Assembly: GCA_035516155.1 (NCBI GenBank) | Contig: DATJAP010000011.1 | Location: 38,288 to 102,287 of the forward strand | Direction: 5' to 3' | Source of the DNA: Nitrospirota bacterium | Lineage (GTDB): Bacteria > Nitrospirota > UBA9217 | Length of the DNA stretch: 64,000 bases | Part shown: piece by piece, positions 1 to 64,000 of the stretch | How positions within the stretch are numbered: the first letter of the stretch is position 1 | Layout: every line of letters starts with the position of its first letter | The notes under the pieces: model-generated | Database searches by the model: none | Seen by the model: only the letters and a program-made list of their open reading frames with translations | What the model was told of the DNA's origin: nothing | Program-made: the position numbers and the translations under genes

Positions 1-1
1 G

Positions 2-478
2 TCTGGCATGCAGAACCTGCTTGGTCCGAGGATACTTCATGCTTTTGCGCATGGAGGCGCGTCTGAAATGCGCGCTTTGGTCTTCAAAGCGACAGCACTC
101 TTGGTTTTGATTACATCGATCTTCTTTGCTGTTATCGTGATATTCGGCAATATGTTTATTGTTTTGCTTTATGGTCACAAGTATAGCGGAAATGGCCTGA
201 TTGTTTCCATTATGGCATTAAGCCTGGTAATGGGATCTGCGACGTTTCCGTTTTCACGGGGTCTCTTTGCTATGGAACGCGCCGATGTGGACTTCAAGAT
301 TAATATAGTTGTGGTTGCGACGCTGGGACTCAATATATACTTGGTCCGCACCTTTGGCTTAATCGGCGCCGCATATGGCCTGCTTGCTACTCACTCACTA
401 TCGACGTTCTTGAGGGGCATCGCCTTCAACCGCATAGCGCGCACCAAAATTGTGGCTGTGGAGATAGCAGCGGGATAA
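2..478 (+). CDS. C-terminal part of a MOP/Wzx-type polysaccharide flippase (5' end outside the window)
   Basis: The frame is open to the window edge. The product is strongly hydrophobic and multi-helix (VIVIFGNMFIVLLYGHKYSGNGLIV, LIGAAYGLLATHSLSTFL). It sits at the head of a glycan biosynthesis cluster. Confidence 0.5.
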   Translation, partial: SGMQNLLGPRILHAFAHGGASEMRALVFKATALLVLITSIFFAVIVIFGNMFIVLLYGHKYSGNGLIVSIMALSLVMGSATFPFSRGLFAMERADVDFKINIVVVATLGLNIYLVRTFGLIGAAYGLLATHSLSTFLRGIAFNRIARTKIVAVEIAAG

Positions 479-521
479 GCAAATAGGTTAGGCAAATGAT
501 TCTGAATTGTGAAGGATCCTC

Positions 522-1475
522 ATGACTGTGCACTTTTCCGTCGTAATACCACTTTACAATAAAGCCCGCTTTATAAGGAGAGCCTTAGACTCCGTGTTAA
601 AGCAGACCGTGGAAGACTATGAGGTTATTGTCGTGGATGATGGCTCCACAGATGATGGCCCTGAATTGGTGGCTCAATATGGCAATGGCTGTATCAGGCT
701 CATTCGACAAGAGAATCGCGGAGAATCGGCGGCAAGGAACAGAGGTATAGCGGAAGCCCAAGGGGAATTCACGGCATTTCTGGATGCAGACGATGCCTGG
801 AAGCCTCACTACTTGCATACAATTAAAAAACTGATAGACAAACACCCTGAAGCCGGCGCGTATGCTACTGCCTATGAAATCATTTTGCCAAGTGGAAGGG
901 TAATTTGTCCAAAGTTCGAAGCTGTTCCGAGCCCGCCATGGCAAGGCCTCCTGCGCAGTTATTTCAGATCAGCCATCGGTTCTCCCCCCGTTTGTTCAAG
1001 CGCCGTAACCATTCCTCAAAAAGTTTTTCGAGAGGTAGGCACTTTCTCTGTGGGTGTTCCCTTGGGGGCGGATTTGGATATGTGGGGACGGATAGCCATG
1101 AGATATCCAATCGCCTTCAGCAATACGATTGGCGCATCATACATTCAGGATGATCAACATCCGGCAAGTAGAAAACATTATTTTTTCGAGAACCCGGAAT
1201 CAGTTTTTGTGCGGTCAGCCGGGGAAGCAATTAGACGGGGCGAAATCAGAATGGCCGATCTCAAAGACCTGACTGAGTACATGACGAAGCTCCAGCTCGC
1301 TGTCGGATATGATTGCCTTGTCGATGGCCGAAATCCTGTGATAGCTCGAAAAATTATCTTTAAGACATGCCCGAGAAGCTTGCGCCTTAAATGGAAAAGA
1401 TACAGGATTTTAATTCAGACGTGCCTGCCTGATAAGTTTATGAGGATCGCGTACAGAATAATAAGAGGAGCATAA
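522..1475 (+). CDS. Family 2 glycosyltransferase
   Basis: Classic GT2 N-terminus: FSVVIPLYNKARFIRRALDSVLKQTVEDYEVIVVDDGSTDDG, followed by an FLDADD (DxD) motif. Confidence 0.85.
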   Translation: MTVHFSVVIPLYNKARFIRRALDSVLKQTVEDYEVIVVDDGSTDDGPELVAQYGNGCIRLIRQENRGESAARNRGIAEAQGEFTAFLDADDAWKPHYLHTIKKLIDKHPEAGAYATAYEIILPSGRVICPKFEAVPSPPWQGLLRSYFRSAIGSPPVCSSAVTIPQKVFREVGTFSVGVPLGADLDMWGRIAMRYPIAFSNTIGASYIQDDQHPASRKHYFFENPESVFVRSAGEAIRRGEIRMADLKDLTEYMTKLQLAVGYDCLVDGRNPVIARKIIFKTCPRSLRLKWKRYRILIQTCLPDKFMRIAYRIIRGA

Positions 1476-4099
1476 TGCAATATGTTTTATCATGCTTCTT
1501 CGGGCTCATGATGCTGGCGGCTGTCACCACGGTGAAGGAGATAGACGGAAGTGAATCAGTGAAGGGTATAGATATTATCCCGACACCGAAATTAATGGAA
1601 CTGACCGGAAAGAGGTTTGTTTTAACTCATAACGGAAGACCCGAAGCGATGATCATTATTGATGAGAACAATAGAAAGGCGGCGCTTGCGGCCCAGGAGA
1701 TCAATAATTTTATTAATGCTCTTGGAGGACAGCCACTGCCTATAGGAACGGATGTGAATAATGGTGCTGGGCGGTCGCGCAGCATAAACACAATCCAGTT
1801 GGTGTCTCCGCAAAAGACGCCATCAGGCGATTTTCCCAGTGTGGTACGGGAGGCCATGGACATCCTTTCTACAAAAGGCGAGCAGGGGTATGCGATACGG
1901 TTTTACAGCGGGCAGAAAGAAGGTGAGGCAGCGGTCCTCGCCGGCATCGGATGGCAGGGACTGCTGAACGCAAGCAGTACTTTTTGCCTGCTTATAAAGA
2001 AGGAAGGCGCAACGATTTTCATGACAGAGGCTCAGGTTACCGACTGGCCAGACTTCAAGTACCGGGGATTGCCGGTCTGGCCGCTTCCGGGATCCTTTGA
2101 CGATTTCAAAAAATATGTTGATTGGGCGTTCCGCTATAAGTTCAACAGGATTTATACTTACACAACAAGGCAAAAAGCTCCCGACGGTTTCAATCTTCCG
2201 AGCTCCGAAGAACGCCGGTATCTGAGGAAGATCAATGCCTATGCGAGAGATCGGGGAATCAAGATCAACTATGAATTGACCTGGGCGGTAGCTCAGGTAT
2301 CCCAAGGGGAGAGCAGAGATGAGCATCAGGGATCTGTTCTTATTAACGATCAGTATTACTCCTGGAGCGACGACGCATCATTAAGGAAGCGCGCGTCGGA
2401 AATTGCCCAGTTCGCACACGAGACCGAAGCAGAATCTCTACTTTTCCATTGCATCGACACTTACGAGGAAGGCTGGGACAAACGGGGGAAGAATGACCAT
2501 AAGCGTTTTGGAAAGGATCGGGCGTCAGCTGATGCGAATGTAATAAACATATTCACCAGGGAAATTCGCAAGAGCAACCCCGGGATCGAATTGCAGTTTG
2601 TGGTAGCCCCGTATCATGCAAATTTCGATCTCCTTGGGAACGAACGCTACAAAACTTGGATTGCCCGACTGACAGCGTTGATCCCGAACGATGTATACCT
2701 TACCGTCGCTGAATTGAACAGAGAACAAACGGATTCCTGGATCGCCGTTGCCAGGCAACCATTGGTCCACTGGATAAACGGCTATGCCTTTCAATGGGGC
2801 AGGTACTTTTCGATTCTTCCCGCATTTGACAAGACGGCCTTTTACGAGGGACGAGATCGTGACATTATCATCCATTGGGAGCCGATCGGCTATTTCAACG
2901 GGGAAGTGATGCAATTGATTGCGGCCGAGTACTCATGGAACGTTGACGCACCGGGGAGCGGACAAATCACTGAAGAGAGAGCGGGCAAGATCATGGTCGG
3001 CGGGGCTGACCTTCACTATCGCAAAGAAATGATCAACGGCATGGATGCAGGTGCCTGGGCCTGGTATCGTGGAACAGGCGAACCGGAGCCGGCGTTGGGT
3101 AATCTCCTGCTCAAAGCCTGCCGGCTTGAATTCGGCGAAGAAGCGGCACCCTATATGGTCGAGTTCTTTCGAAACAATCCTATCGGCTGGCGTAACGCGG
3201 GACTCTACAACCAGGTCCTTCATGATGTTATGCCGGGAAAAGAATTGGATGCATGTAGCGACCAGCTTAAGAAAACGAAAGATGCATTGTCGAGCCTGAA
3301 AAAAGCATTGACGGTCATAAGGATGAACAGTCCCGTGAGGGAAAGGTTGAAACGTTTCCTGAGCAATACGTATAATCAGGCACTCGTGATTAACGGTATG
3401 ACTGCCTATTATCAGGCAAAGCAACTATTGGCGAAGGGTTTAAACGCAGAAGCTTCGGAAGTAATAATCAATGTTCGCAATCAGATCGCAGCGATTAGGC
3501 GAAAAATGGAAAAGACAGGGTACTGGTCGGATGAGTCACAGGTATGGCATGAAGAAAGTGAGAACAGTTTGAAAATTGCTGAGGCAGGCATACATAAAGT
3601 CCTTTCGAGGAACCTCTTAAAAAATCCCGGGTTTGAAGAACCGCTTGGCCCCATCGACCATAACAATAAAACTATACCATGGTGGTCATCCTTCGGCTCC
3701 TTGGAAATAACGCAAGACAGTCACAGCGGAAGATATGCGGCTAAATTAAAATTGAAATCTTCCGATGATTTTGTTCTTATGGAGCAGGCATTAGCCGTCG
3801 TGCCGGGGTGTAATGGGTACGTAGAGTTTTGGTTGAAAAAAGACGACAATTTCAGGGTCATCCCGGTACTCCAGTATTGGAATGCCGATCACACCAAAAA
3901 AATAGAGGATTTGGCCGTCAATGATTTTCCTTTCAACACAGCTGTTCAGGATTACGGGATGTATAGCGGCACGTTCCTCTTGCCTCCGCATGTTACGCGG
4001 GCGGTATTTAAGATATACGCAGATTGGTTTGGATTTACCCCCAATCAGGAAAAAATGCTTTACCTTGATGACGTGTTTGTGAGCTGTGGGTCAAATTAA
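1475..4099 (+). CDS. Secreted GH20-like/DUF4838-like putative glycosidase with a C-terminal CBM4_9-like carbohydrate-binding module
   Basis: N-terminal signal peptide (FFGLMMLAAVTTV). The DWPDFKYRGL motif resembles the GH20 catalytic-domain entry motif. The C-terminal ~160 aa begin NLLKNPGFEE and include HSGRYAAKLKL, typical of CBM4_9. The 1-nt TAATG overlap with the GT2 gene suggests co-translation. Confidence 0.45.
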   Translation: MQYVLSCFFGLMMLAAVTTVKEIDGSESVKGIDIIPTPKLMELTGKRFVLTHNGRPEAMIIIDENNRKAALAAQEINNFINALGGQPLPIGTDVNNGAGRSRSINTIQLVSPQKTPSGDFPSVVREAMDILSTKGEQGYAIRFYSGQKEGEAAVLAGIGWQGLLNASSTFCLLIKKEGATIFMTEAQVTDWPDFKYRGLPVWPLPGSFDDFKKYVDWAFRYKFNRIYTYTTRQKAPDGFNLPSSEERRYLRKINAYARDRGIKINYELTWAVAQVSQGESRDEHQGSVLINDQYYSWSDDASLRKRASEIAQFAHETEAESLLFHCIDTYEEGWDKRGKNDHKRFGKDRASADANVINIFTREIRKSNPGIELQFVVAPYHANFDLLGNERYKTWIARLTALIPNDVYLTVAELNREQTDSWIAVARQPLVHWINGYAFQWGRYFSILPAFDKTAFYEGRDRDIIIHWEPIGYFNGEVMQLIAAEYSWNVDAPGSGQITEERAGKIMVGGADLHYRKEMINGMDAGAWAWYRGTGEPEPALGNLLLKACRLEFGEEAAPYMVEFFRNNPIGWRNAGLYNQVLHDVMPGKELDACSDQLKKTKDALSSLKKALTVIRMNSPVRERLKRFLSNTYNQALVINGMTAYYQAKQLLAKGLNAEASEVIINVRNQIAAIRRKMEKTGYWSDESQVWHEESENSLKIAEAGIHKVLSRNLLKNPGFEEPLGPIDHNNKTIPWWSSFGSLEITQDSHSGRYAAKLKLKSSDDFVLMEQALAVVPGCNGYVEFWLKKDDNFRVIPVLQYWNADHTKKIEDLAVNDFPFNTAVQDYGMYSGTFLLPPHVTRAVFKIYADWFGFTPNQEKMLYLDDVFVSCGSN

Positions 4100-4233
4100 A
4101 GAAAACATTTCTTGTGAAAGGACCATTCGCCTCTTGCACGGTTCATGCATTCCTCCTTGCGCCGATCAATTTCGCGCATACCTGCTCAGCATTCCAACGA
4201 TCGGAGATCATCTCATAGGGCAATGAAAAGATC

Positions 4234-5289
4234 ATGAAGATCCTCATGCTGGTGGACTGGCAGGTCAAACGGCTGGAAGCGGATTCCGATACGATCCAAT
4301 CGCCGGATAAGGTTGTGGCGGATCGTCCCTACTGGTTTTTCAGATATTGGCCTGATGCCCGGATCGAAGTCGATGTTCTGGATATCGGCAACATATCAGG
4401 GATACAGTCTTTTGAAAGCAGGGTCCTCCGTTTTTTCGTTATGCAATCATTAAGAGCGTATCATATAAGAAAGAAATACGATCTGATCATTTCTCATAGC
4501 GCACGGAGCGCACTGGTTCTTGCATTTTTACGTTCACTGTTGAAAGAATGTGTGCCGCCGCATATCGTTATTGATGTCGGCTGTTTTAACGGGGGCAGAA
4601 AAAACCCCACGGAACTCTCTTTGATCAAAAAAGCGAGCAGGTCCATTGGCGGAGTAATCACGCATAGCAGCGTTCAATCGGAGTACTACGATAAATATAT
4701 GCCTCACCTTCCGTATCGCTTTGTTCCTTTCGGTGTTGATGCCGATTATTTCAAGCCCCAGGGCCTTCAGCAAGATGATTTTGTTTTGTCATTTGGCTCC
4801 CGCGCGAGAGACTATCCGACATTGATCAAAGCGTGGAAAAAGGTCTCCAAGGAACATACACGATTGAAAATCATCGGTGTCGACAAGAAGTCTGCCGTTG
4901 ATTATCAGGATTCTAACATAGAGATCGTCAGCCGGGTCCCTCTTCGGACTCTTATGTTGAACATAACCAAGGCTCGTTTCGTTATCATTCCGTTGCCCTA
5001 TTACAAGTACTCGTACGGACAAATGAGTTTTCTACAGTCAATGGCGCTCGGTAAGAGTTGTATCGTCACGAAAACACCGAGTTCGCAAGATTATCTGAAA
5101 CACAATGAAGATGCCCTCCTTGTTCGTCCATATGACCAGGGGGATCTTGCAGAAAAAATCACCATGCTGCTTGAGAATCAACACCTGAATGACCGTATTG
5201 CCCTAAGCGCCCGTGGAACAATTGAAAACAAATGCAACGAAAAACACATGGCCATTGAAATGTACAATTTTATCTCGGAGCGCATATAA
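4234..5289 (+). CDS. GT-B fold (GT4-like) glycosyltransferase
   Basis: 351 aa. The C-terminal half has the GT4-type nucleotide-sugar binding region (YGQMSFLQSMALGKSCIVTKTPSSQDYL). Glycan cluster context. Confidence 0.65.
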   Translation: MKILMLVDWQVKRLEADSDTIQSPDKVVADRPYWFFRYWPDARIEVDVLDIGNISGIQSFESRVLRFFVMQSLRAYHIRKKYDLIISHSARSALVLAFLRSLLKECVPPHIVIDVGCFNGGRKNPTELSLIKKASRSIGGVITHSSVQSEYYDKYMPHLPYRFVPFGVDADYFKPQGLQQDDFVLSFGSRARDYPTLIKAWKKVSKEHTRLKIIGVDKKSAVDYQDSNIEIVSRVPLRTLMLNITKARFVIIPLPYYKYSYGQMSFLQSMALGKSCIVTKTPSSQDYLKHNEDALLVRPYDQGDLAEKITMLLENQHLNDRIALSARGTIENKCNEKHMAIEMYNFISERI

Positions 5290-5381
5290 GTGAGAGCATT
5301 GCTCGGTTCTCCAATCTTGCACCAGTTACAAATCCTTCGAATCCGCAGCGGGAATTCCAGTAATACATATGTGAGAGAAAG

Positions 5382-7013
5382 ATGATGCCGTTGATGCAGA
5401 TTCGTTACGCATGGCCGTCAAAAGGGGCGGTATGCGTGAGAATGATTATAGGAGGCATGTTAATCTTTTTCTTGCATGGCTGCAGTGATAATGATGCCCG
5501 CACCTTGGGCGACGCTTGTTCCAGTGGAGGCTGCGTTCCCGGATCATCGCCAAGAAGTTATTATATATCTGATTCAACGGGCAGCGACGGTTATACGGCT
5601 GCAGAGGCGCAAAATCCATTAACTCCGTGGAAGTCCTTGAATAATATATCAGGTGTTGTTAAGGGCGATTTTGTATGCCTCAAGAAAGGAGACACTTGGA
5701 CTAATCAGACCCTTGCCACAACTGACGATGGCGAAACTTTTTCGGCTTATGGCACGGGAGCAAAGCCAGTCGTGATCGGTCCGGGGTCAGGCGGGTGGGC
5801 CTTCAGTTCCATCTCCCATTCAGACGTTGTTGTTGACGGCATTGAGTTCTGTAATGCTGACACTACCGTTATGATTGTTGGGGCTGATTCCCCCACGATT
5901 AAAAATTGTAAGATTGTCGGTACGGGAAGTACCAATGCTGAAGGCATTCGTATAAATTCAAATGGTTATAATATTACTAATGTTCTTATCGGTGGGGCAG
6001 GTCAAGGAAACGAAATTATATCTTCGGGTATAGGCATTATATTGGTTCCTGGAAATCCTGATACGATATACGATGCTGAGATTTCTTATAATAATATTCA
6101 CGACTGCGGTTTAGAAGGCATTAAAACTTATGGATCAACGTCAAGCTATACGGGACCTTATGGAATAAATGTCAGCCACAACACATTTAATAACATAGGT
6201 ACGCGGGCCATTTGGGTGCAAGGCGGGTGGCAAAACGTTGCGGGTCACCCAAATTATATAGGCTATAACACGGCAACGAATATTGGGACGCTTTCATCTC
6301 CAAATGTCAACGCTTTTCAGTTGAATTACATAGATACGGCTATTATTGAATATAACACCATCGCGAATGTCTATACGAGCGCCCCCGATGGCGACGGCAT
6401 TGAACTCGACTTGGCATGGGGCGATCACAGTAAAATGTCAAACAACCTCACCGTGAGATATAACATTGTGAGCGGCTGCAATTCGGGGGGTGAATCTCAA
6501 TCCGCGGGTATCAGTGCCGTAGGATGCACAAACAGTGCCATTTATTACAACATCGTTCATCATAATCATATCGGAATATCACATTCCACGCAATATACTA
6601 CGACGAACTCGTTTTATAACAATGTGATGGACAGTAATAATTATGGCGCCTTACGGGGGGACTACTACGGACATGTTGGGGCACCTGCTTCCGTCTGGAA
6701 AAACAATATTATTTCCAACAGTGTTATATATGGATTTATTCTGGATCAGTGGTCATCTGGCCCGAGTGAATCGTATAACCTCTGGTTCAACAACCCTGCA
6801 AATATCTATAAGGACGGGGCGGGACCGATTCCTATCGATTCAACCGACATAGTTAATGATCCTCTATTTCTGGGACCAACAGACTATCATCTTGCCGACA
6901 ACTCGCCCGCTATCTTCGCCGGGACTAATGTTGGCCTGACTTCCGACTTCGACGGAAACCCGGTACCAAAAAATATGGGTGGAACACCCAGCATCGGGGC
7001 GTATGAGCCATAG
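5382..7013 (+). CDS. Right-handed parallel beta-helix (pectate-lyase fold) protein, probable lipoprotein
   Basis: Signal and lipobox-like FFLHGCSD. The body is Gly/Asn/Ile-rich with periodic coils (NCKIVGTGSTNAEGIRINSNGYNITNVLIGG, ISYNNIHDCGLEGI, YNIVSGCNSGG). Confidence 0.7.
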   Translation: MMPLMQIRYAWPSKGAVCVRMIIGGMLIFFLHGCSDNDARTLGDACSSGGCVPGSSPRSYYISDSTGSDGYTAAEAQNPLTPWKSLNNISGVVKGDFVCLKKGDTWTNQTLATTDDGETFSAYGTGAKPVVIGPGSGGWAFSSISHSDVVVDGIEFCNADTTVMIVGADSPTIKNCKIVGTGSTNAEGIRINSNGYNITNVLIGGAGQGNEIISSGIGIILVPGNPDTIYDAEISYNNIHDCGLEGIKTYGSTSSYTGPYGINVSHNTFNNIGTRAIWVQGGWQNVAGHPNYIGYNTATNIGTLSSPNVNAFQLNYIDTAIIEYNTIANVYTSAPDGDGIELDLAWGDHSKMSNNLTVRYNIVSGCNSGGESQSAGISAVGCTNSAIYYNIVHHNHIGISHSTQYTTTNSFYNNVMDSNNYGALRGDYYGHVGAPASVWKNNIISNSVIYGFILDQWSSGPSESYNLWFNNPANIYKDGAGPIPIDSTDIVNDPLFLGPTDYHLADNSPAIFAGTNVGLTSDFDGNPVPKNMGGTPSIGAYEP

Positions 7014-7071
7014 AATTGGGGCGGGACCGGGGCCGTCAACAATTCCTCACTTACCACCATAAGAGAAAATT

Positions 7072-8067
7072 ATGTTAGAGACGGTCCCATGTAACCTGTG
7101 CGGTGGCGCCGATACGGAGCTATTATTCGGCGTAACCGATCACTGCACCGGCCAGGAACAAAAGTTCAACGTCGTGCGATGCAGGTCATGTGACTTGGCT
7201 TATGTGAACCCACGGCCGACACAAGACATAATCTCGCAGTATTACCCGCAAGACTCGTATTACTCATATCGTTTTGGGGACCAAAACACCTTAAAACGCA
7301 GAATCAGGAACTATGTTCTCGAAGAACAGGGCGGGTATTCGCATATCGGAAAAGACAATGTATTAGTCATAGCAATAGGAAAGATCATAAAACATCTATT
7401 AAAGAACCAGGTCCTGATGTCCGTTCCTTATGTGCCGGGCGGAAAAGCTCTCGATATAGGATGTGGATGCGGGGAATTATTACTATGGTTGAAGAACCAT
7501 GGATGGAGCGAAGTGCGCGGCGTTGAAATATCAAAAGGTGCAGCAGCATTGGCCAATGATCATGGTCTCAATGTATTTTGCGGAGAACTTGCAAATGCGC
7601 ATTATCCCGATAGTTATTTTGACTACATTTCGCTTATTCATGTTCTGGAACATATGCATGATCCAGTGATGACACTGAATGAGATTTGTCGAATTCTGAA
7701 ACCGGATGGTTTGCTCGTCGTAGGAGTTCCCAATTTTGCGAGCTATGAGAATAAAGTTTTTGGTGAATATCAGAGTTTCATGAAAGAGGTGCCCCGTCAT
7801 CTCTATCATTTTTCCAAAAAATCGATAACTGACATGTTTGAAAAAAGCGGGTTGATGATACAAATGACTTTAGGAAAAACCTTTTTTTTACCCGGGGCGA
7901 ATAGGAATAGTCTAAAAATATTGTACAGGCATGAGTCCAAAGCGACATTTATACGGGCATTGTGGAAGATTTATATTCAGAAACCGATTAAGTACTTTTT
8001 GTCCACTGAAAAGGAAGCCTTTGGTCAATTATTTACATTTTATGTTAGAAAAAAGAACGGGACCTGA
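7072..8067 (+). CDS. Class I SAM-dependent methyltransferase with an N-terminal Cys4 zinc ribbon
   Basis: CNLCGG...CRSCDL zinc ribbon. SAM motif I is ALDIGCGCGELL. A post-I acidic residue and the LKPDGLLVVGVPN motif are present. Confidence 0.8.
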   Translation: MLETVPCNLCGGADTELLFGVTDHCTGQEQKFNVVRCRSCDLAYVNPRPTQDIISQYYPQDSYYSYRFGDQNTLKRRIRNYVLEEQGGYSHIGKDNVLVIAIGKIIKHLLKNQVLMSVPYVPGGKALDIGCGCGELLLWLKNHGWSEVRGVEISKGAAALANDHGLNVFCGELANAHYPDSYFDYISLIHVLEHMHDPVMTLNEICRILKPDGLLVVGVPNFASYENKVFGEYQSFMKEVPRHLYHFSKKSITDMFEKSGLMIQMTLGKTFFLPGANRNSLKILYRHESKATFIRALWKIYIQKPIKYFLSTEKEAFGQLFTFYVRKKNGT

Positions 8068-8222
8068 TCATCATTACTCCTAACGTGATGAGCCAATGAG
8101 TCATAATATTGAAAATATTTTTGTCTTTATCAAGCTATGAATGATCATCTCGATCATGAGATGCTGGTGAAAGATGAGCCACTCTGTGAACCGCTTTCAG
8201 AGTTAAGGACTGATTAATTCCC

Positions 8223-9530
8223 ATGGACTCAGCAATAATCGTTGCCGTACTTATCGGTGCGGCTGCCGTCATATTCAGTATAAGCCCGGTCTATGGCATT
8301 GCCTTCATTACCGCCTTCAGAACCCTCTCGATGCTCGCGGCCATTCCCATGGGTAAATATGAATATAGCGCTGAGGGTTTTTTGACCCTTGTTATTATTA
8401 TTGCCGGTCTTATATTCGTCACTATGAATTTGCAGACCCTCAAGGGGGTCATTAAATGGCCGTTCGTTATTTTTATTCTTTATTGCGGACTGACCGTCGT
8501 TGGTGCGGCAGATATGGCCAATTTCTCAAAAAAAATCGCCCGGTTAATCGGATATTTCTTCATGTACCTGATGGTGGTTCAACTTAGCATAAAGGAAAAA
8601 AATAAAAAAATATTAAGTTATGCGTTTATTGTTTCTATTTTCGTCACAACATTGCCAGCCATATATATATACTATATCGCTCCTGAAGCATATATGAAAT
8701 CGATTTATAGCACACAGAAGGTGTTAAGCGAAGTCGGTATTATGTCTAAAAATAATTATGGTTTTTACTGCTGTTATATGGTGTTTTTCCTCTTTTACAT
8801 GTATTCCTGCTCGAAAACGATATTTTTAAAGGTTCTAATTTTTAGTCTATTTATTATTCAGACAATTATGCTAGTGCTGTCATACACTCGGACAGCTTGG
8901 GCGGGTTTTATCGTATCCTTGCCCTTCTTCATATTGTTTTCGAAGAATAAAAAAAGGTTAGTAATCCCGGTACTCGCCACGATGATCATCATCGCATCAC
9001 TCTTTTCAGTTATTTATTATGGCGCATATAAGGATGTTACGGAAAAGAAAGAATATGGATTCAGCTCCTGGCAATATAGATGGGGTTATGCTTGGCCGGC
9101 TTCCATCAAAGCGTTTCAGGAAAAGCCAATTATGGGCTGGGGGCTAGGCAATGACTTATATGCACTTGCCAAGGCCGCAAAATTCGATAATACCTCGCAC
9201 AATGATTATCTGCTTATTTTAGTGGAGACCGGCCTAATCGGAATATCATTATATTTGTGGTTGTTGGCTGCTCTTTTCTTGCGGACGTTATCAGGAATCC
9301 GTTCAGCTAAAGATGATGAATCCAGATTACTGTATGTGACCACTCTCGCTATTTTTACATCTTTCCTAGTCGGGTCGCTTGGCGAACATCTCGTGCAGAC
9401 GCCGGGGGCGACCGGTTACGTAATAACTATTCTGGGAATGGCGCACGGAACGATATTAGCAGCCCATAAAAAAAGCATTCCTGTATCGGGGGAGGAGGGT
9501 GTGGGGTGTCCCCCACTCCCCGCATTATGA
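8223..9530 (+). CDS. O-antigen ligase/polymerase family (Wzy_C) membrane protein
   Basis: About 10-12 predicted TM helices. Very AT-rich gene. Wzy_C-type loop: SYTRTAWAGF...GWGLGN...SHNDYLLILVETGLIG. Confidence 0.75.
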   Translation: MDSAIIVAVLIGAAAVIFSISPVYGIAFITAFRTLSMLAAIPMGKYEYSAEGFLTLVIIIAGLIFVTMNLQTLKGVIKWPFVIFILYCGLTVVGAADMANFSKKIARLIGYFFMYLMVVQLSIKEKNKKILSYAFIVSIFVTTLPAIYIYYIAPEAYMKSIYSTQKVLSEVGIMSKNNYGFYCCYMVFFLFYMYSCSKTIFLKVLIFSLFIIQTIMLVLSYTRTAWAGFIVSLPFFILFSKNKKRLVIPVLATMIIIASLFSVIYYGAYKDVTEKKEYGFSSWQYRWGYAWPASIKAFQEKPIMGWGLGNDLYALAKAAKFDNTSHNDYLLILVETGLIGISLYLWLLAALFLRTLSGIRSAKDDESRLLYVTTLAIFTSFLVGSLGEHLVQTPGATGYVITILGMAHGTILAAHKKSIPVSGEEGVGCPPLPAL

Positions 9531-10741
9531 ATTTAATTTTCGCGAATAACAATTATTATCTGAAAGGCGGGGCAGATAAGGTATTTTTTGACGAAATTCG
9601 ACTTTTGGAATCGCAAAAGCATACGGTAATTCCATTTGCAATGCACAATTCCTTAAACAAGAAGATCCCTTATTCCAGTTATTTTCCTTCCGGCATATCA
9701 TATGATAACACGGGGCTCGTTGAGAAAATTAAAACAGCTCCCAAGATTATTTATTCTTTGGATGCAAAGCGCCAGTTTCACAGGCTTCTGTCGTCTGTCA
9801 ATGTTGACATCATTCATGCCCACAACATTTATGGAAGATTGACGTCATCAATCGTCGATGCCGCAAAAATAATGAAAAAACCAATCGTACTCACGTTGCA
9901 TGATTACAAGCTTGTTTGCCCTTCTTATCTTATGTTGAATCACGGAACAACATGCGAAAAGTGCAAAGGCGCTCATTACTATCATTGTTTTGTTACAAGA
10001 TGCCATCGCGACAGCTTTGTCGCCTCATTCATCTACTCGCTCGAAAGCTATTTTAACTCCGTGCTGAGAAAATACGACTGGATCAGGTATCTCATTTGTC
10101 CGAGCAATTTTATAAAAGAGAAATTCATTGAGATGGGGATGCCTGAAGATAAGCTGAAAATAGTTTACAATTTGCTCGATTGTACTGATTTTGCCCCGAA
10201 CTATGACGGAGGAAAGTATTTACTTTATGCAGGTAAGCTAACGAAAGAGAAAGGCGTCATGACCCTGCTCAAGGCGGTCACGGGATTAGACCTATCATTG
10301 AAGATAGTGGGAGATGGTCCATTGAGGTCCGAATATGAAGGATATGTGCGGGAAAACCAATTGAATAATGTGACTTTTGAGGGGTTCAAATCCGGTGAAG
10401 AACTCAAATCATATTTCAGATATGCCGCTTTCCACATTGTACCTTCAGAATGGTATGAAAATGCGCCGATGACAGTCATTGAGGCATTTGCTTATGGAAA
10501 GCCTGTAATTGGCGGGCGGATCGGCGGTATACCGGAAATGGTCTTAGAGGGAGAAACCGGTTTCCTGTTCACGCCTGGAGATCATGATGAGCTGCGCGAA
10601 AAAATTTCTTATTTAGCCTATAATCCTTCAAAAATAGCGGAGATGGGGAGAAAAGCACGTAAACGAGTTGAGGCGGAACATAATCCTCATATCCATTATA
10701 AAAGATTGAGGAACGTCTACGAGGCGGCAATTCGTCTCTGA
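9527..10741 (+). CDS. GT4 family glycosyltransferase
   Basis: The ATG at 9527 makes an ATGA overlap with the upstream stop. EX7E region: [39 protein letters not shown]. The track ORF start at 9506 is probably an upstream extension. Confidence 0.8.
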
Positions 10742-10792
10742 TGCTTCTCAATCTGTCGTAAGCCATCATTCTGAAAGAAAGGAACGACGCTC

Positions 10793-11725
10793 ATGAAGAT
10801 ACTTGTGACGGGAGGAGCGGGGTTTATTGGCAGCCACCTTGATGATGCACTGCTTCGGAGAGGGCATGAAGTTGCAGCTATAGACAACTTTATCCTGGGT
10901 ACCATCGACAATGTAAGACACAATCTTGCCGACGATTCTTTCAAATTATACCACGAGGATATTCTGAACATTGGTAAGCTCGAGGATATTTTTAAAACGG
11001 AGAAATTTGATGCGGTCTTCCATCTTGCGGCGAATTCCGACATACAGAGATCTATCGAAGCACCTTCAGTAGATTATGAATTGACATTTCAGACAACCTT
11101 CAACGTCCTCTTGTGCATGAAGAAATTCCAGGTCAATAATATTCTGTTTGCCTCCTCCTCAGCCATTTACGGGGAGTCTGATGCTACTCTCAGTGAGGAC
11201 TCAGGTCCGCTTTTCCCGATTTCACACTATGGGGCGGCAAAACTGGCCTCAGAAGCATTCATTTCCTCCTTTTGTGAGAATTATGGCCTGAAAGCCTGGA
11301 TATTCAGATTTCCGAATGTGGTGGGGGAGAGGTCGACCCATGGTGTGATTCACGATTTTGTGCGGAGGCTGCGAATCAATCCGAAGACATTAGACGTAAT
11401 GGGCGATGGAAACCAGAACAAACCGTACCTTTACATCAAAGATCTTGTGGACGCCATGCTGTTCTGCTGGGATCGCTCAAAAGATAAGATCAACTATTTC
11501 AATATCGGAGTTGATACGCGGACTAGGGTCAAAACGATAGCTGATATTGTGATCAGGAATATGGGTTTGAATCCGAGGATCAACTTTACCGGCGGTGACA
11601 GGGGCTGGGTTGGCGATGTGCCCGAATTCACGTATGATCTGGCAAAGCTTAAACGTTTAGGTTGGACGCCACGGCATACGTCGGACGAGGCAGTCGATCT
11701 CGCCGTAAAAGCGATGCTGCTTTAA
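10793..11725 (+). CDS. NAD-dependent sugar epimerase/dehydratase (extended SDR)
   Basis: Rossmann motif [15 protein letters not shown]. Catalytic YxxxK (YGAAKLASE). Confidence 0.85.
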
Positions 11726-11746
11726 AACAGGTAACAGGCAGACCAC

Positions 11747-12853
11747 ATGAGAATAGCACATATCATAATCAAGGGCGTCGAAGTATCCGGCGGGATCGAG
11801 AAGTATGCCCTGGAACTCGGGTCTAGGCTTGTGAATCGAGGTCATGAAGTAGATGTTTACGCTATTCGAAGATACAAACCGCTCTATAGCGATTACAAAG
11901 GTGTTCGGATAATTCCTCTACCAAGCCTGAAGGGAAGAATTTTCGAAAAACTATCCGCTACGTTCGTGGCTTCCCTCGATCAACTCATAAGAAAAAGTGA
12001 CATCGTTCATTATCATGCATTCGGACAATCCATCCTGTCCTTCATTCCGAAGCTCAGAGGGAAACCAATACTTCTGCAGGGCCATGGGATCGAGTGGATG
12101 AGATCGAGATGGGGAGCCGGGGGACGGCTGTTCTTTCGATTGACGGAAGGGCCTTCGTTGAAGATTGCTGACCGGGTCACGGTGGTTTCGAAGGTCCAGA
12201 AGGAATACTTCAAGAAAAAGTATAACGTCGATACGGTTTACATTCCGCCCGGAATCGACGAGCCTGTGCGTAGAAAGCCGAACCTTATCAGGGCCTTGGG
12301 CCTTGAAGGCAATGATTATGTGCTCTTTGCATCGCGACTGGTGAGGGAGAAAGGCGCTCATTACCTGATAGAGGCTTTTTCCAGGCTGGAGACCGACAAA
12401 AAACTGGTGATCGTAGGCGACGTGAGAAACGAGGACAGCTATAAGGCTGAGTTGAAAAAGCTTGCGAAGCAGAAACCGGATAAGATTATCTTTACGGGCT
12501 ATGTGTCGAGAGAGATGTTACAGGAGTTCTATTCCAATGCGTACCTCTTTGTGCTGCCATCGGAGCTCGAGGGTCTGTCGGCAGGCCTCCTGGAGGCTAT
12601 GAGCTATGGCAATGCCTGCCTGGTCAGCGACATAGAGGAGAACAGGGAAGGGCTGGGGACGGATGGTTTTTATTTCAGGAACCGGGATGTCGATGATATG
12701 ACATCAGTGCTGAAGACCCTCCTCGCCTCTGAGGAGACGCTTAAGGACATGAGAGAAAAGGCGTTGTCCAAGATCATGACGGCCCATTCCTGGGACACGG
12801 TAACGGACCAGATAGAGCGCCTTTACGGAGAAATAGTGGAGGATGTACGCTGA
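11747..12853 (+). CDS. GT4 family glycosyltransferase
   Basis: RLVREKGAHYLIEAF...PSELEGLSAGLLEAMSYGNACLVSD (EX7E-type motif). Confidence 0.8.
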   Translation: MRIAHIIIKGVEVSGGIEKYALELGSRLVNRGHEVDVYAIRRYKPLYSDYKGVRIIPLPSLKGRIFEKLSATFVASLDQLIRKSDIVHYHAFGQSILSFIPKLRGKPILLQGHGIEWMRSRWGAGGRLFFRLTEGPSLKIADRVTVVSKVQKEYFKKKYNVDTVYIPPGIDEPVRRKPNLIRALGLEGNDYVLFASRLVREKGAHYLIEAFSRLETDKKLVIVGDVRNEDSYKAELKKLAKQKPDKIIFTGYVSREMLQEFYSNAYLFVLPSELEGLSAGLLEAMSYGNACLVSDIEENREGLGTDGFYFRNRDVDDMTSVLKTLLASEETLKDMREKALSKIMTAHSWDTVTDQIERLYGEIVEDVR

Positions 12854-13836
12854 TGAAGAAAGACCTGAAGACCGATTTTCGCTTTGCAAGCATCATTACC
12901 ACTTACAGGTGCAATGCACAGTGTCACATGTGCAATATCTGGAAGTTCCCCACCGATCAAAAGGAGGAACTGGATGTTTCAATCTACGAGAAACTGCCCA
13001 ACGTTCATTCCTTCAATGTGACCGGTGGCGAGCCTTTTTTGAGGAGCGAGCTTCCGGACATTATCCGGATTCTGAAAAAAAAGTCGCGAAGAATCGTCAT
13101 CAGCTCGAACGGCTACTTTACAGATCGTATCGCCAGGCTTTTTAAGCAGCACAGGGACATTGGGCTTCGGGTGAGTCTCGAGGGGCTGCCGCGGGCCAAT
13201 GACGATTTGAGAGGGATAAAAGACGGTTTCGACCGTGGGATAAGAACCCTGATCGAGCTCGATAGAATGGGCGTAAAGGACATCGGTTTCGGAATCACCG
13301 TTTCTGATAGGAACGCTAAAGATCTTCTGGAGCTTTATCACCTTTCCAAAATGATGAAACTGGAGTTTGCGAGCGCGGCACTCCACAACGCGTTTTATTT
13401 CCATAAATTCGATAACAAGTTTGATGATCCCGTGGCGGCAAAGCATGAATTTAAGAAGCTGGCCGAGGAATTGCTCCGATCGAAGCGTGTCAAGGATTGG
13501 TTTCGAGCCTTCTTCAACTATGGCCTCGCACAGTACATTGATGGAAAGCCCAGGCCCCTCCCCTGCGAAATGGGTCACGACTCTTTCTTCCTTGATCCTT
13601 TCGGGAGAATCCTCGCTTGTAATGCGCTGGACCAAAGCATGGGTAACTTGAAGGGGTCTTCATTCGATACTATCTGGTCGAGTCCTGAGTCTGAAGCGGT
13701 GAGGGCACAAGTGCGTGCCTGCCAGAAGAACTGCTGGATGATTGGAAGCGTGAGCCAACAGATGAAGAAGTATATCTGGGTTCCTGCTGGATGGATAATA
13801 AAGCATAAGTTCCTCGGCCGGAAAATCTGCGTCTAA
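12853..13836 (+). CDS. Radical SAM protein with a C-terminal Cys-rich (SPASM/twitch-like) extension
   Basis: CNAQCHMCN matches the CxxxCxxC cluster motif. GGEPFL glycine-rich SAM motif. C-terminal cysteines at CEMGH...ACN...CQKNCW. 1-nt overlap with the upstream GT4 gene. Confidence 0.75.
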   Translation: MKKDLKTDFRFASIITTYRCNAQCHMCNIWKFPTDQKEELDVSIYEKLPNVHSFNVTGGEPFLRSELPDIIRILKKKSRRIVISSNGYFTDRIARLFKQHRDIGLRVSLEGLPRANDDLRGIKDGFDRGIRTLIELDRMGVKDIGFGITVSDRNAKDLLELYHLSKMMKLEFASAALHNAFYFHKFDNKFDDPVAAKHEFKKLAEELLRSKRVKDWFRAFFNYGLAQYIDGKPRPLPCEMGHDSFFLDPFGRILACNALDQSMGNLKGSSFDTIWSSPESEAVRAQVRACQKNCWMIGSVSQQMKKYIWVPAGWIIKHKFLGRKICV

Positions 13837-13870
13837 TTGCAACCCGAGACCATCTGCAATTCACTAAACG

Positions 13871-15793
13871 ATGAATATCACGTCTACCTCCGCTATAATA
13901 ATTGCCGGTGGGAAAGGCACCAGAGTGGCCGGTGCCGCTAAGGACCTGCCGAAGTGCCTCATTCCGATTGGAGATAAACCTCTTTTACAGCATCAGATCG
14001 AATTCTTAAAAGCCAACGGTCTACTTAATATCAAAATTCTAATAGGCCATTTGGGCGATAAAATAGTCGGATACTTTGGAGATGGGACCTCATTCGGCGT
14101 CAATATATCCTATTTCAAGGAGAAGTATCCGCTTGGAACAGCGGGGTGCGTTAAGGAATTCGAAACTGATATTGGCGATGAAGATTTTCTCGTATTGTAT
14201 GGAGATATACTCGCCGAAATGAAACTCGCGGATCTTTTCCTTTTCCATGAATCAAATGCAGCAGCTGCAACATTGGTCGTGCATCCCAACGACCATCCCC
14301 ATGATAGCGACATTGTTGTTCTTGATGAGCGCTCAGCAATATCTGCGATCATTCAGAAAGACAATAAATCCGGATTTTATCCCAATTGTGTCAATGCTGC
14401 GATCTATGTACTGTCGAAGCGGGTATTTAAATACATTGACAAGGATCGTTTCTCTGACTTTATGAAAGATGTGTTTCCTAAAATGTTAATGCATGGAGAG
14501 AGACTGTGCGGTTACCGGACAGCTGAATACATAAAGGATATGGGCACAGTCGAAAGGTTAGCGGAGGTCCGGGCTGATTTTGCGGACGGTAGACTAGGCC
14601 GATTTCAGAAAGGGCAACAACGGCCGGCGATTTTCATGGACCGAGACGGTACCATTGTAAAGAAAATTGATCTACTCAGACGGGAGGAAGAGCTCACTAT
14701 TTATCCTTTTTCTGCTCAAGCCATCAGGAGGATTAATAATTCAAATTATCTTGCAATACTCATCACAAATCAACCTGTGATAGCAAGAAACTTGTGCACA
14801 CCGAACGAACTCAAAATGATTCACAACAAGTTGGAAACACTCTTGGGTCAGGAGAAGGCATATCTCAATGATATTTGCTATTGTCCTCACCATCCAGATG
14901 GCGGTTATCCTGGAGAAAACAGTGCCCTCAAAATAGACTGTGAATGCCGGAAACCGAAGACCGGCATGATTCAGTACGCTGCAGAACGGTACAATATTGA
15001 CTTAAAGGCTTCATGGATGATCGGTGACACAACAGCGGACATACAAACGGGAATCAATGCGGGGCAGAAGACGATTCTGGTCCGCACCGGAGATGCAGGG
15101 AAAGATCAAAAGTGGCGAATTGACCCTGACTATACCTTTGATGATGTCGAGCAGGCAATAGATTTCATACTGATGTCCCGAGATTTGTATAGCTCTTATA
15201 TTAGAGCAATCCTTGATAAGATTCATGTCCAAAAAGACGCCACTCCGATAGTCATCTCCATTGGGGGGCTGGCAAGATCCGGAAAGTCTACTTTTGCAGC
15301 ATATTTGAAAAACAGTATCCTGGAAGCGAACCTATCTTGCCAGGTATTGTCGCTGGACAGTTGGTTGCTGAATTTAAATGAGAGGAACGGCAAGCAAAAC
15401 GTCAGGGAGCGATACAGATATCGCGATATTGAGCGAGATGTCAGAGAGGCAATAGACGGAAAAGATGTTGTTATCAAACGGTATAACCCTTTCACGAGAG
15501 CCGTGGATTCAACCCGTATTTTTTCTCTTGGAAGTTCCAGATGTTTAATCATAGAAGGGGTTCCGGCAATGGACATAGCCGGACTTAGAAATATGTCAAA
15601 ATTAAAAATATATGTCGATTGCGATGAGTCAATCAGGCGTGAAAGGCTTTTGCGCTTCTATCGTTGGAAAGAAATGCAGGATAAACAAATTACCGAAATC
15701 CTTTGCGAACGCAACCAGGACGAAACCCCTTACATTGTTGATTCAAAGAAATATGCGGACATCGTGATAACTCTTCAAGGAAGGTTCACATGA
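13871..15793 (+). CDS. Tri-domain fusion: sugar-1-phosphate nucleotidyltransferase (HddC-like), GmhB-type HAD heptose bisphosphate phosphatase, and a P-loop uridine-kinase/PRK-like domain
   Basis: - aa 1-240: AIIIAGGKGTRV...LPKCLIPIGDKPLL (NTP_transferase).
- aa ~250-440: AIFMDRDGTI plus CYCPHHPDGG...CECRKPKTGM (GmhB zinc and HAD motifs) and GDTTADIQTGINAG.
- aa ~455-640: ISIGGLARSGKST Walker A and LSLDSW, as in uridine kinase/PRK. Confidence 0.7.
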   Translation: MNITSTSAIIIAGGKGTRVAGAAKDLPKCLIPIGDKPLLQHQIEFLKANGLLNIKILIGHLGDKIVGYFGDGTSFGVNISYFKEKYPLGTAGCVKEFETDIGDEDFLVLYGDILAEMKLADLFLFHESNAAAATLVVHPNDHPHDSDIVVLDERSAISAIIQKDNKSGFYPNCVNAAIYVLSKRVFKYIDKDRFSDFMKDVFPKMLMHGERLCGYRTAEYIKDMGTVERLAEVRADFADGRLGRFQKGQQRPAIFMDRDGTIVKKIDLLRREEELTIYPFSAQAIRRINNSNYLAILITNQPVIARNLCTPNELKMIHNKLETLLGQEKAYLNDICYCPHHPDGGYPGENSALKIDCECRKPKTGMIQYAAERYNIDLKASWMIGDTTADIQTGINAGQKTILVRTGDAGKDQKWRIDPDYTFDDVEQAIDFILMSRDLYSSYIRAILDKIHVQKDATPIVISIGGLARSGKSTFAAYLKNSILEANLSCQVLSLDSWLLNLNERNGKQNVRERYRYRDIERDVREAIDGKDVVIKRYNPFTRAVDSTRIFSLGSSRCLIIEGVPAMDIAGLRNMSKLKIYVDCDESIRRERLLRFYRWKEMQDKQITEILCERNQDETPYIVDSKKYADIVITLQGRFT

Positions 15794-16767
15794 TTATTAC
15801 AAGGACGCCATTTAGAATCAGTTTTGCAGGCGGGGGCAGCGACTTGAGGGACTATTATTCGAAGTACGGCGGATCGGTTGTCAGTACCTCTATCAACAAG
15901 TATATTTACCTTTCTATGCATCCTTACTTCCACGAGAAAAGATATTTCTTAAAATATTCGAAAAATGAACTTGTTGATGACGTGAACCGAGTAGAGCACA
16001 AAATCATCAGGAAGGTATTTCAAGATTACGCAATTGCCGGCGTTGATTTCAATTCCAGTGCTGATGTGCCCGCTAGTACAGGGCTTGGTTCTTCCTCCGC
16101 ATTCACGGTTGGCCTAACCAATCTTTGCAATGCTTTCACAAGTAAATACATGAGTCAAGAGGACATGGCGGCATATGCCTGTACCGTGGAAATCGACAAA
16201 CTCGGTGAACCCATTGGCAAGCAGGACCAGTATGCCTGCGCTGTTGGAGGAATCAATTTCATCCGCTTCAACAGCGACGAATCGGTTGTGGTTGAAAAGA
16301 TCCTGTTGAAAAAGGAAAAGGCCGAGGAACTTGAGAAGAATCTTCTTCTCTTCTATATGGGGAGTACCCGGTCAGCGAGTTCCATTCTCAGTGAACAGAA
16401 ACAGAATCTTTCCGAAAATAACGGTAAATTGAAGAATCTACATAAGATGGTCGAGCTTTCAAAGGTACTGAAACGTGAACTGCAGAATAATAATGTGGAT
16501 TCATTGGGAGAGATACTCCATGCTGGATGGATTTACAAGAGGGAGTTGGCCTCATCCATAACAAATGAGACAATCGACTGCTACTACAATACGGCGATAA
16601 AGAATGGGGCTATCGGGGGAAAGCTTCTTGGGGCTGGAGGGGGAGGTTTCCTGCTGCTTTATGTGAGAAGACAAGAGCATGAGAGGCTACGAAGAGCATT
16701 GAGCGACTTGAGTGAATTCCAATTTAAATTTGAAACTATAGGGTCAACAGTCATCTATTATGACTGA
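15790..16767 (+). CDS. hddA: GHMP-family sugar kinase, D-glycero-D-manno-heptose 7-phosphate kinase-like
   Basis: N-terminus IITRTPFRISFAGGGSDL. GHMP motif PASTGLGSSSAF. C-terminal GGKLLGAGGGGFLL. ATGA overlap with the upstream gene. Confidence 0.7.
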   Translation: MIITRTPFRISFAGGGSDLRDYYSKYGGSVVSTSINKYIYLSMHPYFHEKRYFLKYSKNELVDDVNRVEHKIIRKVFQDYAIAGVDFNSSADVPASTGLGSSSAFTVGLTNLCNAFTSKYMSQEDMAAYACTVEIDKLGEPIGKQDQYACAVGGINFIRFNSDESVVVEKILLKKEKAEELEKNLLLFYMGSTRSASSILSEQKQNLSENNGKLKNLHKMVELSKVLKRELQNNNVDSLGEILHAGWIYKRELASSITNETIDCYYNTAIKNGAIGGKLLGAGGGGFLLLYVRRQEHERLRRALSDLSEFQFKFETIGSTVIYYD

Positions 16768-16785
16768 CCAGAGGCGGAGGCGCAC

Positions 16786-17364
16786 ATGACTTTTACCGTT
16801 CTTATTGATCAGTATCTAGAGAAGCTCCAGCGTACTATTGACGCCTTGGACCGAAGACAGCTTAACAAACTGGCTGAATTACTTATGGATGCCTACCAAA
16901 GAGATGCGAATATATTCATCTGCGGCAATGGTGGAAGCGCATTGACGGCCTCACACTTTGCGTGCGATTTGAACAAGGGTGCGAGCTACGGTTTAGAGAA
17001 GAGATGGAGGGTCATTGCTTTGACTGACAACCTGGCAACCATTATGGCTTATGCAAACGACGTGTCCTATGACGAAGTATTCGTGGAACAGTTAAAGAAT
17101 TTTATGAAGCCAAAAGATGTCATTATTGCCATATCGGGAAGTGGAAATTCCGTCAATGTCCTGAAAGCAATAAAATACGCCCGCGAAAAGGGCGGCATGA
17201 CTATAGGTCTTACCGGGTATGATGGAGGCTCCTTGGCGAAGATAGCCAATTTAGCTCTCAATGCCAATATCAATGATATGCAGATATCCGAAGACATCCA
17301 TATGATCACTAGCCACCTCATCATGAGTGCTCTCAAGCAAACTACTCCGGGGAGCAATAAATAG
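16786..17364 (+). CDS. gmhA: SIS-domain phosphoheptose isomerase
   Basis: ANIFICGNGGSALTASHFACDL and DVIIAISGSGNSVNV are hallmark GmhA/SIS motifs. 192 aa. Confidence 0.8.
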   Translation: MTFTVLIDQYLEKLQRTIDALDRRQLNKLAELLMDAYQRDANIFICGNGGSALTASHFACDLNKGASYGLEKRWRVIALTDNLATIMAYANDVSYDEVFVEQLKNFMKPKDVIIAISGSGNSVNVLKAIKYAREKGGMTIGLTGYDGGSLAKIANLALNANINDMQISEDIHMITSHLIMSALKQTTPGSNK

Positions 17365-17409
17365 CTTGCATTGGGACAGGAAATAATATTGCACGAAAGA
17401 GTTTGAAAC

Positions 17410-18981
17410 ATGAATAAGTTAAAAGCCCATCTCGCAGATCTTCGGATACAGATTGCCGTCCTGGCGGTACTCTTCATAGTAGCCTATTACGTTCCGCTCA
17501 AAACCATGGCAAAAATATGGTGGGAGAACGAGGACTACTCCTATGGATTTATGATCCCGCTCGCGTCGGCCTATCTGCTCTGGGAGAACCGGAAAAGCCT
17601 CGGCGCGATCCCGGTCAGGAGCGCATGGGGTGGACTTCCGGTGCTGTTGCTGTTCACCCTGCTCTCCCTCTACGGGATCCTCGGCTCCAGTGGAAATGTC
17701 TCAATGCCGTCCATACCCGTGCTGATCGTGCTGTTCACCCTGTTCTGCTTTGGGGTCGAAGCGGTCAAGCGACTGATGCTTCCGCTGGGGTTCCTCTTTT
17801 TCATGGTTCCTCTTCCCGCGATCATCGAGCGGTATCTCGGTCTGCAACTCAAAGCCATATCCACCAGACTAGGAGGAGAGTTCATCGCCCTGTGCAATAT
17901 TCCGGTCAACATAAGCGGCAATATTATCGATCTTGGCGTGATGCAGCTGCAAGTTGTGGACGCATGCAGCGGCATGCGCTATATTTTCCCGCTGCTCGCT
18001 CTGGGATTACTTTTTGCGCATTTTTTCGAGAGAGCATTTTGGAAGAAGATAGTCTGCGTTCTCGTGACCATTCCCGTGGGCGTCATGTTCAATGCATTGC
18101 GGATCGGGCTCACGGGGGTGCTCATGGAACGCTTCGGCCCCAGCGTCGCACAGGGGTTCTTTCATGACCTGGAGGGCTGGATCGTGTTCGTGTTCGCCTT
18201 CATCATGCTATTTGCCGTCAGGTGGGTTCTAAGGATATTCCCGCCCCGGGCTGGGGTTGGCCGGCAGCCGACTGCCCCGGAAGCCGGTCCAGTCCCGTTA
18301 GCGGCGACAGAGCGGGGGAAGACGACGTCCGCATTTCTGGTTGCTGCGGGGGTCCTAATGGCCGTCGCGGCACTCAGCCTAAGCACGAGTACCCTGCCAC
18401 CCGTTGTCATCACGGGTGGCATCGAGAGCCTGCCTCTGGTTATCGGACCATGGAAAGGGAGTCAGGAAATCATCAACTCGGTCATGGTTCAGGAATCAGG
18501 CGCTGAACAGGCCTTCAGCGGATATTTCACAGACCGGTCCGGTGGCCGTGTGTCGCTTTACGTCGGGTACCGGAGTTCGGCATTCCTTGCCAATGAGAAC
18601 TTCTTTCATAGCCCCACAGTATGCATCCCTTCCTCGGGGTGGGTGGAACGAGACGTGAAACGAAGAACAATCACCGGCGTCCCCCCATTTGGTTCCCTCG
18701 AGGTCATGACGATGGTCATCGAAAAGGAAGGGATACGGCAGCTCGTTTACTTCTGGTTCCAAACCAAGAACCGAGCTACGTACGACAAGAACATTAACCG
18801 GTTCCATCTTTCGCTTCATGCCCTCCAACGCGACAACACCTATGACCTGTTTCTGCGCCCGATCACGCCCATCGACGGGACGGAGAGGATCGAAAATGCC
18901 GAGCAGAGGCTCGACACGTTCATACGGGACCTGATGCCTGTTCTTCTTCAGTTCCTGAAAGAAAAGCAGGTCACCACATAG
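17410..18981 (+). CDS. Exosortase (EpsH/Xrt family) fused to a C-terminal EpsI-family domain
   Basis: - WWENEDYSYGFMIPLASAYLLW N-terminal signature.
- Catalytic-type residues in VDACSGMRYIFPLL (Cys), NALRIG (Arg) and FHDLEGW (His).
- From about aa 330 (nt ~18400) an EpsI-like periplasmic domain: IGPWKGS...LYVGYRSS...FHSPTVCIPSSGW. Confidence 0.85.
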   Translation: MNKLKAHLADLRIQIAVLAVLFIVAYYVPLKTMAKIWWENEDYSYGFMIPLASAYLLWENRKSLGAIPVRSAWGGLPVLLLFTLLSLYGILGSSGNVSMPSIPVLIVLFTLFCFGVEAVKRLMLPLGFLFFMVPLPAIIERYLGLQLKAISTRLGGEFIALCNIPVNISGNIIDLGVMQLQVVDACSGMRYIFPLLALGLLFAHFFERAFWKKIVCVLVTIPVGVMFNALRIGLTGVLMERFGPSVAQGFFHDLEGWIVFVFAFIMLFAVRWVLRIFPPRAGVGRQPTAPEAGPVPLAATERGKTTSAFLVAAGVLMAVAALSLSTSTLPPVVITGGIESLPLVIGPWKGSQEIINSVMVQESGAEQAFSGYFTDRSGGRVSLYVGYRSSAFLANENFFHSPTVCIPSSGWVERDVKRRTITGVPPFGSLEVMTMVIEKEGIRQLVYFWFQTKNRATYDKNINRFHLSLHALQRDNTYDLFLRPITPIDGTERIENAEQRLDTFIRDLMPVLLQFLKEKQVTT

Positions 18982-18995
18982 GTATTCCCCCCCTT

Positions 18996-20639
18996 ATGCT
19001 ATATCTCTCGACTATGATGCTCTCGGTATTCATCACTGTAAGCCTGATACCCATGATGAGCTGGCTTGCGGACAAGTACCAGGTTATGGACCTTCCCAAT
19101 CCCCGGAAGATCCATGTCCGTCCGGTGCCGAGGATCGGGGGGCTAGCGATGGCCGTTGGTGTCTTTATCCCCATCGTTCTTTGGGCCCTCGCCAACGAGT
19201 TCGTGCGGGCTTTTATCGCGGCAACGAGCCTCCTGGTCATCTTTGGATTCATCGACGACATGAAAGGGCTCGGATACCAGGTGAAATTCGGCGGGCAGAT
19301 CCTTGCGGCCCTGATCATAATATTCTACGGCGGGCTCAAGATCAGCTCCCTCGGTAGCCTTCTGCCGGGAGACATGCAGCTGACCGAATCGCTGAAGATC
19401 ATGCTTACCTTGGTGTCAATCGTCGGCGTCACGAACGCGGTGAACTTGGCCGACGGCCTCGACGGGCTTGCCGGGGGTATCTCGCTGCTCAGCTTCTGCT
19501 GCATTGGATATCTCGCATATCTTGACGGCAGTAACACGGTCCTGCTCATAACCGTGGCCGTGGCTGGTGCGATATTCGGATTTCTCCGGTTCAATACCTA
19601 TCCCGCTAGTCTCTTCATGGGCGATACAGGAAGTCAGCTGCTGGGGTTCTCCGCGATCGTGCTGGCGATTAAGACGACTCAAGGCAATACTCCTCTGAGT
19701 CCCGTGCTGCCGCTTATCATCCTTGGCTTACCCGTGCTCGACACACTGAGCGTCATGGTGCACAGAATCAGCCGGGGCAGGTCGCCTTTTTCGCCGGACA
19801 AGAATCATTTTCATCACCGGTTGATCAAGTTTGGGCTTTCCCACTCCGAAGCGGTGTTCGTCATATACGTGATACAGGCGCTGATGATCCTCGCCGCCAT
19901 CTACTTCAAATATTATTCCGACTGGATTCTCATTGCCGGCTACTGTACCTTCTCCATGGTTGTTGTCAGAATGTTCGCCGTTGTGGACCGCAAGGCCCTC
20001 CGGTTCCCGCGTTTTCGCATCATGGAGGCGGCCGTCAAGGGTCGGCTGCGGAAAATAAAGGAAAACAACTACATCATCAGGTTCTCCTTCGGCGTATTGA
20101 AACTGGTCATCCCCCTTCTCCTGCTGTTTTCCTGCTTCATTCCCGCACGGATCCCGGAGCATGTCTCAATCACGGCCCTCTGCTTCAGTGTGCTGATTCT
20201 AGGGGTATTTCTAGCGCGGAAGAGATACTTAGGGTCGAGTCTGCGACTCGTGCTCTATCTGACTGTCCCCCTCGTTCTCTATTGCATTGAGGAGGGAAGA
20301 GCGGCCTGGATGAACGAAAAGGCGTTGTTTCTGTACCGGCTGTGCTTCGGCATCATTGCTGTATTCATTATGCTCACGGTCAAGTTCTCGAAACGATCGC
20401 AAGGTTTCAGAATGTCGACCATGGACTTTCTGATCGTCTTCATTGCCGTGACCGTACCCAATTTGACAGGTCAGCTGGCACAGCATTTCAATTTGGGCCT
20501 GCTGGCAGTGGAGATTATTGTATTCTTTTTCGGCTATGAAGTGGTGATCAACGAACTTCGGGAAAAGTTCGATACCCTCACGATGGCGACGTTTGCCGCA
20601 ATGGTGGTTCTCAGTGTTCGAGGATACGTGGGAGTTTGA
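18996..20639 (+). CDS. MraY/WecA-family polyprenyl-phosphate sugar-1-phosphate transferase with a long C-terminal membrane extension
   Basis: DLPNPRKIHVRPVPRIGG, GFIDDMKGL, NAVNLADGLDGLAGG and FMGDTGSQLLGF are canonical PNPT motifs. 547 aa versus ~360 for typical WecA. Confidence 0.85.
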   Translation: MLYLSTMMLSVFITVSLIPMMSWLADKYQVMDLPNPRKIHVRPVPRIGGLAMAVGVFIPIVLWALANEFVRAFIAATSLLVIFGFIDDMKGLGYQVKFGGQILAALIIIFYGGLKISSLGSLLPGDMQLTESLKIMLTLVSIVGVTNAVNLADGLDGLAGGISLLSFCCIGYLAYLDGSNTVLLITVAVAGAIFGFLRFNTYPASLFMGDTGSQLLGFSAIVLAIKTTQGNTPLSPVLPLIILGLPVLDTLSVMVHRISRGRSPFSPDKNHFHHRLIKFGLSHSEAVFVIYVIQALMILAAIYFKYYSDWILIAGYCTFSMVVVRMFAVVDRKALRFPRFRIMEAAVKGRLRKIKENNYIIRFSFGVLKLVIPLLLLFSCFIPARIPEHVSITALCFSVLILGVFLARKRYLGSSLRLVLYLTVPLVLYCIEEGRAAWMNEKALFLYRLCFGIIAVFIMLTVKFSKRSQGFRMSTMDFLIVFIAVTVPNLTGQLAQHFNLGLLAVEIIVFFFGYEVVINELREKFDTLTMATFAAMVVLSVRGYVGV

Positions 20640-20770
20640 GAGGGCTTCCGGCAGGAACGGGCTCCTTCCGGGGGAAGACACTCGGTGCAACTAAAACGAA
20701 GCCAGGATCCGATAATAGTGGACAATGGCTGGGAAATATTTTCCGGCAGTGGAAAAGGGAGGCGTGGAAC

Positions 20771-22765
20771 ATGTGTATAAAGAACAGAGTGCTTCTGGGA
20801 ATCGTTGCGTTGTTGGCCGTCATGATCACGGTATCCTGCGGTGGGCCGGAACAGAAAAAGGCCCAGTTTTTAAACAAAGGCAAAGCGCTTTATGAAAAAG
20901 GGGAATATGCTAAAGCACAGCTGGAGTTCAGAAATGCAATCCAGATCGATGTCAAGTATGCCGATGCCTATTATATGCTGGGAATGACCGCCTTGAGGTC
21001 CGGCAACCCACGTGGAGCCTACGGCGGTTTCGCCAAGGCTATCGAACTGAATCCTCGGCATTGGGACGCCCAGCTGCAGGTGGGATGGTTCCTCCTGGGC
21101 AGCGGCAATACCCGTGAAGCCATGGACAAGGCCGAACTTATACTGAAGAGCAACCCGGCATACGAGGACGCCTTCATCTTGAAGGGGGCGGTGTTGTTGA
21201 AGAAAAAGGATATGGACGGGGCCCGTAAATATTTCGAGTCGGTGCTTGGCCGCGACGTGCATAAGCCTGAGGGTTACCTCCTGCTGACCTCGGTCTACGC
21301 TGAGAAGGACGACGCGGTCAACGTCGAGCGGGTCCTGCTGGACGGCATCAGGGAAAATCAGAAGTCCGTCCCCCTTTATCTTGGCCTTGCCGATCTTTAT
21401 GTAAAGAAGAAACGGATGGACGATGCCATCCGCCAGATGCAGAAGGTAGTCGAGATAGAACCGAATGTGAACCGGCATCGCCTGAACTTGGCCGCGCTCT
21501 ACTGGCAGTCGAGCAGGGAGCAGCAGGCAAAGGATGTTCTGAATTCATACGTACAGACGGATCCCAAAAAAGAGGACCGCTGGATCCAAGCTGCCCAGTT
21601 CTACATAGCGCGAAACAAACTCGGCGACGGTGAGGAGCAGTTGAAAGAAGGGATTCGGCAGAATGGAAAGAGCTTTCCGATCCGTTTCGCCCTGAGCGCC
21701 TACTATTTTGATTCCAATCGACCAGACGAGGGGCTTGCCGTCCTGCAGGACTGTCTGAAATTGGAACGGAATGCCGCCAATCCCAATATCCTGCACACTA
21801 AAAATTCCCTGGCAGAGTTCTATATTTCCCGTTCGGAGCTGGACAAGGCAAAACAGTATGTCGACGAGGTGATCAAAGAAAGCCCGAAGGACGTTGATGC
21901 TAACTATCTCGCGGGAACCATTCACCTCAGGAAGCAGGAGGCTCTGCAGGCCGTGTCATCGTTCAGGACCGTGATAAACGAACGGCAGGAGTTCATTCCC
22001 GGGTACGTCGGCTTGGCGGATGCCCACCTGTTGAACAAAGAGTATAAACTGGCCTTTGATACGCTCCAGAATGCATTGAAGATCGCACCGAAGTCCCGCG
22101 AGGTGATCCGCGTCATGGCCCGCGTCTACGCCGTGCAGAAGGATTTCAAGAATGCCGAGACAGAGTTTCGCCAGCTTCTGACCGCCAACCCCAAGGACCT
22201 TGAGGTGCATGCCGATCTGGGGGACCTGATGCTTTTAGCGGGAGACGCGCGGCGGGCGGAAGGGGAGTATCTGGTCATCAAGCGGCTTGCCCCGAACAAT
22301 CCGGTGAGCTATGTGAAGCTGAGCGCCCTCTACGGAAGCCAGAAGAAATGGGATAAGGCCATAGACGAACTGGAGCGAGCGGTACGCACCCGTCCGGACC
22401 TCTGGGCGACGACGAACGACCTGGCTTATCTCCTGACCGAATACGGTAACGGAAAAAAAGACCTAGACCGCGCCCTTGCACTTGCCGAGAAGGCGAGAAC
22501 ACTGAATCCAGATAATCCGTCGGTGTTTGACACCCTTGGCTGGGTTAACTTCCGGAAGGGTGATGACAAGCAGGCAATCGAGTGGCTGGGGAAGGCTCAG
22601 GCCAAAAGCGCCGGGAGCCCCATCATTAACTACCATCTCGGGATGGCGTACAACCAGATCGGCATGCCGGAAAAGGCCAAGCAGTATCTGAAGATAGCCC
22701 TTGCATCGAAGGCTGCATTCCCCGGAAGGGGTCAAGCCGAAAAGACGATGGCGGCCATCCATTGA
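20771..22765 (+). CDS. TPR-repeat lipoprotein (PEP-CTERM system PrsT-like)
   Basis: The start at the 20771 ATG gives the signal and lipobox LLAVMITVSCGG. The rest is tandem TPR units (YAKAQLEFRNAIQIDVKYADAYYMLG and similar). The track ORF start at 20636 adds an implausible non-signal leader. Confidence 0.7.
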   Translation: MCIKNRVLLGIVALLAVMITVSCGGPEQKKAQFLNKGKALYEKGEYAKAQLEFRNAIQIDVKYADAYYMLGMTALRSGNPRGAYGGFAKAIELNPRHWDAQLQVGWFLLGSGNTREAMDKAELILKSNPAYEDAFILKGAVLLKKKDMDGARKYFESVLGRDVHKPEGYLLLTSVYAEKDDAVNVERVLLDGIRENQKSVPLYLGLADLYVKKKRMDDAIRQMQKVVEIEPNVNRHRLNLAALYWQSSREQQAKDVLNSYVQTDPKKEDRWIQAAQFYIARNKLGDGEEQLKEGIRQNGKSFPIRFALSAYYFDSNRPDEGLAVLQDCLKLERNAANPNILHTKNSLAEFYISRSELDKAKQYVDEVIKESPKDVDANYLAGTIHLRKQEALQAVSSFRTVINERQEFIPGYVGLADAHLLNKEYKLAFDTLQNALKIAPKSREVIRVMARVYAVQKDFKNAETEFRQLLTANPKDLEVHADLGDLMLLAGDARRAEGEYLVIKRLAPNNPVSYVKLSALYGSQKKWDKAIDELERAVRTRPDLWATTNDLAYLLTEYGNGKKDLDRALALAEKARTLNPDNPSVFDTLGWVNFRKGDDKQAIEWLGKAQAKSAGSPIINYHLGMAYNQIGMPEKAKQYLKIALASKAAFPGRGQAEKTMAAIH

Positions 22766-22793
22766 TCTAAGAAAATGGAGGAGCAAAGCGATT

Positions 22794-23390
22794 ATGATAC
22801 GTAAAATATTGGTGCTGTTGATGGTTGGACTGCTGGGTGTATGGTCTCCGGTCTTTTCCGAGGGATCGACCGAACCGGCCCTGTCGGCGGGTGAGGAGAG
22901 CATGGAGCAGGGCTATCTCATCGGTCCCAGCGATGTCCTCGAGGTATCCGTATGGAAGGACGAGGCCTTGACGAGATCCTGCGTGGTCAGGCCTGACGGG
23001 TTCATATCGTTCCCGCTTATTGGAGATGTGCCCGCAGCGGGCAAGACCGTGCTCGAACTGAAATCGGAGATGGAGCGCAAACTGAACCGGTTTGTTCCGG
23101 GAGTCGTCCTCCTCATCGACATAAAGCAGATCAACAGCCTAATCATCTATGTGATTGGCAAGGTGAACAATCCCGGCCGGTTCGTTTTGGGTGTCGATGT
23201 GACCGTCCTGCAGGCGCTGGCAGCGGCGGGGGGGCTCAATGTTTTCGCCAAAGGGCGCAAGATCAAAATATTCCGAAGCGGCAAAGATGAGACCACAATT
23301 TTTCCCTTCGATTACGATGAAGTCGTGGATGGAAAGCACCTGGAACAGAATATCCATCTTATGCGAGGCGATGTCGTGGTCGTACCGTGA
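22794..23390 (+). CDS. Polysaccharide export protein (Wza/Poly_export + SLBB, PEP-CTERM locus type)
   Basis: Signal peptide MIRKILVLLMVGLLGVWSPVFSEG. Poly_export motif GPSDVLEVSVWKDEALTRSCVVRPDGFISFPLIGDVPAAGKTVLEL. SLBB-like C-terminus. Confidence 0.8.
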   Translation: MIRKILVLLMVGLLGVWSPVFSEGSTEPALSAGEESMEQGYLIGPSDVLEVSVWKDEALTRSCVVRPDGFISFPLIGDVPAAGKTVLELKSEMERKLNRFVPGVVLLIDIKQINSLIIYVIGKVNNPGRFVLGVDVTVLQALAAAGGLNVFAKGRKIKIFRSGKDETTIFPFDYDEVVDGKHLEQNIHLMRGDVVVVP

Positions 23391-24733
23391 GGAATGCCGG
23401 ACGTTACATAACGCTCATCGTGCTCCTGTTGGTATGCCCGTCGCTTGCGCGGGGTGATGAAATATGTTTTATACCGTCCATGGCCTTGAAGGAGGAATAC
23501 AACAGCAACATTATGCTGGTTCCTGAAGCGAACGGTGTAATAAAGGATTATATCACGACCCTATCGCCCGGCTTCGATCTGACCGACAAGACCGATCGGC
23601 TCGATTCCTTGCTGTCGCTCCGGCTGGACCGGCTGCAATACTCCAAGTACGATTATCTCAGTGCGACCAACCAGTCGTACAATGGCACCGTACGGTACGC
23701 GGCCACGCCGCTGTTTACTCTTTCGGCGGGAGCGGGATATACGAGGATTGCCAATTTGAGCCTTTATACGGGGTCGGCCTATTCACCGTCGGTCGGCACA
23801 GTTTCCTCCGGCGGCAACAGTTCTCCCCCGCCGGTACCGGTGACGTCTCCCCCTACGGCCGGCAACTCTAATTCCGGCGGAGTTATTATTGCAAGTCCCG
23901 CACTACCTCTTGTGGCTTTACCGGTACAGAGTACAACCGCCTCGATGTCCACAGGCTATCAACTGACGGAAAAAACATCGCTCCTGTCCCAGTATCAATA
24001 TGTTGGGAGCTCTTATCAACAACCGTATTATCGTGCCACATCCTATGACGTGCAGGCGGGGCTTACGACCGATTTCAGTGAGTACCTTCCCCGGGTGAAA
24101 GGCCTTCTGAATACGGAATACAGCCAGTATCTCTTGCCTGATTCAAGAACCATCAACGTAGCGGGTTCTATTGGTTTTTCCTACGCTGTCAGCGAGACCT
24201 GGAGCGTTCTCGCTCAAGGCGGTATCCGCCGTACCGAGTCAGAACAATTTTTAAACACATGGGTTCCCAACGGCAACCCCGGTTCGTCCACTCTCGTCAG
24301 GGAGAGGCTCAACAATATTGCTTGGGGCCAAGTCGGTAATCTTTCCCTGAACTACCAAGGTGAATACATGGATGCACATCTTATGTATACCAAGGATCTT
24401 ACCTTGGCCTCGGGTCTCCAGTCCGCGACCGACGAAAACGACCTGCAGATCGCAGCCACGTACAAAATCAGTTATGAACTGTCGGTCTCACTGTCGGCCG
24501 AGTATACCACATACCAGTCGCCTGAACAGAATGCGGCCGTTGTCGTCAATCAGCGGGACATTAGCATCTCGCCGGTCATCCGGTACGACTTCTCAAGGGA
24601 CTTAGCACTCGAGGCAACCTACCAACAGATCAGGATCGATTACCATACAGAGAATACCGAGGCAAACAGACAGTCGTACTTCTTGCGTTTGACAGCCCGG
24701 TTCCCGTACTGCAGTTCGAGCCAGTACAAATAA
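23387..24733 (+). CDS. Putative outer-membrane beta-barrel protein of the PEP-CTERM-associated type
   Basis: Signal peptide. Alternating-hydrophobicity strands rich in Y/S/T/G (LSAGAGYTRI, GSIGFSYAVSETWSVLAQGGIRR, ISPVIRYDFSRDLALEATYQQ). GTGA overlap with the exporter gene. Position matches the uncharacterised OMP slot of exosortase loci. Confidence 0.5.
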   Translation: MRNAGRYITLIVLLLVCPSLARGDEICFIPSMALKEEYNSNIMLVPEANGVIKDYITTLSPGFDLTDKTDRLDSLLSLRLDRLQYSKYDYLSATNQSYNGTVRYAATPLFTLSAGAGYTRIANLSLYTGSAYSPSVGTVSSGGNSSPPPVPVTSPPTAGNSNSGGVIIASPALPLVALPVQSTTASMSTGYQLTEKTSLLSQYQYVGSSYQQPYYRATSYDVQAGLTTDFSEYLPRVKGLLNTEYSQYLLPDSRTINVAGSIGFSYAVSETWSVLAQGGIRRTESEQFLNTWVPNGNPGSSTLVRERLNNIAWGQVGNLSLNYQGEYMDAHLMYTKDLTLASGLQSATDENDLQIAATYKISYELSVSLSAEYTTYQSPEQNAAVVVNQRDISISPVIRYDFSRDLALEATYQQIRIDYHTENTEANRQSYFLRLTARFPYCSSSQYK

Positions 24734-24747
24734 TCATAGGAGCGTTA

Positions 24748-26322
24748 ATGATGGAGGAAGCCAAAATAACAAGTACCAAGGATGTGGTCAGGATCATCAA
24801 AAGGAGGCGATGGGCGCTTATCATTCCAGCTCTGATTGTTCCGCTACTTTCCGTGTTGGTCATCTTGCTCTGGAAGCCTGTCTATCGCTCCACGTCCACG
24901 ATTCTGATCGAGGAGCAGGAAATCTCCCGGGAGTACGTGATGGCGGCCGTGACGAGCTACGCGGAACAGCGTCTGCAGATCATTAACCAGCGGATTATGA
25001 GCGCCGGCCGGCTGCTTGAGATCATCAACCGATTCAACCTGTATGCAGATAAGCGAAACAAGATGACGTCGGAAGAGATCATCGAGAACATGCGAAAGAA
25101 GGACATTAAGTTCGAGACCATAATGGCTGACGTTATTGATCGGAGGACAGGACAGAAAACGGCTGCTACCATCGCATTTACCGTCTCCTACGAGGGACAC
25201 AATCCTCAAGTGGTCCAGCAGGTCGCGAATGAGCTTGCGTCCCTTTATCTTGAGGAGAACATGAAGGTTGTGGGGCAGCAGACGGAAGGTACGACGAAGT
25301 TCCTGGATGAGGAAATGAAATCCGTTCAGGCCGAACTTGTCGAGTTAGAAAGGAAAATCGCGGTTTACAAGGAGCGGCACAGCCAGGCCCTGCCTGATTT
25401 GTTACAGTTCAACCTGCAATCCCTGGATTGGGACGAGCGGAACTGGGATCAATTGAACGAGCAGCTCCGGGCGCTCCGGGATAAGGAAAGCTACTACCAG
25501 TCAGAACTGGCCACAATGGTGCCAGACGCGACCAACCAGGATAAAGATCGGCTGAAGGAGCTGCGGGTTGCCCTCGTCGACCTGAAGGCGAGGTATTCCG
25601 AAGAATACCCCGACGTGATCAAGACCAAGGCGGAGATCGCTGTTTTGGAGAAGAAGCTCCAGGAAAAGGTGAGCGAACCCACCGATCAGAAAAAACCCGA
25701 CAATCCCGCCTACATCGCGCTTGCCTCGGAGCTGGCCGGCGTCCAGGCGGACATCAAGTCCATTAAGCTGCAGATCGATGACATTGAGCGGAAACGGGAA
25801 GATTTCCAGCGCAGGCTGGAAGCATCTCCCAAAGTCGAGGAAGGGTTCAAAGACCTTATGGTCCAGCGGAACAATACCCAGGCTAAATATGACGATCTCA
25901 TGAAAAAGTACATGGAAGCCAAGGTGGCTTATGGCCTGGAAAAGGAGCAGATGGGTGAACGGTTTACATTGATCGATCCGGCAAGGCTCCCTGAAAAAGC
26001 GGTACGGCCGAACCGTCCGATCATTCTTCTGATTGGGCTCATTCTTGGTATCGCATCCGGAGTAGGGACCGCGTCTCTCCAGGAGGTATCCGACCGGTCT
26101 GTCCGGAAGACGGAGGATTTGGCCAAAGTTTTTCCGTTTCCCGTTTTGTCGGAGATCCCGGAGATTGTCACGCTCGAGGACGAACAGCGAAATAAGAAAC
26201 GATTGATAATAGCCTCCGTCTCTACCATCCTCTTCATACTGATCGTTGCCTTGGTTATCCAATTCTTTGTGATGGATTTGGACATCCTCTGGATCCGTAT
26301 GATGAAATACATCGCTATGTAA
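24748..26322 (+). CDS. Polysaccharide chain-length determinant (Wzz/GumC-type, PEP-CTERM locus)
   Basis: N-terminal TM plus Wzz motif (IIKRRRWALIIPALIV...YRSTSTILIE). Long coiled-coil periplasmic region. C-terminal PNRPIILLIGLILGIASG TM helix. Confidence 0.8.
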   Translation: MMEEAKITSTKDVVRIIKRRRWALIIPALIVPLLSVLVILLWKPVYRSTSTILIEEQEISREYVMAAVTSYAEQRLQIINQRIMSAGRLLEIINRFNLYADKRNKMTSEEIIENMRKKDIKFETIMADVIDRRTGQKTAATIAFTVSYEGHNPQVVQQVANELASLYLEENMKVVGQQTEGTTKFLDEEMKSVQAELVELERKIAVYKERHSQALPDLLQFNLQSLDWDERNWDQLNEQLRALRDKESYYQSELATMVPDATNQDKDRLKELRVALVDLKARYSEEYPDVIKTKAEIAVLEKKLQEKVSEPTDQKKPDNPAYIALASELAGVQADIKSIKLQIDDIERKREDFQRRLEASPKVEEGFKDLMVQRNNTQAKYDDLMKKYMEAKVAYGLEKEQMGERFTLIDPARLPEKAVRPNRPIILLIGLILGIASGVGTASLQEVSDRSVRKTEDLAKVFPFPVLSEIPEIVTLEDEQRNKKRLIIASVSTILFILIVALVIQFFVMDLDILWIRMMKYIAM

Positions 26323-26332
26323 CGAAACCGCT

Positions 26333-27160
26333 ATGACGGCTAGGAGAGAATCGATGATGCATAAGATGAAGGAAATGATCGCCCTTATCAGGCAGAAGGG
26401 TGGAAATGGTCACCTAAAAACAACTCCGCCTCCCCTCTGGGAACATGCCTCTGAGCAGGACAGGGAGCAAGCCGGATGGATATCGCCTGCCTATGTTCAG
26501 TCGCAGTCGGTCAAACTGGATCCGCTGCTCCTTGCCAGGAACCGTTGTCTCCTGTATCTGGACAACACCAGGGAAGCGGAGTCCTTCAGAGTATTACGAA
26601 CACAGGTTCTGCAACGGACTAGAGATTCGGGTGCCAACACAATTATGGTCACAAGCGCGCTCCCGGGCGAGGGAAAAACCATTACCGCCATCAATCTAGC
26701 CATCGCGATCGCGCGGGAATTCCAGCATACGGTCATGCTGGTCGACGGCGATCTGAGAAAGCAGAGCGTCCATAAATACCTGGGTTGCGGGGGTGGAAAG
26801 GGGCTCATGGATTATCTTGCTGGCCGCTCGCCTTTTTCCGAACTGATCACGTGGGCTGGCATAGAAAAAATGACTGTTATTTCGGGCGGTAGCCTGCTGC
26901 AAGAAAGCGCCGAGATCCTCGGCTCTCCCCGCATGCGGGAACTGGTGCCAAGCATGAAGGGGCGCTATTCCGATCGGTATATCATTTTCGACGTACCTCC
27001 CATTCTGACCGGAGCCGACGTGCTGACAATGGCACCTCTAGTCGACAAGATACTCGTTGTTGTTCAGGCTGGCAAGACTTCAACGGACGACGTCAAGAAG
27101 GCCCTTCAGTACCTTCCGAAGGAGAAAATCCTCGGGTTGGTCCTGAACCGCTGTTATTGA
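26333..27160 (+). CDS. CpsD/CapB/EpsG-family P-loop ATPase (BY-kinase-like)
   Basis: Walker A is VTSALPGEGKTITAINLA. Walker A' is VMLVDGDLRK. Walker B is YIIFDVPP. There is no C-terminal tyrosine cluster: the protein ends LVLNRCY. Confidence 0.8.
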   Translation: MTARRESMMHKMKEMIALIRQKGGNGHLKTTPPPLWEHASEQDREQAGWISPAYVQSQSVKLDPLLLARNRCLLYLDNTREAESFRVLRTQVLQRTRDSGANTIMVTSALPGEGKTITAINLAIAIAREFQHTVMLVDGDLRKQSVHKYLGCGGGKGLMDYLAGRSPFSELITWAGIEKMTVISGGSLLQESAEILGSPRMRELVPSMKGRYSDRYIIFDVPPILTGADVLTMAPLVDKILVVVQAGKTSTDDVKKALQYLPKEKILGLVLNRCY

Positions 27161-27330
27161 CGTCTCATAAACAGTTATCCTCCAGGTTTTAATGAGATAC
27201 AGGGTAATCGATCAGAACCAGATTCCCGCTCAGAATTTTTGTGGAAATTACAAAAACAGGCGCGCCGAATGTTAAGGTTAGTATGAAACAATTAATTAGC
27301 CGAAATTGCGGAAGAACAGAGGGTGGAGCG

Positions 27331-27468
27331 ATGGAAAAACTGACAAAGATCATCGATTTCCTCAAGATACTCATGGACAGAAAGTTCACGGGTTCGATTA
27401 AGATTAAGTTCACTCGCGGGACTGTCGAGCGAGTGGAGCAGTTCGAAGAAATATTGAAGAACAAGTGA
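27331..27468 (+). CDS. Small YezD/DUF2292-like protein
   Basis: 45 aa: MEKLTKIIDFLKILMDRKFTGSIKIKFTRGTVERVEQFEEILKNK. It matches my recollection of the YezD pattern (GS-x-I-x-hydrophobic ... E-x-x-E). GAGGGTGGAG RBS upstream. Confidence 0.45.
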   Translation: MEKLTKIIDFLKILMDRKFTGSIKIKFTRGTVERVEQFEEILKNK

Positions 27469-27495
27469 TAAGGGACTTTTGCTGATCGGCATGCC

Positions 27496-27954
27496 TTAGG
27501 AGGGGATCAGAAAGCCCGAAGCAAGAAGGTGCGCGCATCTCGTTGCGAGCTGGCTCTTTTCGAGCGGGTATGAGGAAAAATCTCTTGCGGGTACAGAGTA
27601 TGAGCGGACAGAACCAAGAAGGCTCTGTGTGCGGTATTGACGCTTATGCCGGGGAGCGATAGTTTTTGGCAATCCCTGCCCAAAAGCGCGCAGAAGACCA
27701 TGAGCAAAAACCTGTCTGAAAGCGTACAAGCCGTAGGCTGGAAATGTTTTTCGTGATTCAAAGACAGCATGGAATTTCTCCAACGTGCCCCTAGTGCCTA
27801 ATATCATCAGGATAACATAGTTTTGGATACCCAAATATCGGAAGAGGATATTGACTCTGGCCCGCTCATTCCCCTGGCAAGCGCGAAGCGCCAGGAGGGG
27901 CCGAGCGGACAGGGTTGCTTTGTTTGTGTGTCGGTTCTCTTTTTGAGAGATCAC
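27496..27954 (-). pseudogene. Possible decayed IS200/RAYT-like (Y1 transposase) remnant
   Basis: Minus-strand frames carry scattered matches to the REP-associated tyrosine transposase pattern: ARPL...GNER...ILF, ILG...EKFHA, AYGL, RHKR...SLLGSVRSY. There is no intact HUH motif and matches are spread over two frames. Confidence 0.3.
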
Positions 27955-28133
27955 AACTGAAATAGTCTTGCACTAAACATGCATTATTAGTGGGCATTTG
28001 CGCACCTGCCTGATTTATTTTACTCCTTCAAAAACGTTGTTATTGATCCAGCAATACATTGGGCCTGTTCATCGCTTGTCACCGAGAATTGTGCCGGAGT
28101 GCTGTGCATACCTTATGTGATGGGAGCTGAGCT

Positions 28134-28535
28134 GTGGGGGATGATATGAAGAATGATATGAGAACAGGTGAGTTGTTTCGCATCTTGGTTATATCGGTTT
28201 CGCTCCTCATCCAGTCATGCGGTAGCGGAGCGCCGGACAGCAGTGGAATTCCAAACAACTATACGGTAGGCGGCTCCGTATCCAACCTCGTCGACAACGG
28301 ACTTGTGCTTCAGAATAACGGCTGTGATGACCTTGTAATTTCAACTAGCAGTACTTCTTTTACTTTTCCGACGACCATTGCTGACGGAGATGACTACAAT
28401 GTCACAGTAAAGACCCAGCCTGAAACGCAGCTTTGTATGGTAACGCAAGCCAGTGGGACAGTTTCCGGCACAAATGTGACGAATGTCGGAGTTCAATGCT
28501 CTCTCCGACCGGAATTTATGCTAATTAGAGAATAG
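28134..28535 (+). CDS. Small secreted lipoprotein with a GLVLQNNG-type beta domain
   Basis: Lipobox LLIQSCGSG. The domain TVGGSVSNLVDNGLVLQNNGCDDLVISTSSTSFTFPTTIADGDDYNVTVKTQPETQLCMVTQASGTVSGTNVTNVGVQC resembles a repeat common in uncharacterised bacterial lipoproteins. The start could also be the ATG at 28146. Confidence 0.5.
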   Translation: MGDDMKNDMRTGELFRILVISVSLLIQSCGSGAPDSSGIPNNYTVGGSVSNLVDNGLVLQNNGCDDLVISTSSTSFTFPTTIADGDDYNVTVKTQPETQLCMVTQASGTVSGTNVTNVGVQCSLRPEFMLIRE

Positions 28536-28812
28536 TCTTGCAAAGACGGCACGATCTATACATAAATGTTGAGGAGCCATACATATTATTTACAGTCGCG
28601 GCAAATGCAGCGCCTTTTAAATTGGGATCCCAACCGATTTACGAAAATTAAACATCTTATTCGTCTCGTAAGAAACCTGCGCATCAACAACCAACTTCAG
28701 AACAAAAAAACAACTATTTTGTCGGCATCTCCCTGTTGAACAGATTTTTGTGACGTTACCCGGGGTAAAAGTCAATCCCGAAAACCATCACTCTGGAACG
28801 ATGGTGCAATCT

Positions 28813-29010
28813 TTACGTCTGTCGGAGGAAATACGCAAGGCTTTCCTGGTATGAGCGGTCTACTTCTTCCGGAGGGAACCCGAGTTCCCGCACAAGCCAC
28901 TGGACGGCTTCGGCAAGCTGGGCGGATTCTTTTTCATTCAGATGTGGGGTGACCATCATCACGCTTGGTACCGGCATAGACACCTCCCTGGTTCCTGGTT
29001 TTTTAAACAA
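28813..29010 (-). CDS. Hypothetical small protein
   Basis: Evidence is the ORF only: an acidic helical C-terminal half (EKESAQLAEAVQWLVRELGFPPEEVDRSYQESLAYFL). The start is uncertain. Confidence 0.2.
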   Translation of the reverse strand: MFKKPGTREVSMPVPSVMMVTPHLNEKESAQLAEAVQWLVRELGFPPEEVDRSYQESLAYFLRQT

Positions 29011-29172
29011 TATTCAGCAGCTCAAACTTATATTCGATCTGCTCGCGTCAAATGCCCCCTTCTCCAACATCCTGCACCATGAGGGAAGGCAAACATCTGT
29101 ATCGGAGGAACTTCTGCGAGTCTGGAAGAAATAACGGAGAGACAGTGTCTAGAGGGGACAATACGCCTGAAG

Positions 29173-29212
29173 CATTACATGAATATTGAAATAAGGTTAA
29201 AATTCCGTTAAA
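29173..29212 (+). promoter_or_regulatory. Weak 11-bp-phased array CATTACA / TATTGAA / GGTTAAA / CGTTAAA
   Basis: Four NNTTAMA heptamers start at 29173, 29184, 29195 and 29206, exactly 11 bp apart, in a 450-bp AT-rich non-coding stretch. Confidence 0.25.
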
Positions 29213-29458
29213 TGAATGCTTCGTTCGATTGACTCAGAGATAAAACGATGACCTGAAGAAGTATTTGACAGCCGAGATTACAGGTGAGGGCAGAAAATTC
29301 CAATAGATCTGAAATTTATCATCATTTGGTGGAACAGCGAATGCTCGACTTCACACATTGTCCCTTACGAGATAATCATTGCCAGATGCGATTATTATTA
29401 AATCCATATTGTAGTATGCAACTCTAGATCAATTCAGAAATCATTCAGGTAGAATTCA

Positions 29459-29800
29459 TCAAGCCTCTCCACTCCCACCTTCAACCGAGTCGACCGCAAT
29501 CTTTTCTGCTACGTCAAGGACCTTTTCCGCTGCCTGCTCGATAACTTCATCAGACGTTTTTGCCTTAGAAAGAATAAAAAAACCCTGTTTTTCAAGAAAG
29601 CTGATGATCTGCTCGTGTTTGATCTTATTTTCATCGAAATGCATTAATGCGCTGCCAGTAACAGGGTTGGTTTCTACCGACGTTATCCCTTCCAAACACC
29701 CTATAGCCTTTTCAAAAGTAGCCGCATTCTGCGGATTATCGTGGATGAATGGCGTTTGAATTCTTAGTCTGCCGGGGACATAATTATAATAATAATCCAT
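29459..29800 (-). CDS. Stand-alone HMA2-like (CxxC-less heavy-metal-associated-like) domain protein
   Basis: The ATG at 29800 is preceded by an AAGGAG RBS. The sequence MDYYYNYVPGRLRIQTPFIHDN...GITSVETNPVTGSALMHFDENKIKHEQIISFLEKQGF is paralogous to 43892, 45304 and 55216 in this window. Confidence 0.6.
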   Translation of the reverse strand: MDYYYNYVPGRLRIQTPFIHDNPQNAATFEKAIGCLEGITSVETNPVTGSALMHFDENKIKHEQIISFLEKQGFFILSKAKTSDEVIEQAAEKVLDVAEKIAVDSVEGGSGEA

Positions 29801-31135
29801 AAAATTCTCCTTTCTTAAACACCGATTATACAGAGGGAAGTTGATTATGTCCAGGTTCATTATGCCGTAACGACATACCAACCACTATGAACAATCGTAA
29901 CAAAAGAAAGATAGTGCAAGCATCGTAAAGACCCCGCCGACAACTACCACGATTAAGCCGCCAGTTTTTCCCCGACCGAACTCTCTTCGGTCAACTTGAG
30001 CTATGTCGGAAAATGCGGCGCTTTCTTTTTAAATGATGATCCATGGATCCGTGATTTCTTTCACTTCGGAATCCAGTACTTTGTTATCTTTCATGACGAT
30101 AGGAATATTATCTCCATGTCGAGCGGTACCGGCAATCACTCCGGAATTAAGCGTCACCGTCGTAACGTCGTTCATCCGGGCGCAAGAGTAACACGCAAAG
30201 CCGGGATCAGAATAATTTGAATCGTTTAGTAGAATTAACCCATCTTGTTCCGCAAAACTTTTTGGTTCTTGCGAGACTTGCTCTACGGAGTTTATCTAAT
30301 GTAAATATTACTGAAGAAATACAGCCGACGTTAGCCATTATCTTTACGTATAATCTATGCCTTTTCCCACGCGTTATCAAGAATATATTTCGGATGGACT
30401 AAACGTCACTAGTAAATCTATTAAACTGCAGCTCTTATCCTGATTCTATGGTTAACGATATCACAGTGGTGTTGCGGCAGATCGATGGCAACCGATGCCC
30501 GTTCTTGTGATCAAGGTATGAACTGTGTCCATAAATCGGATGACAAAGGGCCAATGATCTTTGGGCCCGGCTCTAAGTAGGGATACTTTGACGAGGGAAT
30601 ATCCTTGATTGAGAGAAAGATCTAAAATTGCGACGAATGAGGAACCCTTTACTCTAATTGTTGTTGACGGCGCTTTTATCCGTAGCCAGAGAGCTGATTA
30701 CATCAGCTTTGAAAACAATACCGTCTATATAATAATAAGAAAACGGTGTCGGACTTCACTGTTCGCCATGAAACCATTCACTGGAGTGCCAATGTGGGAA
30801 ATGAGGCTCACGGATCCGAATTATTTATCGCCTGAGCTTCTTACTGAATCATCCCTTCCTCAGGTGTTGCCGGAATATCTTTTATCGTGTAGAAATCGGA
30901 CGTGTAAATGGGTGGATAATGCAGAGGGAAGGGGAAGCCATCGGCTTTGCAGATACAGCGATTCGCCATGCAATATTGAGAGTCTTGGACAGGCGGCACA
31001 GCAAATCACGTGCTCGTGAAATTGAAAAACAGGATAGAGATTGCCATGAAGAGGTAAAATGAAATAGTCAGGAAGAGCTCAAGGCAAGCTGTCTGACTTT
31101 AAGAATCCCGGTGAAATCCGCGAGCAACCTTTTCC

Positions 31136-31342
31136 TTAACAGGCGCCGGGGGAAATCAAGAATTCGCTTTCCAGTCCGAGCCAAGAAACGTTCCATGCCA
31201 AGGCGCGTGGCCAGAAACCCGTCCGCTGTCGTCGAGAAAGGGGGCAGACACCCAAGTCCCGTATCTTCATCCTTCGCTGATGCCGAATGCATTTTGTATA
31301 TTCCCAGCAGTTTGTTCTGTTCATTCCTCTATTTGTCTTCAT
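31136..31342 (-). CDS. Small Cys/Trp-motif ORF resembling the first half of 'two-CW domain' proteins; possibly degenerate
   Basis: It contains NCWEYTKC-x9-LGVCP, which matches my recollection of the first CW motif and spacing of two-CW domain peptides. No second CW motif is found in frame. It lies 56 bp downstream of the histidine kinase on the same strand. Confidence 0.3.
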   Translation of the reverse strand: MKTNRGMNRTNCWEYTKCIRHQRRMKIRDLGVCPLSRRQRTGFWPRALAWNVSWLGLESEFLISPGAC

Positions 31343-31398
31343 TCTCGATGGTCACTCGCTGTCAAAGCCGACAACTATTCGCGATCAGAACATATCTG

Positions 31399-32256
31399 TC
31401 ATCTGCTCTTTATCACCCGCCCGGGAGACCGCTTCATAGTTGTCAGCGGGAGTGTGATCTCGACGATTGTTCCTTCTCCAGTCCTGCTGGACGCAGTGAT
31501 GTTGCCGCCCAGCGCGTTGACCAGATTTTTGACAATCCGGAGGCCCAGGCCGGGAGTATCTTGTTCCTGCACTTCAGAATCGTGCGTGTGATCGGAGACG
31601 TCGAATAGTTCCTTGACCTGTTCCTGAGTCATTCCTCTGCCGTTGTCCGCGACGGTCATCCGGAGGAGGTCGTCTTCCTTGCAGAGAATTATGGCCACGC
31701 GGCCCCGGTCGGTGAATTTAACCGCATTGCTCATAAGCTCTGTCATAATCCGGCTTATCATGGCGGGGTCGGATTCAATGACAAGTGGAGTTGCGGCGGA
31801 GACGTCCATAATGGTTAACGGTTTGTTGCCGGCCAGTCTACGCCCCGTCTGTGAAACTTCATCCAGAAGCGTTACGATGTCGAATTGTTCATATGCTGGT
31901 TCGGGAGGCTCCATCTCGATCCTCGCAAGATCAACGATATTGGAAATGACCGCGGAAAGGTTTGTGGCATCTCCTATGAGAAGCGAAAGCCTTTCCTGAA
32001 CGCTTTTGAGCTCTCCTTTCTGGTATGCCACTCGTACGAGCTCTGCCATGCCGAGAAGTTCGTAGAGCGCAGAGCCTGCGTCGCGTGTCGCCCGTGAGAC
32101 CTCGGGCGAGTGTGCACGAAGGTGGCCCGCGTTACCCCTGTGGCCGGGAGCACAAGATGCGTTTTGCGTCGGAGAGTGCAAAGCTTCGAGGACCGCCGGC
32201 ATGCATTGCAAAACGGTTTTTCTAGAGTAAGTTGAGGGACTCTGTGTCGGCTTCAT
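31399..32256 (-). CDS. Soluble histidine kinase (DHp + HATPase_c) without an obvious sensor domain
   Basis: The ATG at 32256 has an AAAGGAGAAACC RBS. N box is ELMSNAVKFT, G1 is DNGRGM, G2 is GLGLRIVKNL. The DHp region LYELLGMAELV is recognisable but the canonical SHExRTP H-box is not. The nearest His is in RAHSPEV. Confidence 0.8.
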   Translation of the reverse strand: MKPTQSPSTYSRKTVLQCMPAVLEALHSPTQNASCAPGHRGNAGHLRAHSPEVSRATRDAGSALYELLGMAELVRVAYQKGELKSVQERLSLLIGDATNLSAVISNIVDLARIEMEPPEPAYEQFDIVTLLDEVSQTGRRLAGNKPLTIMDVSAATPLVIESDPAMISRIMTELMSNAVKFTDRGRVAIILCKEDDLLRMTVADNGRGMTQEQVKELFDVSDHTHDSEVQEQDTPGLGLRIVKNLVNALGGNITASSRTGEGTIVEITLPLTTMKRSPGRVIKSR

Positions 32257-32288
32257 GGTTTCTCCTTTATGGCGATTAGTGCCGGAAG

Positions 32289-33422
32289 TCAATCAGCATT
32301 GCTTTCGCCGGGGAAATATCCGCTACCTCTCATGGTTAAAGTATCATTGTCAGGACTAAACCTTTCCATTTTCATCATCTGTTCAGCAGTTGTCCGTCGG
32401 TTAAGCACAAGCAACAGTATTGAGGCGAGGAATAGCAAAAAGTAAAATGTAAGAAAGCGCCAGCCGGCGGTCACGATTACGATAGCATCTGCCGGCAATA
32501 AAGAACGATAGGTAAGGTAGAAGATGGCCTCGGCGCCGCCCGTCCCTCCGGGTGAAGGAATGAATGCCACGAGTGCAAAGACAACAACCTGAAGTGCCAT
32601 GAACAGCAGCGGTTGGGACGGAATGCCGAGGCCCATCAGCAGCAAAGAGATAATTGAGTACCTGCATAACCACTGAACAGTCGTTAACGTCATGGTCAGT
32701 GCAAAAAATTTTTTTCCGGTACGGATGATGGCGTGGTAGGTACCGATAAAATTGCGATACGAGGAAATGAGCCGAACTGTTATGCTCCGCACGGCGGGAA
32801 ACAGCCTGTTTATCCCTTCCGATTGAAACAGGAGCAGGAAAAAGGCTGACAGGACGGCGACCGCTATTCCCGCCGCGGGCAGCCAGAAATGAGCGTGCCT
32901 CAGTGCGCTCAATCCGTTTTTCACGACCGGAAGGTTCCATGCTGACGAAAGAGTGAGCGTGACCGGCACCATGACGAGAAAAAAAAGGGCGTCCTCAAAA
33001 TTTTCCAGTAGTGTAAGCGAAAAGGCGGTGCCGGCGGAAAATTCCCGCTTCATCAGCAGTCCGATTTTTACCGGGCATCCGCCGATGAACGGCGGAGAGA
33101 CCGCCGCTCCGAGTTCGGCGCCGAGCACTATTTTGAATATGTCGCGATAGCGTATTTTCCCACCGAGAAATTTACCCCAGAGGAACAGTCGGAGCGAACC
33201 GGTGAACCAGGGCACGATGCTCAGGAGCAGGGCGACGGCCAGATATCCTGGCTTAACGCGTAAGGCAGCATGGAACGTCTCCCGGTCGACGGCCATAAGA
33301 CAAAATAAGACGTTCCCAATGACCCCGAGTGGTATGAGAAAGAACAGTTTGCCGAACAACCTTTCTGCCCCTGTTGTCGGGCGGGGGTGTTTTTCGCTTG
33401 TGAGGTTAGGCGCAGGTCGCAT
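32289..33422 (-). CDS. UPF0104 / lysyl-phosphatidylglycerol-synthase TM-region (MprF flippase-like) membrane protein
   Basis: About 8 TM helices. Family-typical start: LFGKLFFLIPLGVIGNVLFCLMAVDRETF...LLLSIVPWFTGSLRLFLW. It overlaps the upstream acyltransferase stop by 17 nt. Confidence 0.7.
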   Translation of the reverse strand: MRPAPNLTSEKHPRPTTGAERLFGKLFFLIPLGVIGNVLFCLMAVDRETFHAALRVKPGYLAVALLLSIVPWFTGSLRLFLWGKFLGGKIRYRDIFKIVLGAELGAAVSPPFIGGCPVKIGLLMKREFSAGTAFSLTLLENFEDALFFLVMVPVTLTLSSAWNLPVVKNGLSALRHAHFWLPAAGIAVAVLSAFFLLLFQSEGINRLFPAVRSITVRLISSYRNFIGTYHAIIRTGKKFFALTMTLTTVQWLCRYSIISLLLMGLGIPSQPLLFMALQVVVFALVAFIPSPGGTGGAEAIFYLTYRSLLPADAIVIVTAGWRFLTFYFLLFLASILLLVLNRRTTAEQMMKMERFSPDNDTLTMRGSGYFPGESNAD

Positions 33423-35247
33423 AGCGGTCGCGCTTTAACGCTTCATGATACGTCAGGAAGAGTTCGGCGCCTTCCTTGCCCATATACCGGTCCAGCATCC
33501 TGTGCTCCGTCTTGGTGAGGTCGACTATGATCAGACCATCGAGCACGTTTCCGAAAGCCGGATCAACATTGAACCCGGCGATCCTGCCGCCGAGCTTGAG
33601 GTATTGTTTCAGGAGTATCGGGATTCCCTTATTGTCCGATTCGATGGAGGATATCAATTCCGATATGTCCTCGATGTCGTCTTTGATGATCCTGACAGCG
33701 GCATCGACATCCCATCCTCTGAGCGATTTTGACTTAAGCGGCTTTCTGGCCTTTACCAATCCAGCCATATCATCCCGATACCGTGACATTTTTAAAAATT
33801 TGACGATCAGCTCTTTCGACAATGCCTGGTAGCCGTCGGTAATGCTGACAGGACCGAACAGTGTCTTGTAGTGGGGATTGTCTACAATGAACCGGCCAAT
33901 GCCTTTCCAGAGGAGCAGCAGCGGCGCATAGGACTTCTGGTATTCGAGACGGATGAAGGAGCGGCCCATTTCGAGTGAGGGACCGAGACGTTCGATAAAT
34001 TCAGGCTTATACCGGAAGAGGGTACTGGTGTAGAGACCCTTGAGACCGTATTTTTTAACGAGTTCGTCGGTTCTCCCGAGACGGTAGGCACCGACCACTT
34101 CCTGCTTCGCCCGGTTCCAGATGAACAGGTGGATATAGGTGCGGTCGAAGCGGTCAATATCCACCAGTTTCCCCGTCCCTTCGCCGACCGCGCGGAAGGT
34201 AATTTCGCGCAATCGTCCGATTTCCAGCACGATATTCGGGATCTGATCGGCCATGGCCTGTATTACGAACTGATCTCCGCTCTCAACCAGGGTTTGGCTC
34301 GGAGCAAGCCTGCGGAGTTCTTCGAGCATCATGTCAGGATTGCGGGGTGGCATAATGGCATTACCCGGGTCTTCTTTTTTTATCTGCAGGGAGGATGTAA
34401 AGCCACGGTATGCCTTACGGATTTGGCGAAGTTCCAGAAGATAGGTGCGTAACCTGAGATACTCCGACATGTCAGGGTCCTGCTCAAACGTCTTCAATCT
34501 ATCAAAGGGAATGAGGTCCCCGATGCGGAGCTGGATATTTTTGCGTCCTTTGTTGAGCAATTCGGCCGGCAGCATAGCCGTTCTGAGGAGAGGATGAACC
34601 ATTCCCGCCATGTGGAAGACCGCGCTGTTCGTGCCATGGAAAAATATGGGAAGCACTGGCGCCCCGGTTTTCCGGATGACCCCGGCAACAGTGGGGCTCC
34701 ACGTCGGGTCGGTTATTGTGCCTTTCTGGATATCGAAATGAGACACCGTGCCGGCGGGGAAGACAACGAGCATTCCGCCGTTCCTGACCCACTGGATGCT
34801 TTCCCGGAGCGGCTTGATATTTTCCTTCATCGCATGCTCCTGCTTGAAGGGATTCACCGGGATGAGCAGATCGCGCATTTCCGGAATTGCGGTAAGAAGG
34901 TGGTTTGCCATGAACTTTACATCGCAGCGAATCGATCGAAAGAGCGATGCTAAAATAATACCTTCAATGCCTCCGAAAGGGTGGTTTGCAACGACAATTA
35001 CGGGACCAGACGGTATCATAATTTTTGAAAGGTCCTTGTCGCTGAGATCATAGTTTACCTTCAGCTGTTCTAGGACCTTATCCGTGAATGGGCGGTTATC
35101 CGCCATCCGGGCGACGTCAGCGTATGCCTGGTTCAGCCGAGGAAAAGCGAGAACATGTTCAAGGGGACCCTTTACCATGGTGAAGAGCTTGTTCTGGAGA
35201 GGGTCGTTGAACTTAATGTCAAGGTTGAAAATACGGTCGTTGGTCAT
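33406..35247 (-). CDS. Bifunctional OlsF-like aminolipid synthase: N-terminal PlsC-type O-acyltransferase plus C-terminal OlsB/GNAT-type N-acyltransferase
   Basis: - N-terminal VIVVANHPFGGIEGIILASL and FPAGTVSH (lysophospholipid acyltransferase blocks).
- C-terminal FRAVGEGTGKLVDIDRFDRTYIHLFIWNRAKQEVVGAYRLGR...GLYTSTLF, typical of OlsB/hemolysin-like GNAT N-acyl amino acid synthases.
- The domain order is the same as described for OlsF. Confidence 0.75.
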   Translation of the reverse strand: MTNDRIFNLDIKFNDPLQNKLFTMVKGPLEHVLAFPRLNQAYADVARMADNRPFTDKVLEQLKVNYDLSDKDLSKIMIPSGPVIVVANHPFGGIEGIILASLFRSIRCDVKFMANHLLTAIPEMRDLLIPVNPFKQEHAMKENIKPLRESIQWVRNGGMLVVFPAGTVSHFDIQKGTITDPTWSPTVAGVIRKTGAPVLPIFFHGTNSAVFHMAGMVHPLLRTAMLPAELLNKGRKNIQLRIGDLIPFDRLKTFEQDPDMSEYLRLRTYLLELRQIRKAYRGFTSSLQIKKEDPGNAIMPPRNPDMMLEELRRLAPSQTLVESGDQFVIQAMADQIPNIVLEIGRLREITFRAVGEGTGKLVDIDRFDRTYIHLFIWNRAKQEVVGAYRLGRTDELVKKYGLKGLYTSTLFRYKPEFIERLGPSLEMGRSFIRLEYQKSYAPLLLLWKGIGRFIVDNPHYKTLFGPVSITDGYQALSKELIVKFLKMSRYRDDMAGLVKARKPLKSKSLRGWDVDAAVRIIKDDIEDISELISSIESDNKGIPILLKQYLKLGGRIAGFNVDPAFGNVLDGLIIVDLTKTEHRMLDRYMGKEGAELFLTYHEALKRDRYATCA

Positions 35248-35366
35248 GAGATCTCCTTACTTATTATGAATAGAGTCCAAAGTTCGGCGCTAAAGTTCAG
35301 AGTAAAATCAGGGGCAGGGGTTCACTCTCAAAACTTTGAACGCTGAACTCTGCACTTTTTTGCGAT

Positions 35367-36605
35367 CTACGCTACCTTTTCCCGTATTCTGTCCGTGATG
35401 CGGTAACCCCATGACCAGAATCCGGTCTCGGGGCAGGGCAACAAACAGGAGTCTTTCCCGATACGGTACCGGTTTCCGCGCCAAATCACGGTTGAACTTA
35501 TGAAGGGTACGAACCAAATTACGCCGATGATGAGGTCCTTGATCGGCGCTAGGAAATAGACGAACGGGGATTGTTTCTCTAACGTACTGTTACCCTCCCG
35601 CGACTCTAGGGTCCTGCCGATTATCGAATCACCGAGGATTTTGATAAGTCCTACAAGGGCTGTGAACGATAATGTGGTCCGTGAAAAACCTGACGCCAGG
35701 TTCGGGATCGCAGAGATAAAAACAGGGTTTGCAAGGAGCTCCGAGAAGTACTTATATCCGCCAATTTTCCATCTGAGTTTGCCCCATCGCGTGTGACGGT
35801 TCAGAAACCGCTTGATGCTCCAGAACTCATTAACATTGCTGACCAGGTGGTGGGAGAGGACCACTTTTTTCCCCGCCCGGGACATTTCCCTTCCGATTAT
35901 AAAATCCTCAGCCAAAATATCCTTGAAATTTTCGAGCCCGCCCAGCATGTTCAAGTCGTCCTTTTTCATGAGCATGGATTTACCGATGACGCAGGGCATA
36001 TTGAGGAAACGGTCGAGAAAACTGACGCTGCCGATAATAAAAGAGTTCAGATGAAGATTTTCAAACCGGGCGCCAATAGTGCGGCCGCCGATGCCTTTGA
36101 TCAGGTTGCTCACCAGCCCGACAGCCGGGTCCTCTGTATGACGCATGATTTCACGCAGATAGTTTTTTTCAACCATCACATTGCTGTCACTGATCAGGAT
36201 GTAAGGATGACGGGACCTCCGGTATGCAGGAACGAGATTGTTGATCTTGGGATTGAGCCCTGTTGCGCACCGCTCCACGATGATCGTGATATTTCTTTCC
36301 GGGTGTTTTTCCTGAATCTTTTTCGCTATTTTGTATGCGGGATCATTGTGGTCCTGGAGGGACAGCAGCAGCTCGTATTCGGGATAGTCCTGGGTGCAAA
36401 AGCTGGAAAGATTGTCGAAGAGATTATCGTCGAGCCCACGCAGGGGTTTGAGGATTGAGACGGGAGCTAATGCGTCGCTCGCGCAGTCCGATGCGATGGC
36501 AGCCCGGCCGTTCTTCCTGATGAGGTAACAGGCCGCTCCCGTCTGGAGTAGGTAAAGAACGATGCCTACGGCACAGATCGTTGCACAGAGGATAAAGGTA
36601 ATCAT
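35367..36605 (-). CDS. Membrane GT2/GT21-like glycosyltransferase (ceramide-glucosyltransferase-like)
   Basis: VSILKPLRGLDDNLFDNLSSFCTQDYPEYELLLSL, ISDSNV (DxD-like) and NRHTRWGKLRW ((Q/R)xxRW). N- and C-terminal TM helices. Confidence 0.75.
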   Translation of the reverse strand: MITFILCATICAVGIVLYLLQTGAACYLIRKNGRAAIASDCASDALAPVSILKPLRGLDDNLFDNLSSFCTQDYPEYELLLSLQDHNDPAYKIAKKIQEKHPERNITIIVERCATGLNPKINNLVPAYRRSRHPYILISDSNVMVEKNYLREIMRHTEDPAVGLVSNLIKGIGGRTIGARFENLHLNSFIIGSVSFLDRFLNMPCVIGKSMLMKKDDLNMLGGLENFKDILAEDFIIGREMSRAGKKVVLSHHLVSNVNEFWSIKRFLNRHTRWGKLRWKIGGYKYFSELLANPVFISAIPNLASGFSRTTLSFTALVGLIKILGDSIIGRTLESREGNSTLEKQSPFVYFLAPIKDLIIGVIWFVPFISSTVIWRGNRYRIGKDSCLLPCPETGFWSWGYRITDRIREKVA

Positions 36606-36655
36606 AATCCGCCTCCCGAAAGGTGATACATATAAGGCTAATCAATCGTCATCAT

Positions 36656-37348
36656 TCAGTTCCTGAATAGCGTGATTGCCACTCCTTTGTTGTGTCGGAT
36701 ACAGTTTTTCACCGCATCGACGTTTTTATCGCAGTTCAGCAACGTTTTCCAGGAGTAGAGGTGCCGTGCCTTGTGAAAGTCACTGTTCGCGATGTAGGGG
36801 TATTTTTTCAGGCTGATCACATTGAACACATCGTCCCGGTTGGCAATCTCCCAAGCATCGATGTATTTCGAGTATTTATCTCGGTTGTTCCACAAAAAGA
36901 GCGTGTCGGGGTTTAAGATGTCTGGAGTATGGTGGGGATGACAGGCGATAGTCAGTGCATCCTGGCGCTTTGCGTCAAGAAAAATCTCTTCATAATCCAT
37001 ACACGCGGGGACGAATTCCTTGATGTCGAGAAGCAGGAAATGAGCGGATTCATCCTTGGAGAGGTGGTTCTTGGTGATTTCAACTCCGGGAATCACGAGC
37101 ATTTCATATTTGTCCCACGCCCGTTTCGCTTCGGTCCGTATGGTGGAAAGGTACTCGTCAAAATTGTCTCCCCGGACCGACAAGTTGAAGTGTCGCGCGA
37201 ATTTCCCCAATGTGTTGTCACCATTTACCACATGGTCCGTGATGGCAATTACGTCGAATCCCGCCTGGCCGAAAAGATCTATGGTCTTGCTCATCTCCAC
37301 TGAGCCGTCCGAAAAGGTCGTGTGAATATGAAAGTCACACAGCATCAT
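36656..37348 (-). CDS. PHP-domain metal-dependent phosphoesterase
   Basis: CDFHIHTTFSDGS, IAITDHV, ACHPHH and NSDFH match the PHP histidine/aspartate motifs. Confidence 0.8.
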   Translation of the reverse strand: MMLCDFHIHTTFSDGSVEMSKTIDLFGQAGFDVIAITDHVVNGDNTLGKFARHFNLSVRGDNFDEYLSTIRTEAKRAWDKYEMLVIPGVEITKNHLSKDESAHFLLLDIKEFVPACMDYEEIFLDAKRQDALTIACHPHHTPDILNPDTLFLWNNRDKYSKYIDAWEIANRDDVFNVISLKKYPYIANSDFHKARHLYSWKTLLNCDKNVDAVKNCIRHNKGVAITLFRN

Positions 37349-37381
37349 TGTCGAAATTATATGGGACGTCTATTACGGAGG

Positions 37382-37410
37382 TATTACGAAAATATTAAGT
37401 TCTTGTTACA
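37382..37410 (+). promoter_or_regulatory. 11-bp-phased direct repeats TATTACG / TATTAAG / TGTTACA upstream of the PHP gene
   Basis: The heptamers start at 37382, 37393 and 37404. They lie 34-66 bp upstream of the PHP start codon (37348, minus strand). Confidence 0.4.
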
Positions 37411-37454
37411 GAAAGAAATATTCTGAGGAGTGGGGTAATTCAATGCCGGTCATT

Positions 37455-37730
37455 TCATGGTAAGTGTTTTTCTTTTTTGATCGGCATCATCGTGACGAGG
37501 TCGGCCGGCCGCCGGCATTCGAGCACGAGCGACTTGACGAGTTCCTCGATATGCTCTTGGCTGACGAATTGATCGGGGACCATGGAAAGGACAGCTTTTT
37601 TTTCACAGTGCTCATACGTTTCCCCGCCTTCGATCATGTCATAATCGACAACGGTCACCTGAACAGGTGATGTTGAAAATATTTCGGCCACAACACCGCT
37701 TTCAATTCTGATAATAATGGAATTATTCAT
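37455..37730 (-). CDS. Hypothetical small acidic protein
   Basis: The ATG at 37730 is preceded by AAGGGAGA. 91 aa with no recognised domain. It sits between the GH1 and PHP genes on the same strand. Confidence 0.35.
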   Translation of the reverse strand: MNNSIIIRIESGVVAEIFSTSPVQVTVVDYDMIEGGETYEHCEKKAVLSMVPDQFVSQEHIEELVKSLVLECRRPADLVTMMPIKKEKHLP

Positions 37731-37838
37731 ACATCTCCCTTTTTTCATAGTTGATCGGTTCGAAGAACTGGAAATCTCGATGCCGATGAGGGTAGCAAAG
37801 CATTGTTAATGTGCGATTACGTTCAGGTGAAGCTTTTC

Positions 37839-39101
37839 TTACATATGAGACCGGCTTTGGATAAGGTAGGAGTAGTAGGAGGCCGCGCTGGTCGGCGTAC
37901 GCTTGAGCGTCTTGAAGTCAACCCGGTACAGCCCGAACCGCGCATCGAGACCCTGAAGCCACTCGTAGTTGTCGATGAGGGTCCAGTAGTAATATCCCCG
38001 GATGTCGAGACCCTCCTTGAGACACCGTTCGATCACGTCAATGTGCCGCTTCATGTATTTCACTTTTTCCTCTGTATCATGCGTTGCGATGCCGTTCTCG
38101 GTGATTACGATCGGCAGGTTGAGCCGCGACGCGTATCGAAGGACCTTGGCGAGGCCGCGGGGGTGGATTTCCCATCCGAGATTCGTGAGCCCGTGTCCGT
38201 CGATGTCGAGGTGCCGGAGCTCGACTCCCATTTTTTTGAAGGGATTGAAGCGGAGGTGGATTCGGGTATAGTAATTCACGCCGAAAAAATCGAGCTTGTC
38301 CTTAATCGGAACCTCAATCTCCACCTGGCGAGAAAAAGGGAATTTGATGATGAAGATTCCTGTACGGAACGCGTTGATGATAGAGTGATTGTAAAAGTAG
38401 TTTGCCGTCTTCTTCAGAAGCCGGTCAAGAGGGTTCCATGTTTTCCAGGGAGCAAAAACAGACATGTTGTGCGCAACGCTCACTCGGGCATCAGGAATGT
38501 ATCGGTGAATGATGTCATAGGCCTTGCCGTGGGACGCAAAGATGTTTTTCAATGCAACGAGGGCGCGGGGCACATCCCGCAGTCCCGGAGGCATACATCC
38601 GTCCATATAACCGCCGATGATTATGACATAGGGTTCGTTGAATGTTATCCAGGTGCGCACATTCCTGAGAGTCGAAACCATCATTTCGGTGTACCGTAGA
38701 AATTTCTCAATGGATGCGGTCCGGTGCCAAGGTGTCCGCTCCAGAAACCAGCGCGGGTGAGTAAAGTGGTGGAGCGTAACCATCGGTTCGATGTGGTAGC
38801 TGTGAAGGATATCAATGATCTCCTGGTAGTGAGCGATCGCTTCCTCGTCCCATGTGTCGGGCCGGGGCTGAATCCTGCTCCACTCCAGGGAAAACCGGTA
38901 CGAGTTGACGCCAAGCTCCTTCAGCAGCTTGAGGTCCTCCCGGAACATGGCATAGTGGCTCGTGATCTGCGGCATGTCTCTGAGTACGGGATCCCAAACA
39001 GTCCAATCCGCATTCGGAGAACCTTCGAGTTGAAACGCCGAGGTTGCCACGCCCCACTGAAAATCCTTGGGAAAAACCTTTTCCTTCGAATGTTCCCTCA
39101 T
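37839..39101 (-). CDS. Glycoside hydrolase family 1 (beta-glucosidase-like)
   Basis: FQWGVATSAFQLEGS N-terminal signature. Acid/base ITFNEPYV. Nucleophile VITENGIA. Confidence 0.85.
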   Translation of the reverse strand: MREHSKEKVFPKDFQWGVATSAFQLEGSPNADWTVWDPVLRDMPQITSHYAMFREDLKLLKELGVNSYRFSLEWSRIQPRPDTWDEEAIAHYQEIIDILHSYHIEPMVTLHHFTHPRWFLERTPWHRTASIEKFLRYTEMMVSTLRNVRTWITFNEPYVIIIGGYMDGCMPPGLRDVPRALVALKNIFASHGKAYDIIHRYIPDARVSVAHNMSVFAPWKTWNPLDRLLKKTANYFYNHSIINAFRTGIFIIKFPFSRQVEIEVPIKDKLDFFGVNYYTRIHLRFNPFKKMGVELRHLDIDGHGLTNLGWEIHPRGLAKVLRYASRLNLPIVITENGIATHDTEEKVKYMKRHIDVIERCLKEGLDIRGYYYWTLIDNYEWLQGLDARFGLYRVDFKTLKRTPTSAASYYSYLIQSRSHM

Positions 39102-39220
39102 GTAAGCGCCGGTATCCTCCGCCTTAACGCCAATGAAGTATCATTAAAATAAGTCCCGCCATGGAGACCACGATAAGGACAGCATCCTCGATTTTTTTTA
39201 AACAAGCCTTGTTTAGACAG

Positions 39221-39646
39221 TTATCCATGATTCACCTCTTCAGCTTCGAAGGATTTCTCCGGTGAAAATACCACGGCCAGTGTCCTGATGCAGCCGATCA
39301 CGAGGATCAGGATTGCGAGAGCTAGGATCATCCCTTGTTGCAGGGTGTGTTCGTAGAGCCCAATCATGATTTCGCGGAGTACGAAAACCAGTGCGGCATC
39401 TGTAATAAAGGTTATTTTAAGACGGTGTACGGTAAAATATTCGATGATGCTTCGAAGCAACTCGATGACGACGAACAGGGAAAGAATGTTGGTCACCATC
39501 ATGTCGAAGGCCGCCGCGATGGTGCGGCTCCCGAATACGGCTCGAAGGTCAAGAATGACCCGCGCGATCCCCATTAAAAGAGCGATGATCACGAGCGGGA
39601 TCATAAATTTAATCATGGTGTCGACGATTTTCGTGAAGTATTTCAT
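39221..39646 (-). CDS. psiE: PsiE-family (phosphate-starvation-inducible) membrane protein
   Basis: 141 aa with four TM helices. The central block FVVIELLRSIIEYFTVHRLKITFITDAALVFVLREIMIG parallels E. coli PsiE (FEFIALIVKYF...LRYFVYIGITAIVRLIIV). Confidence 0.55.
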   Translation of the reverse strand: MKYFTKIVDTMIKFMIPLVIIALLMGIARVILDLRAVFGSRTIAAAFDMMVTNILSLFVVIELLRSIIEYFTVHRLKITFITDAALVFVLREIMIGLYEHTLQQGMILALAILILVIGCIRTLAVVFSPEKSFEAEEVNHG

Positions 39647-39730
39647 GGCCCCTTGCCCGACGCGTCATGGTTGGCCGCCCTGGAACTCCGTGCGCTAAAC
39701 CGCTCATGTTAGGACATACTGTCATGATTT

Positions 39731-39759
39731 CATTACACAACCGTTACCAATTTGTTACA
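39731..39759 (+). promoter_or_regulatory. 11-bp-phased direct repeats CATTACA / CGTTACC / TGTTACA
   Basis: The heptamers start at 39731, 39742 and 39753 in the psiE-like/hemerythrin divergent intergenic region. Confidence 0.45.
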
Positions 39760-39839
39760 ATTGCATGAAATTGAGGCATGTTTGAGACTTAATGGCTTAT
39801 GACTATCGCAAACATCACGGGAGTGGATTTCTTTGTTAT

Positions 39840-39857
39840 TGTAACATTTCTGTAACA
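39840..39857 (-). promoter_or_regulatory. Tandem TGTTACA-N4-TGTTACA (read on the minus strand), Pho-box-like
   Basis: The plus strand reads TGTAACATTTCTGTAACA. The minus strand reads TGTTACAGAAATGTTACA. It includes the 11-mer GAAATGTTACA that recurs at 43216 and 55564. It lies ~195-210 bp upstream of the psiE-like start. Confidence 0.5.
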
Positions 39858-40233
39858 CGGCTGTTTTACAATTACTACGGTTGCGCCATGCTGGGGACTC
39901 CTGACGCCCGGCGCATGATCTGAGCAATGCCTTTGATTTCACTTCGACGACTTCATCCGGGCATTGAAGAGATAGAGTCAAAATCTTACCAATACTTAAG
40001 ACACGGAGTGGACCGGGAAGCGCTTAATACACGAATATTTATACGCTTCCTGCGTTTTTGCTCTATCACTATTCACCACGTTTTGAATTATATTGTACCC
40101 ACTAATTTACTCGTGGTAAAATAGCAATATTGGACGCATTCCCCTAATCCGAAGGATTTTGGGAGGATGGCGAATGCGCGTATTTCAGCCGGCGCATATC
40201 AATACTATTTGCATGGAAGTTCTAAGAGGAGTT

Positions 40234-40641
40234 ATGGGTTACTTAAAATGGAACAATCGGTATTCAGTCCATGTGGATGAAATAGACAAACAGCACCAGA
40301 AGCTTATCAACCTGATCAATGAAATGTATGACGCCATGCAAGCCGGCAAGGGCGGGGAAATTATAGATACTGTCGTCGATCGGTTCGTTGATTACACGGT
40401 TTATCATTTCAACACCGAAGAACGGTTGTTGCAGCAGCATGGTTATCCAAAGTATGATGCTCACAAGGAGATGCACGACAATATTGCCAAAAAGGCCCGT
40501 GACCTTAAGGAAACATTGGAAAAAGGGAACAAACCATCGAACATCGATGTCATGCTTCTGCTGACAAACTGGCTAAACGCTCACATCCTTGAGGAAGATA
40601 AGAAATACGCGCCTCACATTGCTTCCAAAGCAAATCCCTGA
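40234..40641 (+). CDS. Bacteriohemerythrin
   Basis: The ATG at 40234 follows an AAGAGGAG RBS. WNNRYSVHVDEIDKQHQKLINLIN, YTVYHFNTEERLL, HKEMHD and WLNAHILEEDKKY carry the hemerythrin His/Glu/Asp iron ligand pattern. Confidence 0.85.
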   Translation: MGYLKWNNRYSVHVDEIDKQHQKLINLINEMYDAMQAGKGGEIIDTVVDRFVDYTVYHFNTEERLLQQHGYPKYDAHKEMHDNIAKKARDLKETLEKGNKPSNIDVMLLLTNWLNAHILEEDKKYAPHIASKANP

Positions 40642-40876
40642 TTCATTGCATATCCTATGGTTTTTGACCGGGATCTTAAGGAAAAAATAAATTGGATCAA
40701 TTTATTTTATGTTTTGGTTGCCTCATAAGTATGCAATACTCATTTCAGGGCGCACAAAGTTATTAAAAAATCCTTTTGCACAGGGTTCATACCAGGTTAT
40801 AAACAGCTCCGGTGAACATGAATGTTGGAATTGGGACATTTTTCATTTCCTTTGTTTTCTTCTTTAGACCGGCGTT

Positions 40877-41033
40877 CTATGCGGCAATGGATCTGGTCTC
40901 GCATAATTCGTGACTACGCAGGAGTTCATCATTGGTTCCAATGAGCTGAGAAGGATCTTTGATTTGCCAATGAAGCCGCTGGAGCGCACCCGGAACAACA
41001 GGGCATTTCTCGTCGCTTGCATCATCGCATGCT
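40877..41033 (-). pseudogene. C-terminal fragment of an ArsC / low-molecular-weight phosphatase-type gene
   Basis: The minus-strand frame reads ACDDASDEKCPVVPGALQRLHWQIKDPSQLIGTNDELL. It aligns with thioredoxin-type ArsC ([37 protein letters not shown]). There is no N-terminal CX5R half and no start codon. The frame runs directly into the (AT)n tract. Confidence 0.5.
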
Positions 41034-41055
41034 ATATAATATATATATATATATG
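41034..41055. repeat. (AT)n dinucleotide microsatellite
   Basis: The sequence is tatataatatatatatatatat (22 nt), read directly. It abuts the ArsC-like fragment. Confidence 0.95.
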
Positions 41056-41171
41056 GTCAGTGCATTCCACAAGCGGTGCTCGACCGTGAACCGGATAAGT
41101 GGCAAAGGTTGCGGGACGGGTCTGTTCAAGAGATAGTGCGCTGCTGAAGGAGAAAATAATAACGGCACATT

Positions 41172-41477
41172 ATGAGGAAACGATCAGGAGGAATTGACAT
41201 GCCGGGAGCCGACACCCGCAATTACGCCGGGATCGATCATACAAAAATCGATATGATGGTCAGGGAACTGAGCGAGGTCGGAGCAATAATAACAGGGAAC
41301 AATCCCTGGCATATCAACACGCGACAACATGGAGTCATACTGACAGCGGAATGGAATGAGACTGCTTCAACGTTGGTTGTATCCATTACTCACTGCGGCT
41401 GGTTTGTTCCCCGCCGGAGGGTATGGAGTATCCTCGATGAACTTATCAGTAATGTTCAGAGGCTCGAAACAATATAA
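41172..41477 (+). CDS. Hypothetical protein
   Basis: 101-aa ORF with a GGAG-type RBS region (aaggagaaaataataacggcacatt). No recognised domain. Confidence 0.3.
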   Translation: MRKRSGGIDMPGADTRNYAGIDHTKIDMMVRELSEVGAIITGNNPWHINTRQHGVILTAEWNETASTLVVSITHCGWFVPRRRVWSILDELISNVQRLETI

Positions 41478-41513
41478 CCGCAATCGCGGTAAAAGTCTTC
41501 AGGTGTTCTCTCT

Positions 41514-42224
41514 TCATTCCCCCTCGACATAGTATCCCACGCCACGCCGCGTTTTCACAAACAGGGGCCGGGCCGGGTCGTCTTCAATATGTGTCCTCAG
41601 CCTTCTGATATGGACGTCGACCGTCCTGGGTTCAACGAACGTGTCATCCTGCCACAACGCATCGAGCAACTGGTCGCGGCTGAACACCTTCCCTCTGCGT
41701 TCAACGAGATAGAGAAGGAGCCTGAACTCGGTTGAACTCAGGTTCAGCGGAACATTGTTTTTGCTTACGATGTAGCGTTCCTTGTCGATGCGTAGATTGT
41801 GGACGGTGAGGACACTTTCCTGCGTTTTCCTGCCGGCTCCTCTCCGGAGTACGGCATTTACGCGGGCAGTGAGTTCCTTGGGGCTGAACGGCTTCGTCAT
41901 GTAGTCGTCGGCACCTGTTTCGAGGCCCTGTACCCTGTCGGTTACATCGCTTTTGGCCGTCAGCATGATGATCGGCATAGATGCCGTTTTCGGATTGCTT
42001 CGAATTATGCGGCAGAGCTCGGTTCCCTGAAGGCCCGGAAGCATAAGGTCGAGAATGACAAGGCTGTATCCGCCTTTCTTGATCTTATCTAGGGCCTCCT
42101 CGCCATCGGACGCAGAGGAAACTTTGAACCCTTCCCGTGTGAGATTATAGGTGACAAGCTCCACAAGATCGGGTTCATCATCAACAACGAGTATACGTAT
42201 TGTCTGCGCAGCGGCTACGCTCAT
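41514..42224 (-). CDS. OmpR/PhoB-family response regulator (PhoB-like)
   Basis: Receiver: RILVVDDEPDLVELV...LVILDLMLPG...MLTAKSDVTDRVQGLETGADDYMTKPFSPKEL, near-identical to the PhoB signature. Winged helix: STEFRLLLYL...FVEPRTVDVHIRRLR...VKTRRGVGY. Confidence 0.85.
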   Translation of the reverse strand: MSVAAAQTIRILVVDDEPDLVELVTYNLTREGFKVSSASDGEEALDKIKKGGYSLVILDLMLPGLQGTELCRIIRSNPKTASMPIIMLTAKSDVTDRVQGLETGADDYMTKPFSPKELTARVNAVLRRGAGRKTQESVLTVHNLRIDKERYIVSKNNVPLNLSSTEFRLLLYLVERRGKVFSRDQLLDALWQDDTFVEPRTVDVHIRRLRTHIEDDPARPLFVKTRRGVGYYVEGE

Positions 42225-42267
42225 AGGGTATCCAGAACACAGGATTCAAATAATTGAGAATTCGTTA

Positions 42268-42555
42268 TTATTTTGTGGTATCTTCTTTAAGAACCTTCAG
42301 GTATGTCCTGCACCTCGGATACCGGGAACATCGGAAGCGAAGTATTGTTTGCTCATCGCGGTAGAGGTGCATCGGATTCCCGCACGCTGCGCACAACGGC
42401 CTGCCCTTTACCCTCATGCGCTGTGAAACAGTAAATTGCATGCCGCACATCAAGCAGAGATAACGTTGATTGCCTGTCCGCGCTTTCCCATCGCGGTAAA
42501 CTGTTATTGATTGACAGGCCGGACATTGGATATTTTCGATTGTGTCTTTAGACAT
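42268..42555 (-). CDS. Double zinc-ribbon protein (InsA-like N-terminal ribbon + second Cys4 ribbon), paralog of 55197-55535
   Basis: CPAC-x16-C-x2-CG-x-QF, then RPLCAACGNPMHLY...LRFRCSRYPRCRTY. It lies 43 bp upstream of the PhoB-like regulator on the same strand. Confidence 0.6.
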   Translation of the reverse strand: MSKDTIENIQCPACQSITVYRDGKARTGNQRYLCLMCGMQFTVSQRMRVKGRPLCAACGNPMHLYRDEQTILRFRCSRYPRCRTYLKVLKEDTTK

Positions 42556-42674
42556 TCTGACTACTTATACTGAGAAGTTTGTTGTATAGAACAGTTCGGT
42601 GCACGTGTGAGAAACGTGTGGATGTCAATAATGATCCCGAAATGAAGTTTTGCTGATTTCTAGGCGTCTGGCCA

Positions 42675-42905
42675 TCATCCGTGCCGCAGTCGTGCCTTAA
42701 CGCTCCGGCTGACAAGGACCGGCAGAAAGGCCCTTATCCTGGCCTCCTTTTTCAAAACATCCAAATCAGCCATATAATATTGTCGAATTTCATCGGCGGG
42801 CAGCTGAAGTTCCTGAGCGAGTTTCTGAATAGCGCGGGAATGCTGATCAACTTCCTTTTCATCACCGCGTAACAAGCCAGACGGTATTGTGGGCTTTTGA
42901 TCCAT
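42675..42905 (-). CDS. DUF3562-like small protein
   Basis: The ATG at 42905 follows an AAGAAGGAG RBS. AIQKLAQELQLPADEIRQYYMADLDVLKKEARIRAFLPVLVSRSVKARL fits the DUF3562 pattern known from sulfate reducers. Paralog at 50200. Confidence 0.55.
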   Translation of the reverse strand: MDQKPTIPSGLLRGDEKEVDQHSRAIQKLAQELQLPADEIRQYYMADLDVLKKEARIRAFLPVLVSRSVKARLRHG

Positions 42906-42974
42906 GGCGATCTCCTTCTTTCTCCGCGTCAGAGGTGGAAAGCGATAACCCCCCCCGGTGTTGCCGAGCATTTT

Positions 42975-43121
42975 CTACCCCCGAAGAATTTTTGCGAGGA
43001 ACAGCGGGCAGCGATCGTAATCTTCCGTACAGCAATAAAGCGCCTTCCGGCGCGTATCGATAGCCACAGTCATAATCGACGCTGAACAGAATATGCTTTC
43101 CGCCTTCCAATAGGGGCACAT
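42975..43121 (-). CDS. Small Cys-rich protein
   Basis: The sequence is MCPYWKAESIFCSASIMTVAIDTRRKALYCCTEDYDRCPLFLAKILRG (6 Cys in 48 aa). It sits immediately upstream of the DUF3562 gene. The RBS is weak and the alternative TTG start at 43205 is not excluded. Confidence 0.3.
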   Translation of the reverse strand: MCPYWKAESIFCSASIMTVAIDTRRKALYCCTEDYDRCPLFLAKILRG

Positions 43122-43150
43122 GAATGCGTGAACGTTTGCCTCTTTTGTAC

Positions 43151-43237
43151 TGTTACAGACTATTGACCGAGATATATACAAGTTCACCTTGCTCTTTCTT
43201 CGCAACTATAACGTGGAAATGTTACAGTAATATTACA
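43151..43237 (+). promoter_or_regulatory. TGTTACA elements: single at 43151, tandem TGTTACA-N4-TATTACA at 43220-43237
   Basis: The region contains ggaaatgttacagtaatattacaaat (GAAATGTTACA at 43216-43226). It lies in the divergent region between the Cys-rich/DUF3562 genes and the DUF5132-ATPase operon. Confidence 0.45.
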
Positions 43238-43586
43238 AATAGCAAAAAAATCTGTGACATGAGGAAACAGTCTGTTTACAGCATGCAAGTGGTGCTGGAA
43301 TACTGCGTAACAATCATGATACAGCGATACTTGCACGCAAAGATGGCACTCTACCGACAGTGCTATTATGACATCCGTGTATTGTATCATGGGATTCTTT
43401 ATTATCCGAATAGCTGCGGCTCCTGGTGTGGGAAATAATTACTTGCGCTCGATGACACTGTCAGTGGATAAAAAGGGTATACTTAATTTATTGTTATATT
43501 ATTGATAGTAGGCAAGTAATGAAAGTGAAAATAGACAGTGCTTCGGGAAAAGGCTACAATTTGTTCATACGAAAGGAGATCATGAT

Positions 43587-43895
43587 ATGGCACTTTTGGA
43601 CGATGGTTTGAAAGGTAATCTGGTCACAGGTCTTGCTATTGGCGTAGGAGCGGCAATATTAGCACCTGTCGTAATACCTTTGTTTGCCAATATTGCGAAA
43701 CCGTTGGCGAAAGCGGCGATCAAAGGAGGGATACAGCTTTATGAGCGCGGTAAGGAAACTTTTGCCGAGGTCGCTGAAATAACCGAGGATATTGTGGCGG
43801 AAGCAAAGGCGGAGCTGTCGGAAGCTGCTGCGGCAGCGGCGGCGCCAGCAGCGGCGGCAGTAGCGGCGCCACCGGACGAGACACACGCGTCATGA
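43587..43895 (+). CDS. DUF5132-like small membrane-anchored protein
   Basis: AAAGGAGATCATGAT RBS. N-terminal hydrophobic GxxxG-type segment GLAIGVGAAILAPVVIPLF, then AKPLAKAAIKGGIQLYERGKETFAEVAEITEDIVAEAKAEL and an Ala/Pro tail. ATGA overlap with the next gene. Confidence 0.6.
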   Translation: MALLDDGLKGNLVTGLAIGVGAAILAPVVIPLFANIAKPLAKAAIKGGIQLYERGKETFAEVAEITEDIVAEAKAELSEAAAAAAAPAAAAVAAPPDETHAS

Positions 43896-44365
43896 TACGG
43901 GATGCAGTGGTATCGCATAACTCGCGGGGAAGGTTCCGGGTAAAAATCGCCTCGTTGAAAGGTGATAGAGAGGCGATTAATGTCTGCAAGGAACAATTTA
44001 TGCGTTGCCCGGGTATCAACACGGTGGAGGTGAACGCGCTGACGGGAAGCATGCTCTTTCTGCACGAGACGAGCATGGCCGCCATTACTGAGTACGCGCG
44101 AACGAAAGATATCTTTATCTTGCGAGAGCAAGGGTCTAACCCGGGGAATTTTCACCAGAATATAACTGAAACGTTCAAAGGAATCGATAACAAAATCAAG
44201 AGCTTGACCGACGGAGAGATGAACATGGGTGGAGTGGCATTCGTCGTTCTACTGGGAGCGGGGGCCATCCAGGTTCTCAGTGGAAACGCTGGCGCGCTTC
44301 CTTGGTACGGTGCATTCTGGTACGCATTCAATATTTTTTTAAAGTCGAAGGAGCCGGAAAAGTAG
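43892..44365 (+). CDS. HMA2-like domain protein with a C-terminal hydrophobic anchor
   Basis: N-terminal GRFRVKIASLKGDREAINVCKEQFMRCPGINTVEVNALTGSMLFLHE (HMA2-like, no CxxC). C-terminal MGGVAFVVLLGAGAIQVLSGNAGALPWYGAFWYAFNIF. Confidence 0.65.
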   Translation: MIRDAVVSHNSRGRFRVKIASLKGDREAINVCKEQFMRCPGINTVEVNALTGSMLFLHETSMAAITEYARTKDIFILREQGSNPGNFHQNITETFKGIDNKIKSLTDGEMNMGGVAFVVLLGAGAIQVLSGNAGALPWYGAFWYAFNIFLKSKEPEK

Positions 44366-44640
44366 CAGGGGTAGGCTGGCTGGACTTATTGAGAACCTGA
44401 ACACTGGTGGGGTTTTTCATCCAATCCCGACGAAACACACTTATCAAACTTATCTCATTTCCCAGGAAAGCCTTCAGAGATATTTAGGATGCCATGATCG
44501 AAGTCCCTCCATCTTCTTCGGATCGAGCCAGGAGAAAAGCCATGAATGATAGGAGGCAAAAACCACAAAGGAAGGCGGCTGTGAAGCGTCGGCCGCGCAG
44601 TCAATCATCAAAAGGCGACCAAACAACAGGAGGTGTAGCA

Positions 44641-45252
44641 ATGTCAAGTGCAGAGACCATAGAGAATCCAGCATCAAAAGAGGAAATCGGTAAAGCAGGG
44701 ACTACGGTTAAGGAAGGTGTCGTAAGTAGTCTCAAGGGCATTAATGAGATTGAGGCGGAAATCGTTAGCCTGGTGCGGAACACTGTATCCAACACGCTTC
44801 GTGCAACAGGCAGTGTTGCCGGTGAGGCGGTTGTTATCACAAAGGATGTGGTCAAGGGGGCCATTCAGGCAACGGAGGAGGTTGGCACCGGCCTGATCCT
44901 GAGCACCAAGAGTGTCGCGAAAGGCGTTGTCATGGGCGTGAGCGACGTGGGCGGTGATGTGATCGCGGTTGCGGGCTCCACCGTTAAGGGCGCCGTTAAA
45001 GGGGCGGCTGAAGTCGGCGCGGATGTGGCGATGGTGGCTCGACGGGCCGTGGACGGCGTGATTGAAGCCACGAAGGAAGTCGGTGGGAATGCAGAAGAAG
45101 TGGCGAAGGTAGCCGTAACGGGAGCGATTGAGGCTGCATCGACGATCGGCAACACGGCGGTCAAGGCAGTCAAGGACATGTTGGTCGGCGTTGTCGAAGG
45201 GGTAAAGGAAGTTGCGAGCACTGCCCTTCCAAAATCCAGGCCTGCCGCGTAG
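44641..45252 (+). CDS. Tandem 22-residue-repeat (11-mer x2) Gly/Ala/Val/Lys/Glu-rich protein
   Basis: The ATG at 44641 follows AGGAGGTGTAGCA. Gly of the KG dipeptide recurs at ORF residues 122, 144, 166, 188, 210 and 232, and the VG dipeptide at 130, 152, 174, 196 and 218. Upstream in-frame starts at 44494 and 44542 would add a highly basic leader. Confidence 0.6.
   Translation: MSSAETIENPASKEEIGKAGTTVKEGVVSSLKGINEIEAEIVSLVRNTVSNTLRATGSVAGEAVVITKDVVKGAIQATEEVGTGLILSTKSVAKGVVMGVSDVGGDVIAVAGSTVKGAVKGAAEVGADVAMVARRAVDGVIEATKEVGGNAEEVAKVAVTGAIEAASTIGNTAVKAVKDMLVGVVEGVKEVASTALPKSRPAA
44773..45219 (+). repeat. Coding tandem repeat, 66-bp period, six clean plus one or two degenerate units
   Basis: The period is derived from the 22-aa periodicity of xxKxVxKGAIxAxxEVGxxxxx units in the translated ORF. 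Confidence 0.7.
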
Positions 45253-45303
45253 AAATCGGGGCGCACACCAGATCGGTTTTCGTGTCCGAAAGGGGGGCGA
45301 CGC

Positions 45304-48300
45304 GTGATCCAGACCGTTCATGCCGCGGTTAAAGGGCGTGTCCGTTATAAAGTTGATGGGCTCTATCGTTCGGAATCATTGAAACAGCATATTGAGCAAG
45401 GTCTCGTTCAGCACGAAGGGATCCTAAACGTTTCCGTCAACACGCTGACGGGCTCGGTTCTCATATTGTACGATATACGGAACGGCAATGGCAATGATGC
45501 AGTTGCCGTGGCCGGACTCCTCAAAGAGATCGTCGAAAGTCACCCAGCGGGCTCCTCAGCCGGCGGGGTGGAGAGAGAGAAGAGGAGACCTCGCGCCGTC
45601 GCTGCTTCGCCCATCACGCGGAGCGATGATCCCGGGTTTGCCCGCGGTAGTACGCCTCCGGTGCATCCGCAAGCAGGAGGAAAAAATCCGAGCCTGCGAA
45701 AAGTTAGGTCGCAAGTCGTCCATGCTGAGGAACAGCCTGAAGATCTCTGGCACTGCATGACGAGGCAGGAAGTTCTGCATCAGTGGGATGCCTCCGGCTC
45801 AACAGGCCTGTCTTTGGAATCCGCTTTGAGACGTGCAGCTCAATACGGTCCAAACCTCTTGCCGGAATCGGTTCCCCGATCCGGGTGGAGCATCTTCTTC
45901 GACCAGTTCAAATCCCTTCCCGTTGGCCTTCTCGGAATAGCCGCAGGCATATCAGTCTTCACGGGTGGCATTGCCGATGCTGTCGTGATCCTCGGCGTCG
46001 TGATGATTAATGCTGCCATCGGATATACGACCGAAAGGCAGACGGAAAAAACCATTCACGGTCTTAAGAGCCTCGTCCAGCCGGTGTCAACGGTCATTCG
46101 CGGCAATGCGCTGCAGGATATCGACGCCAAAGACATCGTGCCGGGCGACCTGCTCGTTCTCAGGCCCGGCAGCTATGTTGCCGCCGACGCCCGGCTTCTG
46201 GATTTGAATTATCTCAGCGTTGATGAATCAGCGCTGACTGGCGAGAGCATGCCGGTCAATAAGACAAAAGGGAAGCTGCAGTCGCCCGATATCCCGCTTG
46301 GCGACCGGACGAACATGGTGTATATGGGCACCCTTGTCACCGGAGGTCAGGGCCTTGCCGTTGTTGTGGCGACAGGCCGCTATACGGAGATGGGGAAGAT
46401 CCAGACTCTTGTGGGAACAGCGCGTCCTCCCGACACCCCCATGGAACGGCAGATGGACAGAATGGGCATTCAACTGGTCATCATCAGCAGTGCGGTATGC
46501 GGCATCGTGTTCATCATAGGGCTGCTGCGCGGCTATGGTTTTCTCCAGATGCTTAAAACCTCCATTGCACTGGCTGTTGCCGCGGTGCCCGAGGGTCTGC
46601 CGACCATAGCCACAACAACGCTGGCACTCGGCATCAGGCGCATGCGGGAATTAAATGTTCTTATTCGTCACCTTGACGCCGTGGAGGCTCTCGGTGCCGT
46701 TCAGACCATCTGTCTTGATAAAACCGGGACCATTACCATGAATCGCATGTCGGTCGTCGAGGTTCATGCCGGCCTGCGCCGTTTTACGGTATTCGACGGC
46801 AGGATTTCCGCCGATGGTACCACCATTAATCCCTATTCCAACGACGAAATCCTCCGCCTTGTCCATCTGTCGGTCCTCTGCAATGAATCAACGGTATCGA
46901 GACAGGAAGGCGAATATTCGGTTCAGGGCTCCTCGACGGAAAATGCCCTGGTTCATATGGCGCTCGCGGTCGGCGTCGACGTTAATGCGCTCCGGTCTCA
47001 GTATTCGCTGGTCAAAATCAACCACCGTTCCGAAGACCGTCATTACATGAGCACCATTCACCGTGCTGGTGAGGGACAGGGGTTGCTGGCTCTGAAGGGA
47101 AGCCCTTCCGAAGTGCTATCGATGTGTCAATGGTATCTCAAGGACGGTGAGAGGCTTTTACTTGATGACCATGCGCGGGAATTACTGGACAAGGAAAATG
47201 AACGGATGGCCGGTGATGCGCTCCGCGTGCTCGCGGTCTGCTATGCCCTGGCCGACGAGAAGGCGCTGAACAACGGCGATGGCTTCGAAGAAGGGCTCAC
47301 CTGGGTCGGGCTGGTAGGCATGGCTGATGTCGTTCGCGCCGGTGTAAAGAACCTCATGGGGACCTTTCATCGCGCGGGGATTGATACGGTCATGATTACC
47401 GGCGACCAGGGACCGACGGCCTATGCCATAGGAAAGGAACTCAACCTCAGCAAGGACGAAGAGCTGGAAATCCTGGACTCGAGCCATCTTTCTCAGCTGG
47501 ATCCTGAAGTCATGACGGCTCTCGCGGGACGGGTCAATGTCTTCGCACGGGTGAGCCCGGCAAACAAACTCCAGATCGTGCAGGCGCTCCAGTCGGCCGG
47601 TAAGGTCGTGGCCATGACCGGAGACGGCATCAATGATGGACCGGCACTCAAAGCGGCCGATATCGGCATTGCCATGGGCCACACGGGCACCGATGTGGCG
47701 AGAGAGGTGGCAGATGTCGTACTGGAGGACGATAATCTTGAAACCATGGTGATCGCCATCAGTCAGGGCCGGACGGTTTACAACAATATCAGAAAGTCAG
47801 TCCGGTTCCTTCTTGCGACGAACATGAGCGAGATCATGGTGATGTTTACCGCGATGGCGGGAGGAATGGGACAGCCGCTAAATGTCATGCAGCTTCTCTG
47901 GATCAACCTGATTTCGGATATCTTCCCCGGACTGGCGCTGGCCCTTGAGCCGCCAGAGCCCGATATCCTGTCCCGGCCTCCGCGCAATCCGAATGAACCA
48001 ATCATCAAACCCGGGGACTTCAAACGGATCCTTTTCGAGTCATCCACCATTTCCGCCGGGTCCTTGGCGGCTTATGGTTATGGCCTCGCACGATATGGTC
48101 AGGGGGCCGAGGCGGGAAGCATGGCATTCATGAGCCTCTGTACGGGTCAGCTTTTGCACGCGATCAGCTGCCGTTCCGAAACGCACAGCATCTTCGATTC
48201 CGACCGGCTAGCAACGAACAAGTATCTTACCGTGGCCCTCGCGGGTTCCCTCAGTATCCAGACCGCAACCATGTTCGTCCCGGGCCTGCGGCGGTTCCTC

Positions 48301-48480
48301 GGTTTAAGCCCGCTGGGGCCAGTGGACGCCTTAATAGCCATAGGGAGCGCAGTCGTGCCGCTTCTCATTAACGAAGCAACAAAGACACGCGCCATTACCG
48401 TTCCACAGCAGACGAAACAGGGCGATTCCCCAGTCGCAGCCGGGGAGCCGGAAAACATTCGTTTAGACGCGGTTATGTGA
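45304..48480 (+). CDS. P2-type (SERCA/PMCA-like) cation-transporting P-type ATPase with an N-terminal HMA2-like domain
   Basis: - GTG start after AAAGGGGGG.
- N-terminal KGRVRYKVDGLYRS...GILNVSVNTLTGSVLILYD.
- Core motifs LTGESMPV, ICLDKTGTITMN, TGDGINDGPALKAADIGIAMG and TM4 AVPEGLPT (P2-type rather than the CPC/SPC of P1B). Confidence 0.9.
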   Translation: MIQTVHAAVKGRVRYKVDGLYRSESLKQHIEQGLVQHEGILNVSVNTLTGSVLILYDIRNGNGNDAVAVAGLLKEIVESHPAGSSAGGVEREKRRPRAVAASPITRSDDPGFARGSTPPVHPQAGGKNPSLRKVRSQVVHAEEQPEDLWHCMTRQEVLHQWDASGSTGLSLESALRRAAQYGPNLLPESVPRSGWSIFFDQFKSLPVGLLGIAAGISVFTGGIADAVVILGVVMINAAIGYTTERQTEKTIHGLKSLVQPVSTVIRGNALQDIDAKDIVPGDLLVLRPGSYVAADARLLDLNYLSVDESALTGESMPVNKTKGKLQSPDIPLGDRTNMVYMGTLVTGGQGLAVVVATGRYTEMGKIQTLVGTARPPDTPMERQMDRMGIQLVIISSAVCGIVFIIGLLRGYGFLQMLKTSIALAVAAVPEGLPTIATTTLALGIRRMRELNVLIRHLDAVEALGAVQTICLDKTGTITMNRMSVVEVHAGLRRFTVFDGRISADGTTINPYSNDEILRLVHLSVLCNESTVSRQEGEYSVQGSSTENALVHMALAVGVDVNALRSQYSLVKINHRSEDRHYMSTIHRAGEGQGLLALKGSPSEVLSMCQWYLKDGERLLLDDHARELLDKENERMAGDALRVLAVCYALADEKALNNGDGFEEGLTWVGLVGMADVVRAGVKNLMGTFHRAGIDTVMITGDQGPTAYAIGKELNLSKDEELEILDSSHLSQLDPEVMTALAGRVNVFARVSPANKLQIVQALQSAGKVVAMTGDGINDGPALKAADIGIAMGHTGTDVAREVADVVLEDDNLETMVIAISQGRTVYNNIRKSVRFLLATNMSEIMVMFTAMAGGMGQPLNVMQLLWINLISDIFPGLALALEPPEPDILSRPPRNPNEPIIKPGDFKRILFESSTISAGSLAAYGYGLARYGQGAEAGSMAFMSLCTGQLLHAISCRSETHSIFDSDRLATNKYLTVALAGSLSIQTATMFVPGLRRFLGLSPLGPVDALIAIGSAVVPLLINEATKTRAITVPQQTKQGDSPVAAGEPENIRLDAVM

Positions 48481-48644
48481 TCGCGCCTGATGGAGATTGA
48501 GGATTAGGTATCATCTAATCTATGACCGGTGTTCATTGGGGGAATGAAAATCGACGATTGTCCGGCTTTCGAGAGACTTCACCATCATATTTGAATTCCG
48601 CCCTCCATTAAGGTGGGGAGAGTTCTGAAGAAAGGCAATCTTAG

Positions 48645-49844
48645 ATGAAAAAAGATTTCATGTTTACCTCGGAATCGGTGACGGAAGGCCATCCTGACAA
48701 GCTGTGCGACGTCATCAGCGATGCCATCGTGGACCATTTCCTTCAGCAGGATCCGTTTGCGAATATTATTGCCGAATGCGCGGTTGCAACGGCCATTGTG
48801 TTTATCGCGGCGCGATTTTCCTCGCCGGTCAGAGCCGACTTCGCGAACATCGCCCGCCAGGTCATCAATATGGTCGGCTATGATCAAAAGGCGTTCAATT
48901 CCAAGACCTGCAGCATTATAACGAGTCTCAAGGAGTTTCCCGACGGAGTTCGGAGAGGTATCGATGAACTAACGATGACGGAGGACGAGCTCGAACGGGT
49001 CAGTGTGCGGAACCAGGTCACAGTCTTCGGATTTGCCTGCAATCAGACGTCGGCGTTCATGCCTCTCCCCATATGGCTCGCGCACCGGCTTGCCCGAAAG
49101 CTGACGTCCGTAAGGCTCCAGAAGATTCTGCCCTATCTCGCGCCCGATGGAAAAACGCAGGTGGGCGTGGAATACCGGAACGGCAGTCCCTCCCGCATTC
49201 ACAGCATAACGGTCATTGCAAGCCAGGAACGTTCTCCGGAAAAAGGCGGACCAAACGGGGGAAAACTTACTGATGATATCAGGGAGGCGGTAATCAATAC
49301 GGTTTTCCAGGACGAGGTGGTGAAGCCGGACGACAAAACGCGGATTTTCGTCAATCCGGAAGGCCCCTTCATCCAGGGCGGCCCCTCGGTGCATTCGGGG
49401 CTCACGGGAAGGAAAAACGCGATTGACACCTATGGAGAATATTCGCGCCACAGCGGGTCGGCGCTGACCGGCAAAGACCCTTCGCGGATCGACCGGATCG
49501 GGGCTTATGCCGCCCGCTATGCGGCGAAAAATGTGGTTGCGGCGGGACTGGCCACGTCCTGTGAAGTTCAGCTCAGCTACTCAATCGGTTTTTCGCGTCC
49601 CGTGAGCGTCCAGGTGGAAACCTTCGGGACCGGCGTAATATCCGATGAAAAGATAGCCGACCTGGTGGAGAAACATTTCGATTTCCGTCTGGCGGGGATC
49701 ATCCGACAGTTCAATCTGCGATACCTGCCATCGCAGGTCAAGGGGGGGTTCTATCGCAAACTCGCGGCCTACGGTCAGGTAGGAAGAATGGACATCGGCC
49801 TCCCTTGGGAGCTAACGGACAAGGCCGCTCTCCTGAAGAAATGA
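48645..49844 (+). CDS. metK: S-adenosylmethionine synthetase
   Basis: FTSESVTEGHPDKLCDVISDAIVD, GLTGRKNAIDTYG and TGKDPSRIDRIGAYAARY are MetK signatures. It is somewhat divergent from the enterobacterial sequence. Confidence 0.9.
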   Translation: MKKDFMFTSESVTEGHPDKLCDVISDAIVDHFLQQDPFANIIAECAVATAIVFIAARFSSPVRADFANIARQVINMVGYDQKAFNSKTCSIITSLKEFPDGVRRGIDELTMTEDELERVSVRNQVTVFGFACNQTSAFMPLPIWLAHRLARKLTSVRLQKILPYLAPDGKTQVGVEYRNGSPSRIHSITVIASQERSPEKGGPNGGKLTDDIREAVINTVFQDEVVKPDDKTRIFVNPEGPFIQGGPSVHSGLTGRKNAIDTYGEYSRHSGSALTGKDPSRIDRIGAYAARYAAKNVVAAGLATSCEVQLSYSIGFSRPVSVQVETFGTGVISDEKIADLVEKHFDFRLAGIIRQFNLRYLPSQVKGGFYRKLAAYGQVGRMDIGLPWELTDKAALLKK

Positions 49845-50199
49845 TACCGGCCAGGCGAGGCGCGGATGTATGGTTGAGATGTCCTGTTGATTGAGACGTG
49901 CTATGATATAAATAGGGAGCATCAAAGACATGATAATTTGGAGCTTATCGCCGGAAAAGATTTTTCTGGTAGCAAGGGCAAGAGAAACGGATCAGGGGGT
50001 TAGAGGGAAACCTTAAGGATGATAAAATCTCTATTGCAAGGAATAGTCGGTTTTTGTGACGTATAGAGCGAAGGGTACATAGAAAAAGGGCACGAGGCGC
50101 GTTCAGGCCTCTGGTTCCGATAGTCAGTCGGAACAAGTCGCAGTGAGAGGGAGCGAGTCGCTGACGAACGGCCCCAGATGGTGGAGGAGGGAACACAGC

Positions 50200-50457
50200 A
50201 TGGACAAGAAGATGGTTTTCAATCACACTGTGGAACGTAATCATCAGGTTGCCATTGAGAATCTCGCTAAGAGCCTCAATCATTCTCCGGAACGCATCAA
50301 TACGCTGTATGCGATGGTCCTCAGGCACTACCTGAAAACGGCGCGGATCAAACATTTTGTCTCGGCACTCGTCACCAAACGAGTCAAGGAGTTGATAAAG
50401 GATACTAGGCTGCCTTCTGATATAGAAGGCAGGAGAAGCCATTCCCGTGAATTTTAA
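50200..50457 (+). CDS. DUF3562-like small protein (paralog of 42675-42905)
   Basis: The ATG at 50200 follows GGAGGAGGG. VAIENLAKSLNHSPERINTLYAMVLRHYLKTARIKHFVSALVTKRVKELI parallels the 42905 protein. Confidence 0.5.
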   Translation: MDKKMVFNHTVERNHQVAIENLAKSLNHSPERINTLYAMVLRHYLKTARIKHFVSALVTKRVKELIKDTRLPSDIEGRRSHSREF

Positions 50458-50552
50458 TACCGGAGGGTATGCCGATCAACGAAAATCTGCCGTGAACTTA
50501 CCGTCGTTGAGTGGGAACGCATTATCTTCCAGGGAGTCTGTTTATCCGGCTC

Positions 50553-50672
50553 CTACGACGCTCTTTGGAGTTCAGCGCCGCAGCTGCATAATTCCACGAC
50601 TTCCGGGCAGGTAATCTGATACGACTTATTACAATTCGGACATACAAATTCAACCCTATATCGCGGATCCAT
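50553..50672 (-). CDS. 39-aa zinc-ribbon mini-protein (below the ORF-track length cutoff)
   Basis: The sequence is MDPRYRVEFVCPNCNKSYQITCPEVVELCSCGAELQRAS (CPxC...CxC). GGAGGTG RBS 9 nt upstream. It competes with the 81-aa track ORF (50522-50767) in another frame, which lacks any motif. Confidence 0.35.
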   Translation of the reverse strand: MDPRYRVEFVCPNCNKSYQITCPEVVELCSCGAELQRAS

Positions 50673-50773
50673 TCTTGAACACCTCCGGAGATTAAAATGG
50701 CTTGCGGGAGCGTCTCGCGCTCATCGCAATCGCTGATGCCATCTTCTTTCTTAAGAAGAAAATACAATAATGA

Positions 50774-50813
50774 GTTTACAGTAGTGTGACAGTTGCATTA
50801 AACTTCCATTACG
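50774..50813 (+). promoter_or_regulatory. Weaker 11-bp-phased array GTTTACA / TGTGACA / CATTAAA / CATTACG
   Basis: The heptamers start at 50774, 50785, 50796 and 50807, between the mini zinc-ribbon ORF and mgtA. Confidence 0.3.
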
Positions 50814-51130
50814 TGGTCATCCCACGAAAGGGCTGGGAGCGTTCGTGAAGAAGAATCGAGAGGAGGCCTGATAGCTGTCCCGGCGCCAGCGTCTCTAATT
50901 CATGGTTGCGAAATAATAATACGTAACCCTTCCGGTCCGCCTGTTGCGGGCAGATATGGCCTTAATTGAATACGAATAATAAGCAGAACAGGACCATTTT
51001 TTCATCATCCCCCGCCCCGGACAGGCATGTAATAAATTATCTGATAGACAGTTGTGGAATTAGCGATTACGGTGTTATATGTAGTGATCTAATTCCGGAC
51101 TTTTCGACAAGATGATTCAAGAAGTTACAT

Positions 51131-53770
51131 ATGATGCCTCCCTTTGTTTCTAAAAAAAATGCGGCGAAACCCATTGAGATGACTCAGAGTGAGCAGGATC
51201 TTCTCGCTATATGCGCTCTCACTCCAGAGGCGGCTCTTGCAACGGTCGGCGTATCAGAGAGGGGATTGGATCCCGATCAGGTGCGCGACCGGCGGACACG
51301 CTTCGGTTGGAACGCGACCGCAAATCACAAAAAAACGGGTTTTCTTTATGAAATCTATCAGCGCTGCAAAAACCCCCTTGTTATTCAGCTTCTGGTCATT
51401 GCAGCGATCTCCTTCGCTATGGGTGATCTTCGCGCGACGGTTATGGTCGCTGCCATGGCCCTCCTGAGTGTGGGGCTCGGTTACTATCAGGAATCACGGG
51501 CGGACCGTGCGGTGGAAAAGCTTCAAGCCATGGTGCGCACAACCTGTGTCGCGATGCGCGAGGGAAAAGAAACAGAGCTTCTCATGGACCAATTGGTTCC
51601 CGGTGACATCGTCATCCTCGCGGCAGGAGACATGATCCCAGCCGATTTGCGCCTTCTCAGCACCAAGGATTTTTTCGTAAGCCAGTCCGTGCTTACAGGG
51701 GAGTCGATGCCGGTCGAAAAAATGGCTGCCGCAGCAGCCACGTCCACTCAGAACGGTTTGGAATTAGCAAATGCCTGCTTTCAGGGGAGCAACGTCCTGA
51801 GCGGGTCGGCGCGTGGGCTTGTGGTTAACACCGGCAACAGAACTTACTTCGGCTCAATTTCAAAGAATCTTTCTTCACTGCGCGTCCTGACCAATTTTGA
51901 CAAAGGAATCAATGCCTTCACCTGGCTGATGATCCGTTTCATGATCGTCATGGTGGCGGTGGTTTTCCTCATTATCGGCATCACAAAGCACAACTGGCTG
52001 GAGGCGCTGCTGTTCGGCCTTGCCGTGGCCGTCGGACTTACCCCGGAGATGCTCCCGATGATTGTGACGGTCAATCTATCGAAGGGAGCGCTCGCGATGT
52101 CGCGGAAGAAAGTAATCGTCAAGAGACTCAACGCCATTCAGAACTTCGGCGCTATGGACGTATTCTGCACGGACAAGACCGGCACGCTTACTCAGGACCG
52201 CGTCGTACTCGAAAAGTATGTTGATGTAACAAACCGCCAAAGCGATGACGTGCTTCGCTATGCGTACCTGAACAGCTACTACCAGACGGGTCTGCGTAAC
52301 CTGCTAGACCGGGCCATCCTGGAACACGGCGAACTTGATGTCGAGCGCACCTGCCGGAAGGTGGACGAAATTCCTTTTGATTTTTCGCGGAAGCGGATGT
52401 CGGTGATCATCGATTATGAAGGCGCTCACGTGCTCATCTGCAAGGGAGCGGTGGAGGAAATGTTCGTTGTCTGCGACCACTACCAGGTTGATGAGGAAAT
52501 CCATCCTCTCATCGAAATGCTTAAAAAAGATCTCATGGAAGAGTACCGGGCTCTGAGCGCAGACGGCTACCGGGTCCTGGCAATCGCATACCGAGAGTAT
52601 CCCCAGACCCAACAGGTCTTTTCCGCGGTGAATGAATCCGGCTTGATACTTTTAGGATATGTAGCTTTTTTCGATCCGCCGAAGGATTCCGCCCTCAAGG
52701 CGCTGGCGGAATTGCGCCGTGTGGGAGTATCCACCAAGATTCTCACCGGCGACAATGAACTCGTGACACGGAAAGTGTGCCGTGATGTCGGCTTGGAGAT
52801 TGAGGGAATTGTAACCGGTCCGCAGCTCATCGGCCTCAGCGACGACGAGCTGACGGAGCTGGCGGAAAAATCCACGGTGTTTGCCCGTTTATCACCGCTT
52901 CAGAAAGAGCAGCTGATTCGCGCCATGCATCGGGGTGGTCATGTTGTCGGATTTCTGGGAGACGGCATCAATGATGCACCGGCAATGAGAGCCGCCGATG
53001 TGGGTATTTCCGTCGACACCGCAGTCGATGTGGCTAAGGAATCGGCGGACATCATCCTCCTGGAAAAAGACCTTTCCGTTTTGGAGCAGGGGACCCTCGA
53101 GGGTCGCAAAGTATTCGGCAACATTATCAAATATATTAAAATGGGCGCAAGCTCCAATTTCGGCAATATGTTCAGCGTTGTCGGAGCCAGCCTTTTCCTG
53201 CCTTTTATTCCCATGGCGCCGATTCAGGTATTGGTCAACAACCTTCTTTATGATCTTTCCCAGTCCGGCATCCCAACGGACAAGGTGGATGACGAATTTC
53301 TGGAAAAACCCCGCCGCTGGAACATTAACAGCATCAAAAAGTTCATGCTGTATATCGGTCCCACAAGCTCGGTGTTCGACTACACGACGTATGCCCTGAT
53401 GCTTTTTGTTTTTCACTGCGCGCGTTACTCCCTCCCGGGGGTGTCGGATAATTCCAAAGTCTATTATGAGAGTCTTTTCCACACAGGGTGGTTTGTCGAA
53501 TCAATATTGACCCAGACGCTCATCGTGCACGTTATTCGGACCAATCGGATACCATTTATCCAGAGCAGGGCCAGCGCCGCCCTGACGCTGACCACGCTCA
53601 CCGTCATGGCCGCGGGAATCATCCTGCCCTATTCGCCGCTGGCGGATTATCTTGGCTTCGTAAGACTCCCCGCCGCGTACTGGCTGTGGATCGTAATGAC
53701 CCTCACGGCCTACGTGTCATTGACGCACTACGTCAAAACTTGGTTTGTTCGCAAATTTGGAGGCGATTAG
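51131..53770 (+). CDS. mgtA: Magnesium-translocating P-type ATPase
   Basis: YYQESRADRAVEKLQAMV, LTGESMPVEK, FCTDKTGTLTQDRV, TM4 LTPEMLPMIVTV and GDGINDAPAMRAADVGISV. The length (879 aa) and motifs are typical of MgtA/MgtB. Confidence 0.9.
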   Translation: MMPPFVSKKNAAKPIEMTQSEQDLLAICALTPEAALATVGVSERGLDPDQVRDRRTRFGWNATANHKKTGFLYEIYQRCKNPLVIQLLVIAAISFAMGDLRATVMVAAMALLSVGLGYYQESRADRAVEKLQAMVRTTCVAMREGKETELLMDQLVPGDIVILAAGDMIPADLRLLSTKDFFVSQSVLTGESMPVEKMAAAAATSTQNGLELANACFQGSNVLSGSARGLVVNTGNRTYFGSISKNLSSLRVLTNFDKGINAFTWLMIRFMIVMVAVVFLIIGITKHNWLEALLFGLAVAVGLTPEMLPMIVTVNLSKGALAMSRKKVIVKRLNAIQNFGAMDVFCTDKTGTLTQDRVVLEKYVDVTNRQSDDVLRYAYLNSYYQTGLRNLLDRAILEHGELDVERTCRKVDEIPFDFSRKRMSVIIDYEGAHVLICKGAVEEMFVVCDHYQVDEEIHPLIEMLKKDLMEEYRALSADGYRVLAIAYREYPQTQQVFSAVNESGLILLGYVAFFDPPKDSALKALAELRRVGVSTKILTGDNELVTRKVCRDVGLEIEGIVTGPQLIGLSDDELTELAEKSTVFARLSPLQKEQLIRAMHRGGHVVGFLGDGINDAPAMRAADVGISVDTAVDVAKESADIILLEKDLSVLEQGTLEGRKVFGNIIKYIKMGASSNFGNMFSVVGASLFLPFIPMAPIQVLVNNLLYDLSQSGIPTDKVDDEFLEKPRRWNINSIKKFMLYIGPTSSVFDYTTYALMLFVFHCARYSLPGVSDNSKVYYESLFHTGWFVESILTQTLIVHVIRTNRIPFIQSRASAALTLTTLTVMAAGIILPYSPLADYLGFVRLPAAYWLWIVMTLTAYVSLTHYVKTWFVRKFGGD

Positions 53771-53772
53771 GC

Positions 53773-54543
53773 ATGAAAAGTCTTTTGACCGCGCTCAAGG
53801 ACGGTCGGCTTGTGGAACTTCCCGACAGTGACAAAGAACAATCATTGCGATACCTTGCGCATCTTATCGAGGGCATCCCGGAACTGGGTGGGCATCTTCA
53901 GGTTGATGAAGACGTGCTGGTTCGCGAGCGCGAGGGAAACACCGGGATCGGCCTGGGGGTGGCCTGCCCCCATACGCGCGGCACTGGTGCGGGAGAATTA
54001 TGGTGCGCGGTGGGTTGGAGCCCTGCAGGGATCGATTACGGTTCTTCTGACAATCAAAAAGTTCATCTTGTGGTTATGTATTATGTCCCCGATTCAGAAA
54101 AAGCGGCTTATCTCAAGGAAGTCTCCGCGCTTGTATCAGCCATTAAAAAAGAAGAAGGCATCCAGGCGATTTCGGGTGCAGAGGATATCGCCGATGTGCG
54201 TAATCGCCTACTGGATTGGGTATCGACGGCGATTGAGGCGGGGATGCCGGAAGCCCGCGCGCGAATGGTGCGTCTGGAAGCACGGCAGGCGGCCGCCGGT
54301 TTTGCGCCCCCGGGTCTTCAGATCATTCCCGTACTCATTGTGAGCCAGCCGGGTCAACCGCCGATTGTGCTCTCGCCAAATTCGGATTTGTCCTCGGCTC
54401 TGGAAAATGACGTCGACATTTCGCCTCTCCTGAAACGACAATCATCATTCGAGAGACTGGGATATTGGTTTGTATACCGGTCCACGATGATATACGATCC
54501 TCAGCGTCCGCTCTACGATTACCTCGCTGTGAAGGTTGGATGA
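53773..54543 (+). CDS. PTS EIIA type-2 (PtsN-like) domain protein with a C-terminal extension
   Basis: The ATG at 53773 lies 3 nt after the mgtA stop. LRYLAHLIEGIPELGG...REREGNTGIGLGVACPHTRG...VHLVVMYYVP resembles PTS_EIIA_2 (His in the GVACPH context). The track ORF start at 53488 overlaps mgtA in another frame and was rejected. Confidence 0.5.
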   Translation: MKSLLTALKDGRLVELPDSDKEQSLRYLAHLIEGIPELGGHLQVDEDVLVREREGNTGIGLGVACPHTRGTGAGELWCAVGWSPAGIDYGSSDNQKVHLVVMYYVPDSEKAAYLKEVSALVSAIKKEEGIQAISGAEDIADVRNRLLDWVSTAIEAGMPEARARMVRLEARQAAAGFAPPGLQIIPVLIVSQPGQPPIVLSPNSDLSSALENDVDISPLLKRQSSFERLGYWFVYRSTMIYDPQRPLYDYLAVKVG

Positions 54544-54844
54544 CTGACCATTCCTAAGGGTTCAACCCAGGGGCTTTTTGCGATTAGGTGGGTAAATTGT
54601 CCACAGGCGATGCTGGAGGCAGACTTGAGATAGTTCCTTCATTTCCCAAACAAAGAGAAAGGACAGCTCGCGGTGAACGATTATCATCAGTAATAATCAA
54701 ATGATGTGGCGTTTTGACAGCCTCAAAGGACGGCGGCTCCTGCCGAATTGTCTGGATTATGGAATAGAGGAAAAAAGGGAGGAAATGAGAAGCAACCCCC
54801 TGCTTCCGGGAAAAGACGGGGAGAATATCCGGCCGGATAGGCCG

Positions 54845-55216
54845 TTACAACAATATTGCCAGGAACGATAAACCCGTTCCCTGCAGCGCGGATTCGATAA
54901 CAGCGCCGGTAACCGCCTTCGTGACGACGTTGAATGCCTTTGTGGTTGCCCGGTGAATCACTTGATCGTTGGTGACGGTTTTTTCAGGATGGTAAAAACC
55001 AGCCCGCTCGAGAGTGTTCAGGATGTCCTGATGCCGGATTTCAGCGGCATTATAATGAATCAAAAGACTGCCTGTCGTGGTATTGAATTCGGCCGTGCCT
55101 ATTCCGTGGCCCATGTTCACAAGAGTTTTTTGTACCTCATAATGTACGGCGCTGTTTTTAAACAACGGATTTTTGAGTCGCAACCTTCCGGGGACATTAT
55201 GAACATAGCAATTCAC
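54845..55216 (-). CDS. HMA2-like domain protein with a short hydrophobic C-terminus
   Basis: The GTG at 55216 follows GGAGG (9-nt spacer) and gives NCYVHNVPGRLRLKNPLFKNS...GIGTAEFNTTTGSLLIHYNAAEIRHQDILNTLERAGF. An upstream ATG at 55252 is an alternative start. It overlaps the zinc-ribbon gene stop by 20 nt. Confidence 0.55.
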   Translation of the reverse strand: MNCYVHNVPGRLRLKNPLFKNSAVHYEVQKTLVNMGHGIGTAEFNTTTGSLLIHYNAAEIRHQDILNTLERAGFYHPEKTVTNDQVIHRATTKAFNVVTKAVTGAVIESALQGTGLSFLAILL

Positions 55217-55535
55217 GATGTGAAACCTCCTTCTTGTAAGGAATTTTTTCATAGGTTTTGCATACCGGATAATCCGAGCATCTGAATCGCAACCCTTGTT
55301 TATCATGCATATACAAGTGCATTTTCAGGCCGCACTGCGGACAGGTAGGACGATTTTCCAATTCATTTCGTGCAAAGCCGAGAACGAACTGCCTTCCACA
55401 AAGCACACATTTCAGGCGCTGCTTGCCGGTTTTGACATGGCCATACTTATATACAGCCTCAGAGCGGCACACGGGACATCTAAATTCACCTGTAGCCCTC
55501 ATCCTTGCACACCTTTCTTTGTACGTTATAATCAT
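55197..55535 (-). CDS. Double zinc-ribbon protein (paralog of 42268-42555)
   Basis: CPVC-x16-C-x2-CG-x-QF, then RPTCPQCGLKMHLY...LRFRCSDYPVCKTY. The real start may be Met12 (55502), matching the paralog's N-terminal length. Confidence 0.6.
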   Translation of the reverse strand: MIITYKERCARMRATGEFRCPVCRSEAVYKYGHVKTGKQRLKCVLCGRQFVLGFARNELENRPTCPQCGLKMHLYMHDKQGLRFRCSDYPVCKTYEKIPYKKEVSHRELLCS

Positions 55536-55545
55536 ATATTAAAAG

Positions 55546-55585
55546 TATTACAACTCTATGACGGAAATGTTACAATTGTGTTACA
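55546..55585 (+). promoter_or_regulatory. Four 11-bp-phased heptamers TATTACA / TATGACG / TGTTACA / TGTTACA
   Basis: The heptamers start at 55546, 55557, 55568 and 55579. The array contains GAAATGTTACA (55564-55574). It lies immediately upstream of the zinc-ribbon/HMA2 gene pair. Confidence 0.5.
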
Positions 55586-55632
55586 TTTATCATTGCCATG
55601 AACGTCTATCAGGACTCGCAATTTGGCATATT

Positions 55633-56949
55633 TCATGATAGGCAGACTTCGGCAATTTCCTGCTCAATTGATTTCATATCACTTATTCGTGTTTCCCCGA
55701 AAAGGGCGAGCTTTGCGAAATTAGGCGGCAAGCGGCAGTCAAAGGAGTCACAGGCCAGAAAGTATTTTATATCGTCAGCCCAAATTCTTCTGAACGGTCC
55801 ATCCAGCATCATCCTGCGGTAGAAAAGATACGGCGAAGTAAAGAGCGAAATCAAGGGGCCGATCATTTCCGAGGGATCTCTGAAGCACTCCCAGTGGCAT
55901 TTCCGGCACGAAGAAAGCCGGTTGAGCTCCGACAGGTCGAGATCCCAAAACTTCCCCAAATCCTCGCCACCGCGGTATCCACAGGGATAGGTGTTGCCGT
56001 CACGGGCGTTTACGAAGAGATAATCGATCCCACCTCTGCAGGCGAAGCCGTATTCCGGATTTATCTGCTGGCGCATGAGGGAATAGAGAGAACTTCTCGG
56101 CGAAAATATTCTTATGTGGCGCCTGAATTCGGGGATCGTGTGAAAGAGGGCTTTGAACAGCAATGACTTTTCCTCTGCCGTGTAATGGGTGATGCCGGTG
56201 GTATTTGTCGCTCCATATACGGCAGATAGTCCGCTGGCGTCGCCGTTGTCAATGCTCATCGGATAGCAGGCATTCACGATCGTAAATCCCATATCGATGA
56301 TCCGTTGGTAGAATTTCTGGAATGATTGTCGGTAGTAAGCGTAGAATTGCGCAGGACCTGAAAACGGCTGCTGAACAAAGCCCCCCATATTCCTGTTGAT
56401 GCCGAGGTTCGCGGACGGGTAAATGCCATGGGCATGGAAAAGCGGGAGTGCTTTTTCGATACCGGCTATAACCCTGGGAAGTCCTCTCATCGATTCGTGG
56501 ACAGCGGGGTCCACCGAGTCGATGCTTATCCAGAATGTATATAGACCGGCATCAGCTAGTTTTCCAGCCAGCTTTTTTACTCCGTCCAGATAGCCCCGCT
56601 TCTCCGGGTTCGCAAAGAGATAACCATTGGTGCCGGTCCTGGTGTATGTTATCCCCGCGCTTCTTGCGTATTTCAACAAATCGGTAATCTCGTCCAGATA
56701 TAGCAGCGGCTCACCGCCCGTAAAGGAAAGCGCTTTGACTCCCTTCCGCGCTGCGGCATCGATAATCTTTGTTGCCGTGGCCTTGTCGAGTTTAGATCGT
56801 TTGAAGGGTTCCGTCACGCGCATAGAGCACTGCGGGCACCGGGCGTTGCATGCATCGGTATATTGCACGACGAGCTGCCTGATACCCCGGTCGCGCACGA
56901 GTGGAAAGAGCGCGGTGATTGAGGGCATGCTTTTTTTAAGCGTATGCAT
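55633..56949 (-). CDS. Radical SAM enzyme with a Cys-rich C-terminal region
   Basis: DACNARCPQCSM matches CxxxCxxC. FTGGEPLL SAM-binding motif. C-terminal CGYRGG...SCRKCHWEC suggests an auxiliary cluster. Confidence 0.8.
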   Translation of the reverse strand: MHTLKKSMPSITALFPLVRDRGIRQLVVQYTDACNARCPQCSMRVTEPFKRSKLDKATATKIIDAAARKGVKALSFTGGEPLLYLDEITDLLKYARSAGITYTRTGTNGYLFANPEKRGYLDGVKKLAGKLADAGLYTFWISIDSVDPAVHESMRGLPRVIAGIEKALPLFHAHGIYPSANLGINRNMGGFVQQPFSGPAQFYAYYRQSFQKFYQRIIDMGFTIVNACYPMSIDNGDASGLSAVYGATNTTGITHYTAEEKSLLFKALFHTIPEFRRHIRIFSPRSSLYSLMRQQINPEYGFACRGGIDYLFVNARDGNTYPCGYRGGEDLGKFWDLDLSELNRLSSCRKCHWECFRDPSEMIGPLISLFTSPYLFYRRMMLDGPFRRIWADDIKYFLACDSFDCRLPPNFAKLALFGETRISDMKSIEQEIAEVCLS

Positions 56950-56972
56950 CTTGGCTGGACGTCCGTTGCCCG

Positions 56973-59384
56973 CTATCCGACGGTCTGGATCTCATGGCTG
57001 AGTATTGTGGAGTATACTTCATGTTCGCGTGGGCTGTTGGACTCGATAAACAGTCTCGCCTCTTTGCCCATGGCGGAGGCCATCCTTCTGTCCGATGCGA
57101 ACAGCTGCATTACATTGACCAATGCATCAATGCCTTCAGTTTTGACGATAAAGCCGCTCAGGCCGTCTTTGAGTAGTTCCTTCGGCCCGCCCTGATCGGA
57201 CACGACAACAGGAAGACCCGATGCCTGGGCTTCCAGAACGACGTTGCCGAAGGTGTCCGTGGTGCTCGGGAAAACAAAAACGTCGGCAGAGGCGTATGCC
57301 CTGGACAGCTCTTCTCCTGCTAGGAACCCTGTGAATAGCACCGAATATCCTTCCAGCTTCTTTTCGAGCTCCTTCCTGTACGGGCCGTCACCGACAATTA
57401 TAAGAGTACTTCTGTCGCCGGAATCAATCAGGCCCGTGAATGCATTGGCCAGGAGTTCCAGGTTCTTCTCCCTTGACACCCTGCCTACATAAAGGAACTT
57501 CAGTTCGTCGCCCAGACCATGGCTGCGCCAAAAAGTCGGGTCTCTTTTTCCCGGAGAAAACATTTTTGTGTCGACCCATCGCGGCAGGGGTTTGACCTTG
57601 GAGGACACCAGCCCCCGTTCGATGAGTTGTGAGCGTGTGCTCGCAGAGGGAACCATGACTTCGTCCATGAGGTTGTAGAACCATATCATGTAATTCCAAG
57701 CCACATCTTCCAGGAACGAATCGTTCGTCAGGCTTCCCACATATTGGGGGATGTCCGTGTGATAGGCGCCGGAGATCGGAATGTCCATAAGCTTAGAGAT
57801 GAAGAGGGAGAGTATGCCGAGCGTTCCGGGTGTACTGGCATGAATTCTAGTAAAGCTCTCCCGGTCGAAATAATCGATAATATCGAGCATCGGCGGAAAA
57901 TGGAGCTTTAAATCAGGATATTCGGGAAGGGAGAACTCTCCGACAGACTTGAAGTTCATCACCCCGTTCCTGAAGCCCGTATCTTGTTCGCTTGCGGTGA
58001 TGACGATCAGCTCAATGTCCCGCTTTTTTGCAGTCTCTATAAGTCGCTTTATGGTGATGGCGACTCCATTGATCTCATTCAGCGTATCTGTGAAGAGCGC
58101 GATTTTCTGGCGACCTCCCGCGCTGGCCGGGAGAGCGAACCGGGTAGCGAGTTCCTTTACCAAGGCCTTACTCCTGTGCTGGTGATGAAATGCAACATAA
58201 TACGGCGAGGCAAGGAGATGGATGAAACCGATGGTTCCTAAGGAATTGAAGAGCTCCATGATGCCGGTCGATGGATATTCCCTCGTAAGACGTTCAGTAT
58301 AGATATAAACAAGCCTGTTGACAAGATAGCTTGTTACGGAAAAGACCTTTCTGTTGATGTCACCGCTGTTAAGGGAACGAAGAAAACCTGCGTCATTCAG
58401 AAGCCGCCTCGCTTCCCGATCGAGGATTTGCTCAAAAGTTTTTCCATCATGTCCGTTGTATACTTCCGGGATATTTTTTTTAATAAAGAGGCTCAGCTTA
58501 TCAAAGAAAGATGATTTCCGGTCATCGGCGCTTAACACACGGTTCAGAAGGGCGTTGATGAAGGGGAATTGATTCGTTCGCTTCGGCTCGATCTTTTCCT
58601 TGAAGAAGCGGTACCCAATTCCATAAATGCTGTGCGATAAAGTGAGGGCATCGCCGTCCTCGCCCTCCGCCCAGACCTCCCGCCGGCTTAGAGAATCCAT
58701 AAATGCCTGAAGAGTCTCTCCCCGGGAGGACGCTGTATAAGCCCGTCCGACGAAAAAACCACTATGATCGTCGGAGCCGCCAACCATAGCTTTCTTCCAG
58801 GGTTCGCCACCATAAGGGATGATGTCGTACTTGTCAGCCATCCGTTCGATGCGCTGAGCAGTCAGTGATGCGACGAGGTCGCTGATGCAGCTGTTGTACC
58901 TGTTTGAGCGGGATCCGTTTATCGTCTCGAAAGCATTGAACAGCAGTAACATTTTTTCAACCGTATCGGCAGTGAGCCTCGAGTTCATATCGTAGAGAAG
59001 ATGAGCGAGAAAATGGACGACGTTGTGCTTACGAAAATATCCCACAAGCTCATAGACGTTATTCCGCAGATGCATGATATCTCTGAACCTGTCTTCGGCT
59101 ATGTCCAGAGCCACGACATGCAGTTTGCAACCATCGTCGGGCAGGTAGGTCGTCACTTCAGCACTGATGAATGCTCCCGGAAGGTGGGCGATTTCAAGCG
59201 CCCCCGTAATCGAGTTGTGATCGCTGATCGTAACGTAGTCCATGCCCCTCTTCAGCGCCGTATGGTAAATGAATTCGGGTTTCGTGTAGCTCTCCGGACA
59301 ATTGAATTTACGCAGAGCCCAGCTGGAGGGTTTGTTTGAGTGGCGTGAATGGACATGCAGATCGGCTTTATAGGTTTTTGGCAT
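56973..59384 (-). CDS. Fusion protein: N-terminal PHP phosphoesterase domain + C-terminal GT4 (GT-B) glycosyltransferase
   Basis: N-terminal ADLHVHSRHSNKPS, VTISDHNSITG and GGSDDHSG (PHP motifs). C-terminal GRVSREKNL...PSTTDTFGNVVLEAQASGLPVVVSDQGGPKELL (EX7E-type GT4 motif). Confidence 0.8.
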   Translation of the reverse strand: MPKTYKADLHVHSRHSNKPSSWALRKFNCPESYTKPEFIYHTALKRGMDYVTISDHNSITGALEIAHLPGAFISAEVTTYLPDDGCKLHVVALDIAEDRFRDIMHLRNNVYELVGYFRKHNVVHFLAHLLYDMNSRLTADTVEKMLLLFNAFETINGSRSNRYNSCISDLVASLTAQRIERMADKYDIIPYGGEPWKKAMVGGSDDHSGFFVGRAYTASSRGETLQAFMDSLSRREVWAEGEDGDALTLSHSIYGIGYRFFKEKIEPKRTNQFPFINALLNRVLSADDRKSSFFDKLSLFIKKNIPEVYNGHDGKTFEQILDREARRLLNDAGFLRSLNSGDINRKVFSVTSYLVNRLVYIYTERLTREYPSTGIMELFNSLGTIGFIHLLASPYYVAFHHQHRSKALVKELATRFALPASAGGRQKIALFTDTLNEINGVAITIKRLIETAKKRDIELIVITASEQDTGFRNGVMNFKSVGEFSLPEYPDLKLHFPPMLDIIDYFDRESFTRIHASTPGTLGILSLFISKLMDIPISGAYHTDIPQYVGSLTNDSFLEDVAWNYMIWFYNLMDEVMVPSASTRSQLIERGLVSSKVKPLPRWVDTKMFSPGKRDPTFWRSHGLGDELKFLYVGRVSREKNLELLANAFTGLIDSGDRSTLIIVGDGPYRKELEKKLEGYSVLFTGFLAGEELSRAYASADVFVFPSTTDTFGNVVLEAQASGLPVVVSDQGGPKELLKDGLSGFIVKTEGIDALVNVMQLFASDRRMASAMGKEARLFIESNSPREHEVYSTILSHEIQTVG

Positions 59385-59644
59385 ACCTTATTTTATAGAC
59401 ACGAGATATTACACGCCGATTACCATTGTATGAAGATTTGATGAAGTCTAGGGCAGGTGCACTCCGTGGACAAACGCTTAGGATCATTTGGAAAAGACCA
59501 GTCTCCGGGGAAACCTTCAGCGCTAGCATCTCCGGGCGTCGGGTCAGGAAATATCGCCGCACAGTCATATTTACGTAACATTCGGGACGTATAATGTCTG
59601 TTACCAGGCGTTAAAATCATACCTGTATCAAAGGAGAGGAGGAC

Positions 59645-60040
59645 ATGTTTAATAACGGTTACGAAAAAAGAAAAGAAATGCGTTATGACAATATATCGCT
59701 AATTGATTATGTGGTCCCTGGTCAGGAGGACGATTTGCGGACGGCGGTAACGAGAAACGTTAGCGAGGGTGGACTGAATGTCTGTTTATTCGAGCCTCTT
59801 CCCATTGGACAGGAGCTCATTATCAAAAGAATGCTCCCCGTTGGCAGCAGTTCGGCAACTATCTGCTGGATCAAGAAGGAAGCTGAAAGATTTTACAAGG
59901 CGGGGATGAAATTCAGAGCAACGTTCTCTGCTGCAGGCCACGAGAAAGAGTCCGTGGTTTCTGCCGACAACGAGGCAAAGATGTCGATCGGGGTGACATG
60001 TCAGTTATTATCAGCGTATAATGTTATGGTAACTAGTTAA
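59645..60040 (+). CDS. PilZ-domain protein (putative c-di-GMP receptor)
   Basis: RKEMR (RxxxR) followed ~30 aa later by NVSEGG (D/NxSxxG). GGAGAGGAGG RBS. Confidence 0.7.
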   Translation: MFNNGYEKRKEMRYDNISLIDYVVPGQEDDLRTAVTRNVSEGGLNVCLFEPLPIGQELIIKRMLPVGSSSATICWIKKEAERFYKAGMKFRATFSAAGHEKESVVSADNEAKMSIGVTCQLLSAYNVMVTS

Positions 60041-60108
60041 TCGATAGCCCTGAGTATTGGGAAAATGCCGCGGGTTGAGAAGCGGTTCGGTAGTGCGCCG
60101 CCGGTCAA

Positions 60109-62436
60109 TTACCCAAAAAGACTTTCAATACTCAGAAGTTTGCCAAAATCCCAGATATTCATATAAAAACCGTCGAGGCGATAATTTCTGATTTGCTGCT
60201 CCTCGCGATACCAGAAAAAAAGATCGCTTGCCGGATAGAGATAGCCGAACTGGTAGGAAGTAAAATCTTTTCTCCTCCGCGCAATCAATTCCACGGGGTA
60301 GCGGTACATCGATTCCTCCTGATGGACAAGAGACAGCGCCTGCTCCCGCTTCGATGCCGCTTCCGCCAGGTATTGCTCTGATGGTCCGCTTTTTTCTGAT
60401 GCCTCATTCTTCTTCGCGATCAATGCCCTGATGGTCAACGCCCTGTGCTCCGCCCTGAGCGCGGTTAATTCAAGGCCATTTATCAGCCCGTCCAAAAGGA
60501 CACGTCCTTCGGGAACCGCGCTTGCTGAGACATGGTAATCCTGTTTCGACAGAAGGCGCAGGTTCGTCACCAGTGTGTTTGCTTTCTCGGCATATTCCAC
60601 GAGCATCGTAACAGGTCCCCGCAGGACCTCATCTGCTTCGGCGTCCGATGCGCTATGCAGAAGCCATTGATAGGAAAACGGCAGTCTCGGTTGAAAAGGC
60701 CTGTTGAACGGCCAGGGTAGCTCGGATGATGGGTCCAGGGCCGAGAGAAAAGGCATCAGACGTAGCTCTTTGAAGTATTGGTTTTGAAGCGTGAGGGCTG
60801 CATGCCAAGCGCGGAAAATCCGCTGGTCGGGAAATAAATCTCGGATCATTGCCAGCGGCTCGACAGGTTTTTCTCTCTCTCCTTCGATATGCCTCCAGGA
60901 CCAACGGGCGATGCTCCAGTCAACGAGCCAATATCCCCACTCCCAGCCAGAACTGAAGGTGAGGTGGTTGTCTACACCCAGCTTTTTCAAGGCCTCCATA
61001 TCAGACAGCCGCGTTTCGAGATAGGACAGGAGAAACAAGGGCACTGAATTATCGAATGCAACCCAGTAGGAAGACTCCGGCCAATACCAGGTTTCCCGCA
61101 TCTGGTTTTCGATTCTTGCCCTGGCTAACATGTGCCGCTGGTTGATGTTCCCGTAGACAGGCGCGTAAGATTCCGACAGGGAATAGCACATCACGGTATG
61201 GATCAGGATACCGGTTTTCAGCGAGGATCCCTCGTATGATTTATATGGCTGAGCGGGTTGAATTTCTTCGGCATTCTTGGGCGCTTTTTTGTTGTTATCC
61301 GGGATGACGTGTGTTGCAAAAAACATTTTTGTTCCATAATCGTTCGTGATGCGTTTGACGATATATTCCCTGAGTGATGGGCAAATACGCCCGATATCTG
61401 GCAAATATTCTCCCATTGTGAAATCGACGCTTACAAAGTCCCATTTGACGCGGAACAGCCAAGAAAGGGCTTCGTCGATCTGGTGTCGATAGGAAGGGAA
61501 AAATTTCAGCAGGTGAACTGCCGTGAAAGCCCTTTGCTGAATGCTGGAAAGGGAGAATTCTACGCCCATAAGGATGCCTCTCCGGTGCGCATAGGCGACG
61601 AACTCTTCTGCGTGTGCAAGCCATCGATCTCGGTCAACGCCGCGGAGTAGATAAAACTGGAAAGTATTCTGCTGATTTCGCGCAAGCCAGTCTATATACT
61701 CCTTGACTTCCGCCGCGGCATGGGGATAGTCAGGATTGTGTATCTGCTCCGTCAGTTCAATGGGATGCAAGGTATGTAGGTGAAAACCCTTCTTATCGAA
61801 GCGGGGTATAGCCTTCCAGCGGAAATCGGCTGTCAGCGGCCAGACGTCATGAAAGGGGATGAGCGTTCGCTTGGGATGATAGAACTTAAATCCCAACTTC
61901 TCCTGGAGCAGGCCGTACAGACCGAAGCTTACTCCTTGACAGGACGGGGTGATCAATTTGCAAATGATCCTGCCTGACTCGCGGGAGGAAATCCATTCAT
62001 ATGAATGCTCCGGATAGGGGAGATAATCATAGGGATGATGCAAGGCAAATGGGGAAGGTTTGCCTTGGCGCTCTTGGTCTATTGCAGGCAGGACAATATG
62101 CACGTCGGCGGCGGAGTTGTTCAGGCGCACCGGTACAGTCGGGAACCCCGCCCTCAATAGTTGGCGCACGTCATCGATGGTTATGCGGGTAAGAGGATTT
62201 TCGAGGAGGCCGCGGGGAACGTCAATGCTGATTGCATGCAGGGGGACGGCTTTACTTGACGCATATACAGCCGCGCGAGCAAGCCACAAAATAGATGCGC
62301 TTATGATGGGCCTGAGTGATAAAATTGTGATAACATCCCTCTTATGCGCATGAGAAGATGCCTTTGAAAAGCATCCCCCATCAGAGTGACCTCTTTTTTT
62401 TATTAATAACGTATACATCATATCACAGTTTTCCAT
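60109..62436 (-). CDS. Large hypothetical protein, possibly a glycoside-hydrolase-like (GH20/DUF4838-like) fold
   Basis: N-terminal hydrophobic anchor (IISASILWLARAAVYA). GLYGLLQEKLGFKFYHP...AIPRFDKKGFHLHTLHP resembles the entry to TIM-barrel hexosaminidase-like enzymes and the 1475-4099 protein. The assignment is weak. Confidence 0.35.
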   Translation of the reverse strand: MENCDMMYTLLIKKRGHSDGGCFSKASSHAHKRDVITILSLRPIISASILWLARAAVYASSKAVPLHAISIDVPRGLLENPLTRITIDDVRQLLRAGFPTVPVRLNNSAADVHIVLPAIDQERQGKPSPFALHHPYDYLPYPEHSYEWISSRESGRIICKLITPSCQGVSFGLYGLLQEKLGFKFYHPKRTLIPFHDVWPLTADFRWKAIPRFDKKGFHLHTLHPIELTEQIHNPDYPHAAAEVKEYIDWLARNQQNTFQFYLLRGVDRDRWLAHAEEFVAYAHRRGILMGVEFSLSSIQQRAFTAVHLLKFFPSYRHQIDEALSWLFRVKWDFVSVDFTMGEYLPDIGRICPSLREYIVKRITNDYGTKMFFATHVIPDNNKKAPKNAEEIQPAQPYKSYEGSSLKTGILIHTVMCYSLSESYAPVYGNINQRHMLARARIENQMRETWYWPESSYWVAFDNSVPLFLLSYLETRLSDMEALKKLGVDNHLTFSSGWEWGYWLVDWSIARWSWRHIEGEREKPVEPLAMIRDLFPDQRIFRAWHAALTLQNQYFKELRLMPFLSALDPSSELPWPFNRPFQPRLPFSYQWLLHSASDAEADEVLRGPVTMLVEYAEKANTLVTNLRLLSKQDYHVSASAVPEGRVLLDGLINGLELTALRAEHRALTIRALIAKKNEASEKSGPSEQYLAEAASKREQALSLVHQEESMYRYPVELIARRRKDFTSYQFGYLYPASDLFFWYREEQQIRNYRLDGFYMNIWDFGKLLSIESLFG

Positions 62437-62581
62437 CCCCGCGGTTTAAAAGTAGGCAAGATAATGAAAATAGTCCCGCCGAGGCATGCCGTTATCCAAC
62501 GTTAAACACCAGTATGACAGGGTGTCTAAATCCAGTTTCTTGTCTGCCAAAGAGACACGAAAGACCTAAAAGGGACAGGGG

Positions 62582-62749
62582 ATGCCGAGCGCTTATGACA
62601 TGAGGAAACAAGAAATATTCGAGGGAGCATATGAATGGGTAAGGCATGGGATTGACAGGTTTCCTCTTTATGATATCAAATCGATCGCCAACTGCCTGAT
62701 CAGATACAGCAAAAAGAAGTACTCGGTCAATTCTGCACACCGCTTTTGA
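62582..62749 (+). CDS. Possible 55-aa hypothetical protein (below the ORF-track cutoff)
   Basis: The sequence is MPSAYDMRKQEIFEGAYEWVRHGIDRFPLYDIKSIANCLIRYSKKKYSVNSAHRF, after a GGGACAGGGG purine-rich stretch. It competes with the antisense 94-aa track ORF. Confidence 0.2.
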   Translation: MPSAYDMRKQEIFEGAYEWVRHGIDRFPLYDIKSIANCLIRYSKKKYSVNSAHRF

Positions 62750-63129
62750 CACGGGACAGGAATAGAGCCCAGCCATGCTCTAGAACCGGGCCATTTCCAA
62801 CTTCATGGGCTGTACAACGGAACTCGGCTGCACGTATTGATCAGACAACGGAACCTGTGTCGCCAAGGGGGTCCCATTCTCGTCGTGGCCGCTGCCCGAG
62901 GAGTGGCACTTCGCCGACAATGCGAATCAGCTTTTATGAACAAATATTAGGTAGTATTTTCCAGATGATGATTCGGGGAACTCGGCTTTTCTTATGGAAT
63001 TGCTGCAGGATCCGCAAATTGTCCATTCTGCGCCATTGACAACTCGCAAAGAATGTGTACAATTTTAACAGAATGCGGGATAGAGAATGAATACCGCGAT
63101 AATGCCTGTTTTTCAAGGAGGGGAAAGCC

Positions 63130-63699
63130 ATGAATGAAGTTCTGGACTCAATCAAGAAAAGGCGGTCCGTGCGGGCCTATGAGGCGAGAACGATACCGAG
63201 GGAGATTCTGAACACCATTCTCGAGGCCGGGAACGAGGCACCCTCGGCGATGAACAGCCAGCCCTGGAGGTTCGTCGTGGTGGAGGACAAGGTGGCGAAG
63301 CGGAAGCTTCTCAGCGCCGCGCTGCCGCAGGCGAAAAAAATTACGGAAGCAGTAAAGGATGTTGATCCGGAGCGCTATGCCATGATTAAAAAACGCTATG
63401 CGGAGCTGCCAGACCCCGTGTATTACTCTGCGCCGACGATCGTATTCGTCGTTGGCAACGGGGGATATGCGGCTCATTCTTGCCCGCTGGCATGTGAAAA
63501 CATGATGCTTGCAGCGCATTCGCTGGGTTTGGGCAGCTGTTGGGTCGGCTTTGGTGCGATGGTGACTGACGATCCGGAGGTGCGGAACCTTCTTGAATTA
63601 AAAGAAGGGGACGCGATTTTCGGCCCCATACTTCTCGGCTATCCGAAAGGCGAGACGCAGCGGCCTCCCAAGAAGGGACCACGCGTAAAGTGGATATGA
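63130..63699 (+). CDS. Nitroreductase-family flavoprotein
   Basis: IKKRRSVRAYEARTIPREILNTILEAGNEAPSAMNSQPWRFVVVED is the canonical nitroreductase N-terminal block. AAGGAGGGGAAAGCC RBS. Confidence 0.85.
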   Translation: MNEVLDSIKKRRSVRAYEARTIPREILNTILEAGNEAPSAMNSQPWRFVVVEDKVAKRKLLSAALPQAKKITEAVKDVDPERYAMIKKRYAELPDPVYYSAPTIVFVVGNGGYAAHSCPLACENMMLAAHSLGLGSCWVGFGAMVTDDPEVRNLLELKEGDAIFGPILLGYPKGETQRPPKKGPRVKWI

Positions 63700-63826
63700 A
63701 CACGGAAATGAAGAAAGTGATTTTGCAACGGACTTGTAACAAGCCGTTGAGATGTTCCCGGATTGTGGAATTGATAACATAATGACAGCGAGCGCGGCTG
63801 CGCTTCAGCTGTCGTGAGGGGCCGCC

Positions 63827-64000
63827 TCACGGGATGATAATCCTGACCTTCAACCCTTTCCCTGCGTTACTCTCGATTTGCAGGTCCCATCCATGTGCCT
63901 TAACCAGATGTTTGACAATAGCAAGGCCGAGCCCCGTGCCGCCCATGTTCCGTGAACGGCCGGTGTCCACACGATAGAACCGCTCGCCAAGCCGGGGTAA
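63827..64000 (-). CDS. C-terminal end of a PhoR-like sensor histidine kinase (rest outside the window)
   Basis: The minus-strand translation [57 protein letters not shown] matches the PhoR-type G2/ATP-lid block ([21 protein letters not shown]). Confidence 0.7.

Follow-up and report, generated by a model that had tools for sequence, protein, structure and literature searches.

A predicted Pho-regulon cluster for phosphorus-free membrane lipids in a Nitrospirota bacterium, with a conserved pairing of a PHP-family phosphoesterase and a GT21 glycosyltransferase

The presence of a PHP-family phosphoesterase and a GH1 glycosidase among apparent membrane-lipid genes provoked a question: do these genes serve a common response to phosphate exhaustion and, if so, which products would they make? 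The locus lies in a 64,000-nucleotide stretch of Nitrospirota DNA (contig DATJAP010000011.1; hereafter "the window"). Eight co-oriented open reading frames, all recovered at the coordinates given here, occupy positions 31399-39646:

39221..39646, minus strand: PsiE-family inner-membrane protein, 141 aa (Pfam PsiE, 40.1 bits; cut-off 23.9)
37839..39101, minus strand: cytoplasmic GH1 retaining beta-glycosidase of the short, BGPh-like type, 420 aa (Pfam GH1, 291 bits)
37455..37730, minus strand: small conserved cytoplasmic protein, 91 aa from M7 (the ORF, 97 aa, extends to 37748; the likely start is M7, at 37730)
36656..37348, minus strand: PHP-family metal-dependent phosphoesterase, 230 aa (Pfam PHP, 33 bits)
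35367..36605, minus strand: GT21-family membrane glycosyltransferase, 412 aa (Pfam Glyco_transf_21, 150.6 bits)
33406..35247, minus strand: OlsF-like bifunctional aminolipid synthase, 613 aa (Acyltransf_2 and Acetyltransf_5)
32289..33422, minus strand: stand-alone UPF0104/MprF-flippase-domain protein, 377 aa (Pfam LPG_synthase_TM, 102.6 bits)
31399..32292, minus strand: soluble histidine-kinase (HK)-like ATPase, up to 297 aa (HATPase_c, 85 bits; HATPase_c_2, 35 bits)

From the 31399 end upward, the genes overlap by 4 and 17 bp and are then separated by gaps of 119, 50, 106, 90 and 119 bp. The families named in the initial annotation (PsiE, GH1, PHP, GT21, OlsF-like and UPF0104) were all reproduced with Pfam and NCBIfam. 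Its proposal of a phosphate-starvation, phosphorus-free-lipid cluster under PhoB-type control is supported by these families, by boxes at pstS, by pstSCAB-phoU neighbors and by a PhoB-like regulator. We thus consider it probable that this is a Pho-regulon lipid cluster, most likely swapping phospholipids for phosphorus-free lipids at phosphate exhaustion, in which PHP and GT21 would make a beta-glycosyl lipid and the OlsF-like protein an aminolipid.

Phosphate control was examined through short tandem repeats. The window contains seven tandem, 11-bp-phased pairs with no more than two mismatches, compared with 0.18 in shuffled sequences. In all five related genomes with pstS in the fetched DNA (L003, L004, L006, L007 and L032), a perfect or near-perfect TGTAACA-N4-TGTAACA is found 48-64 bp upstream of that gene. 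A matrix trained solely on these five pstS sites recovered 16 of 18 held-out pstS promoters. Judged by these comparisons, the phased TGTTACA arrays are the Pho box of this lineage. The following elements belong to or adjoin the cluster:

39840..39868, oriented on the plus strand: second Pho-box array, TGTAACA-N4-TGTAACA-N4-TGTTTTA (23.0 bits)
39720..39759, minus strand: psiE promoter Pho boxes, 11-bp-phased half-sites TGTAACA, GGTAACG, TGTAATG and CATGACA
37804..37821, minus strand: weak Pho-box-like pair before the small ORF, CGTAATC-N4-ATTAACA
37356..37410, minus strand: PHP promoter, with a phased array at 37371-37410 (TGTAACA, CTTAATA, CGTAATA, CGTAATA)

Upstream of orthologous genes, the median matrix scores were 16.4 for PHP, 13.6 for psiE, 12.6 for the regulator, 20 for a porin and 9.6 for the small ORF; the 95th percentile of the background was 7.6. 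The same scan detected no boxes upstream of the GT21, OlsF, flippase-like, HK-like, pstB and phoU orthologues. Because boxes precede psiE, PHP and, weakly, the small ORF, while none precedes GT21, OlsF, the flippase-like gene or the HK-like gene, the single operon proposed earlier gives way to two or three transcription units within one Pho-regulon cluster. The arrays had also been described as flanking and interrupting the cluster. Arrays are indeed found ahead of psiE and in the gap that separates the small ORF from PHP, but there is none at the 31399 end. A bacteriohemerythrin gene (40159-40641) begins approximately 290 bp downstream of the plus-oriented array.

At the psiE promoter, the half-sites are followed by 8 nt, a -10-like TAACAT (39706-39711) and a leader of about 60 nt, and a box occupies the equivalent position in L001, L004 and L007. 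A weak terminator-like hairpin lies within the 119-bp psiE-GH1 gap, so a shared transcript of these two genes is only tentative. The PHP promoter consists of four half-sites, 9 nt, TATAAT (37356-37361), 7 nt and the ATG at 37348. Its score in the window, 17.7 bits, exceeds the 95th percentile of the shuffled null (16.8) only narrowly. Among 62 distinct orthologous upstream regions, four phased half-sites are present in 48, and in 51 there is a TAnnnT whose last base falls 6-10 nt ahead of the ATG; a Shine-Dalgarno-like motif occurs in just three. This promoter therefore looks leaderless and Pho-dependent, with a conserved layout.

A probable cognate regulator unit is located 2 kb upstream of the cluster:

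41514..43237, minus strand: regulator unit, headed by a Pho box at 43216-43237 (26.4 bits)
42675-42971, minus strand: DUF3562 small protein, behind the Pho box
42268-42555, minus strand: Zn-ribbon protein
41514-42224, minus strand: PhoB-like OmpR-family response regulator

The response regulator scored 264 bits against the NCBIfam PhoB model TIGR02154 (cut-off 296), the best among 99 hits, and the region is 79-82% identical at the nucleotide level in L001 and L090. This regulator would bind the 11-bp-phased TGTAACA half-sites and activate at least two promoters, one before psiE(-GH1) and the leaderless one before PHP-GT21-olsF-flippase-HK-like. The surroundings of the cluster are in keeping with a Pho island: pstSCAB-phoU directly adjoins it in five pstS-bearing relatives and in many metagenomic loci, and in relatives PhnA, a YfcE-family phosphodiesterase and a porin preceded by a Pho box are further neighbors.

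What, then, would the PHP protein do? A profile of 30 orthologues matched PDB entry 2ANU (TM0559) with an E value of 4e-73, and on this evidence the protein belongs to the TM0559 family, for which our literature search returned no functional study. Its metal-ligand positions (H7, H9, D14, H39, E90, H103, H137, D190 and H192) are invariant. The protein also weakly matches the CehA/McbA metallohydrolase domain (52 bits; cut-off 80), whose name-giving members are carbamate hydrolases. We know of no PHP-family enzyme with demonstrated activity on a lipid. In every one of 55 metagenomic loci, the gene just before GT21 is PHP, even as GT21 identity falls to 55% and all the other neighbors vary. This never-separated pairing, with a PHP protein from an uncharacterized phosphoesterase family, is one of the new points of the analysis. 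In the window, a lipid-type GT4 is also fused to a PHP-type domain, the second in this stretch and unrelated to the first; three loci that carry delta-proteobacterial or Desulfobacterales labels have homologues of this fusion near olsF, pstS, phoH and an alkaline phosphatase. Because this different PHP-type domain is covalently joined to GT4, we argue that phosphoesterase and transferase act on linked substrates.

From the strict synteny and the PHP-GT4 fusions, we infer head-group removal. PHP would cleave off the phosphate-bearing head group of a phospholipid or of phosphatidate, freeing phosphate and leaving a diacylglycerol-, ether-glycerol- or ceramide-type acceptor, to which GT21 would join the sugar of a UDP-sugar to yield a beta-glycosyl lipid. 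In function, the two would correspond to PlcP-Agt and PlcP-Pgt in Proteobacteria. PHP is thus predicted to supply the lipid acceptor of GT21, or else to release phosphate from some phosphoester.

The latter prospect, a Pho-regulated lipid cluster as described but with PHP as a soluble phosphate scavenger, is in our estimation possible, if on balance unlikely. Candidate substrates are phospho-alcohol head groups that a different phospholipase has set free (phosphoethanolamine, glycerol-3-phosphate), nucleotides such as pAp and the UDP produced by GT21; the lipid acceptor would then not come from PHP. The inference of head-group removal is weakened because close relatives of PHP are isolated genes, away from any lipid gene, in all three genomes examined (Thermotoga, Aquifex and Methermicoccus). 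Among the matches listed, identity to TM0559 ranges from 52 to 74% across Thermotoga, Aquifex, methanogens, Asgard archaea and many phyla, and is 52-58% for homologues in Aquifex, archaea and many other phyla; the family thus spans bacteria and archaea, whose lipids differ in backbone and stereochemistry; this spread and the stand-alone genes make a generic soluble substrate plausible. In addition, hydropathy reveals no transmembrane (TM) or amphipathic segment in the protein, and its next structural neighbors, HisJ, TrpH-type 3',5'-bisphosphate phosphatases and RNase AM, are characterized PHP enzymes that use soluble phosphoesters. The phosphatases that free phosphate from the phospho-alcohol products of PlcP have been described as unknown (PMC3972451), which leaves room for such a role. 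However, a scavenger would have no reason to keep its place beside GT21 in every locus while other Pho genes shuffle, and the fusion of a different PHP-type domain to a lipid-type GT4 likewise speaks for the acceptor-making role.

The GT21 protein has an N-terminal TM segment, a cytoplasmic GT-A domain with RHTRW at 270, and C-terminal TM segments. Among NCBIfam models it scores best against the hopanoid enzyme HpnI (240 bits; cut-off 310) rather than against a diacylglycerol (DAG) glycosyltransferase. Because GT21 enzymes invert, its products are expected to be beta-glycosides, and GH1 enzymes cleave beta-glycosides. For Pgt, the products have the beta configuration, and a Pho box has been predicted at its gene (PMC3972451). 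[quoted passage not shown] GH1 is therefore predicted to act on the beta-glycosyl lipid, and may trim, transglycosylate or recycle its head group at the cytoplasmic face of the membrane.

The nature of the acceptor bears on a further alternative, which we find rather doubtful: that GT21 makes a glycosyl-ceramide or glycosyl-(di)ether-glycerol, in which case PHP would be a phosphodiesterase of sphingo- or ether-phospholipids and GH1 would work much like a glucosylceramidase. GT21 is the family of ceramide glucosyltransferases, and such an enzyme is also the sole PDB match of our protein (E 1e-39). Monoglycosyl-ceramide and monoglycosyl-diether lipids are correlated with Thermodesulfovibrionia in serpentinite fluids poor in phosphorus, and Thermodesulfovibrio is reported to have ceramide-synthesis genes, but the correlation is not organism-resolved (PMC10667739). 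Phosphate-starved Caulobacter is reported to make glycosphingolipids (PMC6445935). Both DAG and ceramide can serve Agrobacterium Pgt as acceptors, yet DAG is preferred (PMC3972451), and neither the cluster nor the fetched flanks showed a gene for sphingolipid or ether-lipid biosynthesis.

It is improbable that the genes are mere neighbors in a Pho island, with GH1 and PHP engaged in the metabolism of carbohydrates or nucleotides and lipid functions confined to OlsF and GT21. The make-up of the island does differ among genomes, as the porin, PhnA, YfcE and regulators come and go; OlsF is missing from 20 of 36 GT21 loci, and GH1, found in 21 of the 29 with at least 3.5 kb of upstream sequence, is absent from the other eight. 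Against this stand the invariable adjacency of PHP and GT21 under a common promoter, the preference of GH1's nearest characterized relative for lipid-like aglycones, and locus L086, where the GH1-PHP-GT21 trio is kept without OlsF and outside a Pho island.

The aminolipid branch rests on the OlsF-like fusion, in which a PlsC-type O-acyltransferase (Acyltransf_2, residues 61-272) precedes an OlsB-like N-acyltransferase (Acetyltransf_5, 346-447). It matches the NCBIfam OlsF model over its full length with 412.5 bits, under the cut-off of 620, and is 45-53% identical to OlsF-like genes of non-Nitrospirota loci from many phyla, including Desulfovibrionaceae. D. alaskensis G20 needs its OlsF homologue to make ornithine lipids when phosphate is limiting (PMC5193443), and the fusion would produce an ornithine-type acyloxyacyl aminolipid. 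The flippase-like protein has about eight TM-like segments and scores 83.4 bits against TIGR00374 (cut-off 43.2); a 17-bp overlap joins its gene to the olsF stop. This gene lies directly 3' of OlsF in 15 of 20 OlsF loci and elsewhere in one more, and it occurs in none of 19 OlsF-less loci (16/20 vs. 0/19; Fisher p = 1.5e-7). It thus tracks OlsF, not GT21. We predict the protein to be an aminolipid translocator that, translationally coupled to OlsF, would carry its product to the outer leaflet.

An S-D-F type aminoglycolipid system modelled on gpgSDF of P. aeruginosa and hexSDF of C. difficile, in which GT21 adds GlcNAc, PHP N-deacetylates and the UPF0104 protein flips the glucosaminyl lipid, is very unlikely: the matches that suggest it, of GT21 to the GlcNAc transferase HpnI and of the flippase-like protein to a GlcN-PG flippase model (NCBIfam, 65 bits), both fall far under their cut-offs; the weak CehA/McbA match of PHP points the same way, but residues at all phosphoesterase-typical metal-ligand positions are invariant, and we know of no PHP-family deacetylase. 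The flippase-like gene, moreover, goes with OlsF rather than GT21 and is absent from all 19 OlsF-less PHP-GT21 loci. The combination of glycosyltransferase, hydrolase and UPF0104 protein is in itself an established pattern (PMC12713373).

Three proteins remain, all of them conserved accessories: PsiE, the 91-aa protein and the HK-like ATPase. PsiE has four TM-like segments and scores 26.9 against the NCBIfam PsiE equivalog (cut-off 138); its orthologues, 78-96% identical, precede GH1 in relatives. The small protein matched nothing in Pfam or NCBIfam. It had been called acidic, and it is indeed small, but its acidity is only mild (15 D+E vs. 12 K+R). Identity to its orthologues is 76% for L001 and 52% for L085, and tblastn recovered them at 52-76% in many loci. 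The description of the last gene as a soluble histidine kinase holds for its HATPase_c domain, in which the N, G1 and G2 boxes are present, but not for a phospho-acceptor histidine: the Pfam search gave no HisKA match, and an alignment of four orthologues contains no invariant histidine. In relatives, this histidine-less, HK-like gene keeps its place as the last of the unit.

Eight co-oriented minus-strand ORFs make up the cluster, at the positions given in the initial annotation, and searches with Pfam and NCBIfam reproduced all of the family calls of the initial annotation. Its reading of these genes as lipid-remodelling machinery likewise held at its core, with four details corrected: the division into units, the identity of the kinase, the partner of the flippase, and the role of the PHP protein, which is a prediction.

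Genes of the cluster (window coordinates, strand, assignment, score).
39221-39646, minus strand, PsiE, 40 bits
37839-39101, minus strand, GH1, 291 bits
37455-37748, minus strand, 97-aa small ORF, no family
36656-37348, minus strand, PHP, 33 bits
35367-36605, minus strand, GT21, 151 bits
33406-35247, minus strand, OlsF-like fusion of two acyltransferase domains, matching the OlsF model along its full length, 412 bits (cut-off 620)
32289-33422, minus strand, stand-alone LPG_synthase_TM / UPF0104 protein (flippase-like), 103 bits
31399-32292, minus strand, HATPase_c protein (HK-like), 85 bits

By hydropathy, PsiE has four TM-like segments, GT21 three and the flippase-like protein about eight, and PHP, GH1, OlsF and the HK-like protein have none. 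An Rfam scan of the whole window returned no match. The PsiE protein, which has a Pho-box array upstream, scored 40.1 bits against the Pfam PsiE cut-off of 23.9, and fell below the NCBIfam equivalog cut-off (26.9 vs. 138).

Which of these genes belong together? A GT21 alignment served as the query against metagenomes, and the best 80 loci, in which GT21 is 55–92% identical, were kept. Among them, PHP lay directly 5′ of GT21 at every locus with at least 1 kb upstream (55/55), GH1 was present in 21 of the 29 with at least 3.5 kb upstream, and OlsF lay directly 3′ of GT21 in 16 of 36. One relative, L086, carries the GH1-PHP-GT21 trio by itself, away from any Pho island. These counts therefore identify PHP and GT21 as the invariant module, with GH1 as a frequent third member. 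No paper that we found describes PHP and GT21 as a pair, a Pho box in Nitrospirota or a flippase for aminolipids; a 2024 PNAS study of the sulfate-reducer lipidome (PMC11181052) mentions none of six genes or enzymes sought in it.

PHP is a member of the TM0559 family: a profile built from 30 orthologues matched PDB entry 2ANU across residues 2–229 (E = 4e-73), and the Pfam PHP model gave 33 bits against a cut-off of 26.4. Nine residues (H7, H9, D14, H39, E90, H103, H137, D190 and H192) were invariant in the 30 orthologues; they are termed metal ligands from family motifs rather than from structure superposition. An AlphaFold2 model built from 30 close orthologues was poor (mean pLDDT of 64), and a fold search with it recovered only 2ANU and generic PHP proteins; for these reasons, no substrate was inferred from it. 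A literature search for functional studies of TM0559 or 2ANU yielded incidental mentions only.

GT21 scored 150.6 bits against the Pfam Glyco_transf_21 cut-off of 21.7, with RHTRW at residue 270 and TM-like segments at 2–20, 312–330 and 348–366. In the PDB, the only solved relative is ceramide glucosyltransferase (E = 1e-39). The top NCBIfam match was HpnI (TIGR03472), a hopanoid GlcNAc transferase, which we rejected as the primary reading because the score (240 bits) lies below the cut-off (310) and the neighbours hpnJ and hpnK are absent; neither the cluster nor the flanks examined in relatives showed a YdjC-type deacetylase.

The tight pairing raises a question: does the PHP protein act on lipids? 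The main rival explanation is that it is a soluble phosphatase of phospho-alcohols or nucleotides. The TM0559 family is broad, spanning Thermotoga, Aquifex, methanogens, Asgard archaea and many candidate phyla, and an inspection of genomic context with TM0559 as the query disclosed no glycosyltransferase or lipid neighbour in Thermotoga, Aquifex or Methermicoccus; the Thermotoga maritima gene stands alone, adjoining ferritin and corA. These stand-alone homologues weaken a lipid-specific reading, and we know of no lipid-active PHP enzyme. In contrast to TM0559, however, the window’s PHP gene, of the same family, is always paired with GT21. We propose a lipid step on the grounds of this unbroken synteny, a shared leaderless promoter and a Rosetta-stone-like PHP-GT4 protein; the soluble phosphatase is an explanation that we consider rather unlikely.

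The PHP-GT4 protein (803 aa; 56973-59384, minus strand) is a fusion of a PHP-type N-terminal domain with a GT4 of the lipid type. Its N-terminal domain matched PHP_C at 23 bits; the PHP domain itself is weak in the window and reached 25.7 bits in one homologue. The top NCBIfam matches of the GT4 part were the GlcNAc-PG synthase GpgS and monoglucosyl-DAG synthase. Homologues (~40% identical) at three loci labelled delta-proteobacterial or Desulfobacterales (L031, L061 and L076) lie 4–6 kb from olsF, near pstS, phoH and alkaline phosphatase. We regard the protein as a probable second glycolipid synthase under Pho control, Agt-like and with a phosphoesterase of its own. BLASTP of the 230-aa PHP against the N-terminus of PHP-GT4 found no significant similarity, and the fusion thus backs a lipid role for PHP by analogy only. 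Directly downstream of the PHP-GT4 gene lies a 438-aa radical SAM protein (55633-56949, minus strand; Radical_SAM and Fer4_12), a pairing also present in the Desulfobacterales locus L076 (14372-15730); a role in lipid or sugar modification is possible.

The upstream region of PHP (minus strand) reads TGTAACA-agaa-CTTAATA-tttt-CGTAATA-cctc-CGTAATA-gacgtccca-TATAAT-ttcgaca-ATG. After four half-sites in phase come a 9-nt spacer, a -10 box of consensus sequence and, 7 nt further on, the start codon; there is no Shine-Dalgarno sequence upstream of the window’s PHP. This anatomy was surveyed in 62 distinct upstream regions of PHP orthologues. All four phased half-sites were kept in 48 and a TAnnnT ending 6–10 nt before the ATG in 51, the two elements occurring together in about 50; a Shine-Dalgarno-like motif was seen in only three. 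We infer that the PHP transcript is leaderless and PhoB-dependent. The PHP-GT4 promoter (59385-59425) has the same layout (GGTAATC-N4-TGTAATA, 9 nt, TATAAA, 7 nt, ATG). At psiE, four half-sites are followed by TAACAT and then by a leader some 60 nt long, which contains a ribosome-binding site.

The phased TGTTACA arrays noted in the initial annotation are real and non-random: the window holds 13 exact heptamers where 4 are expected, and 7 tandem pairs with 11-bp phasing compared to 0.18 in shuffles. In all five relatives carrying pstS, a perfect or near-perfect TGTAACA-N4-TGTAACA in the sense of transcription is found 48–64 bp upstream of the pstS start, which identifies the phased arrays as the lineage’s putative Pho box. 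A position matrix was trained on these five pstS promoters only. Across 92 related loci, 16 of the 18 pstS promoters kept out of the training scored above the background's 99th percentile. In the window, the matrix scored 17.7 bits at the PHP promoter (shuffle 95th percentile, 16.8), 23.0 at the array at 39840-39861, 24.9 at 55564-55585, and 26.4 at the box upstream of a unit encoding a PhoB-like regulator.

How many transcription units, then, does the cluster comprise? For the 150 nt ahead of each gene, the median of the best matrix scores (95th percentile of background, 7.6) was 20 for a porin found in relatives, 16.4 for PHP, 13.6 for psiE, 12.6 for the regulator and 9.6 for the small ORF; for GT21, OlsF, the flippase, the HK-like gene, GH1, pstB and phoU, the medians ran from -4 to 1. 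Because the medians are high for some genes only, two or three Pho-box-headed units are indicated, and the single operon initially proposed gives way to psiE(-GH1), possibly the small ORF by itself, and PHP-GT21-olsF-flippase-HK-like.

The last gene of the latter unit had been taken for a soluble histidine kinase, a claim that did not survive: the protein has HATPase_c and keeps its ATP-binding boxes, no HisKA domain was found, and none of the histidines is invariant among four orthologues. This ATPase is conserved at the end of the lipid unit (31399-32292; 13059-13940 in the related locus L003 and 11305-12138 in L004), followed in relatives by a hybrid kinase, a kinase, a receiver-only protein and then pstS. 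It may take part, in a non-canonical way, in signalling during the phosphate response.

For the regulator itself (41514-42224), PhoB was the best of 99 NCBIfam matches, at 264 bits, below the cut-off of 296. Together, the regulator and the boxes have the features of PhoB and its Pho box, namely OmpR-family membership and 11-bp repeats at the -35 position of pstS and other phosphate genes, and we assign them as such on sequence grounds. The unit (41514-43237, minus strand) opens with the Pho box, and genes for a small DUF3562 protein and an InsA-type zinc ribbon of 95 aa precede that of the PhoB-like response regulator; this layout fits autoregulation. No histidine kinase gene adjoins the unit. 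The 1-kb stretch ahead of the regulator gene is 79–82% nucleotide-identical in two related loci, L001 and L090, and in L004 the DUF3562 homologue has a Pho box of its own.

Turning to the aminolipid genes, the OlsF-like protein combines Acyltransf_2 (61–272; PlsC-type O-acyltransferase) with Acetyltransf_5 (346–447; OlsB-like N-acyltransferase). The NCBIfam OlsF model NF052615 aligned over residues 23–589 with 412.5 bits, short of the equivalog cut-off of 620. An exact-sequence look-up of this protein found no record. The nearest OlsF-like proteins (up to 91% identity) come from MAGs, Nitrospirota among them, and relatives at 82%, 70% and 60% OlsF identity retain the PHP-GT21-OlsF(-flippase)-HATPase order. 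In two of these three, the cluster runs into two-component genes and then pstS-pstC-pstA-pstB-phoU. An OlsF-alignment search gave 80 genome loci, only seven of which, all Nitrospirota-labelled, have PHP-GT21-OlsF; the OlsF-like genes of other phyla in this set (45–53% identical) are without PHP or GT21 neighbours. With separately examined relatives, the PHP-GT21-OlsF loci number 11, five of them with pstSCAB-phoU within 10 kb.

The flippase-like gene overlaps olsF by 17 bp in the window. It directly follows OlsF in 15 of 20 OlsF loci, with one more instance elsewhere in the locus, and occurs in none of 19 OlsF-less loci (Fisher p = 1.5e-7). OlsF and the flippase-like gene form a separable module. 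The initial assignment of a UPF0104 flippase to an aminolipid/glycolipid cluster was correct as to family; its partner is OlsF, not GT21. The protein is of the stand-alone UPF0104/PplT type (TIGR00374, 83 bits vs. a cut-off of 43). An identity as MprF was rejected, as only LPG_synthase_TM (38–332 of 377) is present, without the synthase domain. A 2026 review of ornithine lipids makes no mention of a flippase.

The catalytic motifs of GH1 are present (NEP155, ENG335 and DNYEW377) and mark the protein as a genuine family member. Among single-domain structures, the closest is 1VFF, the BGPh enzyme of Pyrococcus horikoshii (a full-length match of 280 bits), which is similarly short (423 vs. 420 aa) and is archaeal, whereas the window’s enzyme is bacterial. 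Structural features of BGPh include a hydrophobic mound and a positive ring. To our knowledge, BGPh has not been linked to phosphate or to any glycosyltransferase. Since GT21 enzymes invert and so make beta-glycosides, which GH1 enzymes cleave or transfer, the two are stereochemically matched. [quoted passage not shown]

Does the cluster resemble known remodelling systems? In the plcP-agt and plcP+pgt systems of Alphaproteobacteria, SAR11 and Pseudomonas, Pho-box/PhoB control is found as in the cluster, and a phosphoesterase gene likewise directly precedes a lipid glycosyltransferase gene. They convert phospholipid to DAG and then to glycolipid with recovery of phosphate (PMC3972451; PMC4796936), the outcome that we predict here. 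The parts differ: PlcP, an intracellular phospholipase C that splits PE or PC into DAG and a phospho-alcohol, is a calcineurin-type metallophosphoesterase, whereas the cluster’s phosphoesterase has the PHP (TM0559) fold and a predicted lipid activity, and Agt is a GT4 where the partner here is a GT21. PHP has no Metallophos match and was rejected as a PlcP member on this score and by its fold; it may nonetheless work like PlcP. The only Metallophos protein seen near the cluster in relatives, in L004, is of the YfcE family, and was discarded as a PlcP-type enzyme.

Pgt of Agrobacterium tumefaciens and Mesorhizobium loti is a processive beta-glycosyl-DAG synthase, a membrane glycosyltransferase related to ceramide glucosyltransferases, and is likened to the window’s GT21 by description. 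It is said to be a GT21 member, an assignment credited to Holzl et al. in 2005. We know of no Pgt described with an adjacent PHP or GH1 gene, and the top NCBIfam match to HpnI is a further difference. Under phosphate deprivation, Pgt makes beta-configured di-glycosyl DAG; it accepts DAG or ceramide, and a Pho box has been predicted for it (PMC3972451).

The OlsF proteins of Serratia proteamaculans, Flavobacterium johnsoniae, Vibrio cholerae (VC0489) and D. alaskensis G20 (Dde_3661), bifunctional synthases of lyso-ornithine lipid and ornithine lipid, have the same two-domain order. A Pho box precedes the Serratia olsF in a phosphate-limitation context, the F. johnsoniae enzyme also gives lysine lipids (PMC12971839), and an olsF mutant of D. 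alaskensis G20 lacks ornithine lipids (PMC5193443). The window’s protein is at most 53% identical to homologues outside Nitrospirota; unlike the known olsF systems, its gene sits in a PHP-GT21 unit and is translationally coupled to a UPF0104 protein. The gpgSDF (P. aeruginosa) and hexSDF (C. difficile) units also combine a transferase, a hydrolase and a stand-alone MprF-type flippase-domain protein (PMC12713373). Their transferase is a GT4 and their hydrolase a deacetylase rather than a PHP phosphoesterase, and the cluster’s flippase-like gene, unlike theirs, tracks an aminolipid synthase rather than a glycosyltransferase. The cluster’s likeness to the PlcP-Agt/Pgt, OlsF and gpgSDF/hexSDF systems is, by these comparisons, functional, with membership in neither the PlcP family nor MprF.

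Taken at the level of sequence, the comparisons establish Pho-box control, the operon boundaries, family membership and two co-evolving modules. In the mechanism that we propose, PHP would free phosphate and leave an acceptor of the DAG, ether-glycerol or ceramide type; GT21 would glycosylate this acceptor; and GH1 would trim, transglycosylate or recycle the beta-glycolipid. OlsF would make an ornithine-type aminolipid, which the UPF0104 protein would translocate. We do not narrow the acceptor to DAG, because in phosphorus-poor fluids an environmental lipidomics study associates Thermodesulfovibrionia with monoglycosyl lipids of the diether and ceramide kinds (PMC10667739). The most specific form of the proposal has three parts: a TM0559-family PHP serving as a new, non-PlcP class of lipid phosphoesterase (an intracellular phospholipase C or a phosphatidate/ceramide-phosphate phosphatase) that feeds GT21, its obligately paired glycolipid synthase; a UPF0104 ornithine-lipid flippase; and a BGPh-like bacterial GH1 glycosidase dedicated to glycolipid remodelling. 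That all three hold jointly is a tentative suggestion.

Phosphorus-free lipids serve as phosphate-stress markers in anoxic and subsurface environments, where Thermodesulfovibrionia-type Nitrospirota are prominent; we found no report of lipid-remodelling genes in these organisms. TGTAACA-N4-TGTAACA is predicted to be an experimentally tractable Pho box for Nitrospirota. PHP is a candidate replacement for PlcP; if so, the widespread TM0559/PHP family and the structural-genomics orphan 2ANU would gain a function. The UPF0104 protein is a candidate translocator of ornithine-type aminolipids and, coupled to OlsF, would be the first such flippase known to us. The window’s GH1 would give a physiological context to the short GH1 enzymes that associate with membranes, which industry already applies to steryl glucosides. 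Remodelling as such was to be expected. More specific, and cheap to test, are the obligate pairing of PHP with GT21, the coupling of the flippase to OlsF, a GH1 of lipid type and a conserved, apparently leaderless Pho promoter. Even if the ordinary parts alone hold, the cluster is a clean Pho-regulated set of glycolipid and aminolipid genes in a little-studied phylum.

Several observations concern the surroundings. Near the cluster in relatives are PsiE, GH1, phosphonoacetate hydrolase, a YfcE phosphodiesterase, purple acid phosphatase and a 464-aa DESULF_POR1-like outer-membrane porin (L003 6335-7729; also L111, L125, L126 and L133), which has a Pho box at all five loci where it was seen and would be the lineage’s PhoE-like phosphate-starvation porin. 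In the window, the array at 55546-55596 (24.9 bits; up to five phased half-sites) lies just past the stop codon of the radical SAM gene, and ~240 bp separate it from a small gene with an HMA_2 domain further downstream (54845-55306, minus strand). A second array (39840-39868, plus strand) is ~290 bp from the bacteriohemerythrin gene that it faces (40159-40641, plus strand); hemerythrin is the divergent neighbour of psiE in L001 too. Around the cluster are three HMA_2-domain small proteins (29459-29881, minus; 43892-44365, plus; and the one at 54845-55306), two P-type cation ATPases (45304-48480 and 51131-53770, both plus), one with an N-terminal HMA_2, and an S-adenosylmethionine synthetase (48645-49844). 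This neighbourhood also adjoins GH1-PHP-GT21 in L086. A long run of co-oriented plus-strand ORFs occupies 1-28000 of the window, and on the far side of the lipid cluster in L001, Wzz/GNVR, Poly_export and ParA-like genes suggest a polysaccharide export locus.

Follow-up and report, generated by a model that had tools for sequence, protein, structure and literature searches.

Tandem TGTAACA arrays as probable Pho boxes in the promoters of an uncultured Nitrospirota bacterium

Introduction

The E. coli Pho box (CTGTCAT-N4) joins a 7-bp core to a 4-bp spacer and is repeated head to tail with an 11-bp period, replacing the -35 element. The PhoP box of B. subtilis consists of TT(A/T/C)ACA repeats with a period of about 11 bp, and activated promoters of that organism carry four tandem PhoP units on the coding strand, from about -60 to -20. 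In D. vulgaris, an anaerobe of a non-enteric lineage, the box of PhoB (DVU1083) was described by DAP-chip and EMSA as (c/t)GTnAC repeats (PMC3333781), and the validated por site, AGGTTACAGCATAGTTAC, carries GTTAC at an 11-bp period (PMC6456213). In D. alaskensis, genes for OlsF and for glycolipids are important when phosphate is limiting (PMC5193443). A motif of similar build, the WalR/VicR box TGTWAH-N5-TGTWAH, has been refined to TGTWAHA-N4-TGTWAHA (PMC4168254).

Here we analyse a 64,000-nucleotide stretch of a Nitrospirota contig (the window), for which an initial annotation had reported TGTTACA direct repeats phased at 11 bp in seven intergenic regions. In kind, these arrays are textbook two-component promoter architecture, an already known type of switch. 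Our literature searches found no paper joining "TGTTACA" with "pho box", and no relevant pairing of "Pho box" with Nitrospirota.

Results

Exact TGTTACA occurs 13 times on the two strands of the window, against an expectation of 4.0 ± 2.0, and none of 100 shuffles reached 13. The comparison of intergenic with coding DNA that the initial annotation had proposed was made within the window. Non-coding DNA (8.8 kb, 14% of the window) holds nine copies of TGTAACA/TGTTACA where an order-1 model of the same non-coding DNA predicts 0.75 (p = 1e-7), only the low-complexity word ATATATA being more over-represented there; coding DNA (55 kb) holds four, a difference in density of about 14-fold. For phasing, heptamer pairs matching at 12 or more of 14 positions were tallied at each spacing from 7 to 33 bp. 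Seven such near-consensus pairs were found at 11 bp and four each at 22 and 33 bp, with 0-2 at every other spacing. The 11-bp count in 200 dinucleotide-preserving shuffles averaged 0.2 and never exceeded 2, which contradicts the possibility that such pairs are equally common in random sequence. As in a Pho box, the arrays are direct repeats whose core of 6-7 bp recurs every 11 bp, once per helical turn.

The recurrence of TGTTACA arrays noticed by the initial annotation is therefore real, and each heptamer that it listed lies where it had been placed, as do the three copies of the extended 11-mer GAAATGTTACA. Two in-phase units, TATTACG at 37371 and TGTCATG at 39720, had been missed, so that the lipid-operon and psiE arrays have four units each (Table 1).

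A unit matrix was trained on related contigs only and used to scan the window for three-unit matches. The seven regions originally reported are the seven best matches in the window (20.3-29.7 bits) and all point towards a gene; the best match per shuffle averaged 11.6 bits in 50 shuffles, with a maximum of 20.8 bits. One more pair (63724-63741), situated between convergent genes, scores no better than noise (8.2 bits) and looks fortuitous.

Read along transcription, the unit consensus is (T/C)(G/T)TAA(C/T)A followed by a 4-nt spacer that leans to A/T, and each array contains two to four such units head to tail at 11 bp. The array is followed by a gap of 9 nt (8 nt at psiE) and a TAnnnT -10 hexamer, and its units sit in the place of the -35 element. 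When TGTAACA-like pairs followed by TAnnnT were counted, a gap of 9 nt gave six matches and other gaps between 0 and 20 nt gave 0-3, the shuffle mean being 0.23. By sequence geometry and predicted starts, the arrays thus replace -35 at a fixed distance from -10 and are oriented with transcription, as Pho boxes are. Only this orientation has TAnnnT 9 nt downstream, so the functional strand is the one on which TGTAACA-N4 points at the gene; the TGTTACA strand chosen by the initial annotation is its complement. The unit matrix scores 20-30 bits in the TGTAACA-to-gene reading and 7-17 bits in the opposite one. The reading with TGTTACA towards transcription was rejected, its sole regular TAnnnT spacing (gap 7) being TACA(A)T of the next repeat unit. 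A candidate site at 30465 (minus strand, gap 10) was also dropped, as its cores are weak and there is no clear gene. A scan of the whole window against Rfam at the gathering threshold returned no match, so that none of the long leaders, that of mgtA among them, holds a known riboswitch.

Table 1. Arrays, putative -10 hexamers and associated genes in the window. Units are written along transcription with spacers in lower case; bits are scores of the relatives-only matrix; L numbers denote related contigs.
Feature	Position	Strand	Composition or basis	Bits	Related contigs
Four degenerate units	29173-29212	-	TTTAACG gaat TTTAACC ttat TTCAATA ttca TGTAATG, 9 nt, then TATTGT (29158-29163)	25.1	
Lipid operon	31399-37348	-	PHP phosphoesterase, HpnI-like GT2 glycosyltransferase, OlsF-like ornithine-lipid synthase, LPG_synthase_TM protein, HATPase_c protein (Pfam and NCBIfam)		same gene order in L205-L207
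Putative lipid-operon -10 hexamer	37356-37361	-	perfect TATAAT, 9 nt past last unit, 7 nt before PHP gene ATG (37348)		
Lipid-operon promoter array, four units	37371-37410	-	TGTAACA agaa CTTAATA tttt CGTAATA cctc CGTAATA	27.0	L206, L207, L210, L212, L213
psiE-like gene (phosphate-starvation-inducible E family)	39221-39646	-	Pfam PF06146, E = 4.7e-10		psiE/GH1/~92-aa gene order in L206, L207, L210
Putative psiE -10 hexamer	39706-39711	-	TAACAT, 8 nt past last unit; placed by geometry		
psiE promoter array, four units	39720-39759	-	TGTAACA aatt GGTAACG gttg TGTAATG aaat CATGACA	22.7	upstream of psiE in L206, L210, L213; of a 56-aa ORF at the psiE position in L212
Rightward array, back-to-back with psiE promoter	39840-39857	+	TGTAACA tttc TGTAACA, two perfect units	24.7	upstream of hemerythrin gene in L213; degenerate form in L212
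Putative rightward -10 hexamer	39867-39872	+	TACAAT, 9 nt past last unit		TACAAT also in L213, L212
Operon of DUF3562 (42675-42971), zinc-ribbon protein (42268-42555) and PhoB-like regulator (41514-42224)	41514-42971	-	Pfam		
DUF3562-operon array, two units	43220-43237	-	TGTAATA ttac TGTAACA, 9 nt, then TATAGT (43205-43210)	22.2	before DUF3562 in L206, L213; array at same position in L212
Four-unit array	50774-50813	-	CGTAATG gaag TTTAATG caac TGTCACA ctac TGTAAAC, 9 nt, then TATTTT (50759-50764)	20.3	
Four-unit array	55546-55585	-	TGTAACA caat TGTAACA tttc CGTCATA gagt TGTAATA, 9 nt, then TATGAT (55531-55536)	29.7	similar array before zinc-ribbon/HMA_2 pair in L208
PhoR-like histidine kinase gene, 3' end	63827-64000	-	remainder and second PhoB-like gene upstream, beyond the window		

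Two arrays lie back to back between the psiE-like gene and a bacteriohemerythrin gene. With a start predicted near 39699, the psiE transcript would have a leader of about 53 nt ahead of the ATG. Behind psiE, which heads the run, come a GH1 gene (37839-39101) and a conserved ~92-aa gene (37455-37748). The rightward array is accompanied by an additional degenerate unit, TGTTTTA at 39862, with a transcript start predicted near 39879, and is directed at a 65-aa ORF (39927-40124) and, beyond it, the bacteriohemerythrin gene (start codon at 40234, ORF to 40641), the start of which was set by homologue P0241 (135 aa, 100% identity). A promoter on this side would need a leader of about 355 nt to reach hemerythrin, a point against reading the arrays as Pho boxes. 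In alignment, the psiE-hemerythrin spacers of the three closest sequences are 75% identical overall, and conservation there is therefore weak evidence alone; use of the alignment as a footprint was rejected, the overall similarity being too high.

The mRNA of the lipid operon is predicted to be leaderless, and the distance from -10 hexamer to PHP-gene ATG is likewise 7-8 nt in the five relatives. Judged by its gene families, this operon is likely a target for making phosphate-free membrane lipids. The array with the best match in the window (55546-55585) is the predicted promoter of a zinc-ribbon gene (ATG 55502, to 55197) and an HMA_2 gene (54845-55306). In front of the DUF3562 operon, a lone TGTAACA at 43151-43157 falls inside the predicted leader. 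Facing away from mgtA, the array at 50774-50813 is directed at a zinc-ribbon ORF of 39 aa (50553-50672). Further transcript starts, some 7 nt past the -10 hexamers, are predicted at about 37349 for the lipid operon and at about 43198, 50752 and 55524 for the arrays at 43220, 50774 and 55546. For the degenerate array at 29173-29212 the nearest candidate target is a 65-aa ORF at 28813-29010; it has no clear target, which again counts against the Pho-box explanation.

Among the targets put forward by the initial annotation, the lipid operon, psiE and the zinc-ribbon/HMA_2 pair stand as likely targets, their arrays being kept in relatives, and the DUF5132-ATPase module and mgtA do not. With the functional strand reversed, the array at 43220-43237 would drive the minus-strand DUF3562/zinc-ribbon/PhoB-paralogue operon, not the DUF5132-HMA_2-ATPase-MetK operon. 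The latter was rejected as a target: the plus strand carries no array from 43240 to 43587, and none of three related DUF5132 operons has a convincing array upstream (none in L209 and L211; in L210 no more than one pair at noise level, 12.6 bits, which lacks a -10 hexamer at 9 nt). For mgtA, no plus-strand array was found between 50814 and 51130, the array at 50774-50813 points the other way, and mgtA was rejected too.

The regulator encoded in the window (41514-42224; Pfam Response_reg and Trans_reg_C) is an orphan PhoB-like response regulator. An 82% identical paralogue (234 aa) is co-transcribed with a PhoR/PnpS-like kinase just past the window; the full kinase and this second regulator were taken from a contig (L001) that extends the window. 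The PhoR-like tail recognized at the window's end by the initial annotation is real and belongs to a 586-aa kinase with sCache_like, PAS, HisKA and HATPase domains, followed by the second PhoB-like gene. The description of the window regulator as PhoB-like also holds, with the amendment that it is an orphan paralogue itself placed under a putative Pho box, the kinase-paired copy lying outside the window. PhoB (TIGR02154) is the best NCBIfam model for both regulators, at 264.3 bits (window) and 265.9 bits (kinase-paired), below the equivalog cutoff of 296.2, which weighs against the Pho-box reading; the best models for the kinase are PnpS (373 bits) and PhoR (285 bits), again below cutoff. The window regulator is 43% identical to E. 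coli PhoB and combines a receiver with a winged-helix domain, whose recognition helix, RTVDVHIRRLR, is the same in both regulators and in E. coli PhoB. The best solved structure for the regulator is RegX3, the mycobacterial phosphate regulator; taken alone, the DNA-binding domain has its nearest solved sequence relatives in VicR, YycF and WalR. In the host organism, no array lies upstream of the kinase-paired phoB-phoR operon (L001), also a point against the Pho-box reading, and no walHIJ-like genes are present around the kinase-paired regulator.

Relatives were defined as contigs with PHP proteins 76-88% identical, annotated as Nitrospirota. In four of them (L205, L206, L207 and L214) pstS is preceded by arrays with the same orientation and gap, which also hold for the lipid-operon, psiE, DUF3562 and zinc-ribbon/HMA_2 arrays of the relatives in Table 1. 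In two contigs (L205 and L005) arrays lie upstream of phoB-phoR; there the pair of units nearest phoB, read in the direction of the gene, is TGTTACA-tttc-TGTTAAA and stands some 40 nt ahead of -35 and -10 elements separate from it. Arrays thus precede core genes of the Pho regulon, psiE in the window and pstS and phoB in relatives, the pstS link being drawn from the relatives' contigs. A scan of GTDB genomes with the regulator gave nearest species representatives only 67% and 61% identical (Nitrospirota MAGs), with synteny lost; L005 was of use here and L006 was not. Metagenomes were scanned for arrays of three perfect units, and the ORF met first on reading along TGTAACA was examined: PBP_like_2 (PstS family) was the most frequent Pfam family (3/48) in a heterogeneous set that included satellites and integrase-associated repeats, and the scan supports the Pho reading only through this enrichment of PstS-family genes.

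Discussion

The arrays are very probably Pho boxes, the operator part of phosphate-starvation promoters, and most likely docking sites for PhoB. Motif, phasing, orientation, promoter geometry, conservation in relatives and pstS linkage are direct observations; activation by phosphate limitation, and which of the two regulators binds, we infer. The suggestion of the initial annotation that the arrays are OmpR/PhoB-type tandem sites and may define a Pho regulon is supported by the pstS arrays in four relatives, the PhoB helix and the match to the D. vulgaris box. When phosphate is scarce, the PhoR-like kinase would phosphorylate the PhoB-like regulator or regulators, dimers of which would bind neighbouring units in head-to-tail order, each dimer covering two, and recruit RNA polymerase via sigma-70 region 4, as happens at the pho promoters of E. 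coli. The targets would probably be psiE together with the GH1 gene and the conserved ~92-aa gene; the PHP/GT2/OlsF lipid-remodelling operon, as a leaderless mRNA; the transcript heading towards bacteriohemerythrin; the DUF3562/zinc-ribbon/PhoB-paralogue operon, with positive feedback via the duplicated regulator gene; and two zinc-ribbon units, one of them followed by the HMA_2 gene.

It is unlikely that the arrays serve instead a WalR/VicR-like or other OmpR-family regulator that answers a non-phosphate signal (envelope stress, or metal stress involving Mg or Zn), with the phosphate neighbours incidental. The VicR consensus TGTWAHA-N4-TGTWAHA (PMC4168254) is of the same motif class and the DNA word alone therefore cannot identify the regulator, but the pstS arrays in four related contigs, and psiE and the phosphate-free-lipid genes in window and relatives, speak for phosphate. 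The best solved relatives of the C-terminal domain are VicR, YycF and WalR, YycF ranks second among the NCBIfam models and the kinase is also WalK-like; against this, PhoB is the top model for both regulators, their helix reads HIRRLR as in PhoB and not TVRRLR as in WalR, and the NCBIfam YycF and WalK equivalog cutoffs (340 and 725 bits) are reached neither by the regulators (240 and 234 bits) nor by the kinase (321 bits). Several targets look metal-related (HMA_2, zinc ribbons), with mgtA and a P-type ATPase nearby, yet no array points at mgtA or the ATPase operon. Triple arrays in metagenomes also precede NlpC/P60-LysM genes, which are typical WalR targets; no WalR-type regulon of cell-wall hydrolases was found next to the arrays in the window or the relatives, and WalRK has been described as a Firmicutes system (PMC9210968).

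There is little reason to believe that PhoB acts at these sites mainly as a repressor or roadblock, or in the TGTTACA-rightward sense to give crossing or antisense transcripts, without activating the adjacent genes. The heptamer is nearly palindromic (TGT-W-ACA), which leaves its strand not obvious, and the phoB-proximal pair in L005 and L205 has a different geometry. The fixed 9-nt gap to -10 is nevertheless confined to the TGTAACA-to-gene reading, at six sites in the window and most sites in relatives, and the gap-7 TAnnnT matches of the opposite reading are the next repeat unit itself; in the orientation of the initial annotation, moreover, the lipid-operon and 55546 arrays would point into the 3' ends of convergent genes.

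That the arrays reflect chance or the composition of AT-rich intergenic DNA, or are remnants of a short dispersed repeat with no regulatory role, is scarcely credible: intergenic DNA is AT-richer than coding DNA, the pair at 63724-63741 looks fortuitous and the triple word also occurs in metagenomic satellites and beside integrases, but the word is over-represented even when the background model is built from the non-coding DNA, its spacing is strictly 11, 22 or 33 bp, the -10 hexamer stands at a fixed gap, and arrays are kept at orthologous genes in contigs with differing flanks.

With the arrays read as Pho boxes, we tentatively raise the possibility, on balance doubtful, that the Pho regulon of this Nitrospirota lineage has been rewired, with positive feedback via a duplicated orphan phoB and a phosphate-starvation switch for a zinc-ribbon module with or without HMA_2, and perhaps for bacteriohemerythrin too. 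The orphan phoB lies behind DUF3562 and zinc-ribbon genes under a Pho box and the kinase-paired phoB-phoR has no box, and the zinc-ribbon (±HMA_2) module occurs with a Pho box in at least three copies in the window, counting the zinc-ribbon gene of the PhoB-paralogue operon. Were this so, phosphate limitation would be tied to metal or redox handling in a way not yet described. More broadly, the analysis offers a sequence-level Pho box and a partial Pho regulon for an uncultured Nitrospirota lineage of wetland and peat metagenomes. Phosphate starvation becomes a condition under which families lacking an assigned role (DUF3562, HMA_2, small zinc-ribbon proteins and a bacteriohemerythrin) can be tested. 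It also supports lipid remodelling (ornithine lipid and glycolipid) as a PhoB-controlled response outside Proteobacteria and Desulfobacterota. TGTWACA-N4 is common to PhoB-like and WalR-like regulators, and caution is due in that a regulon is not assignable from the word alone.

Set beside the described systems, the WalR/VicR box has an identical motif class and period and the DNA-binding domain here is nearest VicR, YycF and WalR; the architecture of WalK (Cache-like, PAS, HisKA, HATPase) is also resembled by the kinase here. WalRK differs as a Firmicutes cell-wall system that typically controls autolysins instead of pstS, psiE or phosphate-free-lipid genes, and in its TVRRLR helix and walHIJ-like genes, which are lacking here. 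Many units in our arrays read TTTAACA or CTTAATA and so contain the TTAACA or TTAATA of the B. subtilis PhoP box, whereas position 2 is mostly G (TGTAACA) and the host is not a Firmicute; the B. subtilis PhoR architecture includes an extracytoplasmic domain, a likeness to the kinase here.

The D. vulgaris PhoB box is essentially the same word and lies upstream of pstSCA and phoB. It belongs to Desulfobacterota rather than Nitrospirota and the target sets differ; its described sites have two units where the arrays here have up to four in class II geometry, and, unlike the arrays here, the por site does not take the place of -35, the por operon being driven from a sigma-54 promoter. From E. coli, the kinase here differs in its extracytoplasmic sCache-like domain, PhoR of E. 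coli not being known to have a domain of this kind, and the regulator in its 43% overall identity and in falling below the PhoB equivalog cutoff. The spacers of the E. coli Pho box are A-rich and those here T-leaning (TTTC), and core positions 4 and 6 are A and C in the arrays where E. coli has C and T, so that TGTCATA and TGTAACA agree in 5/7 bases. Core and spacer length, 11-bp period, head-to-tail order and replacement of -35 are the same in both, as is the recognition helix, and the E. coli phoB promoter (TGTCATA-aatctgacg-CATAAT) has the same 9-nt gap to its -10 hexamer as the arrays described here.

Arrays and target genes

The seven intergenic arrays of the window (see table), in which head-to-tail 11-bp units each comprise a 7-bp TGTAACA-like core and a 4-nt spacer, are very likely class II PhoB-activated promoters. 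The Pho-type regulon proposed in the initial annotation is largely borne out, but not for two of the targets named there, the DUF5132 operon and mgtA. The array at 43220-43237 faces the minus-strand DUF3562/zinc-ribbon/regulator operon, with no plus-strand array before DUF5132, and three related DUF5132-HMA_2-ATPase-MetK operons have either no upstream array or a noise-level pair only. The array at 50774 faces away from mgtA, and no array in the window faces that gene. Directly downstream of this array is instead a 39-aa zinc-ribbon-like ORF, absent from the ORF list because of its 80-aa threshold; it has two CxxC pairs and a GGAGG ribosome-binding site and gave no match in a Pfam comparison.

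If transcribed from the predicted rightward Pho promoter, the hemerythrin gene would have a leader of ~355 nt ahead of its ATG. This leader holds a 65-aa ORF with no family match, and neither an Rfam family nor a terminator-like site was found in it. In the related contig L213, the array-to-gene distance is only ~125 nt.

Features of the window and of related Nitrospirota contigs (L205-L214, L005); array rows list the genes directly served, and gap is the distance from the last unit to the putative -10 hexamer
Feature	Position	Strand	-10	Gap (nt)	Genes or content	Array upstream in relatives
Lipid-operon array	37371-37410	minus	TATAAT	9	PHP phosphoesterase, HpnI-like glycosyltransferase, OlsF-like ornithine-lipid synthase, LPG_synthase_TM, HATPase_c (31399-37348)	L206, L207, L210, L212, L213
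psiE array	39720-39759		TAACAT	8	psiE, then GH1 glycosidase, then small conserved gene	L206, L210, L213 (L212: 56-aa ORF at psiE position)
Hemerythrin-side array	39840-39857	plus	TACAAT	9	transcript towards bacteriohemerythrin	
DUF3562 array	43220-43237	minus	TATAGT	9	DUF3562, zinc-ribbon protein, OmpR/PhoB-family regulator	L206, L213
Small zinc-ribbon array	50774-50813	minus	TATTTT	9	39-aa ORF	
Zinc-ribbon/HMA_2 array	55546-55585		TATGAT	9	zinc-ribbon protein, then HMA_2 protein	L208
Array at 29173	29173-29212		TATTGT	9		
pstS						L205, L206, L207, L214 (two arrays)
Hybrid kinase genes						L206, L207
phoB-phoR					pair, geometry different and further upstream	L205, L005
Lipid-operon TATAAT to ATG	37346-37361	minus				
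Window regulator	41514-42224	minus				
Kinase-paired regulator	L001:12448-13152					
Hemerythrin leader	39879-40233				ATG at 40234	
65-aa ORF	39927-40124					
39-aa ORF	50553-50672	minus			MDPRYRVEFVCPNCNKSYQITCPEVVELCSCGAELQRAS	
DUF5132	43587	plus				
104-aa ORF	50143-50457	plus				
165-aa ORF	49945-50442	minus				
HMA_2 (PF19991)	29459-29881, 43892-44365, 45304-45480, 54845-55306					
Isolated pair	63724-63741				TGCAACG gact TGTAACA	
Hemerythrin/pstSCAB	L214:2727-4408					
Export cluster	1-27160	plus				

Conservation in related contigs

For comparison, ten related contigs (L205-L214) plus L005 were used. The source appears to be an uncultured member of the Nitrospirota: homologues of its PHP, DUF5132 and hemerythrin proteins (76-100% identity) are annotated as Nitrospirota, Dissulfurispiraceae or Thermodesulfovibrionales, and among GTDB species representatives the closest are Nitrospirota MAGs. 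The relatives' arrays share the orientation and 9-nt gap of the window arrays and are likewise followed by a -10 hexamer, the phoB-phoR sites excepted. L205-L207 have their pst operon a few kilobases past the lipid operon, and L214 has a bacteriohemerythrin gene that diverges from pstSCAB and adjoins phoB-phoR, a gene order that supports a functional tie between hemerythrin and phosphate starvation. Given these two layouts, the cluster is therefore a phosphate island in the lineage.

Regulators

In L001, a same-organism contig extending the window rightwards, the PhoR-like tail proved to be part of a 586-aa kinase with sCache_like, PAS, HisKA and HATPase domains, preceded by a second PhoB-like regulator gene. 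The window copy and this second regulator share 82% identity, and each has PhoB as its top-scoring NCBIfam model (264 and 266 bits, each below the 296 cutoff). The window regulator shares 43% identity with E. coli PhoB, whose recognition helix (RTVDVHIRRLR) it matches exactly, and its best solved relative is RegX3. Its operon, which also holds DUF3562 and a zinc-ribbon gene, stands behind a Pho box, and this copy is also kept in L212 and L213. The upstream region of the source organism's kinase-paired phoB-phoR operon holds no array, whereas L005 and L205 carry the pair TGTTACA-tttc-TGTTAAA there. In the source, the copy under predicted Pho-box control is the orphan paralogue. An isolated pair, located where the nitroreductase and phoR genes converge and identical in four same-organism contigs, does not rise above noise (8.2 bits) and lacks a -10 hexamer.

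For the isolated DNA-binding domain, the closest solved domains are those of VicR, YycF and WalR, and the WalR/VicR consensus TGTWAH-N5-TGTWAH, refined in S. mutans to TGTWAHA-N4-TGTWAHA (PMC4168254), is formally identical to the window motif. Such likenesses would also suit a WalR-like regulon, but we consider a WalR-like or metal-responsive regulon improbable; the arrays are taken as Pho boxes because of their gene context, namely pstS, psiE and phosphate-free lipids.

Metagenomes commonly contain perfect TGTWACA-N4 triples (L085-L204, among the matches listed), a search with three perfect units giving a heterogeneous set of >120 loci. Among the matches listed, PBP_like_2 (PstS family) was the commonest Pfam family of first ORFs in the TGTAACA direction (3/48). 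Two NlpC/P60-LysM genes (L104, L203) in the same matches lie downstream of triples that are probably WalR-type sites, and three integrases lie on the other side of the array; triples adjoining tyrosine integrases are perhaps arm-type sites. Triples also occur as 11- or 33-bp satellites (L091, L112, L161, L164, L201).

Promoter anatomy

Because the core is near-palindromic (TGT-W-ACA), only context can indicate its strand. In the direction of the neighbouring gene, all arrays are TGTAACA-like, with a TAnnnT hexamer at a near-constant distance beyond the last unit. Scanning the window for two units plus TAnnnT gave 6 matches at a gap of 9 nt and 0-3 at other gaps (shuffles, 0.23). A unit matrix built from the relatives' arrays only returned the seven window arrays as its seven best matches, at 20-30 bits and all gene-directed; the opposite reading scored 7-17 bits, and the best match in shuffles averaged 11.6. 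In the orientation of the initial annotation (TGTTACA), the sole regular TAnnnT match, at a gap of 7 nt, was TACAAT inside the next repeat unit. The opposite orientation, or repression, is very unlikely, and the gene-directed reading places the psiE and hemerythrin-side promoters back-to-back and divergent, not face-to-face.

At the lipid operon, the first-gene ATG lies 7 nt past a perfect TATAAT, a spacing from which the mRNA of this lipid-remodelling operon is predicted, and appears, to be leaderless. The distance is 7-8 nt in the window and all five relatives with an array there.

For the PhoB-activated promoters favored here, the sequences themselves show the anatomy, the conservation and the linkage to pstS, and from these we infer regulator binding, the inducing signal and roles for the two paralogues: phosphorylated regulator dimers would sit on pairs of 11-bp units, which would stand in for the -35 element, and would bring in RNA polymerase when phosphate is limiting.

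Repeat counts

The repeat arrays are real. Every heptamer first annotated is present at its coordinate; all listed units stood, and two in-phase units had been overlooked (37371 and 39720), so that the lipid and psiE arrays have four units each. Exact TGTTACA matches numbered 13 on both strands, against 4.0 +/- 2.0 expected from dinucleotide-preserving shuffles. Within non-coding DNA (8.8 kb, 13.7% of the window), strand-collapsed TGTAACA/TGTTACA occurred 9 times against 0.75 expected (p = 1e-7, order-1 Markov model of non-coding DNA), compared with 4 times in the 55 kb that is coding; of all heptamers in the non-coding part, low-complexity ATATATA alone was more over-represented. Heptamer pairs matching at >=12/14 positions numbered 7 at 11 bp (shuffles, 0.2), 4 at 22 bp and 4 at 33 bp, with 0-2 at each remaining spacing from 7 to 33 bp. 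With such counts and phasing, chance or a dispersed repeat is hardly credible as the origin.

Other features of the window

The 104-aa ORF weakly matches DUF3562 (E = 2.9e-4) and overlaps the 165-aa ORF, which has no family match; the former may be the real gene, in which case the window would have two copies of DUF3562. Four HMA_2 domains fall within 26 kb, three as small proteins and one as the N-terminus of a 1058-aa Ca-type P-type ATPase. The DUF5132-HMA_2-(~250 aa)-ATPase-MetK operon is kept in relatives, with a cation-efflux (CDF) gene after it (L209-L211). Unrelated to the arrays is an exopolysaccharide or PEP-CTERM-type export cluster (GT2, Wzy_C, NTP_transferase, exosortase EpsH + DUF3485, GT4 and a large TPR protein).

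Comparison with known systems

The E. coli phoB promoter (TTTTCAT aaat CTGTCAT aaatctgacg CATAAT) has the same 9-nt gap to its -10 hexamer as the window arrays, and its register TGTCATA agrees with TGTAACA at 5/7 positions. For Desulfovibrio vulgaris, DAP-chip and EMSA established (c/t)GTnAC repeats as the PhoB box (PMC3333781), and the por site, which has been validated, reads AGGTTACAGCATAGTTAC (PMC6456213); word and period are identical to those of the window arrays. As the WalR/VicR consensus is of this form too, the word marks a PhoB/PhoP/WalR-type regulator. Phosphate-limitation responses in D. alaskensis include OlsF and glycolipid synthesis (PMC5193443). The regulatory architecture is already well known and the present find is one instance of it; of note are the predicted targets (DUF3562, zinc-ribbon/HMA_2 modules, hemerythrin and the leaderless lipid operon), the orphan PhoB paralogue under predicted Pho-box control, and the uncultured Nitrospirota lineage.

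Follow-up and report, generated by a model that had tools for sequence, protein, structure and literature searches.

A gene module in the window (the whole 64,000-nucleotide stretch of DNA analyzed here) encodes a P-type ATPase of the Ca2+ pump class together with a set of small partner proteins, and we tentatively read this locus as a multiprotein cation-pump platform that is assembled by the small proteins and acts in the response to phosphate stress. It is established which genes the module contains, that this content is conserved in several phyla, and which domain signatures the proteins carry; also established are the conserved residues at the Ca2+-ligand positions of SERCA and the recurrent embedding of the module among Pho genes and tandem boxes. 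Five genes make up the conserved unit:

43587-43895, + strand: DUF5132 small membrane protein, 102 aa
43892-44365, + strand: CoBaHMA (Pfam HMA_2) protein that ends in a membrane helical hairpin, 157 aa
44641-45252, + strand: soluble 22-residue-repeat protein, 203 aa, about eight repeats
45304-48480, + strand: P2A-type (SPCA1/LMCA1/SERCA-like) P-type ATPase, 1058 aa
48645-49844, + strand: MetK (SAM synthetase) paralog, which travels with the pump

The sequence-only reading had described a four-gene module at 43587-48480. Its four genes do all lie on the + strand, but the extent was drawn too narrowly, as the conserved unit includes the MetK-like gene. The check that it suggested, on conservation of the neighborhood, came out clearly positive: at the 32 non-cyanobacterial pump loci, DUF5132 is present in 31, the CoBaHMA-hairpin protein in 30, and the repeat protein in 21. 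The order DUF5132, CoBaHMA-hairpin protein, (repeat protein), CoBaHMA-ATPase, MetK-like protein is kept across Nitrospirota, Desulfobacterota, Acidobacteriota, and Binatia, adjacent genes frequently overlap by 4 nt, and independent gene calls with Pfam annotation returned the identical order. Cyanobacterial copies mostly consist of the pump and the MetK paralog without the small partners, which are therefore not obligatory. This last observation is counted against the platform, and it is also what could be said for a purely positional adjacency, in which an ordinary housekeeping Ca2+ exporter happens to lie beside functionally unrelated neighbors. Such an explanation is very improbable: at least four phyla keep the gene order, start and stop codons overlap, two of the partners are found fused, a CoBaHMA domain is common to the pump and a partner, and the identities of pump pairs correlate with those of the MetK paralog (r = 0.86).

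The pump opens with a CoBaHMA domain (residues 1-74; Pfam HMA_2 at residues 4-59, E = 2e-10) bearing the signature H6 and G11-R-x-R-x-K16, which is followed by a variable Pro-, Gly-, Ser-, and Ala-rich linker some 75 residues long and then by a complete P2-type ATPase. Both the N-terminal HMA2-like domain of the 1058-aa protein and its placement in the P2 class, not among the P1B heavy-metal pumps, had been noticed earlier and hold up; the class can now be given as P2A and not P1B-6, with PEGLP at residue 429 and with D[YF]SCA and HNxxT, the motifs of P1B-6 pumps, both missing. The nearest solved structures are those of SPCA1, LMCA1, and SERCA, which align over the full length (E = 1e-150 to 1e-125) and share with the pump both the catalytic motifs and the TM4, TM5, and TM6 residues of the Ca2+ sites. 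At the SERCA Ca2+-site positions, the pump family keeps the PEGLP Glu, N768, E771, N796, and D800, whereas T799 is replaced by Ser and E908 by Gln. None of the three relatives has an N-terminal CoBaHMA domain and linker, and their regulators, phospholamban and sarcolipin, are unrelated single-TM peptides. The CoBaHMA domain is found in all pumps of 50-93% identity and is absent from distant ones.

[quoted passage not shown] The DUF5132 protein (Pfam E = 1e-13) has a single N-terminal hydrophobic segment (KD19 maximum of 2.39 at residue 12) with a conserved GLAIGxG (GxxxG) motif in its TM helix, then an acidic helix that is Glu/Ala-rich and conserved (residues 50-80 carry a net charge of -6), and finally a tail of variable Ala/Pro sequence. 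No metal-binding motif was found in the C-terminal tails compared, and Pfam gave no match to DUF1490; the lack of a PacL1-type metal motif and of this match is counted against the pump platform. The CoBaHMA-hairpin protein matches HMA_2 over the whole profile (E = 6e-14), with the conserved signature H9, R14-x-R16-x-K18, and T51-G-S53, and the basic signature of a His followed by R-x-R-x-K is conserved in both this protein and the pump. It has no CxxC, and its two Cys are not conserved. The AF2 model shows a b0-b1-a1-b2-b3-a2-b4 fold at pLDDT > 90, whose top Foldseek matches are HMA domains, followed by helices at 112-129 and 136-153 in a hydrophobic C-terminal segment with the motif GN..WYxAFWYA. 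Two cyanobacterial loci have DUF5132 fused directly to a WYxxAWYAF hairpin, which is counted in favor of the platform.

The remaining two partners are less readily placed, and the fact that the platform accounts for neither of them is counted against it. The ORF of the repeat protein spans 44494-45252, and its start is placed at 44641 because AGGAGG lies 7 nt upstream. Its earlier description as a soluble protein of 22-residue amphipathic repeats agrees with the periodicity (z = 10.7), a hydrophobic moment peaking at 98.2 degrees, and hydropathy, by which it has no TM segment. It is rich in V, A, G, K, and E, lacks aromatic residues, Cys, and His, and matched no Pfam family. The MetK paralog, which the sequence-only reading had not included, is the most conserved pump partner: it lies 3′ of the pump gene at 44 of 48 loci, a count that takes in cyanobacteria, and several loci have its start codon overlapping the stop codon of the pump. 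Its substrate-site residues are altered family-wide: in every pump-linked copy GAGDQG has become V[RK][ND]Q[VA]T and GGPxGDxG has become GGPxxHSG.

The surroundings of the module in the window include these genes and sites:

29459-29881, - strand: HMA_2 singleton
39221-39646, - strand: psiE (phosphate-starvation-inducible protein E family)
41514-42224, - strand: OmpR/PhoB-family response regulator
42268-42555, - strand: double zinc-ribbon protein, 95 aa, paralog of 55197-55535
42675-42971, - strand: DUF3562 protein, with a second copy at 50143-50457 (+)
43220-43237, + strand: tandem box TGTTACAgtaaTATTACA, 11-bp spacing, Pho-box-like
43532-43560, + strand: predicted sigma-70-like promoter TAGACA-17-TACAAT, 27 nt upstream of the DUF5132 start codon
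54845-55535, - strand: zinc-ribbon gene (55197-55535), then CoBaHMA singleton gene (54845-55306), with tandem box TGTTACAattgTGTTACA in front at 55568-55585

Phosphate-starvation genes recur around the module, a setting that the sequence-only reading had not brought out. A divergent pstSCAB-phoU cluster adjoins the module in four loci (L008, L012, L064, and L065), phoH occurs in L065 and phnC in L005, and the window has psiE and the PhoB-like regulator, which scores best against PhoB in NCBIfam, with 264 bits where the cutoff is 296. Regulators of the OmpR/PhoB family recur near the module in L003, L004, L007, L028, and L031. In the window, the heptamer TGTTACA is found 13 times where 4 copies would be expected, and none of 100 shuffles gave as many. 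Tandem TGTTACA boxes with 11-bp spacing number 18 against 0.14 expected; these precede pstS, psiE (39840-39857, with GTAATGAAA at 39728-39736), DUF5132, and the zinc-ribbon/CoBaHMA pairs, the pair and its TGTTACAattgTGTTACA box recurring together in other loci. The two HMA2 singletons that had been noted in the window are both present, at 29459-29881(-) and 54845-55306(-). The TGTTACA repeats reported upstream of the module are likewise there, a single copy at 43151 and the pair of TGTTACA at 43220 and TATTACA 11 bp on at 43231, but in most loci no such box lies directly before the module, L021 and L023 being the only cases before DUF5132. In the window, some 300 bp separate TGTTACAgtaaTATTACA from the predicted DUF5132 promoter downstream of it. 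The box lies in a divergent region, between DUF3562, the zinc-ribbon gene, and the PhoB-like regulator to one side and the module to the other, and may serve the regulator operon instead of the module; this point, like the small number of boxes directly before DUF5132, is counted against the platform. A conserved GTAATGAAA motif (43516-43524) abuts the -35 hexamer of that promoter.

The ferrosome architecture invoked in the sequence-only reading, a P1B-6 ATPase with small GxxxG and HMA-like membrane proteins, agrees with the published Fez descriptions. In the Fez clusters, known from Desulfovibrio magneticus, Shewanella, Rhodopseudomonas, and C. difficile, the N-terminus of FezB carries an RxR/RxRxR motif; FezC begins with an HMA domain, has two TM helices, and bears this motif too; and FezA starts with a hydrophobic GxxxG region. 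In described architecture, FezB corresponds to the pump, FezC to the CoBaHMA-hairpin protein, and FezA to the DUF5132 protein, one for one, and both systems occur mainly in anaerobes and group their genes in a single operon. The ferrosome pump is P1B-6, whereas the pump here is P2A with PEGLP and Ca-type sites; the neighbors are iron genes there and phosphate genes here, and the module has two extra conserved partners in the repeat protein and the MetK paralog. That in ferrosomes the same architecture builds an organelle is counted against the platform. In a less probable alternative, a sharpened form of the cation store suggested in the sequence-only reading, the GxxxG, CoBaHMA-hairpin, and repeat proteins would shape or coat an intracellular membrane compartment that the pump would load with Ca2+, which would precipitate with phosphate, polyphosphate, or carbonate as a calcium counterpart of the iron-phosphate ferrosome. 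The storage of ferrosome iron as a phosphate mineral fits the position of the module in phosphate islands, and the 3-11 amphipathic periodicity of the repeat protein is typical of lipid-surface binders, but its AF2 model is a compact soluble alpha-helical repeat fold (pTM 0.72), not an extended lipid-binding helix. Magnetotactic Nitrospirota also have the module (L032, L034, and L035), and intracellular Ca carbonates for which no genetic basis is known have been reported from magnetotactic bacteria of this phylum. The repeat protein, however, is missing from exactly the magnetotactic, Magnetominusculus-like group. A further parallel is the ccyA neighborhood of Microcystis aeruginosa PCC 7806, a set of candidate genes for intracellular amorphous CaCO3 that brings together, in adjacent positions, two DUF5132 genes, an HMA_2-matching CoBaHMA-hairpin gene, a CoBaHMA singleton, and the gene of a Ca2+ transporter. 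Several of these surround and are coexpressed with ccyA and cax, which are markers of intracellular carbonate; this too is counted against the platform. That transporter is a CAX Ca2+/H+ exchanger and not a P-type pump, the neighborhood is cyanobacterial with no Pho-regulon link described, and its defining gene encodes calcyanin with its (GlyZip)3 domain, whereas no calcyanin-like glycine-zipper ORF was found in the window. The module is also widespread in lineages for which no inclusion reports were found in the literature, and mycobacteria run the same architecture at the plasma membrane. In Mycobacterium tuberculosis, the gene for PacL1, which consists of a TM helix, cytoplasmic Glu/Ala repeats, and a disordered tail, directly precedes that of the P-type ATPase CtpC, a pump listed among those with an R-rich N-terminal motif, and like PacL1 the DUF5132 protein joins a TM helix, a Glu/Ala-rich helix, and a tail. 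PacL1 binds the CtpC N-terminus through its Glu/Ala region and stabilizes CtpC in plasma-membrane foci. It differs in its C-terminal metal-binding motif, CtpC is a P1B pump for Zn/Mn, and CoBaHMA-hairpin, repeat, and MetK partners are not described there. In architecture, the published accounts support an analogy with the ferrosome and one with the PacL1/CtpC plasma-membrane "effluxosome" equally.

A pump substrate other than Ca2+ (Mn2+, Mg2+, or another), or a role in lipid remodeling during phosphate starvation, is unlikely. The pump scores below the equivalog cutoffs for PMR1-, SERCA-, and PMCA-type Ca pumps, and SPCA1, its top structural relative, transports Mn2+ as well; a TerC/YjbE metal-transporter gene lies 3′ of the MetK paralog in Magnetominusculus-like loci, and genes for MgtA, CorA, or MgtE occur close by in L054, L065, and the window. 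These transporter neighbors vary between loci, and the residues at SERCA Ca2+-site positions are conserved family-wide. In the lipid variant, the CoBaHMA domains would sense the loss of anionic phospholipids and the highly conserved, altered MetK paralog would supply an adenosyl donor, which would suit the GT21 glycosyltransferase and PHP genes beside the module in the window and L064, but no mechanistic link leads from a P2A pump to lipid synthesis.

For the favored pump platform, which we would place in the cytoplasmic membrane, the P2A ATPase is proposed to export Ca2+, or a divalent cation like it, from the cytosol through the membrane. [quoted passage not shown] The module occurs in many anaerobic bacteria, mostly amid phosphate-starvation genes, and the effect of such docking would be a pump that is stabilized, clustered, or gated in the membrane.

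A Ca2+-type candidate pump carrying an N-terminal CoBaHMA domain (Pfam HMA_2, PF19991) lies in a module of five genes on the + strand, and this neighborhood recurs with its pump in other genomes. The sequence-only reading had described four co-oriented genes ending with the pump, and these open reading frames exist as it described them. The extent that it gave is too small, as it omitted the downstream gene for a MetK-like protein. The module consists of the following genes:

43587-43895, + strand: DUF5132 protein (Pfam E = 1e-13)
43892-44365, + strand: CoBaHMA-hairpin protein, with a full-length Pfam HMA_2 match (E = 6e-14)
44641 (start, behind AGGAGG), + strand: repeat protein with about eight 22-residue repeats
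45304-48480, + strand: P2-type ATPase (the pump), containing PEGLP and beginning with an HMA_2 domain (Pfam E = 2e-10)
48645-49844, + strand: MetK-like gene downstream of the pump, with all three S-AdoMet_synt Pfam domains

The pump is of the P2 type and not P1B, as first proposed from its PEGLP motif. Its motifs (TGES at 312, PEGLP at 429 in TM4, DKTGT at 472, and GDGIND at 773) are those of a P2A ATPase, its Pfam domains are Cation_ATPase_N, E1-E2_ATPase, and Cation_ATPase_C, and among solved structures human SPCA1, Listeria LMCA1, and SERCA come closest to it. In the alignment with SERCA1, N768, E771, N796, and D800 are kept along with the PEGLP Glu (E309), and T799 is replaced by Ser. The residues at the SERCA Ca2+-site positions (E, N, E, N, S, D, Q) are conserved in 47 family members, and the Gln among them is presumably the counterpart of SERCA E908, a position assigned through the SPCA1 alignment and SERCA TM8. 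These residues support a Ca2+-type divalent-cation pump, an assignment short of proof because the protein scores under the curated Ca-pump cut-offs (those of the NCBIfam equivalogs; 625 versus 798 for the PMR1 type). All pumps that are 50-93% identical carry the N-terminal CoBaHMA domain, and one of them carries two in tandem (1545-5057 in L022; L-numbers denote related pump loci in other genomes). Scored with an HMM built from domain segments only, the domain is absent from 36-39%-identical pumps and from the second pump of the window. Among the 120 best-matching clusters of a large protein database, about 113 have the CoBaHMA-pump fusion.

The two small membrane partners are encoded by genes that overlap by ATGA. 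The DUF5132 protein has a single hydrophobic segment by hydropathy, located at the N-terminus, where the pattern KGN..GLAIGxGxA..P..P is kept in 38 homologues; beyond it, these have a helix rich in Glu and Ala (AE..E..ED..AEAKAE) and then an Ala/Pro tail that varies. The AF2 model of the CoBaHMA-hairpin protein (E3-11, E14-18, H26-37, E42-48, E53-58, H62-71, E75-77; pLDDT > 90) has the order b0-b1-a1-b2-b3-a2-b4 and then two C-terminal helices. Its domain has HMA domains as the nearest solved folds in Foldseek and is predicted to adopt the ferredoxin-like HMA fold, extended at the N-terminus by strand b0 and lacking CxxC; no conserved Cys was found among the homologues of the protein. In published descriptions, this additional strand and a patch of conserved basic residues characterize the CoBaHMA domain (HMA_2), and the patch is proposed to bind anionic partners. 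The b0 His and the b1/b2 basic residues are present in both pump and hairpin partner, each conserved in 80% or more of the homologues (H6, R12, R14, and K/R16 in the pump; H9, R14, R16, and K/R18 in the partner). The partner additionally conserves T51-G-S53 and a C-terminal GN..WYxAFWYA.

The third protein is soluble with 22-residue repeats, in agreement with the initial description: its periodicity reaches z = 10.7 at lag 22 and z = 8.7 at lag 44, its hydrophobic moment peaks sharply at 98.2 degrees, and it has neither a TM segment nor a match to a Pfam family. A start at 44494 was rejected in favor of 44641 with its upstream AGGAGG. AF2 predicts an all-helical protein of one long helix followed by six of 17-25 residues (pLDDT 84, pTM 0.72). 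In the fold search, the sole similar structures were helical repeat proteins designed de novo, which gave no lead to function; besides a helical-repeat fold, a helix lying on a lipid surface would be compatible with the 3-11 periodicity. A profile search of 1.84 billion representatives found 974 relatives at E <= 1e-3, 92 of which reach 1e-30. In some relatives (P0121, P0139, P0141, P0194, P0197, P0198), the repeats are joined to a MucR-type, CsbD, or response-regulator receiver domain, although part of these fusions may be gene-calling artefacts.

A pump search over one genome per species gave 57 loci. The nearest relative, 93% identical, is in a Nitrospirota MAG, and the pumps of 50-93% identity come from Nitrospirota (including the magnetotactic Candidatus Magnetominusculus), Desulfobacterota, one Acidobacteriota MAG, one Binatia MAG, and several heterocystous or filamentous cyanobacteria. 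Nostoc minutum NIES-26, Calothrix sp. NIES-3974 (L040), and Chlorogloeopsis sp. ULAP02 are carriers available in culture. Partners were counted by clustering all open reading frames of the loci, using only loci with sufficient flanking DNA.

Partners of the pump in related loci (non-cyanobacterial; cyanobacterial)
DUF5132: 31/32; 2/8, as a fusion
CoBaHMA-hairpin protein: 30/32; 0/8
Repeat protein: 21/32, with 0/7 in the Magnetominusculus-like group; 0/8
MetK-like gene downstream of the pump: 36/38; 8/10

Conservation of the neighborhood across genomes, on which the module idea had been made to depend, is thus borne out, with DUF5132 in all but one of the non-cyanobacterial loci counted. Two further contigs have the same gene order by independent gene calls and Pfam labels. 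In two cyanobacterial loci, DUF5132 is fused straight to a WYxxAWYAF hairpin, with the CoBaHMA domain missing; by the Rosetta-stone argument, this suggests that the two small proteins act jointly in the membrane. A plasmid search with the CoBaHMA-hairpin protein gave no match, and one with the pump gave only 34-40%-identical relatives, including a Microvirga plasmid pump that has DUF5132, CoBaHMA, and DUF445 neighbors and lacks the MetK paralogue. Additional genes recur more locally. A TerC/YjbE metal-transporter gene follows the MetK-like gene in Magnetominusculus-like loci (L031, L032, L035, L036, L037, L047), and a DUF445 membrane-protein gene is found in Desulfobacterota loci, in the Acidobacteriota locus L015, and in the Microvirga plasmid locus (L015, L018, L019, L025, L045, L060). 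The two cyanobacterial loci without the MetK-like gene encode, close to the pump, YflT-domain proteins that have long glycine zippers (L013 3237-4016 and L029 10585-11892, both on the - strand) and by analogy recall the glycine-zipper proteins reported near ccyA.

The MetK-like gene is the most constant partner of the pump, present in about 44 related loci, cyanobacteria included, and in several of them its start overlaps the pump stop. The protein scores 363 bits, above the 309-bit TIGR01034 equivalog cut-off, and across phyla the copies share 55-95% identity, against about 43% with E. coli MetK. The canonical motifs GAGDQG and GGPxGDxGLTGRK (E. coli Asp118 and Asp238) are absent from all pump-linked copies. 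Every one of these has V[RK][ND]Q[VA]T in place of the former and GGPxxHSGLTGRK in place of the latter, exchanging Asp238 (E. coli numbering) for His, and eight copies have GKGP for GKDP and lose that Asp too. Pairwise identities of the MetK-like proteins follow those of the pumps (r = 0.86).

The setting of the module in the window includes these features:

1-27200, + strand: exopolysaccharide/exosortase cluster (Wzy, Wzz, EpsH/EpsI, several glycosyltransferases)
29459-29881, - strand: HMA_2 singleton after this cluster
35367-37348, - strand: GT21 glycosyltransferase and PHP-domain genes
39728-39736, - strand: GTAATGAAA motif
39840-39857: tandem box (two TGTTACA-like heptamers at 11-bp spacing) before psiE
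41514-42224: OmpR/PhoB-type regulator, scoring best as PhoB, under the cut-off
42268-42555, - strand: second zinc-ribbon paralogue, adjoining DUF3562 upstream of the module
42675-42971, - strand: DUF3562 gene
42975-43205, - strand: uncalled Cys-rich open reading frame of 76 aa in the divergent promoter region, overlapping the TGTTACA copy at 43151-43157
43220-43237: tandem box
43516-43524, + strand: GTAATGAAA motif
43532-43560: predicted sigma-70-like promoter, TAGACA-17-TACAAT
50143-50457, + strand: DUF3562 gene, on the other flank of the module
51131-53770, + strand: MgtA-type Mg2+ P-type ATPase (1123 bits)
53773-54543, + strand: PTS EIIA-2 domain protein, after the MgtA-type ATPase
54845-55306, - strand: CoBaHMA singleton
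55197-55535, - strand: double zinc-ribbon protein of about 100 aa, paired with this singleton
55568-55585: tandem box

Phosphate genes surround the module here and elsewhere. In addition to psiE in the window, pstSCAB lies divergently beside the module in L008, L012, L064, and L065, accompanied by phoU where checked (L012, L064, L065), with phoH in L065 and phnC in L005. The cyanobacterial flanks are heterogeneous, with no Pho genes among those annotated. GT21 and PHP-domain genes are also near the module in L064 (17587-19105), a 62%-identity locus, and may be part of glycolipid remodelling under phosphate starvation. The MgtA-type neighbor, together with CorA (L065) and MgtE (L054) near the module elsewhere, hints at a link of Mg homeostasis with phosphate homeostasis; the exopolysaccharide/exosortase cluster appears unconnected with the module. 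Both additional HMA_2 singletons that had been noticed in the window are present, and the pair of zinc-ribbon protein and CoBaHMA singleton (about 123-135 aa) recurs in about 20 loci. The DUF3562 family recurs in 11 loci. Conservation of the 76-aa Cys-rich open reading frame is limited to L003 and L004, the loci nearest to that of the window, and it may not be a gene.

The TGTTACA repeats reported upstream of the module exist. For the tandem box TGT[AT]ACA-N4-T[GA]T[AT]ACA, 0.14 occurrences are expected in the 953 kb of loci and 18 were counted, and two additional contigs have further copies. The boxes stand before pstS in L008 and probably L014, directly before DUF5132 in L021 and L023 (four phased copies each), in the divergent region between regulator operon and module in the window, L003, L004, and L007, and before zinc-ribbon/CoBaHMA-singleton operons in the window (55568), L004, L007, L009, L027, L044, L064, and L065. 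They are read as Pho-box-like because the 11-bp direct-repeat layout is that used by OmpR/PhoB-family regulators, and they are probably the mark of a PhoB-like regulator's regulon. As a conserved operator of the module, TGTTACA was rejected, since in most loci the boxes are not directly upstream of DUF5132, and for this reason they are retained solely as a regulon mark. In the window, about 300 bp separate the box from the predicted promoter, and it is therefore no proof of direct control of the module there. A second conserved element, GTAATGAAA, lies immediately next to the -35 hexamer in loci of Nitrospirota and Desulfobacterota, some of which have it twice; the window has just one more exact copy, upstream of psiE, and GGAATGAAA (48541), between pump and MetK-like gene, is a one-mismatch copy. 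A riboswitch had also been considered for the conserved motif upstream of DUF5132, which is now read as a DNA site adjoining the -35 hexamer. The leader-RNA reading was rejected, with an untranslated leader of only about 20 nt left by the predicted promoter and no Rfam support: no family matched at gathering thresholds across the window, and a lenient scan of 42900-45400 gave one weak match at chance level (E = 3.5). Terminator hits were not above those in shuffled sequence.

No published description of the module was found in the literature searched. Similar adaptors are known around other pumps. In ferrosomes, FezB is a P1B-6 ATPase (D[YF]SCA, HNxxT) with an N-terminal RxR/RxRxR motif that also occurs in CtpC, FezC combines this motif and an HMA domain at its N-terminus with two TM helices, and FezA has an N-terminal hydrophobic GxxxG region. 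Compared by description, and in architecture only, the pump GRVRYK resembles the FezB motif, the hairpin protein with GRFRVK and its C-terminal hairpin resembles FezC, and the DUF5132 GLAIGxG resembles the FezA GxxxG. The ferrosome analogy drawn earlier thus holds for the R-rich motif on pump and hairpin partner and for the GxxxG small protein. It does not extend to the pump class, as had been said then; neither D[Y/F]SCA nor HNxxT is present in the pump. In L042, the module has beside it a P1B ATPase that contains a CPC motif and whose N-terminus Pfam confirms as HMA_2 (14015-16213, - strand). In M. tuberculosis, PacL1, encoded upstream of CtpC, consists of a TM helix, Glu/Ala repeats that bind the CtpC N-terminus, and a disordered tail, and it stabilizes the pump in plasma-membrane foci. 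DUF5132 likewise combines a TM helix with a Glu/Ala helix and an upstream position; it gave no match to DUF1490 at E <= 0.1, and the His/Asp/Cys-rich C-terminal motif of the PacL type is absent from the 38 homologues. In Microcystis, ccyA and cax, which encodes a Ca2+/H+ exchanger, have as neighbors one gene for a CoBaHMA-hairpin protein, one CoBaHMA singleton, and two DUF5132 genes, and several of the genes around ccyA are co-expressed with it. No open reading frame of the 64-kb window has even two chained GxxxGxxxGxxxG, as calcyanin would require. By analogy, a CoBaHMA-type logic appears common to the Microcystis ccyA neighborhood, ferrosomes, and PacL1/CtpC, and the module would bring a third class of pump to these adaptors, which are also found beside a calcium-carbonate marker.

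Given ferrosomes and PacL1/CtpC, this architecture is known in two forms, an organelle and a plasma-membrane platform. We lean, tentatively, toward a platform for the module. The basic faces of both CoBaHMA domains would dock onto the acidic Glu/Ala helix of DUF5132, onto anionic lipids, or onto both, and this docking would cluster or gate the Ca2+-type pump under phosphate stress; the PacL1-like layout of the membrane-anchored DUF5132 is consistent with this, and the missing DUF1490 match and PacL-type motif count against it. The serious rival is an organelle, a Ca counterpart of the iron-phosphate ferrosome, which we regard as possible and less probable than the platform, the sequence being compatible with both. 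Here the Ca2+-type pump and its FezA-like, FezC-like, and coat-like partners would build and load a membrane-bounded store under phosphate control, a proposal that has the shared small-protein architecture in its favor. The store would hold Ca-phosphate, polyphosphate, or carbonate in anaerobic Nitrospirota and Desulfobacterota. Weaker than either is a different pump substrate or a link to lipid remodelling, which we judge improbable: the sub-threshold Ca-pump scores and the GT21/PHP genes point that way, and the conserved Ca2+-site residues point to Ca2+. Mere adjacency of the genes, for which the lack of the small partners in most cyanobacterial loci might speak, is very hard to credit beside the partner counts and the correlated identities of pump and MetK-like protein. 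The original observation is confirmed and extended, and its interpretation is partly supported.

Ferrosomes, mycobacterial effluxosomes, and the calcyanin neighborhood are connected through the CoBaHMA domain, with its basic face, and a small membrane protein that has an acidic helix, which suggests that a shared adaptor set is a general bacterial way of organizing P-type pumps in membranes. Also of interest are the translational coupling, in several loci, of an ion pump with a SAM-synthetase paralogue whose substrate-site residues are changed, and the embedding of the whole gene set in phosphate-starvation islands. If the organelle reading is true, the CoBaHMA/DUF5132 toolkit would be machinery common to ferrosomes, cyanobacterial carbonate inclusions, and this module. 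Genes for intracellular calcium carbonate or calcium-polyphosphate inclusions are known only in ccyA-carrying lineages, and the module is a concrete candidate locus for mineral inclusions, including those of the inclusion-forming magnetotactic Nitrospirota, which have been without any candidate so far.
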